A stretch of 64,000 bases of DNA from Lingula anatina (Eukaryota > Animalia > Brachiopoda). Position 1 is the first letter of the stretch, and each line of letters starts with the position of its first letter. The notes below the pieces were generated by a model, which was given only the letters and a program-made list of their open reading frames with translations, ran no database searches and was not told the origin of the DNA. The stretch lies in NCBI GenBank assembly GCA_051362555.1, contig CM120640.1, positions 4,526,001 through 4,590,000 of the forward strand, read 5' to 3'. Below, piece by piece: positions 1 to 64,000 of the stretch. The translations under genes and the position numbers were made by a program.

Positions 1-3000
1 AGGAAGGTTTCGTGCCATAACAACTGTATTCCCAAGGCCCTGCATTTGTTTGTTTCTGAGATATTGATAATGCTATCCTCCAGTTAGTACAGGACTGAGA
101 CCAGTGGGATTTGACGTGTTCTTATCATCAACATTGCATGCGGTTTTATTCTGGGTATGTGACATTTTTGGCTGCTCAGCTTCAATTTGACAAATTGATT
201 TCCTTAATTATTTATGGTGGATAGTCAGTTAATTGGCATTTCTGCTGTTAACTTGTGGCATAAGTTTGATTTTTCATCGAGCTAATAATATTTTGTTATC
301 ACAGAGCATTTACATGGTATTTCCATTGCTGGGTCTTGCTTATGTGACATCTCTGTGAGAGAAGTTCTGGATGAAAGGTTTGGATGTGTGTGTTTGCTCT
401 TCTATGTAATTGAGGAAGATAATCTAATGCATGCAATTCTTTTTGGAGAATCATCCCAACTTAGAGCATCAATCAGGAAAATTCTAGGCTGTCTGTGTAA
501 TTGATGTGTGGTGTTTACAATTTCAACACTGTTTCTCATTGTGTAGTCAGATGAGACAAGCATGATTTTTTCTGTCTAAAATGTTTTATCATATGCAGGT
601 ATTTTCTGATCATAAGATTTTTTCACTTAAATCATAAGATTTTTTCACTAAAACAAGCATAAAATCCTGATCTAACAAAACTTGAAATTTGAAATTACTC
701 ATTTGAAAGAAGAAGGAGAAGATGATAAAACAGAAGGCTTAAATACCTGCTTTGCTTTCCCACAGGTAAAAAGATTCGAAAGAAAATTCAGGCTTTATGT
801 AGTTTCTTTTGTTTATTCTTACCTAGATGAAATATGTATATACCTGTAGACACTTATCCAAGTTGACAGATAAATCCAAACAGATTTATACAAAAATGAC
901 ATCAATGTTTCTCTCCTCAATTGAAAGCTCGCACACAAGGCAAGGATTAAGAATAGGGTATATTTCATATTTTATATGGGCTTAGTTCATCTAGGTGCAC
1001 ACTAATGATACATAAGTTTAAGACATGTCACTAACTGTGGTTTAAGAAAAAAATGTGTGCAATTAAGATTTTATTATTTTGATCAAATAATTTTTATATT
1101 TTATTGGACTTCAATTGACACTTTAAGATATTTGATGTATTGAATAAGAAAAAAAGGGGTTAAATCATATGTTTCTAAGCCAGCAGTTATTAGGATAGAT
1201 TTTTGCATGTGTGGTCAGATAAAGCTGATATTATTGCAAGGGAACAGATGATATCTCTTGCTCAGTCCTTTTAAATAAAATTAATCCAAAAATCTGTACA
1301 GCTCTCTACATCTGAGACAACACTTGAAAAGATACAAGGTAGGATGGCAGGTGCTATATGGGATGCATACCTGCTGGATTGCAATTAGCACAGTATTTGT
1401 TATTTTGAGACCAGTTCAGGTTTACTCTGTCTGAATCCTATGTGCATACAGTCTATGGCTTTGTTCACTGCAAGGCCAATATTTAGCTGTGGATTAGTTG
1501 GAAGGTGCATTTGCAGTCTGGATGGGATGACCTGACTTACTTTCTTTAATTAATGTGCATGCAGTCTTTGCTTAGGTTCAAAGTCAGACTGATCTGATTA
1601 TAATTTAGTCTAAAGACACACTTTCATTCCACTTGTGACAGCTTAACTTTTTTTTTTTACCTACTAATGAAATTTGTGCATTCTGGTTCTATATATAGAT
1701 TCCAGTATGATCTGATGACAAACCTTTGACTAGTTCCAGTCATGATTTGCCAGATTAATTGGAAATGCAGCCACTTTCTCCTTGTGTGAAACATAACGTA
1801 GTTCTACTGACAAAATGATAAATTTTTACCAAAAAAAAAAAAAAAAAATACAGTTGAGGTGATTGTACAGTGCACTTTTTTTAAAGTAACCATTGTCATG
1901 AGGGCATTTGTAAGCCAGCTCTTGCAAAGCACATTGAACTGTTTCACAGACAAGTAGTAAAGTGGGTCTGTACTAGGAAGAAAGGTATCAATGACTGATT
2001 GGAAATGATATTATAGTATGTGGGTGCCTTCATATTTATAATGGCATAGTGGATTGAAAATCTATTCCTGTTTACAAAGAGACAGTGTGTCTGAACAGTA
2101 TGTACATCCTGGTATTTTATATTCTTCATCGACAACTTCCATAATGGATGGAAAAGCCCACTCTATTGCAGACTACGGCAGTCTTTTTCAGCAGAAAATC
2201 CATCAATTTCCAGCATTAATGTGTATGAATAAGCATAGAAATTACCCTTTTCACGGAACCACTCCCTATTAACTGAAGTTATCAGCCTGACAAAAAGGCA
2301 TCATCATCATTATTATCATTACAGGTAGGAACATAATAAAAACGGAGTGAAAGCTACTTTGTTCAGATTGAGATTCTGATTGCATGAGGGTAGAATGTGA
2401 ATCCTTGTTGTGTTCTGTTTTCTCTTACTTCTTCATGTCTTATGCACAGTACATCAAAACAAATTATGAAATACTAATTAAGCAGACTGTGATTGAAATG
2501 TGTTTATTATTGAGGCACAAAGCAAATAATTTAGGCTCGGCTTCAATCTATCCACGAGGCAGGCTAAAAGCAGGGCTAAATATTGTGGATTGATTAATCA
2601 GAGAATTGAATATTTTATATTATTTTAAAGATTATATACTGTTCTTAATGTACTATTTAAAAAATTCTCATCTGTTCAGGTAAGAATTCATTTTACCATG
2701 TTTATATGTGAATGTTATCATCTCATGCCCATCCCACTAGCTGATACACGCAGAGGGCATTTTTATCCATTTAAGAATGACCAATAACTACTTAAACATG
2801 TACTTTTTTGTGAACTTTTTTGTCTCAGTTCATTGAAATTTTTCTGAATGTTCTGTAAGGGATAGGTGTTGTCCTCTTCCGGCTGACATGACAGTTTCAC
2901 TTTTCCCACAGTATAAGAGATTTGGGAGCACTGAACCAGATATATATGATCCTGAATAGGATCATAGAATACTTTTGCTCTAGGAATGTTTTGTCCAGAT

Positions 3001-3055
3001 TCTCCAAATGATAAGTGAACTCTGTTTCTGTTTAGGACCTAATTTTGTTATGTAA

Positions 3056-3056
<1 letters not shown>

Positions 3057-3091
<35 letters not shown>
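3057..3091. repeat. (TG)n microsatellite; others: (AAAT)n ~5863-5896, poly-T ~14090-14119, (GA)n ~20291-20325, (CA)n ~57785-57817
   Basis: Directly visible simple repeats. Confidence 0.95.
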
Positions 3092-3097
<6 letters not shown>

Positions 3098-5864
3098 ACG
3101 TCAAAGCCTTTCAGCGGCAGCCAGGATTTTTTACCAAAATTCTTGTATTTAACACATTTTCCCAGGTAAATGGCAGTTTCCCCTGACTTACCAATCTATA
3201 ATACTCCTTTTCTGATTAAAATGCACATTGCCTCGTTCATGCCATTGACTCGACTTAAGGATATAGCGAAGTTTTTTTTCAAACTTTGTCAAAATTCCTG
3301 ACTACCGAGGTTGAACAGGGGACAGTGAATATGATTATATTTTGCAATATTAGTTGAGGCCATTTATCTGTCAATTTATGTTTTAAAAGTTTTAATTGTC
3401 CTCAAGAAACGCTTCATATTCTTAGAATGTGTTTAGAATCCTGGCTTGGATCACCTTAAGTTCTGACACTCCAGGTGTGGTGAACTGCACATTCAATGGG
3501 TGACCTTGAGACTTATTTTCTAAGGATTCATAACTGATTGAAAGTCTCAATGAAAGAATCATGAACAATGCAGAGACAATATTTGTAGTCTTTTAAACAA
3601 TACTAAACACCATGAATGTTTAGAATAAGCATGGATAGGAAACTGATTAATTGCTCACATGTGTAAGTTGATTTTTTGATGTGTTCTAGATTTTCTGTAT
3701 TTAAATTATGCAATATACCACACCATACAAGTACTGGTGACTCATTTTTTTATAACATACACATATTCCCCACAGATCATGAATCCATGTAGAAAATTTA
3801 TTTGTATTATGTCATTAATCATCTAGAGTTTCTAGGATATTGTATCTGGCTGTTCCATTTATAGTTCAGTGGTTTAATTGGAGCTCTTCTCCAAGTCTAC
3901 AGTGACCATCAGCAATTATTCTTTGTCTAACTACATTGCTGTTTTCTCCACCTCCAGTGAGTTTTTATGTTATAATAGTCATTCTGCCAAACAAGTTTAT
4001 AAGCTGTGTTTTTCGAACATAATGTAACTTTTTCATATATCATTGTAGCAATAAATCTAAGACATATTCCCTACATTACAAACTTATTTAGATGTCAAGG
4101 TCTTAGTTTGATCAAGTCCAGGTGAAATATTTGATGGTATAACTTACTTATCATTAATAGCTATTGATAAAGGATAAATTAACATGAAAATGTTTTACAG
4201 TATCCTGCCACTCCATTTATCTAATTAAGATTGTATAGTTTGCATTATTACAAGTGTTGTCCAACATTATGCCATACAAAATGCGTTAAATTCAGAATTA
4301 ATGATAGTATCATACCTGCCACATTAGTACATGGCCGTATGTACGAGTTGGGGGGGCTGGTTGAAAGAACCATTCCTTTGATAGGTAAATCTCTGCTCTA
4401 AATTCACTTTTTTTCCAGGTTTTATGCATTGTAGAATGTATTACAGAGAATTGTCCCATGAGAAAAGTTACATGTCTCAACTTTACTTTGAAAGCTCCCT
4501 GTGTAAATTAAATAAGTGCTAAATGCAGCTTGTGCAGTTTCACCACAAATGCTTGCATGAGTACCCAGTTTAAAGACATGTAGAAGGTTGGAAAAATCAA
4601 CAATTTCTTGAGTCACACATAGGCTTGTAGAAATGCAGTGGGAATGCTTGTGTGGCCCATACAGTATTTTCTTTGGAAATTCAATAAAAGTTATTGGATT
4701 TTGGTGGTCTTCCATGTGCCTTGCATTGTAATTTTATCAATTTGTACCTTAAAATACATCAGTTATACATCACGGTGTCAAGTAAAATAGTTCTATGAAA
4801 TCCAAGTCAGTTGTCACCAAAAGATAAACAGTTGTTGCGGATGTACATGTACTTAGTTTTCATAAGGCTAAAACTACAGTGAAATATGAGATTTTGACAC
4901 TGTTTTCCCATTTTATTTAAAATGCAGTTTTTATCTAGAACCTTTGTATTTAATGCACAATCAATTTACACAGTGGATTTTTGATAATATTAATATCCTA
5001 CTTGATTATAATTATCAGCATACACGTATGGGAGGTTATTGTTTTTCATTGTCATGGTTTTGCCTTAAACAGACATTTTTCATACCCATTAATTGTAAGA
5101 TACTTCACCTTGAAGGTACTCTGCACAGGATTTTGAGGAAAAATTAATTTTCCTGCCAGGGTAAAGTGCATCTTTCTTTAACTCATAATTATACCTATCC
5201 TTGCCTTTGGGTTCAATGTCTTATTCCATTTTTGATTGATAATTTAGATGTTAATGACTGTCATTTAGAATGCCATTTGCCTTCCCTGACATTTACCGAG
5301 CATGGCCTAGTTTTCACTTCACAACACAAGGAAATGGCGCCATGTTTTGTATTGCACCCCCGTGTCAAGTATAATACAGATGTTGTGAGGTACGATGGCT
5401 ACCTGACAAGGCTGAGAAGATGACACTAGTTACGCTTCAGATAAATTGTTATTTAAAGGGTTTTATCATCTTTAAGGTCTGAATCGGGGAAATAAAAAAG
5501 GCTTTGCAGGATATTAATAAGACTGTGGGGAGTTTCAAACATCTGGAGAATCCCTTGAAGCTTTTTAATTAGAATGCCACATCACTGAATTACATTTTAT
5601 GAAAAAAAAAACTTTATTGCACAGAAAATCAACCAGTAAAGGCATCTTACCTTATTCACCTGACTACATGTACCCCATACTTTAACAAGATTTATCAATT
5701 CTTTCGATACCAATATAGCCAAATTGATAGAATGATTTTAACAAACCTTTTTTGAAAAATTCGTTCAGCATTTTTCATCAAGTTTGAATAGATTTATTTT
5801 GAAAAAAAAAAAGATGTGAAAATACAGTATTCCCTGAAAGATGTGACAATAAGATGGCAAAAAA

Positions 5865-5895
<31 letters not shown>

Positions 5896-6526
5896 AAGAA
5901 AAATTTTAAAATTAAAAAAAAAACAAAAACAGTCAGGCACTGGATGCAGAGTGCATTTAAAAATCTAAAATCTGATAAATTTAAAATTCATCTTGGCAAA
6001 TATGAAAAATGTAAAATGGTACCAAAGAGTTTGAAAATACATGGATGTGACAACCACAGAAAGAGTGTGTAAATACTAATTAAGATATGATCAGGTACTA
6101 GCATACATATGTGCATGATCTACTCAGTAAAGCACTTTGGTTTCATTATCGGAGACAGGTGAAAATATGATCTATTTGTTACATCTGATATTTACTTTCA
6201 CGGCAAAACTGATAGTTCTTCTAATTATCTCGGAACATTTATGGAAAAGACAATTTTGAACCTAAAGCCTGTTCATTGCCCATGTAGGTTTGATCATAGG
6301 ACTGAAGAGCTAGATGGGCCATTCACTGAGACTGAATGTGTATAATGTTTCTATGGAATCTGCAATTGACATCCTTTATAGCTTTCTGTAGGTTTCCAAC
6401 TGGTGGTTTGTATGTGCTCACAAATGTTTCCTGAGGGGTGTTATTATTGAGTTAAGAGGATATATGACTGAGTGATTTTGCATTGTTCAGCCACTGATCA
6501 GTCTTGCCACCAGCAGATCGTCACCA

Positions 6527-6840
6527 AATCATCTATTGCCAATTTCCAGTATGCCATAAGAATTGGCTTTTGAGCATATTGGCTTGATGAACTAAGCATT
6601 TAAGGTACATTTTAGGACAGTGACTCAAGGTGGTTTTTAGACTACTGGTACATGCATATTCAGGAGTGGTTGGGGAGGTTTGATTTTTCCAAACAATCTA
6701 TTGCCAATTTCCTATGCCATAGGAATCGGCTTGTGAGCATATTGGTCTGATGAACTAAGCATTTAAGGCACATTTCAGGACAGTGACTAAAAGCAGTTTG
6801 TGGACTATATTCAGGGGTGATTGGAGAGGTTTGGTTTTTA
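6527..6840. repeat. Diverged tandem duplication, ~165-bp unit x2
   Basis: ATCTATTGCCAATTTCC...GATGAACTAAGCATTTAAGG...GGACAGTGACT occurs at ~6531 and ~6696. Confidence 0.85.
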
Positions 6841-7272
6841 AATCAAAGATATAATTAAACTACCCATAAGTGAGTGAATATTATTTATGACATATTGCAA
6901 TTTGCCAAATTAAAAAAAAAATAGTTTTTTTGAATCCAAATCCATTAGTAGGGTTCCTTGGAGTATCCATTGCCAATGTTCAGGGGCCTGCTTTTACATT
7001 AGCTTATGTATAACCTATGTGGTCACAGTTGAACTGCTGCTGTTGCTGCCCCAAAGCAATGATCCTTTCTGTGTTTCAAAGTTATGAACTGCTTTTTAGT
7101 GAAAGTTTGTTTTGCTTGGTGGTGCATGATTTAAATGCTCCATTAACATTATATTCCAGTGGCATGCTTTTTCAGGTTTTTTTCTTTTTTATTTTTTTCT
7201 GTAAAGATGTACAGTAATAACTCAAGCTTTTCAATGGGGAAAATTGTAAATTTTACAGATGCTGTCATTTTT

Positions 7273-7618
7273 TTAAAGGGATAATAACTCTTCATATGAG
7301 ATCTATATTTCACAATAAAAACATTGTGAATAACTCATAGAAATATAATATATTCCATTTTACCACAAAAACAGCAGTTATAGCTATTATTCTGATATCT
7401 GAGCTTGTCTTTAGACCATGTGACCTCCATTGATGGATATACTCTGTTAAAATCTCTTAAGAGATTTTAACAAAAAACCAAACTTTTTAGAAAAAAACCA
7501 GGGACTAACTTTGAATGTAAAAATGGATTCATTTACCATTGGTAAGTATGAGAAAATTGTTGTTTACTCCAGGAAAATTCATTTTTTGGCCGAAACGAAG
7601 AGTTATTATCACTTTAAG
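7273..7618. mobile_element. TTAA-flanked non-autonomous element (Kolobok/piggyBac-type); fragments at ~27790-27990 and ~39530-39830
   Basis: TTAAAGGGATAATAACTCTTC / GAAGAGTTATTATCACTTTAA; internal GACCA..TGACCTCC..ATTGATGG motif recurs at the other two sites; itself lies inside an older inverted pair (~7222-7250 / ~7752-7780). Confidence 0.6.
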
Positions 7619-8927
7619 TAACTAGTTCTTAGAATTATAAGATTTCCATCGAATGATAACAAAAAAAAATAGATCGGTTCTATACAGTGAAAGGACCAAT
7701 ATCAAAATATGATTTTTATGATTCAAAAATTTGCTGTGTTTTTGAAGGATTGTTAATTTTTCCCCATTGAAAAGATCAAGTCATTTATTTCTCTTAAAAA
7801 TTTTTAGCAACAGATTATGTTCTGTCAACAAGGTAACGTATATATATATATATATATATATTTACAGAAGATGACATACGTTTTACAAAAAGCTACTAAT
7901 CTTTGTATCAACTCAAATTATTTTTTATTCATAGAGGTAGAATGCATGTGTGCTATATTTGCTAATTCAAAGTATGAGTCAATACCAGTGCAAGATTACA
8001 TGAAACCATGTTTACTTAGCTTCAGTACTGTGTGTCCTGTTATCATGTAAAGCTGATAATAATTGGAAGTTGATTGATTTATTTTATGACAGTAATGGTC
8101 ATTACTGATGCCTATCCCACGGAAGACTACACTAAGATTAATCAGCCAACAGTTGATTATACATCTTTCAACTATTCACTTGAACATATTTTAAGTAGTA
8201 AAGATACATTGTTAGAAAATAGGTGGAAGCATTTGATGTAGTTACTATCAAATCAAAATATTTTAGGTTTTATTTCAGCGGCCATCTTCTGTCTTTGTAT
8301 GTAATATATAGGGCTGTTGTATAGCTGCTGATTTGTCATTTATTGTGATCAATTATGAAAATGCAATGACACAGCTAATCATTTGTGTGACGATTTAAAA
8401 AAATTATTAAATTATTAGTAAATACTGAGGTAATCTATCCATAAGCATGTTAGCATTGAATTTCAAATAACACATAATGGTGCTTTCTATCCTTGCTGTT
8501 GAATGGAAGTCGCCTTCAAATTGACGTGAAGTGGATTTCCCACCTTAAATTCAATACCCAGGGAATCAATTTCTGAAGTTACAGGAATGGTTAGAGACGT
8601 GTCTTGACTATTAGGACTGGTTCTGAGAGTTGTTCATATTTTGTACAAATGGTCCGTGGCCTCTGAAATTGTGTAGAAGTGGACTGTTTGTATAATTGAT
8701 ACCATACATATTTCATGGTATTGCTTTATTACTGTGGCCTAGAGTTTATATTCATGCATTGTACTTGCTGTTATCGTATGACATTTGATGTCAAATATGC
8801 TTGTTTCATTTCAGGTAGTGCTTGTTACATGAGGTGTGCAGTCAATCTGGAGGCTGCAAAGATTTACCAGTGACTAGGGTGTCATAGCAACTTGAACTTA
8901 CAGAAGTATTATATATAATTATATACC

Positions 8928-11900
8928 ATGGGGAAAACAAACAGCAAACTGAAACCGGAGGTTCTTGAAGACCTCAGACAAAACACAGCATTTACAGATG
9001 AAGAAATTCAGGAATGGTACAAGGGATTTTTGAAGGACTGCCCAAGTGGACATCTTTCTGTGGAAGAATTCAAAAAAATCTATGGAAATTTTTTCCCATA
9101 TGGAGATGCTTCGAAATTTGCAGAGCACGTGTTCCGCACCTTTGACCAGAATGGTGACGGTACTATAGATTTCCGTGAGTTTATTTGTGCACTAAGTGTG
9201 ACCTCCCGAGGGAAATTAGAACAGAAGTTAAAGTGGGCTTTCAGCATGTATGATCTGGATGGAAATGGTTTTATTTCAAGGCAGGAAATGCTGGAAATTG
9301 TGACTGTAAGTATATGTATTGGCAGTTAATTCATTCCTGAACCTCTATGCTATTCCAAACAATCAGACCGTAACTTCCCTTTGGGTATTATCATCAGTTC
9401 CTGTCTAGTTATTTTTCTGGAAACCATATGCCTTTTTAAGTTTCTTAACTGCCAAAGAGAATCAATGGTACATATTGGCATTTTTTTCAAAACTGCATGC
9501 CTGATGTTTGGTATTACTTTGTCTACATCAGATAAAAACTACCTATCTGATGACGGCTGACTTCACCTCTTATTTTTAAAGATGCTCATGCAATTGAGTC
9601 TTATTATTGTACCACCAGCGTAGGCGCTGGCGGTACACATGGTTTTAGTCCCGACCCGTATGTTCCGCCGGCTCCTGCGGCTCCTGCGGCTCCGCCGCCA
9701 AGTCACCGTTACCGCTTCTCCTCCTAGACGGTAAGGGCCTCCATACCCATCTCTTGGATTTAGGTCACCTATAATCTCAACTCGTTCCACGTAAAATTTG
9801 GGCTTTGTCGGTATTGGGGTCTAGGTGTGGCACTCATTGCAATGCACCCTTGTCCAAAAATGGCAAAATTAAATGCTAATTATCTCCCCTACGGAAGGAA
9901 TTATGGGAAAAATTTCTACAGACAGCTTTCCAAAAGTCATATGTGTAGATTTCAAATATGCCCTTGGATTTGACCTTTGACCTTTATTTCAAGGTCAAAC
10001 GGGCCAAAATTTTCAAAAAAACAAAATTTTTGCCGAAAAAAAAATTATTTGCGGTCTTATTCAGCCACCACACAGACTTAACTAATAATATTAATGGAAA
10101 GTGTTACCCTTCGGGTCATCTTTCATCTCCGTGAATTTGGGGTCAATCGGTGCATTTTCACGGGAGTAGCGGCCATAAGATATCGAAACTGAAAACTGTC
10201 TCTAATTCGGGAACCGTTAATGCTAGACACCCATTCTTTTTTGCATTTTGTAGAGCATGTAAAGCCCAACACTGGGGGTGATCTCGGTTTTTTTGTATTC
10301 CATACGGTTTTCGAGTTACGCTGTATCAAAAAGTACATATTGGTGGTGAAAGCAAAATGTGCAGTACGGTAATGGATAATAAATTTTGAACTCCGGAAAA
10401 ATAAGACATAAGGCTTGGCAAAGCAGACAACTTGTGGTCAAAAATGACATTATTTCATCAAATTTGAACATCTGGAACTTCAGAGCACCTCCCATTTCAA
10501 GAATTTTGACCAAAATGACCTTTTCTTTATTTCAATTAATTTTTTCTGTAGGAAATTTATGGCACATTATGGTAACTCCAAAATTATAACATTTAGTCCC
10601 TTATATCTCCAAAACTGGCAGAGATAGGTCCATAGTTACTATTGAAGTTGAATAGGAAGTCATATACTGGCAATCTAAATGTGACCTTAAAATTGACCTT
10701 TGACCTACTTTTCACCATGAACTGAACTTTGCAAATTTTACTTCCCTTTTATCTCCTAAACTGGCAGAGATAGGTCCATAGTTACTATTGAACTTGAATA
10801 GGAAGTCATATACTGGCAATCTAAATGTGACCTTAAAATTGACCTTTGACCTACTTTTCACCATGAACTGAACTTTGCAAATTTTGCTTCCCTTTTATCT
10901 CCAAAACTGGCAGAGATAGGTCCATAGTTTCTATTGAACTTGAATAGGAAGTCATATACTGGCAATCTACATGTGACCTTGAAATTGACCTTTGACCTAC
11001 TTTTCACCATGAATTGAACTTTGCAAATTTTGCTTCCCTTTTATCTCCAAAACTGGCAGAGATAGGTCCATAGTTACTGTTGAAGTTGAATAGGAAGTCA
11101 TATACTGGCAATCTAAATGTGACCTTGAAATTGACCTTTGACCTACTTTTCACCATGAACTGAACTTTGGAAATTTTGCTTCCCTTTTATCTCCAAAACT
11201 GGCAGAGATAGGTCCAATGTTACTATTGAACTTGAATAGGAAGTCATATACTGGCAATCCAAATGTGACCTTGAAATTGACCTTTGACCTACTTTTCACC
11301 ATGAACTGAACTTTGCAAATTTTGCTGCCATTTATCTCCAAAACTGGCAGAGATAGGTCCATAGTTACTATTGAACTGGAATAGGAAGTCATACACTGGC
11401 AATCTAAATGTGACCTTAAAATTGACATTTGACCTACTTTTCACCATGAACTGAACTTTGCAAATTTTGCTGCCCTTTTATCTCCAAAACTGGCAGAGAT
11501 AGGTCCATAGATACTATTGAACTTGAATAGGAAGTCATACACTGGCAATCTAAATGTGACCTTGAAATTGACCTTTGACCTACTTTTCACCATGAACTGA
11601 ACTTTGCAAAATTTGCTTCCCTTTCATATCCAAAACTGGCAGAGATAGGTCCATAGTTACTATTGAACTTGAATAGGAAGTCATACACTGGCAATCTTAA
11701 TGTGACCTTGAAATTGACCTTTGACCTACTTTTCACCATGAACTGAACTTTGCAAAATTTGCTTCCCTTTCATATCCAAAACTGGCAGAGATAGGTCCAT
11801 AGTTACTATTGAACTTGAATAGGAAGTCATACACTGGCAATCTTAATGTGACCTACTTTTCACCATGAACTGAACTTTGCAAATTTTGCTTCCCTTTCAT

Positions 11901-12793
11901 ATCCAAAACTGGCAGAGATAGGTCCATAGTTACTATTGAACTTGGATAGGAAGTCATATACTGGCAATCTTAGTGTGACCTACTTTTCACCATGAACTGA
12001 ACTTTGCAAATGTTTTTCCATTTTATCTCTAAAACTGGCAGACAAAAAAGACAACTTTCAAATTGTTAGCGAAAGATCGTCAACTAGTGAGACAACCCCT
12101 CCCCCTTCTTTTTCCTTCCCATACGAATGCTCTTACTCCAGCTGGTGGTACAATACCAGGAGGCGGTATCGCCTCTCTGATCCTCTAGTTTCATTGGCTA
12201 GTATATACATGTTCCATATTATTTTGAGTGTTCAGGAGGGGGGGAAGCAAAACATGTCTTCTTATAACTATCAACATTGGGCTGTTAACAAATTGTTATT
12301 AACACTTAACCCATGACAAGGCCAATGGAAATTGAATCATCTGTGTTCTGGCTTGGATTAAAAGTCCTTTATAAAGTTATTTAGCTTCGCAGGATATGTA
12401 GTTAGAAAAATACGGTTTTGGGGCAGTTTTAAATGCATACACTTAAAAGAAAAAAAGCAATTTTTCAATATCAATAAATAGGATTTAAACTGAATATCTT
12501 ATTTTCTGGGAATCTTCACCTGGTAATGGATTTTTTTGTATATTTCTACCAAAAGTTGAATTTTTCATTTCATTTTTTTATTGTCATTACAGGCGATCTA
12601 CAAAATGGTAGGTACAGTAATGAAAATGCCAGAGGATGAATCAACACCTGAGAAAAGAACAGATAAAATTTTCCGACAGATGGACAAGAATCTAGATGGC
12701 TATTTGTCCTTGGAAGAGTTTATAGAGGGTGCAAAGAGTGATCCATCAATTGTCCGTCTGCTTCAATGTGATCCTTCAGGAGGACAGAGCTGA
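8928..12793 (+). CDS. NCALD: Neurocalcin-delta/hippocalcin-like neuronal calcium sensor, 192 aa; coding exons 8928-9305 and 12593-12793
   Basis: MGKTNSKL N-myristoylation motif; EF-hand loops [36 protein letters not shown]; phase-0 intron GTAAGT(9306)...TTACAG(12592); 5'UTR acceptor TTTCAG at 8809-8814 implies a non-coding exon further upstream. Orthology among NCALD/HPCA/HPCAL1 is not resolved. Confidence 0.95.
9601..12190 (+). mobile_element. Non-autonomous Helentron-associated element (HINE/DINE-1-like) with internal tandem array, in the neurocalcin intron
   Basis: 5' subTIR TGTACCACCAGC (9608-9619) forming a hairpin with 9625-9637, then GGCTCCTGC-type microsatellite; 3' subTIR GCTGGTGGTACA (12141-12152), stem-loop GAGGCG-GTAT-CGCCTC (12160-12175), CTAGTT end; T-rich flanks, no TSD. 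Confidence 0.8.
10600..12042. repeat. Tandem array, ~10 copies of a 146-bp unit (last two ~126-127 bp)
   Basis: Anchor CTGGCAGA recurs at 10615, 10761, 10907, 11053, 11199, 11344, 11490, 11636, 11782, 11909, 12035. Confidence 0.97.
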
Positions 12794-13670
12794 AACTAGG
12801 AACTCTAGACTCTGGGACACCTTCATTGACATCTGAATAGCTGCATTTACAAACGTCATTCATCAAGCAGATGTCAAACAGAGGAAATAGCACAATTTGA
12901 TGGAATCGATATAAGACAGCACAAAGTGAAATACAATAGCAAGAGAAAACAAATCAAGAGAAAAATTGAATGAAATGGGTTACCACTGGTTACAATTTGT
13001 TTTGTGTGGTTGCTCTGCATTCAATATTTACCCGGAGGTTTTGAGTAGAATCTAAAACAAGGAATTGCCCTGCCCTGAACCATTTTTTACCATTGCGCAT
13101 GCACATTGTGTGGAGCAACTTAATTTTAAGTGATGCTTGGCACCACAGAGAGCATCTGATTGATCGATGCTAGCCAGAAGATTAACATGGATATTAGTAA
13201 AGACTCGTTAATGGCCCATTCGACCTTATTTCACTTATCTACATGAACATCGGTATTGAGACTTGAAGCTTGTAGAAAAAGATAGAAAGGAAGTGAGCAA
13301 CATGTAGAGGCAATTACTTCAGTGATCTGGTTAAATCAGTTGATAATGGATTATTTTTCCATGTTTCACATTGAGTCCAGAATGGCCAGATCACAGGGAC
13401 ACCATTCACCATGTGCTGTTTAATTTTCAGCAGCAGAAGCATGGTTGTGTGAAGGAATGTGTAAAGAAACCACTTTTTTCTGTTATTCCTTTTGAACCAA
13501 AAATGAACGAAAGAATTCACCATCTATAGAGGAGTTATGATATTTACACATGTTTATATATCTAGTATATTATCTAAAAGATGCATACAAATCCAACTGG
13601 TCCCCCTCCAGCCAGTCCATTTCCATGCATGTTTGTCATGTCTTTTGGTTGTTTTCTTACCTCTATTTAA

Positions 13671-13881
13671 CAGGCCTGTAGCCAGCAGTTTCATAGGGGA
13701 GGGGTTCTTTTTTAATAAAGGCAGACTTTTTAACCCTGTTAGTTGACTGACCTTGAGAAACACCATAGAAACTAGCTGAAATATCAAAGAAACTAATTCA
13801 AATTTTGATTCAGAGTGGACTTTTCCAGCCAAAAGGACTGTCAGTCCTTTTCAACCCCCAAACCCCCTGCCTATGGGCCTG
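13671..13881. mobile_element. hAT-like MITE family (CAGGCC...GGCCTG); relatives at ~18625-18981, ~21474-21622, ~61563-61734
   Basis: Shared CAGGCC(T/C)GTAGCCAGCA...GGTTCTTTTT start and CCCCC..GCCTATGGGCCTG end. Confidence 0.6.
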
Positions 13882-14087
13882 ATTTATAATCCACCATTCC
13901 ATTCTGCACTCTGCTGGATGATATGCTAGATTGACCACAAACTCTGTGCTTTGATGCTGTTTGATAGATGCTTGTTGTATAGGAGTGGCTTGTTTGTTTG
14001 AATTTGCATATGTGCTATTTTTACATACCTTATTCAGGATTTGTATTCATGATTGATCAGTTTGTAAAGGAAAATAACTGCCATCTC

Positions 14088-14120
<33 letters not shown>

Positions 14121-17100
14121 TATTTTTAGTACTGTTTTCCCAAGATGGTGTTGTTATTATCTCTAATGTAGATCATTAGCTATTTAATTATTATCTACAA
14201 TTGCTTGATGTTTGTGCCGAGCTGTTTACATTGTACTGTAGAAAAATACATAGATAAGGTAATTTATGACAATTTTCAAAGACTGTATGTACCCATTTCA
14301 AACATTGTATTATTTAAGATTAAAATGTTTTAGTCACTCACCCTCTAACTTAAACTCATCTTGCTGTGGATAACTTTCTAATTAAAATCTTGGAAAGTGT
14401 GGACAAAATACTATTTTTTGAAATATAAATAAATTATTGTTCCTATTTGAGGAGAAATTACCATAGTTGCTTGGCATTGTTAGGGTAGAAGCACCTGTTT
14501 GGCTTGTTTCTGCATCCATGTGGGGTTAGTTTATTCTTGTGTGCTGCCATTTTTGCATCTTTTTCTGAACCATAGGTGCGTGAAAGTTAAATTTACACCA
14601 AATTTTGAATTAAAAAATCATGCCTACATTATATGCTCTCTAAGATAATACCTCAAACATTATTATGAACAGTTAGATATTATCATAGAGTTTCCTCAGA
14701 GTTCATGGATATCCCTGATATTTATATGTTTTGGCTCATTTATATTCAGTATTGTCCACATCAATAGCCAGTATAATTGTGGACTAAAAATAAGTCCCAA
14801 GTGCCCAGACATTCATACATACATACATAGTCACCAAAAAAAAAAAAAAAAGATTCCATGTTATGATTTTTTTTAGAGCAAGTATGATATCACTGCTGTT
14901 ATAAATACACAAATACTGGTCATTAATTATGTTGTCATAATCTTTCTTTTTCTAGTTTTCTTTAATTGAATTTGGTATTACCACTTGTCCCCATAAATAT
15001 GACTTTTATTTACTTATTAAATTGCCAAGAATTGGACTCCTTAGGAATATTTGCTAGGTATTTAACATATTGCTTATGAAAATCAAGATTAAGATGGATA
15101 TTTGGTATGTGTATAATGAATGTATCTATTTGTCACTGCTTTGTATGGTTAACATTATACAAGTTAGGAGAAATCATAAATAAACTAAAAGTCAACAAAG
15201 AAAAAAAACTTGGAAAGTTGTGTTGACAATTTTATATATCATGCTAGGTTTCTAGTTGCTTTCTATTAATACCTATTAAGAACTATTACTTTTGACTCAG
15301 TTTCAAAGATTGAAATTTAAAAGAATTATTCCTCTCTCTAGGATAAATTGTAAGGGGGGATCAAAGGTACAAACAGCCAGAATACTTGTCTCCAGAAATG
15401 ATAGACTAAAGGGTTTTCAAGTCTTTTCTTGAACTTGGTTTGATCATTACATGTATTTATATATTTGCCAGTCAAATTGAAGTACATGTCTTAACAGGAG
15501 TTGTGATTTCACACATGAAGGTGGTCAGCTGCATGGTACAGGAAAGCTCCTGGAGTACAGGTGATTCAAAACAATAAATAACTTAAAATAACTTATATAC
15601 ATATACATCTTTAAAAAAAAAAAAACAAAGATTTTTCAAAGAAAAAGATATGAGATTTTGTAAAAGTAGTCTCCAGAACTTATTTTACAGGACCTTTTAT
15701 TTTCTTATTTGATAATACAGTTACTGATGATGTATTTTGAAACAGCTGCCATCATTATCATAATTTCACACAAAAATGAATAATCCCTTGATTACTAGAC
15801 TGTCAGTTTGTCACTAAAGTTAGCGTGAAAGCAACAATGTACATACATTTGCTGCTGTATAGACTTGATAAAAGTACCACTCAGAGATGTGCATTAGTTC
15901 ATGCTAGGTTATGGCTTGTCCTTATTATAGTTGCTTCACATTTGCAATGTATAGTCTTAGTACAGAAGATCAATATCGTATTATTCCAAAGATAATAGGG
16001 TTTTATGGCAGTTTTTGTTAAATACATACCAAGCAAGTGACACTCAAGGACCAGACAGCAGTGTAGTTGTACTGTGAATTATCAGTTTGGTTTTGTTATC
16101 TGTGCAAATGTGATATATTGTTAGCACATGGAACACTTATTTCAGGTTCTCAACCTTTCAGTGCACTGGATGAGGTGTTTGATCCTTCAGAAAGCATGGT
16201 TTGTTCTTGTCCTGTTTTTTTTTCCTCATGTGACACCAAAGAAAAATAAATGAAATGTGAAGATATAGTGGATTTTTTTTTATTTTGCTGACAACAGACT
16301 GGAAGAAAAATGATAAGCTTTCGTAAAGCAATTTTTTTCCATTTTTTTCTGTTCTCTTTTAATGAAGTATTAAGTGACAATAACAAATTACACCTTGGTC
16401 TTTTACATAGCACAAATATTCATTACCAGAAAATTTCTGCAATTTTCACCCCTCTCACAAAGATACACCTATCCCATACGAGGGTAACTCAAAAATTAGC
16501 AACTTAAAACTCAAAAACTGGTTTATAAAACATGAATTTGCAAACTGCTTTGGATTCTGTATCGTAATTAAGGGGAAAAATAGCTGAAATTTCCAAGAAA
16601 ATGAATTTTTTTCTATAGGAATGTCCATGTCTCATTGTGTGACTTGGATGCAAATGCTGGGTTATATCACAGCAACTCCCAGCAATGGGGACACCAACAG
16701 ACAGAAAGGTGCCAACATATTTAAATCAACTTCCTGCCGGATAAAAAACAATTTATAACATATTACATGTATCAAAATTAACTTAGCACCCACAAGCACT
16801 ATACTTTGTGTACACAGAGAGAGAAATACAATCACTTCTGTGTCTCAGTCTTGCATAAAATGTGAAGTCTTTATGTGAAACCCTTTCAACATCAGCAATA
16901 AATAACACTCATAATGAAATTGTCAACTTTTATTTGATATATATATAACAAAATATATACCTGCATTTTTAGAACTTGATCCTACTTTTCCTGCATTTAC
17001 TTGTTAACCTATTAATAACTTAATCAATTAAACAGTTCTATCATTTACTAAGTGATATCTGGATAAATATATGATCCCAATTGCATTTTATTTTTCACAT

Positions 17101-18691
17101 ACCAATATTAAATATATGCCTGGTCCATGTACATTATAATTATACAGAGAGCACCTTATTAGCTACATGCACCCTGAACCCCTGCTCACCTCTTCAATTC
17201 TTATATCAATGAGAAAAAAATCTTCCTTTCATCATTTAACATAACTGCTCATAAAGCTCGACATTTTTAAAAGGCACTCAAAATATTAAATAAAATTTAA
17301 AAAAACAATCACTGTAATACTATGTTAAACTAATTGAAACTGTGGTGGCATTTGGTTGGGTTGGGTTTAGTGACAATATTTAACATATCTACTTGCTAAA
17401 TGTGCACCTTTAAAAATACAATTTTAAATAATTCAATAAAATTGCACAATCCTCAGTGTCAAGTTAAATGCTTTTGTAATATCCCTGTGAAACACAATAA
17501 GATAATTTTTGTCCAGAAATACAATGCTGGGTTAGAAAATGCGTAATCTCTTTGAAAAAAAGATTAATCTGTCACCTGCCTACTTGATGTTTGCAGGTTT
17601 TTTTTCATCTATTATTAAAATAATACATGTTATGGATTCTGCTACAACTTGATCTTTCCAAATCTCTGAAATTTAGATTTTATTTGCTCTTTCAACCACT
17701 GTGTACTTTCCTAGAAGGCAAGCCCCAGTCAGTGTTGTAAATTTGGAATTCCCCCCAGGAAGACAAAACTTGTCCAATATATTCTTACGTTACCTTTCTG
17801 GTATGTTATAGTGCCCATCCTGATTGAAACTATAAGTGTTGATATTGCAGAGGCTACAACACAGGTCATACAATCATACAAAGAGACTACAGTGTCCTTT
17901 ATTGTGACATTTTCTTTTTCAATTTTGCAGTGCCACATGGACGTAACACTTATTGTGACAGCAGTAAAACAATGTAGTAATAATACAAAAATTTGTGTTT
18001 AAGTAGATCATTTTTGAGAAATTCAAATTTTTTTTATCCATGCACAAACTGTAATATTATGTATACTTATAAGTGTATTAAAATATTAAAATACAAAACA
18101 GTGTTTGACTCATTTAACTTGAAAATAGAGCTTGCCAACCTAAGTTTACTACTCTATGCACCACAATGCTGGTTAGTACAGTAGGGTAAAACTAGTTAAT
18201 GGTCACTGAAATGTAAAGGGTAAATACCTACTTGACATAATCCATACTCAATACATAAGTGACTGCAGAATTAAGTAAAGTGCATTCTGGGTCCTGCCCT
18301 TAAGTGCGATTGCAATGACAGGCACAAATCTATCAAAGAAAATATGATATGTCATCATGAAATGTCAATAAGACTGCATATAAGGAGATTGCATAATACA
18401 TCAGAACACCCAGAAGGGCTTCGATGAATCAAATAATCAAAATGATGACTTAAGCAAACTTCCCAGAACTTCCAAACAACTCAAAACATTTGAGCATCAA
18501 GTGCAGCTACATCCACATAGTGCGTTTCATATATAATATACAATCAGCATAGACAGATGTGCTTTGAGAGACATACAGCTGTATCACTCCAGTAACAATG
18601 ACAAAAATCCATCCGTACATTTCACAGGCCTGTAACCAGCAATTTCAGATAGGGTTCTTTTTATGAAAAAGTGGACCTCTTATATTTCTTA

Positions 18692-18866
18692 GGCTGCATT
18701 CTGAACAGTGGACTTACTAGTCCGAGGGTCAAATATGGCAATCCACTAAAAATCTTGCCATCTAATCTGCTTAAAGATATTGAATAGATTCCCTGCTAGG
18801 AAGTATTCAAGTGGTTTGGCCATATTTGACCCTTGGACTAGTTAGTCCACTGTTCTGAATGTGGCC
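18692..18866. mobile_element. PIF/Harbinger-type MITE (TTA TSD), nested in an older CAGG..CCTG MITE (~18625-18981)
   Basis: ~57-bp imperfect TIRs GGCTGCATTCTGAACAGTGGAC.../...GTCCACTGTTCTGAATGTGGCC with TTA on both sides. Confidence 0.78.
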
Positions 18867-19088
18867 TTAGTTGACCCAACTCGCAAAATAGCACAGAACC
18901 TAAGATCAAATTTTGGTTCAGAGTGAATTTTTTCAAGCCAAAAATGTGCTGACATTGTTTCCTGCATGCCTATGGGCCTGTGTCATGACTATGGTGATCA
19001 TCCAAGATAACCTAAAAAGAGGCTGTCGGCAAGTGGGGTCACTTTTTAGCAATAAGGGTGTAATTCTATGCTCCCGAAATAATGTCTA

Positions 19089-19299
19089 AGACCCCATTCC
19101 CACAGATTTTAGATCGCTCTATCCCTGTGGGGAGTCTCACTAGATTACTGTCAGCTTAGCCGGCTTAAGCGTCTGTCCCGCCTACTAAAAGCTGTAAGGG
19201 GGTAATTAACTGTCGTGCGCGCTCGGCTGACTGCAATTTAGTGTGAACCCCCAGGGAGTTAGGTCGATCCGCATAGATCGATCTAAATCTCTCGGAATG
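19089..19299. mobile_element. ~210-bp MITE, copy 1 (inverted relative at 61795-62008)
   Basis: Ends CCCCATTCCCACAGATTTTAGATCG / CGATCTAAATCTCTCGGAATG; interior GGGGAGTCTCACTAGATTAC and GAACCCCCAGGGAGTTAGGT match the reverse complement of 61795-62008. Confidence 0.75.
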
Positions 19300-19544
19300 C
19301 ACTCTTAGAAAACAATGTGACAGAAAAAGGTGAATACACACTATTGTGCAAAAGAGCTGAAGAGAAAACCACCAGAAAATTACACAAGGGTAAATTCTGC
19401 CAACTTATTTTTTGTTGTCGCACTGCACTCACAATTCTGCCATTACTTCTGACCCCACTTCCTTCCAACTCTTGCAAAATCTCTTTATTTTACAGTAATT
19501 TTGCAAGATTTTAGGTTATCTTGGTTGATTGCCATCAACACTTC

Positions 19545-20287
19545 TCATTTACTCTGCTTCTTTAAATGTTCAACATATGTTTTGATGAGTTCTTCTTGCT
19601 CCACAGTTTCAATGGAATGAGGCCTCAATCGCCGTGTTTCTTCGATAGCTTGTTGCCCTGTCAAACCATGTTCTCTGGCAAGATAACATGCAAGCATTGT
19701 ACCCGTTCTTCCTCGGCCCAACATGCAGTGCACTGCCACTCCCTGGAAAGCATTGCCATAGTTACTGTCTGACAGAATGTTAATTTTTGCATTATGAATT
19801 TTATTTTCAGTTTTATATTTTCTTGCCTAGGTTAATTTGAAAAATCACTTGTTATCATACTGATATAACTTCAATTGCTTTTGTGTTAAAGCAATATCAG
19901 AAACAAGAATATATGCAACTGCAAACTAAAAGGATTCAGCACCTGGTCATTGATTTTGGCAGAAACACAAACAGTGCTGCTAACATGCCTTTAAATAAGC
20001 ATCACATAATCCCTTTTACAGGCACAGGGAAAGCTCTGACGGTATTGCAGGCTCAAGGGTCTGCTGAAAGCCAGACATTGCAGGCACTGCCAAGATGTTC
20101 TTCTGATACACTATTTATACATAGCACTGAGATCACATAAGCAATTTATAGGTTTTCCTTTGCCAAAATTCATTCTTAGAAAATTTTAGAAAAAAATTGG
20201 AGAGCATTATGATCACTGAAAATGTATGTACACCTTAGATTGGCAACTTAGAAATGATGGCCAGGCCCTTAAATTCAAATTATTTTT

Positions 20288-20328
<41 letters not shown>

Positions 20329-20996
20329 CGGTATATGCTAAATCAATTTTTGTAAAATCATAAACATAAAGGGCCTTTTCTCATATTTTCTGGCTATGGC
20401 AGACATAATTATCTTCAAATCAATTTTTTTCACCCAAAAAGCCATGTTTTTCCATGTATACAACTTGATGTGTATTTGTAGCTACCTCTCCCTTTTGTCT
20501 GGCCTCATCCACAAATCGAATAAAATCATCCACCTGGTAAACAGTTGGGGATGTAAAATCTTTTAACTTGATCTGTATGAGACGAAAACCTGAAATAATC
20601 AATGTAAATCCGATTAAAAGCAACACAGTGGTATGCATGGCAGCACAACATATGTCTGAATGGCATTTAAATCCAACTAGTGTGACCTTCCTGTGTTTGC
20701 AAATCAATTTCTATTATTAAAGTGATAACATCAAATAGAAGCATGTAGATATCTTTACCAAAAGAAAATCAATATGACAAAGGAATCTAATCAACACTAT
20801 TTACCCAGTTACCTAGTTACCTATTATTACCTGTGAATCCTTGAGTAGGTGGTGTCCTCTCAGCAGTTAGACTGATTAAATGTTTGACACCATTGTCTTT
20901 CATGTATTGTATATGAGCAGGGCTGGAAGGAAAGCCGCAGCCAGCCAGTACATTGTCTATCACCCAGGAAAAGTTTGGTGGCTTTTTACTGGCCAT
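19545..20996 (-). CDS. DUSP23: Dual-specificity phosphatase 23-like, 155 aa; exons 20996-20831, 20589-20486, 19742-19545
   Basis: N-terminus MASKKPPNFSWVIDNVLAG, general-acid loop KDFTSP, P-loop VHCMLGRGRTGTMLACY, C-terminal RRLRPHSIETVEQE; exons 166+104+198 nt join in frame at GT-AG introns; strong Kozak gccATGg. Confidence 0.93.
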
Positions 20997-22038
20997 GGCA
21001 TAGCCCTATTGAGCAGATGTGGCAGATCCTAGCCTACAGTTAAAAGTCACATCACATATTATCAACTAGAGACGTGAAAAGTTAATCTAAATTGAGTTTT
21101 AGTTCAGAATATATGACATGTATATGATGAGAGATACACGAAATTGATCAATACTTTCTGTGTAAGAGGTTTTTTGTAGTATGCTCATGTATGCCTGCAC
21201 CTGAATGATCTCTGGCCCACCAGATTAATGCACTGGGGTAATATGCTGATTATGACTATGTAGATGGAATTACATACTCAAGAATGGGAAAAAAGTATGA
21301 ATAATTATTTTAGCAACTCCTTTGAAATGTCAATCAAGATAACATGATGTTAAGCAAAAGTAGACTGGTTTGAACGCAACTCACGTCACCAATGCTTCTC
21401 AGGAATTTACTTTAACATATTGTGTTGGGAACGAAAACTCCTCTCATTGCAACATCATGTGGCCGTATTCTAAAGGCCTGTAGCCAAAATTTTCAATTTT
21501 TTTTTTTCTTGGAACTCTCTGGACCTTTCACCCTCTTAGGTGACTCAACTAGAAAAATGGCACAGAACCTAGATCATTCAACACCCCCCTCCCTAAAAAA
21601 GAAAAAAATGCCTGAGAGCCTGCTGTATTCCATTTACATTGATCTTAATTCCTCCCATGTGACCACTTCATAATAGTGTGAGACATGTATCATACTTGGT
21701 ACAGCATAAAGACATTAGTGAAATAAAGAAGATTATTCAAACTGGCATATATAAAAACAGAAGTGAAAAAAATCATAACTTTGCATGTCAACAACTGACT
21801 GCATTAAAGGGAATTGAAGTTTTCCATTTCGTAAATTGTTTTTTTACCTAGCAACCAAATCATGTGCCCAAAGCCACCATAATGGATCTGTGTTTTTTCC
21901 AGCAAAAAAAAAAAACATATTTCTGGAGCAAACAGTATATTTCTTTGACTAACCAACCTTTTATACTGTATTTCTGACACTTAACATAACTCTGTAACAA
22001 AGTTCCAGGCATTTACCAGTTAAAATATGATCAAAAAG

Positions 22039-22206
22039 CAGGGGCGGATCCAGAGTTATTTTCTGACAGTCTTCCAAATTATCTTTGTTGATCCATCCTC
22101 CATTTTTGACCGTCTTCCGACAGAAAAATTTAGATACCCGTCAATGTAAACTTGAAAATCTGACCGTCTTCCGGAAGACCCAGAAGACGCCCTAAATCCG
22201 CCCCTG
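22039..22206. mobile_element. hAT-like MITE; partial inverted copy at ~31611-31680
   Basis: TIRs CAGGGGCGGAT / ATCCGCCCCTG; AAAAAG on both flanks. Confidence 0.7.
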
Positions 22207-22747
22207 AAAAAGCATTACTTGTCCTCTACTTATTTCAACAAGAAGTCCATTATGTACTTAGTATGTGTTTGAATTTCTATGCTTTGTCATTAAATATTCA
22301 CATAAAATTTAGTTCTAAAATGTAGATAATTCAAAGCTGATCAATCTAAACTTTTTTTTTTTGCTAACAGTTTCACATCCCAGTGGTTTCAAAGTATTAC
22401 CCAATGGTTTACAATCATAACATGTAAGCCTACTGGACATGACATGACCCTGCAGATGTTTGAGCATCTGCAGTGGAGGCTAGAATTTGCCTTTCAGCAC
22501 TCTTTTCAAATGTTGATTTTGTGCTCATTCATCCTTGAAACAATGTTAAATTGAAGTTGTATGGACTTTACAGTTACCAAAAAAGGAAGCTTTAATCTGG
22601 GAATAAATCTACTTTAGGACCTTTTTTTCGTGGCTCATTTTGGCCAATTAGGTTGAACCTTCTTGGAAACATTCTTGATAAATCTGAACAGCTTGGAAAC
22701 AAGTGTAAATTATAATGCATGAAACTACTTGCTACATATGCTTAATA

Positions 22748-23126
22748 CACGCTCGGCTGTCACCTTGATTGGATAGTAACGAGCGACGGGATGATGTAGC
22801 CTGCAGTATTAGCGGTAAGCGTGCCAAGTTTTAGGCCGCTCCGATGCCCGGCAGTATTTTATTTCGATTATTCTGTTGGAACTGGGTCAGGTTTGTTTCA
22901 CAAGCTTCTTCTATTTTATTGTCTCTATGGAGGTATATGGGGACTTTACGACATTCGTTTTGAAGGCTTTAACCACTTGTTATAGTTTATTTTTGCATTG
23001 TATTGGATTAATGTGGCAGTCTTAGGTTGTCCTAGGTGGTTTTCAAGTTTATGCACCGGGTTTTAATATCATTTAGCGATTTTACGACAACCGTTTACTA
23101 TCCAATCAAGGTGACAGCCGAGCGTG
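22748..23126. mobile_element. MITE, 379 bp, ~31-bp TIRs, 8-bp TSD (hAT- or P-type)
   Basis: CACGCTCGGCTGTCACCTTGATTGGATAGTA ... TACTATCCAATCAAGGTGACAGCCGAGCGTG flanked by GCTTAATA on both sides (22740-22747, 23127-23134). Confidence 0.88.
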
Positions 23127-23645
23127 GCTTAATACAATCGGTCCTTTAAAACATAGAAATGGACCGAAATGGATAGAAATGGACCGAAATGGACCGAAAT
23201 GGGCAGAAATGGACCGAAATGGACGCATGGCAAACCTCTATGAGATCGCACTTGGGTTTTGCATAGTAAAAATAAACTTAGTTTTATACCAGAAAGAAGT
23301 TTTATTGAATTTTCTGGTGATACACCCTTCGAGGTAGTAATCGGGTCAAGGTCGCCATTTTCAAGGGATTCCACAACGAGGCTGTGGCGGTGATTCCACA
23401 ACGAGGCTGTGGCAGTGTACCTAAACATCGTCCTCAACCTAGCACAACCGACCACAAGCGTCCTCCCATATAAAATAGTAAAATACGGTAATAGTTGGAA
23501 ATTCCACATAAGATGGTGCTTTACTGATATAGAATATAGGGGAGACCTGAGCTAGTCAATTTATGAAAAAGTAACTAAAACAATTTAAAAAAATTGATCT
23601 CATCATTTTGTAAAAGGACAACATCTCCAATAATACCAAGAAAAC

Positions 23646-24606
23646 ACTGGTGTAAAATGAAAACCCGACTCCCGTGGATATCTGACTCCCCTAGTCAAAT
23701 TACCATAATGAAAATCTGACTCCCCCATGAAATTTTGACTCCTCTCCAAAAGACTTCATGAATCTTAATTTATTTGAGTATATGACTACGATCTTGTAGT
23801 ATGTAAAATGGGGGATACATTGGCACTATATATTTCTTAGTTTGCAGGTGAAAATTTTCATGAAAAAATAAATATGAAATTTGCACTTAACTGCCCATTC
23901 TCTCCCCTCTGAAAAAAGCTATTTATTTGATATGGGGTGATCATTTCTACACCTTTCTTTTTATTTTACTTTATGAAGATTATATTGAAAATATTTGAAA
24001 GTTTGATGTTTGAATATTAGGTGAGAAAAAATTAAAAAAAAAAACACGAAAATTAAGAAAATCTAAAATGTGCATTTTACCACCCATTGTCTCAATCTAT
24101 CAAATATCAATAGCTTTTTCATAGGGGAGTCATTGGGTGGTAGAATACTAATCTTTCATTTTCTTATTATTATCCAATATATTCTTCCTAAAGTACGCTA
24201 AAAGAAAATATTTTGAAAAAATGTCAAATAAATACTTTTTCATAGGGGGAGTCCTTGTGTGGTAAAATACAAATCTTTAATTTTTTTATATTTTTCATGA
24301 AAATTAAAACAAAAATTTAAGTGCCAATGTGTCCTCCATTATGCATACTACAAGATCATAGTCATTTACTCAAATAAAATAAATTTATGAATGTTTTGTG
24401 TGTGTGTGGGGGGGGGGGGGGGGGAGTCAAAATTTCCCAGGGGGAGACAAATTTTCACTATTGGACTGGGGAGTTACATTTCCATTAATCATGAAATTCT
24501 GACTCCCCTAAAATGTGACTCCCCAGTCAGATTTCCATAAATTATGGAAATCTGACTGGGGATCGAGTCACATTTTAGGGGAGTCAGAATTTCATGGTAC
24601 ACCAGT
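23646..24606. mobile_element. Foldback-type palindromic element (~960 bp) with GACTCCCC subrepeats
   Basis: Ends ACTGGTGTA / TACACCAGT; ~23770-23860 is an imperfect inverted copy of ~24290-24390; repeated TGACTCCCC/GGGGAGTCA motifs. No TSD seen. Confidence 0.65.
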
Positions 24607-26080
24607 CATAAAAATGTTTTTTTTTAACCGGATAGTGAAATGAAAGAAGTCGGCATCTAAAAAAAATTTGTTAGAGAATTAAAAATCTACTTTCATAGGC
24701 TTGTGATCGAATATAGTATATGTATAACCTGTATAGGGTATCAAAGTAAAGCTATAGTTGCTTCAAGTTTCACAGAAATGTAGGCCTATCAGCGTTGTTC
24801 ATTAGCACAAAAAGTCAATGGTTTTCTAAAATAATACTGGTTCAAAATTGAAATCATTTGTTTTCTTTTCATTTTATTATCATTAGTTTATTCCTAAATT
24901 AAAAAAGAAATAAGTTCGCTTAATAGATATTAAGATTCTTTCAACACATACCATGCAACGTAAAGAAACCTCAATATATATCTGCCGCGTCATCAAAGAC
25001 CAAAAGAATCAATTTAATGAGTAAAAATCTATTTCATGGCGTTTACATGGAATTATAACTGCATTTGAGTGCAAGGCCCAGAAACACGGCCTACCTCATT
25101 TGGCGGCACATTCGTCCACTCACGCTGTTCTACCTCTTACAGGTAAATATTGGCTTGATTGGTTTGCTTTTTTATTTAAGAGTTTCATGTTGTCTTATTT
25201 TGTTATACAGATAATTATTTTTAGTTTAGTTCATTTAGAATACTATTCATTTATTTTTTAGTTTTAGTTCACGTAAATTGTTCTGTTCGTTTCATCACAT
25301 TATTCAGACATTTGTCCACTCATGCCGTTCTATCTCTCATAGGTATCGCAATAAACAACATGTTTATAAAAAAATACCACTTCAAGTCTCTACCAGATCA
25401 GTCTGAGTCGTTTTTAAATAACAGTCCTGTTACAGTTTCATCAAGCAGTCATGCTAGGTATTCCTGTATTATAAAGGGTATATAGGTTTAGGTAGTTAAT
25501 TGGAACATATTGGAAGCCTTTCCTGAGAAAAGTGGGTGGTCCTGAAAAGGACCGTTTATAGGTAGGAAATGAGATTTCCTCAGTTTTCTTCGTTCAGCAA
25601 CTTTTGGAGGTGCCCGGGTACCATTGCCAGAGCTTTCTTAACTTTGATGCTGTTGATCTGCTTTCAGTTTGGGCAGTGCGATGTAGATGCCAGGTCGTAG
25701 TGCCACCCTGAGCCGCATTTCCATGGTCGTAGTTCCGCAGACCATTCACATGGGCGGCATTGCAAATCTGGAAAGAATCTGCCCCCTAAATGCAGGCAAC
25801 ATTATCACGGAAGTGCTGAAAGATAACCCCTTCACCTATTGGTATTTTGTAAAACAGATACCAATAATAAAGTACCAAACTACTGGACGTAGTGTCACAC
25901 TGGGCCATCCTCAAGGGTCGTAGTGTCGCAGACCTTTCACATGGGCTGTATCACAGATCTGATGCCCCAACTCCTAAACGCAGGCAACATTATTATGGAA
26001 CTGCTGAACCCTTCACCTGTTAGTATTATAAAAAACGGATATTAATAATAAAGTACCAATCACTATACTCTGGGCCGTCC

Positions 26081-26704
26081 CATTTTACTATATATTTTAC
26101 CTTGTCAAACTGAACTGTCGATTAGATTTACTTCGATTATTAAAGGCACATCTTTTCCATCTACATGTAGTTACAACTTAGTTGCTGTTTGTGTCTGGAA
26201 ATGAACAAACCATAGAATACGATTAAAATATGGTACCGCATTGACTCTTGGATACTTTAAAAAAATCCAAAGTAAAGTTTCATATAATGAAATGTTATGT
26301 AAAGTTATGTGGGTTTTAGATTTTTTACTAAAATATTGCCTTTTTTGCTTTATTCTCATACCTATTATTACTTTCATTTGATTCAATTTTACTTCGTTAT
26401 TGTCATAATTTCACTGATAAATTTATTCCTCTTTTTTTCATTAACACAATATTTTATTCTAACCCCTCAGAGAGGTATGTGAAAGAAATGTATACACTTA
26501 ACAATTGTTTTATCCTCTTTAAAGTTAATTTTATTTACTATATAAGACAAAGTGTCCCCTAGTGAGAAGAAATGGACAATTAATTTCCAGACACAAACAG
26601 CAACTAAGTTGTAACTACATGTAGATGGAAAAGATGTGCCTTTAATAATCGAAGTAAATCTAATCGACAGTTCAGTTTGACAAGGTAAAATATATAGTAA
26701 AATG
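26081..26704. repeat. Perfect 122-bp inverted repeat with 380-bp spacer
   Basis: 26081-26202 equals the reverse complement of 26583-26704; no mismatch seen. Confidence 0.93.
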
Positions 26705-27176
26705 AGATGAGTTATAGGGTGATGTCAAATGGCTATGACACAGGTAGGGACAGTGATCGATATATATGAGTCGGTTGGTATACCAAAACACCAGCTACAA
26801 CAAATAATAATGAAATCCCCTACATACATGTAGCACATCACTTCATAACAATAGCAAATCAAAAGCAGTCCAATGTGAAAAATTTTTTTAAAAATTATTC
26901 TGTGATCTGAGACAGCATTAAAACCTAATCCATTCTAAGCTAGTTAATCCAATTTACCTATTCAGGGATGAGACTACCATTTTGTAATAAAAAAGTATAA
27001 GATTAAAGTTTTTATTGCAGATCTGCATCAGCTGCAAAAGTAATATTTTTGGTTCCCAAAAATTCCAAAAGCTACCTGATTATGATCGTAACAATTATAA
27101 CAACCAAATAAGTAGACAAATTTTGTCATCCAACCCTGTAAGTATGTTTTCTTACTATCTTATCAATTCAGCTTAC

Positions 27177-27301
27177 CTGTGAGTCCATTGATTGCAAGAG
27201 GAACACTCAATAACATCGTATGTGCAAGCAGTTGAGCAGACACTGCATGGGTATCGAGGCTTCTTAGACTTCATATTAATACTTGGTTGTATCTTAGAAC
27301 T
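27177..27301 (-). pseudogene. Isolated exon encoding the N-terminal part of a PHD-type zinc finger
   Basis: Open frame SSKIQPSINMKSKKPRYPCSVCSTACTYDVIECSSCNQWTHR (C-x2-C...C-x2-C-x4-H) ending in AG|GTAAGC and preceded by TATAG; no intact downstream exon found. Confidence 0.6.
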
Positions 27302-29621
27302 CTATACGCAAGGGTTCATAAAGAAACTGATGGTTAACTGGCAATCTAAAGTTCTGGTCTCAGAGTCAAAGAAATAAAAAACATGTACTTATCTGAGTTT
27401 TTTTCACATTTCTTCGGGCCTGCATGGATCACACTTTTTACACCTTTCACAACACAAAAATAGAAAACTTTCAGCTGATATTCTCTCCTAATCTTGCCAT
27501 CCTCATTTTTAAGTCCACAAGCCTTGATCTACACACCAAAGTGTATAGACCTCACACCTGCTGAACAAGAAAGAATGTTTTGTTATTCATGACAAATTTA
27601 TGAAGTACATGTATGTATACATGCACAGTTGCATAACAACCATTACCTTGTGGCAAAGACTTTACTAAATGGTTTGTTAAATAAGAATAGTTCTTTGTAT
27701 AAGATTCATATTTCACAATAAATACACTGTACTGTAAATGAAAATATAATAAATTCTTTTTAAACGCCAAAAGGATCGTTATGATAATTAGCTTGAATTC
27801 TGTGCTTGCCATCAGACCACATGACCTCCTCATTGATGGCTCTGTTATTAATGATAATCTGTTTAGAAATTGTTACAAAAAAAAAAAAAAAAAAAAAAAA
27901 AAACTTTTGATGTTGGGATGGATTCATTAACTATTGGTGAGAATGTAAATATTGTGTTTTTTTTTTTTTTTTTTGGGGGGGGGGGCCAAAATGAACACTT
28001 GATAGAATGGATCTGTTCAATGAAAAAAGGTGGTTAAGATCCAAATATCTTATCATAGGACCTGATCTGATAGTGGTGATTAATTAATGAGGTGTTAACT
28101 CCACAAGCTCACAGAAGCCAAAAGGAATATAGTAGCCAAATCAATTTGCACTTAATTAAATAAAGAATGTAAGTCTGACTTACCTGCAGTGACATAACTA
28201 CTGTACTCACTTGTCACATTTTTATCATTATCTCTACCAGCTAGCAGAGATCGCTAACTGGTTGTTAATAACTGTAATGGTTCACTGGCAATCTGAAGTC
28301 CTGGTCTCAGCGTTAAAGAAACATCACTTTTCTTACCTGAAATTTTTTTCACTCTTCACCCATTTCACAACACTAACAGAAAAATACAGAAAACTTACAG
28401 ATATGGCAATGGACATGCCCTATGCTATAGAGATCAACAGTTTCAAACAGGTTTATAATAAAATACACTGCAAGTTCCACATCCTTTAACTCTTTCGGTT
28501 AAGGATATATAAGGATATACAGTATATTTATTCCTAATTATAATCCAGAAATTTCATTATTTAACTTAGACTATTAGTCCCCTCCCTGCTGATAATTCGC
28601 AAAAAATAAATATATATTATCATGTTGCACACATTATTGTAGCTTTCTTTGGTTCTGGTTACTTAAGTCAAAGGTTTGCAGTTTAAATGATCTAATTGGA
28701 CTTTTAAACACGTGCATGATACAAGCAACTGTGTTTTTAAACAGAGCCTCGTTGTGGAATCCACCTTGAAAATGGCGACCTTGACCCGATTACTACCTCG
28801 AAGGGTGTATCACCAGAAAATTCAATAAAACTTCTTTCTGGTATAAAAGTAAGTTTATTTTTACTATGCAAAACCCAAGTGCGATCTCATAGAGGTTTGC
28901 CATGCGTCCATTTCGGTCCATTTCTGCCCATTTCGGTCCATTTCGGTCCATTTCTATCCATTTCGGTCCATTTCTATGTTTTAAAGGACCCGATTAAATG
29001 TTCAAAAGTGTACACTACTAATTTAGAAGTTAAGTGTGAGGCCTGATATTTATAAGTACCAGCTAGTACAGTAACTTAGATCTACTGGGTAGTCTATAAG
29101 TATGAGGCAAGCTTGAACTGTTCAAGTTTGGATGAAACTTCAAAATAGTGCTTGTACTTACCCGTAAAAATGCAAAATTTTAAAATGCTAATGGTATCTC
29201 CATGAGGTAGATGTTCTATAAATGAGGGGCAAATACAGCGAGGAACTGCATTCCTTGCTTCACTAACTTTCGGAATTGCTCTCTTCATGTGAGCCCAAAA
29301 TGGTTTTTTCTCCAAGCGTACTATTTCTTCTTTCTTAGATATCTTTTTTCTTAAATGAAAATTGCCTGAAAACCAAAGTGGACATATTTTATATATAATC
29401 ATAGACACGTATATCTATTTAGCAAAAATGAAGTTTAATTATCATGCATTTTAGCTGTTTTTAATTGGTAATGGTTTGGGTTTATGATACACCGGCGTCA
29501 GGTCAAGGTCATTGCATTTCCGCATTGGCTCAGATTACAATCGATGATCAGAATATGGTTCAACTCGTTTTTCAGAAAAGTTGAATCAAAAACTAAGTGG
29601 AGAAGTCTTATTATCGAAAAA

Positions 29622-32600
29622 ATGGATCTGAAAGGGCGTATAGTCATTTATACCATAACAGGTTGCCCTCACTGTTTACGCGCCAAGTCCAAATTACGAG
29701 AACTAGAACTGCCGTACACGGATGTCAATTTGGACAATTTTCCACAATGTAGAGAGCCACTCGCGGAGAGGACTGGCAAGAACACAGTTCCGCAGATCTT
29801 TTTTAACGCAACACATATTGGCGGCAATGATGATTTTCAAAAGCTTGTAAGTAATGATGCAAGGCCCGTTATTAAACTACCTGTATGTGCTCGATTTAAT
29901 GGCGTTGTGTGTGGTTCGTAGAGTGGAGAGGGAGGGGAGCAGACGATAGTCTTACTGCGGAACAGTAAGTAAGTCAGTATAGATGTAATTTGTGGTCTTC
30001 TTGACCAAACAGCCAGGCAGGTAAGATATGTGTCTAAATTTAGTGAATTTTATGCAGAATCTTGACAGCCGTGACGGAAAAATGATGAAAGTTATAATTA
30101 TAAAAATAGACTATAAATTATTAGTTTTTTTAAAAAAAACTGAGTATCATTTTATTTACAGGTACGTGAAGATTAGGGGTGTACCTAATTACCGTCGACA
30201 ACCGAGAACAATCGAACACTACCGAACACAAGCACTAATTACCGTCCACACAACAGTCTACAAGCAATAAATACCGCCCACAAGTGTCCTCCCATATGAA
30301 ATAGTTGTAAAATCAACTAATAGTTAGAAATTTAACACAAGATGGTGCTTTATTGAAAAAAAAAAAAAAAAAACGTCATGGACGCGGTCATGGACGCGGG
30401 TCTGCAGACGTTTTCAAACGGAGAACCACACTCAATTGTCACATTTGTCGCATTGAAAACTACGTTAAATGATGTTAACTGTTGTATTCTAGGCTTCCAA
30501 AATGCAAAAAGGGGAAAAAACGTTCATAAGTAGGCCCTATACAGTTATACATATGGCTAGGTTGCCTTTAGATTCAACAAGTGTTCAAGGTGACAGCCGA
30601 GCGTGCAGTGAACGGGCTCTGTACGTGTAAAAGCTACATTAGTGCACTGAATGCGGTTATTTCAAGCAATATCAGATGAGAAATAAAACAAATGTTTATT
30701 GACAATTCAGGTCTGACATATGTGCATAGCAATAGCATTAGTCGGTGTTACTTTTCTGTCAAAACCTCGATCATTTTCTAACATGTGAAAACTTAACAGT
30801 GCACTAATGTAGCTTATACACGTACAGAGACTGTTTTCGGCACGCTTGGCTGTCACGTTTAACGTTTATTTAATCTAAAGGCAACCTAGTTATAACAATT
30901 ATTATTACAAAAGTGAAAATCGTTTTACGTCGTTTTCAAAACGTCCACAGCCCCGCACCTGTGACCTCTTTCAGGGCCGTATACGTTTAAGCACCATCTT
31001 ATGTTAAATTTCTAACTATTAGTTGATTTTACAACTATTTCATATGGGAGGACACTTGTGGGCGGTATTTATTGCTTGTGGACTGTTGTGTGGACGGTAA
31101 TTAGTGCTTGTGTTCGGTTGTTCTCGGTTGTCCTCGGTTGTCGAGGGTAATTAGGTACACCGGAAGATTAGACTGTATTGATAATGAAGGTCCACTAACT
31201 GTCCATAAGATATTTGAGTAGCTCAGCAGCTGTGCCACATTTTGTGGACATATAGTCATTTGGAACAAAGAAAGCCATAATATGGTATAATATATGTACA
31301 ATGTAGTTGCTCTGTGTACATACTGGGGAACTTTTTTTAGACTGTATTATTTGGAGTGTACTTCTTGTGAAGAAAGAAAAAATGTACATATTCATCTACA
31401 TTGTACCACACAGGGTACATCTGTGTAACCCCCTTGATGAATACTTCCATAAATCTAGTTTTGTTTTCTGAGGCCAGCACACTTGTATAATATTTTTATA
31501 TAATATATTCATAACATGACTGTGATTAAGATAATAAGTCAAAGCAAACAAGGTGCATATGTTGCTACTCCTCCTCCCCCCCCCTCCCCTTTTTTCTGTC
31601 AGAAGATGCTAAAAAATGGAGGATGGATCAACAAAGATAATTAGGAAGACTGTCAGAAAATATCTCCATGTCCGCCCCTGTATAAAGTAAATGAGACTTT
31701 TAATTTCCATGCCCCTCTTTCTCCCCCTTCTCCCCCCCCCCCCCCAAAAAAAAAAAAAAAAAAAAGTCACATAAAAGGAAACTTGATTTTTCTTCAGGTA
31801 GAGGAAAGAGAAAATTTTGAAAAGCTTGTAGAAGATGTGAAGAACACCACCCCTCCCCCAGAGGCTCCAGTTCCACCAGACCCCAGCACTGCTGTGGAGC
31901 AAGATCAAGATAAAAGTAAAAAAGGTAACAAAACCCCAGGTTTGTGTGTCAAGGGAAGCTTTGTTTTCACAAAATGGAAAAAATTGCTTTGTTTGGATTA
32001 TTTGGAAAATGTAATAGAGAAATAAATGTCATAGGAATTTATCTGAGGTTTGGTGTTAAAATATTCATCTTGTCTAATGCAGCAATGAAAAATATGACAG
32101 AACTTCACTATGACGAAAAAAGGTGGAGGACAGGAGAAAGAGAATGTTAGGTTTGTGAGATTGTGGGAAGGATTAGGACTAATTTGCTTTACATTTACAT
32201 TTAATATGTTGCAATGGGGGACTGGCTTGTTTTTAATTTCAGAGAATTTTGATATGAGTAATATCTTTTATTTTCTTATTTAGATGAAAGCAGTGGTTTT
32301 TCATGTGAGCCTGATGAATATGCAAAACTTGTTAAAGAAATTAAGTCCAGTGATATTATACAGAACCACCGTGCTGGCTTGTTTACAGTCCACAAGAATT
32401 CTTTCAGTGGAAATGACTTGGTAGATTGGATTGTAAAGGCAAAGGCTATTGGTGGGTAATGGTCTCCAGCAGTTTTTATTGTTTTGCATTAACATCTAAC
32501 TTCAATAATAGAAGGATAATCATTGCTCTCTGGGCATACAGTTACCATGAGGTAATAGTTAGTGCTGATTAAAGATGGACTTGGTGGGGATGGCAAGAAA

Positions 32601-35600
32601 GGGGCCATATATATTCTGCCTCACACCCCTGCCTTCCTTACTGGTCTACTTCACTAAAAAAGAAGGAAAAAACTAGCTTTGTTAACAGCTGCAAGAAAAA
32701 TGTTTACAAATCACTTTGTCATTACAGTAATTTTACTTTTCATGGTTCTTTTATTCCCTGAAATTCTCAGTATTTTGTACATGTCATTCCTCCTCTTGAT
32801 GTAGCTCAGATTCTCTATTTGTTTGGTCTAATTTGTGTCAACGGGGGCGTCTCGATAGTCCGAAGGTTCATTGGTCCAAAGGTTCATTGGTCCGAAAAGT
32901 GGTAACATTTTCATCGATTTTTTAATCAAGGGTTCATTGGTCCGAAGGTTCTATAGTGAACATTCGGACCAATGAACCTTCGGACTATCGCTATGGCCCC
33001 GTGTCAACAGCCTCCCTTGTTTCAAGGTGCTGACCTTTTTTTCATGAACATCAGAATCACCTCTATTTATTAGCTAAGAAGGGATTTTCCGGTTAGTTTT
33101 GAAACTTGGGGTGGTGAACGACATTATTTCTCAAGGAATTTCTCTAATTTCCACTTTGATTTACTCTCCATGCTGTATTTTACATTATACAGATCGTAGC
33201 AAAGCCATTGAAATGGGCCAGCAGTTGGTAGACAGGCACTATGCTCATAGTTTGAGTAAACACCCAGAATTTTTGGATAACCCGAGCAGCTTCTACCGCC
33301 TGGTTGAAGATGAAGAGACCAGTGCACTGAATGTTGGTGCGGGGTCAGAGTGCTTGGCCAGGCCAGGTTAGACAACATGAGTTTTTTTTTTTTTTTTCTA
33401 TCTTTTTTCTATCTACAATAAAGTTTAAAACCTGAGCTGTTTAGGAAGGTGTGGAGAAAAATGAAAGAGCGGAGATTTCACACAAGCCCAACCCACATAA
33501 TGGTCGTTTCTTAATATAGGGCATACATGTAGGTTCTGATACAGTAGACGTGTCCCAACAGCCCTGGGCTTTTGAAATTAATAATATTGTCATTAAGGCA
33601 CCTACCATCAAACCCCAAATTAACAATAATCAGTTAACCATCAGACCAGATCTAAGAACCTTCTTTATGATGTCCAATATCAATTTAAATTTTTTGGATA
33701 AATGATAACTTACCAAAATCGAATATTACTTATTTTCATTGTGCATTCTGGCATTTTCTACTAGTTAAACCTTAAAATTGTATATGCAATTGTCATTGTC
33801 ATATTGGTTGCCATGTCAACAGTGACATGGTATTTGTTTACTATTTAACTTAAATTCCAAGTACCAAGAGTACCAAGTACCAAGAGTATTTCCCACTTCA
33901 TATTCAGTTAAAAAATTCATGATAATCTGTAAAAAAATAATTCAAACTGTTACCATAGCAACAGCTATCATAATGACGTTTTCCATAGCAACAGATACAT
34001 TAGAAGCAATTATTTTTGTTTTTAGTGATGGCACATTTTTCAGAATCATTTTCATCCAAAAGTAACCTTTGGGCAGTGATGCTGAAGCCTTAAGGTTGTA
34101 AAATAAAAAAAAACAAGGCAGCAAAGCTGTCAAATGTACAGACAAAAAGCAGGAAATAACTATGCATAAAATAGGCTACTGTCAATTCTGATGCAAAAGT
34201 ACATTATGTTAAACTGCAAATTAAACATCAAATTTTAATTATGCTCAACAGGTAATACCAATGTAAGTAAAATGTGTAACAAGCATAAGGCTTCAGGCCC
34301 ATGGCAGTTCAAGTTCACACTTTGAAAATGTATAACTTCCAGAAAAAGAAGCCAATTAGACTGCTTTTGCAACTCAGGCTGCATTTTAGTCCTGTATTTC
34401 TTTTTTGAACGTTTGGCAATCATCAGTAACATGGTTTTCCCATAATGGTCATCATGGCAGCAGCACCCAAAATTGTGTTTTCTTCTATTCTGATGCAATA
34501 TTACATAATGGTTAACAGCATAATGACCGTCAATTTTTAATAATAAAATATACTTTTCATGGATTTTCAGAAAATGTGACTAGCATGGGTCTTCAAGCCC
34601 ATGGAACTTCAAAGTCACACCTTGAAAATGCCAATATGTGAAAAATTAAATTTTCACAAAAAAAACTGTTTAACTAGCAGAAAGAATTACCAAACAGACT
34701 GCATTGCCTACTGAAGCTGTATTTTAGTCCCATGTTTCTTTCCTGTAAGTTTGAGAACAGTAAGTGACATGATTTTTCTTAAATGGTCATCATGGGAGCA
34801 GTGCCCAAAATATTTTTTTTCCAAATTTTGATGCAATATTACATAACGTTTAACAGCATAATGACCATCAATTTTTAATAATAAAATATTAGTATTATGG
34901 ATATTCAGAAAATGTGACTAGCAAAGGTCTTCAGGCCCATGGAACTTCAAAGTCACAACTTGAAAATGCCAAAATGTAAACAAGACAGCACTGTTCTGAA
35001 ATGTTTGTTTTTTTTTCATTTTTAACACTTTTTTAACATAAAACAAAATTAACAGTTTACTGCCATTTTTATATGATCAACTAAGAAAATTGATGAGATG
35101 GGAAAATATCAATAGAACAGTGTCAAATGTCCAATTTCCTCCATTCTGAGTTTCTGAACATAGTGAATGATTGAATCTTACAAACTGTAATGATATGAGT
35201 TTATTTCCATATTTGAAAATTTATTACACAATACACGATAACAAGTTTACCATCATTTTTACAAAATCAACTAACAATGTTGTAAAGATGCAGGAAATGT
35301 CAAACAAACACTTTGACTTATCTTATTAATTAAATAATGAAACTGTTAACATGCCTAAAAATTAAATCTGAGGAAATGTGAAACAAGACAGCACTATTCT
35401 GAAATGGGTTTATTTCCATTTTAAACACTTTTTTAACATAAAACAAAATTAACAGTTTACTGCCATTTTTTTATGATCAACTAAGAAAATTGATGAGATG
35501 TGAAAAATATCAATAGAACAGTGTCAAATGTCCAATTTCCTCCATTCTGAGTTTCTGAACATAGTGAATGATTGAATCTTACAAACTGCAATGATATGAG

Positions 35601-38600
35601 TTTATTTTCATTTTTGACACCTTATTACACAATACACGATTACAGGTTTACCATCATTTTTACGTAATCAACTAACAATGTTGTAAAGATGCAGGAAATG
35701 TCAAACAAACACTTTTACGTATCTTATTTAATTAAATAAAGAGACTGTTAACATGCCTAAGAATTGAATCTGAGGAAATGTGAAAAAACAGCATAACTTA
35801 TAAAATAATGGTCCGATTATGCTATTTTCGAACTTGACCTGCGTTTTAGTAAGATTGATTACTCCTTCGAGTTTCATGACAACAGGCCTATGGGTTTTCC
35901 TTGAAATGTGTTAACAGTTTTGCATATATGCTGAAAAGTGAAAAAACAGCATAACTTATAAAATAATGGTCCGATCATGCCGATTTTCGAACTTGACCTG
36001 TGTTTTAGTAAGATTGATTACTCCTGTGAGTTTCATGACAACAGGCCTATCAGTTTTCCTTGAAATGTGTTAACAGTGTTGCATATATGCTGAAAAGTGA
36101 AAAAAACAGCATAAATTCTACAATAATGGCCCGATCATGCTGATTTTCGAACTTGACCTGCGTTTTATGAATATTCATCAGCTCTGTAAATATAAAGCCA
36201 AAAGGTAAAACTGTCTTCCACTTATGGTGTTAACGTTGAAAGTGCTCGGCGACGGCGACGACAGACGCAGGTGATGGCAATATGTACAGACACATCTGTG
36301 TCTGTACATAAAAATAGTATTGATCGCTATTGATATTTAGCAACAGTTGCCATGGAAATAATGGATAAATTACAGAAAATTATATCTTGTCAGATTCTTC
36401 TTGGCATAGTGTAACTTTACAGAAAATTTCAAATGGATATTTTACCCCATTCAAAAGTTATGCCAATTTTGTTTAATTGTTTGGGCAATTAGGTGACACT
36501 TTTGGCTTCCACTGTTACCTATGCTTGCATACAAGACTTTTTCAAAATTTTGTGGCCGACTAGCATTCTTTTAATTTAAAACTTTTGATTGGCTTGCTTG
36601 ATTTTCAAAAAATAAAATGTTTTGGAAAGCTCATGAATTTCTCTGAGGTAAGATCATTTTGGCTGACATTTATGTTACTATCAAAGTTGACCTGACCTCC
36701 CTACTTCTAAACAATGAAGCTGAACAAGTGGCACCTCGCCAGCCTACTAACTTACGCTTAGCTGGAGGCCTAGCAGTTCGATTAGATCTACTATAATAAA
36801 CAAGTAGTTAAGTTGTTTTAGTAAAAAAAATTGCATCAGTATTTTTGTCACGAAGAATAAAGAAAATTAGACATCGCATAAAACTTGTTATTTTTCGAAC
36901 GCCATTCGTAGACAACATTGCACATAGAAACATTACTGGCTGTGGGAAGACGTATTTTTTTCTGAAAACGGTTTCGTGGTGGAGCTGCAAATTTCTGTTA
37001 CATTTTGTTCAATTTTTTAACTATGTTTGTTTTCGTATTGAAATGCCCAGGTCTCATCACTCTTCTCGTTGGATAATTGCTTTGGCGGTAGACGATAAAC
37101 AATGATAACATAGCAGATGTTTTATAGTCGCAAATGTACGAGGGACGATCAGTAACATTGTATCAAAATTGTCTGTGGCGGCTTCTCTGATCTAGGAAGT
37201 AGGATCAAGTTTGGCTCCATCCAGTCTGACATCGTTTTCAGCCAGACTGTCAATCAAAAGTGAAACATGAATTTGCTGCCACCACGCGCTGTCTCAGAGC
37301 AGATGGACCAATCAAGGCCCAGTCTCAGCACGTGGAGGAAACAACAAGTCGTTGTCATTTTCACAGAGAGGGTCATTTAGAGGGCTTCAACAGCAACAGA
37401 TAAGATCCACAATGGCATACGACCTGAATTCAAATTATTGCACCGACCCAAGGCTTCTCGATGTTGACTATATCTTGAACCTGCCGCGTTTCCAGGACTT
37501 GAATGGGTAAAACATTGCACTTCATCCGATTTTAATTGCGCATTACAATAATTTTTTGATAAGAATTTTGGTATAATTTTGCGGTTAACCTCGAGTCAGA
37601 TATAGTCTGGTAATTTGTGCATTTCTTGCATTGTGGATGTTTTCTTAAAGTGTTATATTTTGATTTTTTTAAGGGGTTTAGAAAATTTGCAGACTGGATT
37701 TCTGCCTTTCACCCCAATGACAGCAATCCCCCCTCAGGACAGCCTTGCAGTCGACGAAGTGCAAGAACTACTGCAATCAGTCCGTATTTCCGAGGAGACG
37801 GTGAATGGCAATACACCCTTGGCCAGACTTCTCAGGAAGAGAAGACACGGCAAGACCAAGACACCCACTCGCGTCTGCGTGTTTTGCAGAAACAATGGAG
37901 AAGAGCCCATAATCTACCGGTCTCACGTCCTACGAGACGGCTTTAGAGTTACCTGCCCAATTCTCAGGGCATACAAGTGTCCCCTGTGTGGAAAGACAGG
38001 GGACACTGCACACACTATCAAATACTGCGCCCTGTACAATGGTGAGGAAGTGAAAGTGAAGAATTGATAAGTGAAGAACTGATACGGACGAGAAAGATAG
38101 TGAACTGTTACTGCTGTCAGCAGCTGTACTAAACTGTGCGCAACATGTTTTTATTAACTCTTATTAGAGAACGTTTTTTTATTATGTCAAATCTAGCTTT
38201 GTTCTATATGGTTTGAAAGAGCAACACCTGCCCTTTCATATGATATAAAATGCAGGGGTTTACTATTAAATTTAATACTGAAAACGGGCCTTGATAATGA
38301 CCTTTTTGGCCCTGTTAACTTAGCAGGTTTTCATGTTTCGTGACTTGCTTGCTGTCGGTACCTAGAACTATTATATAAGCAGATGACTTCTGTGGGATTA
38401 TCTTAAGTAATCTGTTACTTCCCCCTTGAGATCTGTTGATTGTAAATTCTTTTACAAAGGGAGGGGAGTATTATGGTGAAGTCTGTGCAGCTGCACACAT
38501 TGTCTGGAAAAGAAGCAAGTGGTTCAAGTTCCAGATAAAAGTTTCATTGTACATTTTAAGTATTTTTCTTGACAGTAAACGTTTTAATATTGCTTTGGAA

Positions 38601-41600
38601 TGACAGTATATTTTAAGTATTGTGAAGATATGTTTTTACAGGAGCATCTTTTTTTTGGTGACCTTAAACATATTGGGCCTTTTAGGCTTGATAAAATTGA
38701 AATATTTCTAGTTTGAAGAGTAGATTCATTTGCTGTTTTAGATTTCAGTTTTGGTATTACAAGCTTATTTAACAATTTAAAATGTATAAGTACTGTGCTA
38801 TATTTTCCATTCCTGTGTTGATGCAAATTATTTTGAATTTTCATATCACATATACACTTTTGAGTGGTGTCAAGTCTACTTATTTCAACAAGGTTTCATA
38901 TTGATTTGTATTTCTGTCATTGTTGTGGAAGAAAGGTAATGTGTGGTCATTTTCTCCTTGTAATTGTTTGAACAGCCTTTATTAACAAGCTATCAAATTT
39001 GGTAGTTTTAACAGTTATGGAATTAAAGTAAGGAAAGATTGTGAGACAAATGATTTGATTTCATTTTCAGTAGTATGGGAAGTCCAGTCATTGCAGGTAT
39101 TTGTGCAATGAAGCTAGTTGAATAGATTTTATTTTGTGCCAAGTTAATACTGTTAGTTTTAATAATGTACATATTTGTATATAGGTGTAGTGTGCTATTT
39201 GTATGTTCATGATATTTTGTTTTGCATTCATGTTTTACCCTTTTTTCACACAGAATATTCTGTAGTTTTTGTGCTAAACGATGCAATTTGATAAGCTGAC
39301 ATGTTCCATGAGTGGTGCACTGGTTGTACGTAGGATAATAAAAAATAAACTTATTTTATTACTTAAATTTGTGTCAGTTCTCACATCTATTAATTCAGTT
39401 TCTTAAATTGATGTTTTTGGTTTACTGAGATAAAACTAAGCTGGTCTCTTTTCCTAAAATTACATTTGAGTGATAACTCTACATTACAGTCAAAACACTG
39501 TAAACAACTCGTAGAAATATATTCCATTTTACCTCAAATAAACTGCAGTTTTAGCAATTATTGAGAAATCTGTGCTTGCCATAGGACCACGCGACCCCCA
39601 TAGATGGCTATACTCTATAATTTCTTAAAGTTCTTCAAAAAAAGATAAAGCTCCATAAAGGGCTATACTCACATAATCTCTAAAAATTTTATTTTAAAAA
39701 AAGTTTTGGAAAAGAAAAGGGGAACTAACTTTAAATGTAGAGTTTAATTCATTAAGTATGGGAAAAGGGTCATTAACCCTAGGAAAATTTCATTTTTGAG
39801 CTAAAATGAACAGTTGTTATCCTTAAAATATGTATCATTTGAATGGTGTGTTCCAGTGTGGTTCTTATGAGCCAGTCACATTTCCTAGTTGGCCAGTGCT
39901 TGCGGAGTGCCTTAATTTCAGCTAGGAGGATGATGGCGGGTACATTGACATAACTGACCTTCACCCAATTCACAGAATTAACCACATCAGCCCTTCCTTT
40001 AAACCTAAGGCCCATTCCCAAATGAGACTATCGTTCTATGTAGATTGATCCAACTTTGTGGGGGGTCTCCCTGAATGCAATCAGATGAACATCCCTCCTT
40101 TCCGCATTCAATAGAATACAAGGAAAACCTATTGAGTCTACATAGGAAACGAGGAGGCATGTTTATCTCATTGCATTCAGCAAGAGTGCCCATGTAGTTG
40201 GGTCAATTTTAGTAGAAAAATAATTTCATTTGGAATAGGCCTTTAAACCCATAACCACTAACTCGAAGTGCAAATGACAATGAAGTAAAATAATGTTTGG
40301 TTTTTATCAAATTCAAAATTGAACAAAACAGTTGCAAATTTACATCTAAATTTTAATCATTAAAGTTCAATTTATATCCATGAATAATTATATCCATGGA
40401 AGCAAGCTTTCGGTCTATTCAGCTGTCTATTTAGCAGTCGATTCACTAGACCTTGATCAAGATGGCATCCACTACATGTTACTGCTGCCACATGTAGGTT
40501 TAACTAGTAGATACAGAAAACTAAATGGAGAAGTGTTAGGAGGCATTGTAACTCTAGCCAACAATGCCAGAAAGTGATGCTTACATAAATTAACAAGTAG
40601 CAATTAATAAAGTGATAAATTTGAATGCACATAATATAAATTAGTGAAGGTTTCTGGAATATAAACCTACTAGGCAAAACTTGCTAAACAAAGAAGTTTC
40701 TCATCTTTTACTTCAGCGGTGGAATTGGCCAGAGATCTGAGAAAGTTGATACTGAAGCTATATGGCAGTTTCTTGTCTGAAGATGGCAAGGTGTGTATGA
40801 TGTAGAGCTGCAAATCTAATCCTGGGGTCTGCTTTGCATAATAAAACAGAAGCCCAAAAGACCAAAACTTAAGTCCACTTTGACCTGGGATAAATTAGTA
40901 TTAGTAACATGGAAAGAGGAATATTGCATCTGCTTTTACCTGGGGGCTGACTACCATGAGTCTTGATTTTCAAACTTTTTGCATACCAAGATCAATACCC
41001 CCCCCCCCCCCATCACAATTTTTTAAATAGGAACTTGAGTCTCAGGCCAGCACTTTAATTTAACTACTTTGAATGTTTCTTGAAATGAAGTAGAATTAAT
41101 TTTTGACAAAAAGTTTAGAACAATTTTTTGGGCTTCAGGTTTTTATGTGAAACCAGTGCCTGGTACTTATACTAGTTATTTTTTACATGTACGTGTATTG
41201 TTGTTAACAATGATTTTCAATAACTAGGTTTGAACAAAATTTATATTACTTGTTACAACTCAAACATGAACATATATTTATGTGTGTGTGTTTGTGTATT
41301 GATAAGTCTGTCATCTATTAGGCAGTTGATTACAAGGGCATTGGTCAAAGTGAGGACTTTCAGAAGTATCTTGAGATGACCAGAGACCTACAAAGGGTTC
41401 AGATAGAGGATGCTAGTCGAGAAGAAAAGATTGCCTTCTTCATCAATATCTACAACGCTTTGGTCATTCATGCCACTGTGAAAAATGGGCCAGCTGTCAA
41501 CATTTGGCAGAGATACAAGGTAAGCCTGGAACATCATGAATTAAAAAAGTTATGTGGATAGTCGTACAAACACATTAAGATACTTTTTAACCCACCCACC

Positions 41601-43080
41601 CACCCAAAATAAAAATTTGATATTAATAATAACAACATTGGGGGGAGAATGTGTAGACAGAGGGCGGTGCAGAAATGGAAAGTGTTTACCCTGCACTTTA
41701 AAATAAAAGCACATGCCCCATACACATACAATTACTCCCAGATTTTGTGTTCCTTGAGCAGTTCAATACTAGTATATCTTGATACTCGTTTCAGTTTTTT
41801 AACAAGGTACGATACATTATTGGTGGTTATTCCTACTCTCTTCAAGACATTGAAAATGGTATTCTAAGAGCTAATAGGAAGGGTATTGGTAAGTCCAAGT
41901 AACATTGTTGCTTGTTTTGAATAGGAAAAAATGTGGCTAATGAGAGATTATGTATGAAATATTTCATTAATACAGAAATTGTGTTTCATTATGCATGAAA
42001 TATTTCATAGGTACAACTTGTAAAAATGAGCTTTATATAATACAGGATACTAAAATGGGCTCTGCCCAAAAATTTAATGGACATTATCCAATGGTAATAA
42101 CATGCAAGTACATTGTAAACCAATCATATTATTTTACCAGAATCTCAGACATGACAAGACATTTAGTAATGCAAGTGCTTTTCTTTAACTTTCTTCTAGG
42201 TATGCTATTTAAGCCATTTGGAAAAAGTGATCCCCGCTTGAAAGTGGCCTTACAAAAGCATGAACCACTTATCCACTTTGCCTTGGTGTGTGGAGCAAAA
42301 AGCTGTCCACCAATTAAGACCTATACATCTGAGGTAAGTTTTTGTTCAAGAGACACCCCAGTGTTACTGTTATTATGCATACATTTCATGTCTTCATATT
42401 TGTTCCATGTACACACTGAAAAATTTTAAGAAACATGAAAATATTTTTTAATATTTTTAAATATTATATTAACAATAGATTTTATAATACAAAATGTGAA
42501 ACCTACAATTTATTCTGGTGTTTGATAGGATGGTGATATGGGTATTTTTATTTTTCTGTTGCAGCGCATTTATGACCAACTGAACTTGGCAGCAAAGTCT
42601 TTCTTGGAGGGCGATGATGGGTGTTCAGTAGACATGGAAAACCATCATGTCAAGTTGTCCAAAATTCTGAAGTGGTATGGGGAAGATTTCGGATCAAATG
42701 ACGAAGAGGTATTTAAATGGCATGTTTAAGACACTTAATGGTTATTAATCAGGATACTTTTATGTGGTGACGTTTTACACAACATTTAATTATATTGTGT
42801 AGATTAGTTACCAGCTATGTTTTATGGCAGTAAAATTTTCTACTGGACTTACAATTGAGACCATTTAACAGTGTTAGTTTAAATCATATTTAGCAGTGTT
42901 AATGTTCTCTTGTGTACTGTAAGTTAAATTATTCTTTTACTTTGCATGTTGTAGGTTTTGCTGTGGGTCCATGAACATTTAAGAGAAGGGGACAAGAAAT
43001 CTCAAATTGCAGAACTTCTTGCAGAGAAATCATTTAAAATATCCTACTGGCCATATGACTGGGCAGTGAATGCAAAATAA
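29622..43080 (+). CDS. Glutaredoxin-DEP-DUF547 multidomain protein (class IV glutaredoxin-like), 487 aa; exons 29622-29846, 31798-31924, 32284-32451, 33193-33366, 40717-40790, 41322-41519, 41795-41888, 42200-42333, 42565-42708, 42955-43080
   Basis: Grx motifs CPHC, TVPQIF, GGNDD; DEP-like [13 protein letters not shown]...AIEMGQQLV...FYRL; DUF547 motifs [69 protein letters not shown]. Ten exons sum to 1464 nt with consistent phases and GT-AG sites. Confidence 0.92.
30177..31162. mobile_element. Mutator-type (MULE) palindromic MITE, 986 bp, 9-bp TSD
   Basis: GGGTGTACCTAATTACC ... GGTAATTAGGTACACCG; ~180-bp near-identical TIRs plus inner imperfect symmetry; TSD GAAGATTAG at 30168-30176 and 31163-31171. 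Confidence 0.88.
32843..33000. mobile_element. Small MITE with subrepeated TIRs, 8-bp TSD
   Basis: CGATAGTCCGAAGGTTCATTGGTCC / GGACCAATGAACCTTCGGACTATCG; TSD GTGTCAAC at 32835-32842 and 33001-33008. Confidence 0.85.
34113..36314 (-). mobile_element. Second HINE-type element (different family) built from stacked tandem duplications
   Basis: 5' hairpin TATGTACAGACACA-TC-TGTGTCTGTACATA (36281-36310) next to a GAC/GGCGAC microsatellite; 3' subTIR ATGTACAGACA (34134-34144) next to small hairpin GGCAGC-AAA-GCTGTC; inserted in an A/T run. Internal units ~300-340 bp x~2.5, ~403 bp x2, ~158-160 bp x~3. Confidence 0.75.
37300..37411 (+). promoter_or_regulatory. Putative nanos proximal promoter (CCAAT box, E-box)
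   Basis: GGACCAATCA (NF-Y-like) at ~37305-37314 and CACGTG at ~37329-37334, about 80-105 nt upstream of the ATG, in a locally CpG-rich patch. Confidence 0.4.
37412..38067 (+). CDS. nanos: Nanos-family CCHC zinc-finger RNA-binding protein, 162 aa; exons 37412-37506 and 37674-38067; nested in intron 4 of the Grx-DEP-DUF547 gene
   Basis: [51 protein letters not shown] is the nanos double CCHC finger; acaATGg start at 37412; phase-2 intron GTAAAA(37507)...TTTTTTTAAG(37673) joins the exons in frame. The first exon is less certain than the finger exon. Confidence 0.93.
39337..39380 (+). terminator. Probable nanos polyadenylation signal
   Basis: Two AATAAA hexamers (39337-39342, 39344-39349) followed by T/GT-rich TTTGTGTCAGTT, ending a ~1.3-kb U-rich tract after the nanos stop codon. 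Confidence 0.55.
40009..40241. mobile_element. PIF/Harbinger-like MITE; diverged relative at ~48232-48470
   Basis: GGCCCATTCCCAAATGA ... TCATTTGGAATAGGCC with TA-rich flanks; GTAGAACGATAATTTCATTGGGAAT at ~48440-48464 resembles the same terminus. Confidence 0.65.
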
Positions 43081-43758
43081 ATAGAGATATCTATATATAG
43101 TTAAACTTCAATTATATAAATGGAACATTACTTTTCTCAGTTGCTGTTAAATGGATTTCCTTGTAGAGCATTTAAAGGATTTTATGATAACTTTCACAGC
43201 GAAGACGCCGAGAAGACATGATCTGAGTTGAGAATATATAGCCTGAACTCAAGATTTGCAGTACTATGCAATAGAAAAGAATCTATACTTCTTAGATGTA
43301 AAAAAATTATACTTAAAACATTCTTGTGGTTTCTCAGGACTGCAGTTGTAAAATTATACAATTTTGGATGTTATATTTCAACGTTGTTATGTAAAATTAT
43401 GTCATATTACAATTTCTAAAACATTAATTGGTTCTAAAGACCATTCCATGTTCAGGTTGAAGAATATTTTTAAATGATGTTGTTAAACCTTTGTCTTTTG
43501 GTTTCTTTTAAATTATTTCTTGTTCTTGTTTTAGGTAAATGAATAAAAAACTATGAATGCCATGAATGAAAATTTTTGTTTATAATCTTTTCTTGCATCT
43601 TTTATAATCAAAACGTCTCAAAATTTATTTCTAACGAATAATCTATCTGTACACAAAGGAATGCAAAACAACTTTAAAATGTTGCAACTAAAATAAATAG
43701 GCAAAAATTGTTGAGTGGTAGAATTCATGGGGTTTCAAGTCCTGCAAAAGCATAATAT

Positions 43759-46700
43759 TTAATTCATTGTGGCATTAAGTGGTCTCCAATCTTGTTGAAT
43801 TGGGCTTTTTGAAGTGTATCTGGGTCCTGGTATCCATGGGCAGATAACAAAACACTCTTCCTCAGTGTGAGGGGAATATGCTCTAAATACTTGTCGAAAG
43901 CTATGACCTTGAGGTATGTTTACAGACTTCATGGTGTCCCATTGTTTCCAGGCAGTTCGCACTTGCTTCTTCCTCAGGGCTGAGTAGTATTTATTTACAC
44001 ACACGGATACCTGTGTTAAGAAGTTGAATTCAAATATTACATTAAGCAGATCCAACATAACTTAGTTTTGAAACAAATTTAACAAAAAAAAACAAGAATT
44101 TTAACTTACAAATGTCTAAAATATAAAAGGTTATCTAAAATATACAATACAGAAAAGTTACCTTTTTCCTGATGTTTGGCAAATCATCTATAGTTGGATT
44201 TTTTATTTCCCTCTTACTCAAACGCAGAATGGGCAGAGGGACCTGGTTGCGCTCAATAGGTGGAGCTGTCCAACCTCTGCATGTTCTCGAGGGTTCACGA
44301 TGTGGTTTGCAACCTGAAAAAAATTCCAGAAGAGATATTTGTAAAAATGAGCAAATAGAGGAAAATTTAATGCAGCAATCCTACTAATATACAACTGTTC
44401 TCGATGATATTAATCCAAACTAAACATGTTCAGAAAATACTTTATATTCTTTATGTACATTACCTGTCTTTGGTGCATTTATAATTTGAAATGAAATGAT
44501 TTTAAATTCAACCACATCCTTCATATTAAATTGAACTATATCCTTCTTAATTTTGCTTAAAATTTCAATTTTGCTAATTGTAAACCTGGACAATTGGGAT
44601 AAGAAGTGAGAATCGGAAAGTTATCTATACCTGCAGTAGGGGTGGTGCTACTCCTAGATGTCTCATGTACAGGATCATCAGTCGAAGGTGATGATGGCGG
44701 GCTAGGAGTACATTCAGTCAAAGGAGGTGGTATTGATGGGCGACGATTATCACGTTTACGTGTACTACTTCTAATAGGGAAATCAACACCATTTGCTGCA
44801 CTGGCTGAAAATTTTAGATAAGTAGAGGATCAGAGAGGTGATATGCCTATGGGTATTGTACCACCAGCTGGAGTAAGCGCATTCATATGGAAAACAAAAA
44901 CAGGGACATCACCTACAGTGTTGTGCTTGAAAAGCTCTACAAAATGCAACAAACATGAGGTCTCTAGCATTTACAGTTCCAGAATTAGAGAAAGTTTTCA
45001 GTTTCGGCATCTAATGGGTGCTTCTCCCTTGAAAATGTACTGATTGACCCCAAACTCAAGAAGATGAAAGATGACATTAAATATAACACCTGCCCATAAC
45101 ATTATTAGGTTAGGTCTGTGTAGCTTCTGAAAATCAGTAAATATAAAATTTATTTTGCAAATTTTTGTGTAATACAAGCCTGAACTTTTTTTTTTAATAT
45201 AAATACATGGTATAGTGAGGATGATAAAAACAGATAAGTACTAAAATTCATACAATCAAATAACACAACCAACATCAGAACCTTTTTTTTTTTTAATTTT
45301 CACTTAAATAAAAAAAACTTGAAAAAAGCTTGAGAAAAAAAACAGCCTTGTAATGATAAAACTCAAGACAGTTGAGAGAAAGTCACCTACCAAGCCTGCT
45401 CAGCTGTGGTAAAAGATGTACCTCAGGCAGCATACAAACTACACTTCCCTTCTCTGCCATGGTACGGACTGCCTATAAATTACAATAAATTATTTCTTCT
45501 AAATACTCAATAATGGTAGTTTTAGGGTATCTTCAGAGTGTCACTTATTCTAGTAGGGATCGTAAATATAAACTAAACAACTTACTGCTATACAAAATTA
45601 TAATAATAAATAATAAACATTATGATGAACAATTAAGACATTTTTAAATTAATACAATGAAGCATGTAGCATATTCACCGTCAAATCCGCGTTATCTGCG
45701 TAAATAGCTGTCCTCCTTGCACGCATGGCACCCTTGGATCCTATCTGCTCAGTTGCAAAAGTAAGCTTAAGTTTAGCCTTCTTAAAATGTTTCCCATCTT
45801 TGTCTTCATCTTCAAGAATTTTATCTCGCTTCTTTTTAGCTATGTCAGGACTATGCTTCTTTGCAGAGGATCCAGCTGGGACAACGAATAACAAAGGTTT
45901 GGCATAGGGTGAATCTTGGTCCTTTGCAATGGCTTGCATGTCTTTTAAATGCCGTGCTAACTGCCTGTCCGTCAGCCCAATTACTCTGGCACCGGCTGTG
46001 TAATGACTGATAACATGTGGTACTTGCCTGGCTTTCTGAGCGTAATAACGTGTTATCTCTCCAACTGAGTTCTTCAGCGCAAATTTTGTGATGGCAGAAA
46101 AAAACAAACTTTGACGTTTGCTATATTTTTCTCTTTTCTGTAACCTTGCTCTATCAGGATCTGCATTATAAAAAAAAAATTAATAGAAGTGCAGAAGAGG
46201 GCAGTTCCAGTAATGTATGTTTACTGTATATGCTGGGTATATATATGTTATAAGACAAAGCCAATCACCAAATGGCTGACCATATAAAAATTAGAGTTTT
46301 ATATTTTTCTTTTATTCTTGAATTTTTCATTAGGTACATGTACATACAAAGACAACATGCATGGTCTAACAGATTTCATGTCATACAACACAGTGTTGTT
46401 AAAAATCACTCACCAGTAAAATATGAAGCTAACGTACCTTCAGCCAGCATATCCAAATAGCGGTCTGTGGCAGTCATATGGTACAGAAATTCATCAAAGT
46501 CAATCTCACCACTGCCATCATTGTCTAGTTCTTTAAGAACACTGCTGATTTCTTCCTCAGATAATTCTACGTCCAGTTCCCTCATCAACTTGAAGAGTTC
46601 CCTACTATCTAAGCTTCCTCCTCGATCTGAGTCCAAGAGATCAAACACCTGAATTCAGAACAAAAAATGATATATGTCACTCTAAAAGTGAAAAATATAA

Positions 46701-47647
46701 AACATTTTATCATACCCATCCAAGAAACTAAATATCAAAATAATGGATGCATGTTACTTACCATTTGAAAGGTAAACAGTGATTTCTATTAAAATTGTTT
46801 TTTATCTTTCTATTGTCAACATACTGTACTTTAATTATAAAAATGATAATTCTACCATTTTATCACTTATTTATTTGCCCACTTCTTTCAAGTTACAAAC
46901 CTCCTTAAACATTCTTATCTGGTCATCACTCAATTCTTCATACCATCCTGGCTTAACTGCACCTATTGGAGTGTTCAATAATATTAAAATTATCAAGAGA
47001 CTGTAAGGATATTGGTCAAGGGAGTCAGCCATAAACATGCATTTCATCAGAGGTTATAATTAAGTTTTGTGTTTTAATGTTTTGTGCAATTCTTATTCTA
47101 ATTTTTAGAATGAATTACATGCTAAATACTTATTCTAATACAGTAATAGTACATGTAGTAGTGGTACGGACAAATCGATATTGCTATAAATGTAATGTCA
47201 CTAAACCGCCACTTGGACCACGTTACAAAAATGAAAACGATGACAAATTCAAAGCGCTTGGTCTTAAATCCAAACTTTTCATAGAGAACAATTCATACCA
47301 AAAGAGCCTAAAATAACAATACAAGATTCACCAACCTTTATCATCACCGTCGTCCTTGTCCATCAAAATTTCTTCAACAAACTGAATCTGCAAAAAAAGA
47401 GGGTTATTGTTTAGTCATATAAAAATATATATATTTAAAATAAACAAAATGCGACTGTCATACAATCGGGAATAAAGCTGCAAAATCACAATAATATTAA
47501 AACGGACAGAGAGTTTGGTGACAAAAAACCTCGTTCGAAATAACTCATACACAAGGTAAATGTGATATCAAATCCACCTACTTTTCGCTCTTTCTTTCCA
47601 TTTTCTTTGTTCTTTGACCCTTTCCCCTTCTGGCTGTTAGATATCAT
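43759..47647 (-). CDS. Uncharacterised EF-hand calcium-binding protein, ~510 aa; exons 47647-47582, 47387-47336, 46962-46901, 46648-46438 (alt. donor 46414), 46160-45679, 45472-45391, 44804-44631, 44313-44162, 44010-43759
   Basis: Calmodulin-like pair ELSDDQIRMFKEVFDLLDSDRGGSLDSREL...DNDGSGEIDFDEF; nine exons join in frame (1533 nt) with GT-AG sites; S/P-rich linker. Recalls EFCAB3/SPATA21-type proteins but orthology is unverified. Confidence 0.82.
44821..45140 (-). mobile_element. Diverged, array-less copy of the 9601-12190 HINE family
   Basis: 44821-44890 is the reverse complement of ~12120-12190 (3' subTIR and hairpin); ~44930-45130 matches the reverse complement of ~10060-10260. Confidence 0.8.
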
Positions 47648-47738
47648 TATTCCAACTTTTAGAATGGTACTGCGTTATATCTAAGTTATTGTTGTGCCCA
47701 TAATGTACCTCATCATGTGCAAATCGCACATGGTAGAT

Positions 47739-47792
47739 GTAAACAACGTATGACGTCATAATAGAGCTTGCGCATGCGTATACTTTACGTCA
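47739..47792. promoter_or_regulatory. Motif cluster upstream of the EF-hand gene (forkhead, CRE x2, NRF1)
   Basis: GTAAACA 47739-47745, TGACGTCA 47751-47758, TGCGCATGCG 47769-47778, TTACGTCA 47785-47792, 90-145 nt upstream of the minus-strand ATG at 47647. Confidence 0.55.
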
Positions 47793-50289
47793 TCACATTT
47801 TTTTTCTTTGCACGAAGATATACATGTAACTTATAGGCATTGGAAGTTTAATGGTTTTGATCGGGCTCATATCTCACTAATTCGACTTAACTTTTTTATC
47901 TTTGTTATTTCTTGTCAATACAAACATCTATTTATGTAGGTCTGAATTTAGGGATTTCAAAAACACAAGTGTAAATAGGACTAATAAGTGGGTTTTTGTT
48001 TTTTCAAACTGAAAATTTTCCGGGTAGGACCTTCATGGTCCATAGGTGATTTTTTTCTTAAATCCATAAACACAACCTCCATCCAATTTCCCCAACCTAC
48101 ATGTAAAACTAGATGTTTTTTTTCTTTTGAGTTGATGACAAACCGTTTTAATTTTAAAAGAGAGAGAGAGAGAGAGTGAGAGAGAAAGAGAGAGCCTCCG
48201 TTGTCTTAACGCATATATATAGAACTTAAATTAGGTCTCTTCAAATGAATGCCCACTACGTTTCGCGTGCACTTGGCTTCTGGAAGTTTTATCACTTCGT
48301 TTTTTGAATGCACACGTACGAAAGTTCATTTTCCCCCCTAGCTGCTTGATTAGGCGTCATTCAGTTAATCCAATGAGCTTTCAGTTGCATTTCCTTGGTC
48401 AGTCTGGTTGCAAACTGCCGCGGAATTGGATCGATTTACGTAGAACGATAATTTCATTGGGAATGCGACTTAAGAGATTACGTCGAATAATGATAAATCG
48501 GGTGTTTTCAAGAAAATTTACAATATTTTAAAAATAAACACTGAGAGTTTCACGAAGTAAGCGAACAAGCCTACTGGTAAATGATGTCAACATCCTCATC
48601 CCAACTTACATAAAAAGTTATAAAAAGGTATGATTCATTATGTTTCAATGTTATAATTCAACTTTAGATAATATATATTAGAGTATTTTAACTTTATAAT
48701 AACATTATGATTCACTGCTTAAAAGTAAGACGTAAATATTTTTTATTAAACTAGCATTATAGCAACATTATGTTAACGTTACTTTTTCTTTTAAGTTAAG
48801 TTACAGTAACAGTGCATCACTACTTTCAAAGTAATCAAACGCGTTTTATTAACGTTGTGTGACGCTGGGTTTTTTCCAACATTCATCCATCAAGTCTCCC
48901 CGGGAAACGTCTATTCAATCCAATAATTATCATACTTCATTTTCTCATAACGTTAATTATTATATAATACATCTTCGTGTCAATTTATTTTCCAGAAACT
49001 CTTGCTTGTTTTTACTGATGGTTTTAAATGGAGACCACGCTGTGATGTGGGATCATAGAACTGCCCATTGGTATTTATTGCTTCGTGGCGACTGGTAGCG
49101 ACTACCACGCTCAAACTCCAAACGACCCTCTGGGTTAACTAATCATTAAGAATCAATAGTTAACATGCAATTTACCACGCATTCGGAACGACAAAGTGGC
49201 TTTCAGACCGCATACTACAATAACGGTTCTTCCAGGTGTGAAAATCTATTCCATGTCGTCACTATCATGAAACCCCATGTTGCCTGGGTAGTTGCCTCTG
49301 ACTTTCATCGTCACGCTTCAGAAAAGTTATGAAGTACATTTACATCCCTTTTGCTGGTCCGGATTAATTCTAAATGTATGTTTCTTGTTATGTGGATTTG
49401 TCCCGTGTTGTCATATCATTTTCACATCTATTGAATAAGATAGGGCTAATGCGATTCATTGATTTGCGTTCAAAGAAATGACCATTAGAAAGAAGACAGG
49501 TGCTCAGATTTACTCTTCCGATTAATTATCATTGTATTTGGGCTTTTATTATTTACCATAGAGTGTAGAATGTCCCATTTCCTTTGTGCACCTAAAATAA
49601 AATCAATCTTTCCAACGATGGATTAGTGCGATACATAAATGCGTTTGGTTGCTTCCGTTGATATAACGCGTTTTTCCCATAGGTAAAGTTGACGGAGTTA
49701 TCGCATTTGAATTTACGTCCTGAACAGATAATCATAGCTGTATTACCGGTATTAATACCAGGTGAAAAGCCCTTGACAAAAAATTGTATTTATCTTTTCA
49801 ATTTTTATTGATGCACTAGTGGCAGTTGAGGCCGTGTAAGGACGAACGCGATTGGCTGTTGAAGGTTAAAACGTTTATGAAGCTTTGCTATTGACGGTGT
49901 TTGTATGTCAACAAAACTCCATCATGCTCTGCCATTATTCAAGTGAAATGAGTGGCAAAGCAAACAGGGTGAAGTACAGCGTATTCATTAGACCTTAACA
50001 CTCAGCAACAACGGACTATTTACATCAGTTTGGGGACCTACTGGTTGAGGCTATGACACCCATAGCACAAGGGGATTGACATTTACAAGTGATACTCGTA
50101 CTTCTAAAAGATGTTCACACGGTGACATGTCACCTTTTTAATCAATCTGGTGGTGTGTTGACATTTTATCTACGGGTTACCAAGGAATTATCATATGTGG
50201 ACTCCTAATTTGAGATGAACTGGGACACGTGTTATTTTAGCCAGTTGGAGGTAAAATCCATAACGTACATGATTTAACTACTTTTAAAA

Positions 50290-51837
50290 ATGACTGGTAA
50301 AGGAGGGAAAATGGACTATACCATCAATACAGCCATCAAAAGAGGCTTTTTCCAACAGGTGCGTTTCCTTATAGAGCTTGGGTCCGATGTGAACGGAAAA
50401 GACGAAGATGGTTTAACGCCATTGATTCTGTGTGCAATGATAGAGGAAGAGGAATGGGGAGTTGGTCTTTCGAGACTCTTGTTAGAAAAGGGAGCGTCGG
50501 TAGGTTTTCGTGACAAGCGAGGACTTAATGCTCTACATTACGCCTGTCTTTACCAACGTCTAGAACTGGTTCGTGTTTTTCTATGCGCAATTGACTACGA
50601 CCTAAATCAGGGAGATAAATTTGGAAATACGGCGTTACATTACGCAGTTTCTGTTGGTAACGTTGACATTACACGGTTACTGTTAAGAACACTGCATAAA
50701 TATGGAATGACGGTGGACAAACCCAACCGACGTGGATTTACTCCTCTCATACAAGCATGGAGCACTGGTCGCGTTACCTGTGCACAAATTCTTGTAGACG
50801 AGGGGCACGCAGACCAGGAGACCGCCGACAAAGTAGAGGGGAAAACTGCTAAAGAGTGGGAAACTGAAGTTTTAGCCAAAATGAACAAACTTGTGATAAA
50901 TCCCAAAGTAAGACGCCATAGACCAAGTACCGCGTTACGCGTGTCATCTGCGCCAATTTTACGTCGCCGGAGACCAAGCACCGCGATGAGCTTAAGGGGT
51001 AATCGGAATGCACCTGACAATGGACTCCTAGTCAATGTAGAAAAAACAGATATGTTAATCCGCAGTGCCAGTTTGTCAGACTTGAGAAATAACCCCGAAT
51101 TCGTTTTTAAACTATCTGCCGTGGACTATTTCAGTCAAGAAAACATGAATGACTTCCAACCCCAGTATGGGGAGGGTTATGACGGTTTTCAAGGACATTA
51201 TCAAAGACTAGCCCTAGATGGCAACTGGAAAGGCGAAGTGAAATCTCTTTTGCACGAATTTCAGTTCCAGTGCTCTCCCTCTTACAGGGACAGTATAAAA
51301 CCACCTCCTCCGCGACAATACATTCGTCCCGCCACGCCCCCTAGTCAACTCTCCGACGGTGAAGTACCAATGTCTGATCGGGGAAGCGCAACTGGACGTA
51401 GGTCAATTGCTGGACCCCGTGGTAAGAAATTAGAACGTCAAACATCCGACGCGAATATGTCACGCCGCGGGTCTGTGGTAAACCTTGGTCCAGCAGGGAG
51501 ACGGAAAAATTCCATCGACGCCGGCAATTTGCCTCCTGGTTCCAGAGGACAGCGCAGCAAAAGAGGAAGTGTTGACATTGTACAAGAAGAGTGTGATTCT
51601 AGTCAAAGTGGGGGATCAGCAGGAAACAAGTCTGGGCTATCAGATTCCGCCAAAGCTAGTACAAATAGAAAAGAGACCGAGAATGCCAAACTTCCCCCTC
51701 GACCCGTAAGCAGAACTGGGCAGTATCGGAATAACATACCAGTGGTCAAGGAAACAAAAGTGGATAGTGATCGGACTCAACTGGATAACGTTTATGAAGA
51801 AGATGACCCAAACTATTTGTCACCATCACGGGCCTAG
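50290..51837 (+). CDS. Single-exon ankyrin-repeat protein, 515 aa (ANKRD34/ANKRD63-like architecture)
   Basis: Uninterrupted 1548-nt ORF; N-terminal ankyrin repeats (DGLTPLILC, RGLNALHYAC, FGNTALHYAV, RGFTPLIQA) followed by a long R/S/P-rich disordered tail with RRxS/RRPST motifs. Start could be Met1 or Met8. Confidence 0.9.
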   Translation: MTGKGGKMDYTINTAIKRGFFQQVRFLIELGSDVNGKDEDGLTPLILCAMIEEEEWGVGLSRLLLEKGASVGFRDKRGLNALHYACLYQRLELVRVFLCAIDYDLNQGDKFGNTALHYAVSVGNVDITRLLLRTLHKYGMTVDKPNRRGFTPLIQAWSTGRVTCAQILVDEGHADQETADKVEGKTAKEWETEVLAKMNKLVINPKVRRHRPSTALRVSSAPILRRRRPSTAMSLRGNRNAPDNGLLVNVEKTDMLIRSASLSDLRNNPEFVFKLSAVDYFSQENMNDFQPQYGEGYDGFQGHYQRLALDGNWKGEVKSLLHEFQFQCSPSYRDSIKPPPPRQYIRPATPPSQLSDGEVPMSDRGSATGRRSIAGPRGKKLERQTSDANMSRRGSVVNLGPAGRRKNSIDAGNLPPGSRGQRSKRGSVDIVQEECDSSQSGGSAGNKSGLSDSAKASTNRKETENAKLPPRPVSRTGQYRNNIPVVKETKVDSDRTQLDNVYEEDDPNYLSPSRA

Positions 51838-54800
51838 CTAATTATTATCATCATTATTATTTACTGATAAAAATGCATTTTCCATCTTAAATCCACAATG
51901 TCAACTTGTTTTTAGGACTTGTTTCTAGATTTGTTTGACATCATACTTATGATTTCGGAAAATGTTCCGACGGCGGGGTCCATAATACTTTCACATATTT
52001 TAGTGCCATTTTACACACGTTTTAAATGATATCCGCAATCAAATAATTTTGGTTATTGTATTCAATCACTTTTTTGTGCGCATATTAGTTTTGTTTTTCG
52101 TTGGATTTGGAGTCATTGTACATTATTTTAAAGACAGGTCAAAGTCTTTGGTACTTTAAGCAACCGCTTAAGCCAAGTGTACGTTCTGCAAGTTTACATT
52201 TAATTACATAAAAAACTTCAAAACGAATAATAAATCTAGTCGTATGTATTATACGTACAGCCAAGGAATGAAAACTAGAAATCAAAAAGACAAACAAAAC
52301 CAAAGTGAGCATTTATAGATGTTTTGTGTTTTAAAATATTTTTTCCTTAAAAAAGGGTGAATTTTTTTACGATGTGAGTCATTCGAAAGCGCTGTTCGAC
52401 TTTTTTTTTACATTACTTTTGGTCTAGGCTCTACGTCTGTGGTATGTAAAATATTATAAACCTTTTATTGTACTAGGTCAATTCATTATGCCTAGGTGTT
52501 CAGTATATCCCCCTTTTCTGTTATTTTAGTTGTGAACTAAATTCAGTAAAATGACATTAGCTGTATACGTTTATCAGGATTTGATCGTAAATCGATACTT
52601 TTCTTTTTTCATGTGGTAGGTTTTTTGTCTCTGAATGAGAATGTACAGGGCATTTGTCTTGTTTTTATTGTGATATTTCAGTAGTTTTTGATAAAATGTA
52701 TCACAATATGCTGAACCCCGGTCTTTTTCAGTCTTGCACGTTTCAACCTACAGGGCCGATATTCGAATAAGACTGTTTTACAAATAAAAAAGAAAGAATG
52801 AAACGATCAGTTGTTGTGTTTATTTAATTCTTTATTAATGGTCTTAGCTGAACAAGACATTTCTTTGAACAAGCATTGTCAATATTTTCGAAAGAGCATT
52901 GATGATTGTAATTGAACTAGCAGCCATTTGAGTAGGACAAGTAAGCAGTCAGGTTCTTTATTGTTTGGCAACAATCAAAGCAGTGGCTTTCGGCTACGCA
53001 ATTTCTTTTCGTCTGTTTGGATCAAAACACAAGACCCTAAGTCAATTGACTGAGCACATGTAACAGATAGGCCCTCGAGTGAAGTTAATATAACCATATT
53101 GATCCTGCAAATATTCTCATGGACATTTTAAAATGCTTAACCTATGAGGAGAGGCGTGAACAACATGTTACTTTGCTTTATAAAAAAATGAAGTCGCTCT
53201 TTTTCAAATAGTTTTTTTCTTACGTTGTTTAGTTCGCTAACTGTTGCTTCTTTCCATAAAGTTCTTTTCTTACATTTTCTGGTTCCTTTAATTTTGCTCT
53301 GAGTTTCTTCAATTCGATCTTTAGAGTTTATCTGACAGAGTCGCACTCATGAAAAGAAATACGGATTCTTCTGGCACATCGTCCGGTGCTGGCACTCTGC
53401 CTGGTGCATTCTATAGCACGGTATTGCAAACCAATTTTGATTCACATATGTATACATGATTTTAAACTGCTTTCCTCTTCTTTCTGTTCTGCTACTTGTC
53501 GGACTCCTTCACAGCCCCGTTTTCATTCTTTCTTGATCTCTTCTCAGGCGTGGTGGAAACTTTTTCTTTGATGCTGCAAATTTGGGGAACTTGTGTATTA
53601 ACAGTCTGCACTTGCTGGTATCATGGGTCGTTCTTCCAGTTCATGCCAATTGTAATGGTCAGCTTATCTCTATATAGCCAGAGATATTAAAGCGTATTTA
53701 CTAGAGTCCTTAATACATTTAAACTAAGACTAATTTTAAGTTACCTTTTAATTGAAAGCATTATTTTAAAGTTGATGACAGTTCTTTCTACAGCATAAAA
53801 TGCATAATTAACAGATTAAGGTAAATCATTATAACTGAGACGTCCTAACAATCTTTTCATTGGAGGTCTGTTCATTATAGCTTTTTTTCCTGAATTTAGT
53901 TTAAGACTTGAGTTATGCCTTCACGATGACTGTTGTCATTAGCCTTCGTACGTGATCGCGTATTTCGATGTATTCTAATAACATGTTTACTGAATAGAAG
54001 TGCAGTAAGTGGGCATTTGACTTGCTTTTAACACGAGATTCAAAAAGCATAAAATGAAACTACTCAGAGAGCAAATCAACTGGGAAAATTGCAAAATGAG
54101 ATTTTAAAATCAATACATTAACAAAATTATAGAGTACACAAACACGAGCCTTTGATATATGATAGGCTCATGTTTGAATGAATATGTGGCTGTTTTTTAA
54201 TTAACAGTTTTATACTTATTCGCAAAAATAATAAACGAGGCAATTAATTTATCAATTAATTAATTAATTAATCATCACAAAATAAAATATTTCTCCCTTG
54301 GCCCATTTGTGACTTATTCTGAAAATTTTATCAAAATCTGTACGTAATTAATTAATTAATTGCACTAAATATCAAATCAGTTCATTCTAGAATCTATCGA
54401 AAACAAAATTTGAAATAAGAAATAAAATCTCTGGACAACAATTTACCACAAACAAACAAACTCACTCACAAACCCACAAACGCACAAGCAAGCAAAAAAA
54501 AAATTTTTTTGCGCAAGTCATAAGCTCCCCTGCCTGCACCATCCCCCTTATTTAGAAATAAAAATCTCGCTCTAATCTACATGTAAGTGAATTAGGTACT
54601 TAGTGATCGAATCATTTATCTTTTAGCAATGGCAGTTCTTTAGAATTACTGAGAAGCGATTAGACGCAATTTTGGAGAAACACATGATCAATCATCGAAA
54701 TTCGACCGAAAAGCTCCTCTTGCAGATGAATGCATGACTTCTTTTGTAAATAGAGTCAAATATCGTACAGGGCATTGGAGTTGTTGTGACCAATGTGTGT

Positions 54801-54850
54801 GTCACCGTAAACAGCTCAGGGTTTATTCGAGAGGTCACCTGCTTGTGATT

Positions 54851-57780
54851 ATGTTAAAACAGTCCACCTGGACTAGACAGCACTTACTCAAAACATTTTT
54901 AAATAAAATGCCATTCTATGCAGTAAGAACTGGAAAGAGACCAGGAGTATACAATACTTGGTACGTATCACTGTATCAGGACTAGGGTCGGGAGGCAGGA
55001 CGTGCTACTTTTAGTACTGTCAGTATTACTGTTGGTGTTACTGTGTTACTGTGTGTGACTACACATAAGTACAGTTCAGACACAACGTATTTCCATTTCA
55101 TTCGACATCCGACATTTACTCCTTCAGGCATGATCTGAAATTATATACCATTGTTTCTTTTCTGGTTGACACGTGCAATGTACAATGTACTGTACCTTAA
55201 ATCAGACAGCGAAAGACACACAGTGAGTGTTACTGTTAGTCTGTTATTTATTTCTACAGCAAGAATGTAACTTTCCTTGAAGTTTTCACAATCTTCCCTC
55301 ACTCCAAGGCATACCTATTCAATCAAAATAGTCACAGTATTATGATTCACTGTGAAATCATAAACACGTTAATATGGGGAACGGCAGTAACAAACACACT
55401 TCTTTATAAAAGAAATTAGGTAGAACCCCAGAAACAAACTCTCCAATAATCATGTTGCTCATGCAATTTATAATGCACTCCATTCTGTGCAGTAGTTTGC
55501 TTTCTGGCTATTTGACTTGCGGTACCTCGTGCCTGGTGGCCTTATGTCCCACACGGGACAGAGAGAAATGATGATGAAGATGACCTCATGCCTACAGAAG
55601 TCTGTTTTGGTTTAATTTGGTGGTTACTAAATTTCATGATGGCCAAGCAGAGTAATCTTACCTTACTGTTGGGAAAACTTGTTGGCTTTACAGGAATGTG
55701 CGAGTCGAGGAGATGAGAGGTAAGATAAAATTTGAGAGCTCCCACATCATGGTGGATGCCCAAACTGTTGTCATTTTTTTATTTTTCAGGCCTTTGGTTT
55801 CATGTGTTGGCACATAGTACGAGTCAGAAATCCTCAATAGGGGTGCTTACACATTAATTTTGTATACTAGGGTATACCTTGGTGATAATGGGAAAATTGT
55901 TTAAATTTCCAAGGAAAATTGCATACTGGACAGACATTGTGACTGTTTACTTGCAACCCCCAGCTTCCATCTCAAGGTGTCAAATGTTGTTTTATAACTT
56001 GATGAGACAACGAAACATATACAACATGTTTCTGTTAGGTGCAAAGTGTTTGATTTTTTCAAGAAAATTTGACTGCTTGAGGCCATTTGCTCATCTTATT
56101 TATAGAGCATTTGCCGGTCACTAAAGCAGAAAAATGACTGTGTATTCGGGTTGTCTCAAATTGACATTTAAGTTTTAGTTTAGGGTTACAGTGCCACTTT
56201 CATTATTAACATTAATATAATATCACTGCCATATTTCAGGCCAGAATGTCAAAGTCAGGTAAAAGGGTTTCCAAATGCAAGGTATAAAAAATTTGATACC
56301 AAGGCAGCTGCATGGGATTTTGTTCATGGTGCAGATGCCAGTTCAAATAAGGGTATGTAATGTTTAGTTTGTGTGTTTATCCATGTGTAGTAAGGATATT
56401 CTATGCTGTAGCCAGCACCCTTATCACTAGAGATGGTCCCACCATCCTAAAGGGTTAACTATAGTGAATTGATTGGGAAGGTGTGGGCATTTCAACCCCT
56501 CTTACTGTAACAACTATTTATACATGTATTTTACAGGTTGTAGCCCTCAGACAGCATTCTATACACTCTAGATCTGCACATAGCATTCTATAGACTGAAA
56601 AAATAGTCAACTGCTATAGTGTATGACTTATGAATACTGCTACCGCTCACTTCCCTGTTAATTTTAAGACCTTTTTAAAACTATTTATGAAATTTGGATT
56701 CTCTTGCTCTTCAAATGCTCATTTTATGTGCTTTTCCATACAGTAATTTTAAAATGTAAGAAAACCCAGTCTCATGATTATTCATAATTGCCAGGATACA
56801 ACAGCAATGCACAACATCACTCCACTGCCCCAAAAAGTTCAGGCTCAAGTTCTGGTCTGGGTGACATCAAAATGCAGTTGAATTTGCTGACCACTACATT
56901 GGTTGGATGCAGAGGTAGGTGAAGTGAAAGGGGCAGTACAGATAGTAATGTTTGTACAGTAGAGATTGATAATCTTGAACTAAAATCAGAATATTCAAGG
57001 GATACAATATATAATATGAATTTATTATCCATAAAAGTGACATTTTATCACAAGACTTATTTTCCTAGCCATATAACTTTTTGCAGACCGTACATGGTGA
57101 TTGAACTTTTCACAATATTTTATAGTCAATCTAGACACAACCCCTGGTCGACGTTCGCTATCTACCCTAGCACAGAAGCAAATGCAAGTCTTTTTGGGAA
57201 ATGTGAACCGCCTTGAAACTGAGGCTAGAGAACTGTCATTTGTGATAGATCAAGAAGATAGTGGCAATGGAAGCAAAAGGCCATCAACATCAAGTGAGGA
57301 ACCAGAATATAAAAAGATGAAGAAAGGAGAGTTTGGTGGTAACTGAGGTTTTTTAATCTATATCTTTAAATTTTCTTCTTTTTTCTTCAAATAATGTTTC
57401 TTCAGATATTTTTTAAAAGGTCAGTTTCAGTCAAGTCTTTTGTTTCTATAGATACACTATGTTATAATATAATTATGATGCAATTTAGAAGATTTGAGAA
57501 AATGTAAAGATTTGTTTTATTATTGATCTAGCATTTGCACCTTTTGCTTTTATTTTTTAGATTCAGATACAGGCTCTGTTGTGATTGTCTACACTGATGG
57601 GGCATGTATCAACAATGGGAAAGAGAATGCTAGAGCTGGCATAGGAGTATACTGGGGTCCTGATAATCCTATGTGAGTTAGAAAGTTAGTTGGGGGTGCC
57701 TCAAAATAAATGTCAAAAAAAAAAACACCATAGCTGATGTTTTATGCTGATAATTATGAACACACACTTACTCACACACG

Positions 57781-57823
<43 letters not shown>

Positions 57824-59241
57824 AGACTGATGAATGAAAACAGTTAAGAATATTATTGGGATATTCGATTGTAGAATCCACTTGTTGTGGGGAAAATAAA
57901 CTCCCTTTGAACCTAGAGAGTTCCGCTTTCTTTTGATTCTCTTTCATTTATTTACTCATCTTTTGTCTATTTCTTTATTTCATTATTGGATAAAAGGAAT
58001 GTGTCTGAAAGGTTACCTGGAAAACAGACAAATAACAGAGCTGAAATTCATGTAAGTTGTAAGTACATTTTTCATATGAAGTAATTAACACAGTCATATG
58101 TCACAAAATGGGCTGCATCACAGCAGACAGAAGTTACACTGCTTCCAGTGTTTTCATCTTTGTTCACCTCGAGCTGTTTTAGTCTCAACCTAAATGAGGA
58201 TGTCTCTAAAGTAACTTTCAGAACAATTTATCTTTGGAGCATTGCTTAGACCAGTGACACTCTTACTAATGTACCTTAGAATTTTTGGAACATGCACACT
58301 AAATCCAGACATGCAAGATACAGGGTATAGAACATAACACTTGTAAGTGGTTATCATGGACCATTTTGGTGATATCATTTCATCTTAGTTTTTCATTTAA
58401 CCTCATCTTTTCTTATCCTTCTTTCCTGACTCTTTCTTGTTGAATACAATTCAGGCAGCAGTAAGGGCAATACAACAGGCTAAAGAGATGGGAAAACATG
58501 ATGTTATTATTCGCACAGATAGCATGTTCCTTATAAATAGTAAGTGCCTTTCAAGATAAATTTGATTAAGTTATGTATTTATTTATTTATTTTTTTTTTT
58601 GACAGCTTAAAACTCATTAATACATAATTAATAAAGAAACTCTACCAGTGTTATCCTTGTTCCCCTCAAAAATGAAAATGTGATTGAATACTAAAAATAT
58701 TTTACAGCAACCAGACTATTTAACCATTGTCCTGCATATGCTGTATGACAAGCACTGCCTGTATTTGGTTTGATTTTGTTTGAAATTATCTTCCCAGTGC
58801 AATCATTTCAGGTATGACACAATGGATAGAAAAATGGAGAAGCAATGGTTGGAAGGTTGCCAAAGGAGCAGGTGTACTGAACAAAGATGATTTTCTAGAA
58901 TTGGAGAGAGTGAGTGAAGGAATGCACATTAAATGGGTAATTACTTATCCTTAATTCTTGGCTTTACAATTTCTAACTGTACATCTTCCTTTTGAGCAGG
59001 TAGCAACTTTACCGTTATTTATTTATTTATTTATTTTTGCATGTAAGGTATATAATAACTGACATTTTTGCATGTGGTGTTTTCATTTTACATTAAAATA
59101 GCATTTTTATATAGCACTGAAGTTCTAAATGATTATTTGTACTTTCAGGAGCATGTACCGGCACATGTTGGCATTGAAGGCAATGAAGCAGCAGATCATC
59201 TAGCCAATGAAGGAGCTGCTAAACCTCTGAAATTTTCTTGA
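54851..59241 (+). CDS. RNASEH1: Ribonuclease H1; exons 54851(or 54908)-54960, 56240-56352, 56795-56914, 57126-57338, 57561-57672, 57997-58051, 58455-58539, 58812-58936, 59149-59241 (341 or 322 aa)
   Basis: Hybrid-binding domain [36 protein letters not shown]; catalytic motifs [41 protein letters not shown]; all introns GT-AG and phase consistent. Confidence 0.95.
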
Positions 59242-61325
59242 TGAACAATGAAATCAAACATCTTTCTGAATTCATGGTCATTTTCAAGTGTATATGGTGC
59301 TGTTGAACACATGCAGAAAAAACAAAGACAAACTGTAAAAATATTTACTGTGATTTCTTTATTTCATTTATTTTTGCTAGAATATACAACTTAAGTTGCT
59401 TAAAAAACATTGCACTGAGATGATGCATGGTGCAGTGATGAAGGGGGACATTTTGAAAAAATCTGGAAAAAGAAGCACCTAAGGTGCCAAGAGGGTGAAA
59501 TTAACACAACACCCATATTTGGATTGCCAGATAAACCCTGAATATTTGTAACTCAAGCTGACTCAAGGTGATGATGTCTTGTTGGGTGTAAATTGTAATA
59601 AAAATTAAAGTAAATTATGCGAATAATTGAATGAGTAAGCTGGGTGTTTGTCATTTGCATTTAGAAATTGGTGTTTTCACATTACTTGAAGAACAGTGCT
59701 TTTAATTGTTTCAAAGAGTGTTGGATGTAAGATTTCTATGCAGTATTCCATTACTTCAGCACAGTTTTGTAGCTATCAACCCTCAAATTGATAAATAGAT
59801 CTAACAGATTAAACCCATACAACCCTGTACACATTTAAGTAACCATGGTCATGGTCAGTCTTAACGTTATGAATTGAGTGAGTGTGGATTCCTCATGAGG
59901 CATACAAACCACTTCTACTAGTTTCTTATATGACTCAAACAAAGTTGATAAACCAAATTAGTCCCTTGTTCAGCCAAAAAATACCTTTAAAACTGCACCT
60001 TCTTCAAATTTCTCAACATAAATTACTCTGTCCCTTCAGTTGGTGAGAGTATGCTTAATGACTAAATACTGTGCATGCATAGTGAAGTCATCACTCCCAT
60101 GTATGGGTGTAGCTGTGTTCCCAGTTGCCTACTTATTTAATCAAGATGACTGAAACGACCAATGGATATATATATATACAGCACAGAAAGAAAGCAGAAA
60201 ATACAAGATCAATTGTCATTTTTCAGGAAATATGAAACATTATGGTTTTTCCTTACGATGTGCTATTTGAAACTGTGGAATTTCAGTTGAGTTTGTGCAG
60301 AAATTTGACATCTTCTTGCTTCAGATGCATTCTTAACTGTTTAGGTTTTTGAATATCAGATTATCTTAAACATCTTGAACATTTACTGCAGCAAAACAAA
60401 AGTTCAGTTTTTTTAGATGTTGAAACGGCAAAGCTCAAATAAACAATTGAAGCAAAAAAAAAAAAAATCATGTTACTGCAGTAATGTGAAAGGTGTACCA
60501 TTGCCCAAAATGGTCTGTACAAAAAAAAAGTTATAACTAACAAACTTGAACAATAAATTTACACTAACAAAAGCTGTTTATTATAATCCATTTATTAAAC
60601 GTCAACAAAGGTACAGTCATTTCAGGTCTACTAGTTAGTAAAAATGCCAGCCCTAGAGTATACTTGGCATTGAATAAATATCCCAATAACTTACACTATT
60701 TATGTAACAACAGAATACAATACAAAAACTTGTGGTATCGGAGTTTTTAAGGATTTTAATGCATTTTCTTTCAATTATTACAACTTTGATTTACCTTGAT
60801 GTCCAAATGTCAATTATAATTTAAATTACAAAATACATTTCACGTCATAGAAGATTTCGATCTAGCCACCCTATGTGAAAATCTGATAGAAACCAGCTTT
60901 AAATGTTTTACCATTCCCCTCCCCAAAATCAAAGGAAAAAATGAGAACACAGCTGAGCTTAAGAGAGATTTATACAAAAAGATGAATAAAATAGCAGCAC
61001 AGGATATTGTACAATACACTTTGAATACTTATTTCAGATGATTCATATATTTCTTTGTTTAAATATCAAACACATTAGCTCATTAATTTATTAAAACGGA
61101 AAGTTACTAAATCAACAACAAAATCTGTTGCTGTTGAATGCACAACTGTTTTTTTTAATGAAGCACTGCTTCATAATGTATGTGTGAACGTGCACTAACT
61201 ACACAATTTAACCAATAAAGAAATATCAATAGCTAATCCACAGCAAACTAGATGTTTATCCTTAATTGAGTTTTAAAGCTTCCTAATTCAAAGATGTTTT
61301 TCTTTCACATAAACAACTGCTATAT

Positions 61326-63035
<1,710 letters not shown>

Positions 63036-64000
63036 CTACAAACAAGGCATACAATACTGTTTCATTCTAAATTAAACCATTTATTACTGGGAACGATTCT
63101 TGTGGTAATTATTTAGAACTTCGAGTTGAGATCTATGACATAAATGCCAAGAGATAATAAATATCATTAACATAGGGTGTCAGATTTCTTTCCTCGTTAC
63201 TCGGAAGAAAAACTGACATTCATTAAATCAAGAATATATTCCAAACCAAAAGAAAAAGGGTAGATCTAACTATCAATCCCCAATTTATTGAAACTGAAAG
63301 GATCAATGAAGAATATTATCTTATTATTACCTGTATACACTTACTTTTTAGTTTAACATCCCAATCAACAAAGAGTTCACGAGGCGTTCTTGCTTGCCAA
63401 CAGTTCCCCGGATGTCAAAATTCAAGGGAAGACAAGACCTTTATCCTTGAACGGGTCATTGATTTTGTTTTGAAGCTGGTTAGGAAGATTTATTGTACAG
63501 ATGTATTCAAATTTCATAAACAATGGGCTTTTTGTTGGTTATAAATTAACTAAAATTGTTATTTTTTTATTTATCTGTAGATCTATGCTGTACGCCTTGG
63601 GTTGATGCGCCATCTATCATATTGGAGACTATTCTTATTCAGCTGTAGCAAAATATTTGTTTTGTTTTCCACATGAAAATTTTTCCCTCGAAAAATGGGA
63701 TGGATTACATATTTATGCAGAAAATGACAAAGGACAATAATATGCACGTACGTAGTTCGCTAAATGTTTTCTTGGCATAGACCAACGATGACTATGAAAT
63801 GCATTTTTGTGAATCAAAATACAGGTTTCGAGCAAGGACTTTTGTGACGAGTCAGCTTTATATTTAGTGCTTTAAGGAAGTATATAAAATAGTGAGCTGT
63901 TTGAATATCTTATATCATGTAAAAATAAGACTAAAATTTGCGTTTCTATGAATGTCAAACTGTTGCATGCAAAGGAATAGAATATGAAATCTAATATGTT

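What the first reader, a model, noticed from the sequence alone, without database searches (positions are those of the whole stretch)
33367..40716. A complete nanos gene nested on the same strand inside intron 4 of a glutaredoxin-DEP-DUF547 gene
Seen: host exons 4 (ends 33366) and 5 (starts 40717) join in phase 1 across a 7.35-kb intron, by far the longest in the gene. It contains a two-exon nanos ORF with its own promoter-like motifs, 167-bp intron, ~1.3-kb U-rich 3'UTR and double AATAAA, all on the host strand. Established: nanos proteins are translational repressors of germline/multipotent cells, and most nested genes lie antisense to their host. Inference: every host pre-mRNA must read through the nanos promoter, splice sites and poly(A) signal. 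Host transcription could therefore silence nanos in soma, and use of the nanos poly(A) site could truncate the host to Grx-DEP without DUF547. Direct splicing of host exon 4 (phase 1) to nanos exon 2 (phase 2) would be out of frame. I do not know of a description of this arrangement but could not search.
Basis: partly seen in the sequence, partly recalled or inferred. Interest (0 to 1): 0.82.

Follow-up and report, generated by a model that had tools for sequence, protein, structure and literature searches.

The report
Nanos nested inside a brachiopod gene
In a brachiopod (lamp shell), an expressed, spliced copy of the germline regulator nanos sits on the same strand inside an intron of an unrelated glutaredoxin-family gene; RNA reads show the host splicing cleanly across it, so it is likely an ordinary nested gene with its own promoter rather than a regulatory switch.

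Summary
The host is a 10-exon, 487-aa Grx-DEP-DUF547 gene with a 7,350-nt intron 4. Inside lies a two-exon nanos identical to XP_013399388.1 (Lingula anatina). Reads join host exon 4 to exon 5 in 4 of 4 runs and splice the nanos intron in 3 of 4. In stranded libraries both genes read in the same direction.

The proposed regulation is not supported in bulk RNA. Host and nanos are co-expressed (rho 0.23, 7 runs). Host depth after versus before intron 4 is 1.22-1.26 whether nanos is on or off, and no chimeric junction was listed. The intron position is shared with teleost isoforms. The nanos promoter is a CpG-rich patch in a CpG-poor host body.

Best reading: an independent nested gene, likely inserted into an old intron and tolerated because the host splices over it. 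Same-strand nested genes with introns are a known minority class. My searches found no description of this nanos case. Interference in germ cells only, as at mouse H13/Mcts2, is not excluded. The age of the nesting could not be tested.

The parts
29622..33366 (+). Host exons 1-4 (29622-29846, 31798-31924, 32284-32451, 33193-33366): glutaredoxin domain (CPHC motif) and DEP domain
   Evidence: RNA coverage in 4 of 4 runs
33367..40716 (+). Host intron 4, 7,350 nt, GT-AG, phase 1; position shared with teleost DEP-less isoform boundaries
   Evidence: exon 4-5 junction reads in 4 of 4 runs; alignment
34112..36314 (.). 2.2-kb multi-copy repeat with internal tandem arrays (338, 400 and 159-nt units), a CGGCGA-type microsatellite and a terminal 13-bp hairpin; HINE/Helentron-like
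   Evidence: hundreds of reads with diverse loose ends at 34111/34112 and 36314; compared with PMC7492417 passages
36700..37411 (+). Nanos promoter and 5'UTR: CpG-rich patch (o/e 0.84), CCAAT box at 37308, no TATA match; start likely about 37320-37350 (inferred from coverage)
   Evidence: coverage
37412..37506 (+). Nanos coding exon 1 (residues 1-32), with a degenerate DY-x-L motif
37507..37673 (+). Nanos intron, 167 nt, GT-AG, phase 2
   Evidence: joint reads 9, 16, 9, 0 in X1, X2, X3, X8
37674..38067 (+). Nanos coding exon 2 with the tandem CCHC zinc fingers (37876-38028), spacing C2-C12-H9-C7-C2-C7-H4-C
38068..39365 (+). Nanos 3'UTR, T-rich, two TGTANATA (Pumilio-type; motif recalled) matches at 39166 and 39176, AATAAA at 39337 and 39344; exact cleavage site inferred
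   Evidence: coverage ends at bin 39184-39357
40717..43080 (+). Host exons 5-10 encoding DUF547 and the C-terminus; AATAAA at 43542 and 43692
   Evidence: spliced reads

Best explanation
An expressed two-exon nanos gene lies on the same strand inside intron 4 of a Grx-DEP-DUF547 gene, and it likely works as an independent transcription unit that the host simply transcribes through and splices out. Shown: both genes make correctly spliced mRNA from the + strand, in the same libraries, and nanos is on in some samples and off in others while the host is on in all. Inferred: nanos starts from its own CCAAT-box promoter in a CpG-rich (likely unmethylated) patch inside a CpG-poor (likely body-methylated) host, and ends at the double AATAAA. 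Host transcripts likely escape the nanos signals because mis-splices are out of frame and would be degraded, and because exon 4-5 splicing wins over intronic poly(A) use; the intron has 12 other AATAAA/ATTAAA hexamers upstream of nanos. Inferred: nanos entered an old intron as a duplicated or relocated DNA segment, since it keeps an intron, and a separate repeat insertion adds 2.2 kb. The protein is predicted to be a working but somewhat divergent Nanos translational repressor.
For: Exon 4-5 junction in 4 of 4 runs; nanos junction in 3 of 4; both with first mate on the minus strand in stranded runs X1-X3. Host downstream/upstream depth ratio 1.24 in nanos-high X1 against 1.26, 1.22, 1.25 in X4, X7, X5. 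Host depth at 40760 per Gb: 7.4, 13.0, 10.3 in nanos-high runs; 11.2, 10.9, 6.3, 0.9 in the others (rho 0.23, p 0.61). The only loose end listed at the nanos acceptor is nanos exon 1. CpG:GpC is 33:44 over 36700-37673 against 49:185 in the non-repeat host body from exon 2 on (Fisher p 0.0003). Teleost DEP-less isoforms (P0045, P0062 against P0049, P0066) lack exactly the stretch between Lingula introns 2 and 4. All 8 zinc ligands are kept; 4 of 6 coding differences in the reads are synonymous (p 0.04 against a 25% expectation).
Against: Counts are low (6-26% of each run read, 1-23 reads at 40760) and the tissues are unknown and bulk, so a germ-cell-only effect would be diluted. Faint + strand coverage lies upstream of the nanos start (up to 1.6x in X1, 3x in one X2 bin). 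X7 has about 0.9x on the distal nanos 3'UTR with 0.04x on its coding part, which could be rare host polyadenylation at the nanos site or just 3' bias. Two loose-end rows were not shown and 113 joints were not shown. Methylation is inferred from CpG content only, and the CpG window was chosen after seeing the profile. The direction and date of insertion were not tested.
Confidence: 0.7

Rival explanations
1. Coupled host/nested switch of the H13/Mcts2 type, restricted to certain cells. In germline or multipotent cells, nanos transcription would stop host elongation and give a Grx-DEP product without DUF547. In soma, host transcription and gene-body methylation would keep the nanos promoter shut.
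For: Same geometry as mouse H13/Mcts2: a nested gene with a CpG-island promoter in intron 4 of its host, where nested transcription drives intronic polyadenylation (PMC13309782, abstract and Introduction). CpG-rich nanos promoter in a CpG-poor host. 12 poly(A) hexamers in intron 4 upstream of nanos. Faint intronic and 3'UTR-only coverage. Exon 4 read-through stops after 1 residue, so a truncated Grx-DEP protein is possible.
Against: No drop in host depth across intron 4 and no anti-correlation in bulk. Nanos is off in X5, where the host is weakest, and on in X1-X3, where the host is well expressed. The promoter's CpG richness argues against lasting germline methylation.
Confidence: 0.15
2. The nested nanos is a decaying or neofunctionalised extra paralog, and the canonical Lingula nanos lies elsewhere.
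For: Short (162 aa). One-residue deletion in zinc finger 1 (5 of 253 matched Nanos sequences have it, 238 are canonical). Ala after the last Cys (1 of 253; Pro in 217). The N-terminal motif matches the DYLGL-type motif of other hits only in part. End branch 0.69 against a median of 0.36.
Against: Intact frame, regulated expression, all zinc ligands kept, mostly synonymous variation. No second Lingula nanos was named, but those searches skipped lengths 229-284 aa or carried few names, so this is weak.
Confidence: 0.1
3. Assembly artefact: nanos was joined into the intron through repeats.
For: A 2.2-kb multi-copy repeat lies between exon 4 and nanos. The published genome is 1.6% heterozygous and short-read based (PMC4595640, passages). 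No DNA reads could be laid.
Against: No N in the window. Only 1.35 kb separates the nanos 3' end from host exon 5, with two short repeats of about 170 and 240 nt. Because exon 5 is spliced to exon 4 in mRNA, a gene directly upstream of exon 5 is inside the intron whatever happens at the upstream repeat.
Confidence: 0.05

Closest known systems
Same-strand nested genes of Drosophila (Lee & Chang 2013, PMC3814207; Assis 2016, PMC5174743; passages read)
   Same: Short, narrowly expressed gene in the longest intron of a broadly expressed host. Same-strand cases are about 29% of nestings, and when they have introns the median is one, as here.
   Different: Most same-strand nested genes are intronless (72%) and many are testis-biased young duplicates. 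Here the nested gene belongs to a deeply conserved developmental regulator family. Its age and tissue are unknown.
Mouse H13/Mcts2 host/nested pair (PMC13309782; abstract and Introduction read)
   Same: Nested gene with a CpG-island promoter inside intron 4 of a host, with intronic poly(A) signals available.
   Different: Mcts2 is an imprinted retrogene with demonstrated host truncation. This nanos keeps an intron, and no host truncation is seen in bulk RNA.
Nanos family (Pfam PF05741; Drosophila Nanos 5KL1/5KL8, Nanos 3ALR)
   Same: Tandem CCHC zinc fingers near the C-terminus with a basic stretch before them; long T-rich 3'UTR; E 3e-20 to 5KL1_B.
   Different: One-residue deletion in finger 1, Ala (Ser in some reads) instead of Pro after the last Cys, degenerate N-terminal motif, short protein.
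Grx-DEP-DUF547 proteins (zebrafish zgc:152951-type, sea urchin LOC593247, Aplysia LOC101862648)
   Same: Same domain order, 43-62% identity over the aligned length in 20 of 20 aligned homologues, shared exon boundaries with teleost isoforms.
   Different: Whether any orthologue hosts a nanos could not be checked; no eukaryotic genome context was available.

Membership tests
Nested (intronic) protein-coding gene, same strand | Host exons on both sides are joined in mRNA | tested here: met
   exon 4 sequence joined to exon 5 in 4 of 4 runs
Nested (intronic) protein-coding gene, same strand | Inner gene transcribed and processed on the host strand, wholly inside the intron | tested here: met
   coverage about 37270-39357, intron spliced in 3 of 4 runs, same mate direction as host exons
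Nested (intronic) protein-coding gene, same strand | Own transcription start, not borrowed host exons | tested here: inconclusive
   coverage rises near the CCAAT box and no host-exon loose end is listed on nanos; no cap data
Nested (intronic) protein-coding gene, same strand | Physical continuity on DNA | not testable with these tools
   only RNA runs were listed; no whole genome held; indirect argument
Nanos | Two CCHC zinc fingers, Pfam zf-nanos above cut-off | tested here: met
   81.8 bits against cut-off 27; 8 of 8 ligands
Nanos | Canonical spacing C2-C12-H10-C7-C2-C7-H4-C | tested here: not met
   H-x9-C in finger 1; shared by 5 of 253 matched sequences, so a tolerated minority form rather than an exclusion
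Nanos | N-terminal NOT1-interacting motif (name recalled; DYLGL-type in many hits, absent in many others) | tested here: inconclusive
   only a degenerate DY-x-L match at residues 18-22; no significant N-terminal hit among 254
Nanos | RNA binding, translational repression, germline or stem-cell expression | not testable with these tools
   sample tissues are coded; no assay
H13/Mcts2-type interference pair | Host truncated by intronic polyadenylation when the nested gene is active | tested here: not met
   bulk downstream/upstream ratio unchanged, 1.22-1.26 in 4 of 4 runs; cell-type-limited effect untested
H13/Mcts2-type interference pair | Intragenic CpG-island promoter switched by methylation | tested here: inconclusive
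   CpG-rich patch present; methylation not measured
Retrogene | Intronless coding sequence | tested here: not met
   167-nt spliced intron in the coding sequence
HINE (non-autonomous Helentron), for the repeat at 34112-36314 | Internal tandem arrays, microsatellite, terminal palindrome, A/T-run insertion, subterminal inverted repeats | tested here: inconclusive
   arrays, microsatellite, hairpin and A/T flanks seen; subTIRs not mapped; the microsatellite lies next to the hairpin here, whereas PMC7492417 places them in opposite flanks

The most novel reading that the evidence does not exclude
A brachiopod keeps its germline regulator nanos under an H13/Mcts2-like switch. An unmethylated CpG-island promoter inside a body-methylated housekeeping gene fires in germ or stem cells, cuts the host short to a Grx-DEP protein there, and is held shut elsewhere by host transcription. 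It would be an invertebrate case of a pluripotency gene controlled by its host's read-through, possibly an old spiralian arrangement.
Probability: 0.12. Interest if true: 0.68.

Novelty: new member of a known kind. Interest (0 to 1): 0.33.

Why it matters
It is an RNA-verified same-strand nested gene that carries its own intron, the class thought to be most selected against, and the nested gene is a key germline regulator. It gives a ready locus for asking whether invertebrate gene-body methylation or host read-through gates an intragenic promoter, and a synteny marker for tracing nanos paralogs in Spiralia. On present data it looks like tolerated genome architecture rather than a new mechanism.

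Tried and rejected
Whole-genome search for other nanos copies: no genome held. The look-up of sequencing runs: no RNA holder listed; nine raw-read runs were offered by species label, 7 of 9 were laid (X1, X4, X5, X7; X1, X2, X3, X8), X6 and X9 were not. One search was swamped by reads of the intronic repeat and did not display the exon 4-5 joint (113 joints hidden), so one search left out the repeat and read the junction from loose ends.

Two separate genes flanking nanos: rejected by junction reads and by full-length homologues. In-frame host-nanos fusion: rejected; exon 4 to nanos exon 2 stops after 2 residues, nanos exon 1 to host exon 5 stops at residue 52, and no such reads were listed. 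Simple retrocopy: rejected, it has an intron. Capture of nanos by the neighbouring HINE-like repeat: considered; the repeat's ends are sharp at 34112 and 36314 in many other copies, no flanking inverted repeat encloses nanos, so no support.

Tree of 63 zinc-finger regions (of 254 available; 74 columns): the query sits in an unresolved polytomy, no orthology call. The Lingula host protein itself did not appear among 72 hits; the tool warns this search is weak, so nothing is drawn from it. Earlier scan findings: nothing by relatives, words, sequence or genome; one search gave other same-strand nestings in other genomes only.

Literature: no paper describing this arrangement in searches for nanos + nested gene + intron, Lingula + nanos, nanos + synteny + brachiopod, the accession numbers and 'Lingula nanos' (0 papers), nanos genes/syntenic/paralogs, DUF547 + glutaredoxin + nanos; all judged from listings and abstract starts. 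'nanos' has 0 hits in the main text and in the one held supplement of the Lingula genome paper. Subscription papers and bioRxiv supplements were not searchable.
Full report
1. Observation. Building the gene models from the window gives a 10-exon host (29622-43080) with nine GT-AG introns and one open frame of 487 aa. Intron 4 (33367-40716) is 7,350 nt and phase 1; the next longest is 1,951. Pfam finds glutaredoxin on exon 1, the two halves of DEP on exons 3-4 (each half below the curated cut-off), and DUF547 on exons 6 and 8. A search with exon 6 returned 72 hits among 78 candidates, many being single Grx-DEP-DUF547 proteins of about 480-570 aa from sponge, molluscs, sea urchins and fish; 20 of them aligned at 43-62% identity along the model. 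Inside intron 4, 37412-37506 plus 37674-38067 encode 162 aa with zf-nanos at 81.8 bits (cut-off 27). This protein is identical to XP_013399388.1, 'nanos homolog 2-like [Lingula anatina]', so the nanos gene itself is already in the public annotation and the organism is very likely this brachiopod. The two AATAAA (39337, 39344) and the T-rich 1.3-kb 3'UTR are as described.

2. RNA evidence. Seven of nine offered runs were laid. On 36400-41599, reads hanging off the start of exon 5 carry window 33334-33363, the end of exon 4 (unique in the window), in X1, X2, X3 and X8 (6, 18, 10, 16 reads). So the host really splices across the whole intron. The nanos intron is spliced in X1, X2, X3 (9, 16, 9 reads) and not in X8. 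In the stranded runs host and nanos reads both have the first mate on the minus strand, which shows the same orientation directly. Nanos coverage begins in bin 37270-37443, near a CCAAT box at 37308, and ends at bin 39184-39357, at the double AATAAA. No cap or poly(A) tail was seen, so both ends are inferred. Nanos is high in X1-X3 (one study), faint in X4, and about zero on the coding part in X5, X7, X8, while the host is present in all seven.

3. Tests of the proposed regulation. (a) Silencing by the host: host depth at 40760 per Gb is 7.4, 13.0, 10.3 where nanos is high and 11.2, 10.9, 6.3, 0.9 where it is low or off; Spearman rho 0.23, p 0.61, n 7. There is no anti-correlation. (b) Truncation: the depth ratio of exons 5-6 to exons 3-4 is 1.24 in X1 and 1.26, 1.22, 1.25 in X4, X7, X5 (from the bins), so nanos activity does not measurably cost the host its 3' half. 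Unique intron sequence upstream of the nanos start is mostly under 1x (single bins 1.6x in X1, 3x in X2). (c) Chimeras: exon 4 to nanos exon 2 stops after 2 residues, nanos exon 1 to exon 5 at residue 52. The only loose end listed at the nanos acceptor is nanos exon 1 (2 rows hidden). Against my reading: counts are small, samples are bulk and of unknown tissue, three nanos-high runs come from one study, and X7 shows about 0.9x on the distal nanos 3'UTR with almost nothing on the coding part, which could be rare host polyadenylation there (about 5% of host depth at most) or 3' bias.

4. Promoter context. CpG observed/expected is 1.0 around host exon 1, 0.20-0.33 over the host body from exon 2 on (outside the repeat and nanos), 0.84 over 36700-37411 and 1.12 over nanos exon 1 and intron. 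CpG:GpC is 33:44 in the patch against 49:185 in the non-repeat host body (Fisher p 0.0003; window chosen after seeing the profile). Mosaic gene-body methylation is common in invertebrates (PMC8549274, passages); I found no Lingula methylome (listing). The simplest inference is an unmethylated promoter island inside a body-methylated housekeeping gene.

5. History. Teleost RefSeq isoforms lacking DEP (P0045, P0062 against full-length P0049, P0066; also P0047, P0048, P0075) lack exactly the stretch between Lingula introns 2 and 4. The intron-4 position is therefore shared between a brachiopod and fish and is very old. Whether nanos came in recently or is an old resident lost elsewhere could not be tested: no genome is held and no related window exists in the scan. 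The nanos keeps a spliced intron, so it is not a simple retrocopy. A multi-copy repeat with sharp ends at 34112 and 36314, tandem arrays, a microsatellite and a terminal hairpin fills 2.2 kb of the intron. It resembles oyster HINE elements (PMC7492417, passages) but nothing ties it to the arrival of nanos.

6. The Nanos protein. All eight zinc ligands are present and it matches Drosophila Nanos 5KL1_B at E 3e-20. It is mildly divergent: H-x9-C in finger 1 (5 of 253 matched sequences out of 254; 238 canonical), Ala after the last Cys (1 of 253), and only a partial match to the DYLGL-type N-terminal motif. No indel was listed in the coding reads, so the deletion is not an assembly error. Four of six coding differences in the reads are synonymous (p 0.04). 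A 63-row tree did not resolve its orthology. A second Lingula nanos was neither found nor excluded.

7. Assembly. No DNA reads were available. The window has no N, and only 1.35 kb with two short repeats separates the nanos 3' end from exon 5. As exon 5 is spliced to exon 4, a gene directly upstream of exon 5 is intronic. I put misassembly at about 5%.

8. Comparison with what is known. In Drosophila 71% of nested genes are antisense; same-strand ones are 72.5% single-exon, and the rest have a median of one intron (PMC3814207, passages; PMC5174743, passages). A case like this is thus roughly 8% of nestings (my arithmetic). In mammals over a tenth of genes host another, orientation is only slightly biased, and most pairs show no expression relation (bioRxiv 10.1101/2023.05.02.539096, passages). 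No description of a nested nanos or of this locus came up (listings), or in the Lingula genome paper's text and one held supplement.

9. Verdict. Real, RNA-verified, apparently unreported, and a new member of a known kind. Best explanation (0.70): an independent nested transcription unit spliced out by its host. Rivals: cell-type-limited interference switch (0.15), decaying or specialised paralog (0.10), misassembly (0.05). Interest 0.33; up to about 0.68 if a germline switch or deep conservation were shown.

Noticed in passing
P0045, P0047, P0048, P0062, P0075 against window 32284-33366: Several teleost homologues have DEP-less isoforms that skip the equivalent of host exons 3-4, giving Grx-DUF547; the Nematostella model P0021 also lacks DEP. 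In run X1, exon 2 depth (32) exceeds exons 3-4 (2-14), but depth is too noisy to call skipping in Lingula.
   Followed up: partly
window 34112-36314: HINE-like repeat; reads from its many genomic copies reach hundreds-fold depth in polyA libraries, mostly from the minus strand in stranded runs.
   Followed up: partly
window 23136-23386 and 28742-28995: 254-nt inverted repeats at 98% identity enclosing about 5.9 kb, with inner inverted repeats, just upstream of the host gene; likely a DNA transposon.
   Followed up: no
window 30178-31161; 32841-33002; 40006-40245: MITE-like inverted-repeat elements in host introns 1, 3 and 4.
   Followed up: no
window 8919-9329 (+): Exon of a neuronal calcium sensor / hippocalcin-like EF-hand protein with an N-terminal MG motif (family name recalled); a 146-nt tandem array follows at 10597-12042.
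   Followed up: no
window 43750-47400 (-): EF-hand gene converging on the host's 3' end, its last exons within a few hundred bases of the host poly(A) signals.
   Followed up: no
window 50278-51837 (+): Single-exon 519-codon ankyrin-repeat ORF in a long CpG-rich domain (47000-54500).
   Followed up: no
window 54653-54985 (+) and 62706-63035 (-): RNase H1 N-terminal domain exon and an Elongin-C/Skp1-like exon.
   Followed up: no
window 38029: The residue after the last zinc-finger Cys is Ala in the assembly and Ser in about a third to a half of reads in X1-X3; it is Pro in 217 of 253 Nanos sequences.
   Followed up: partly
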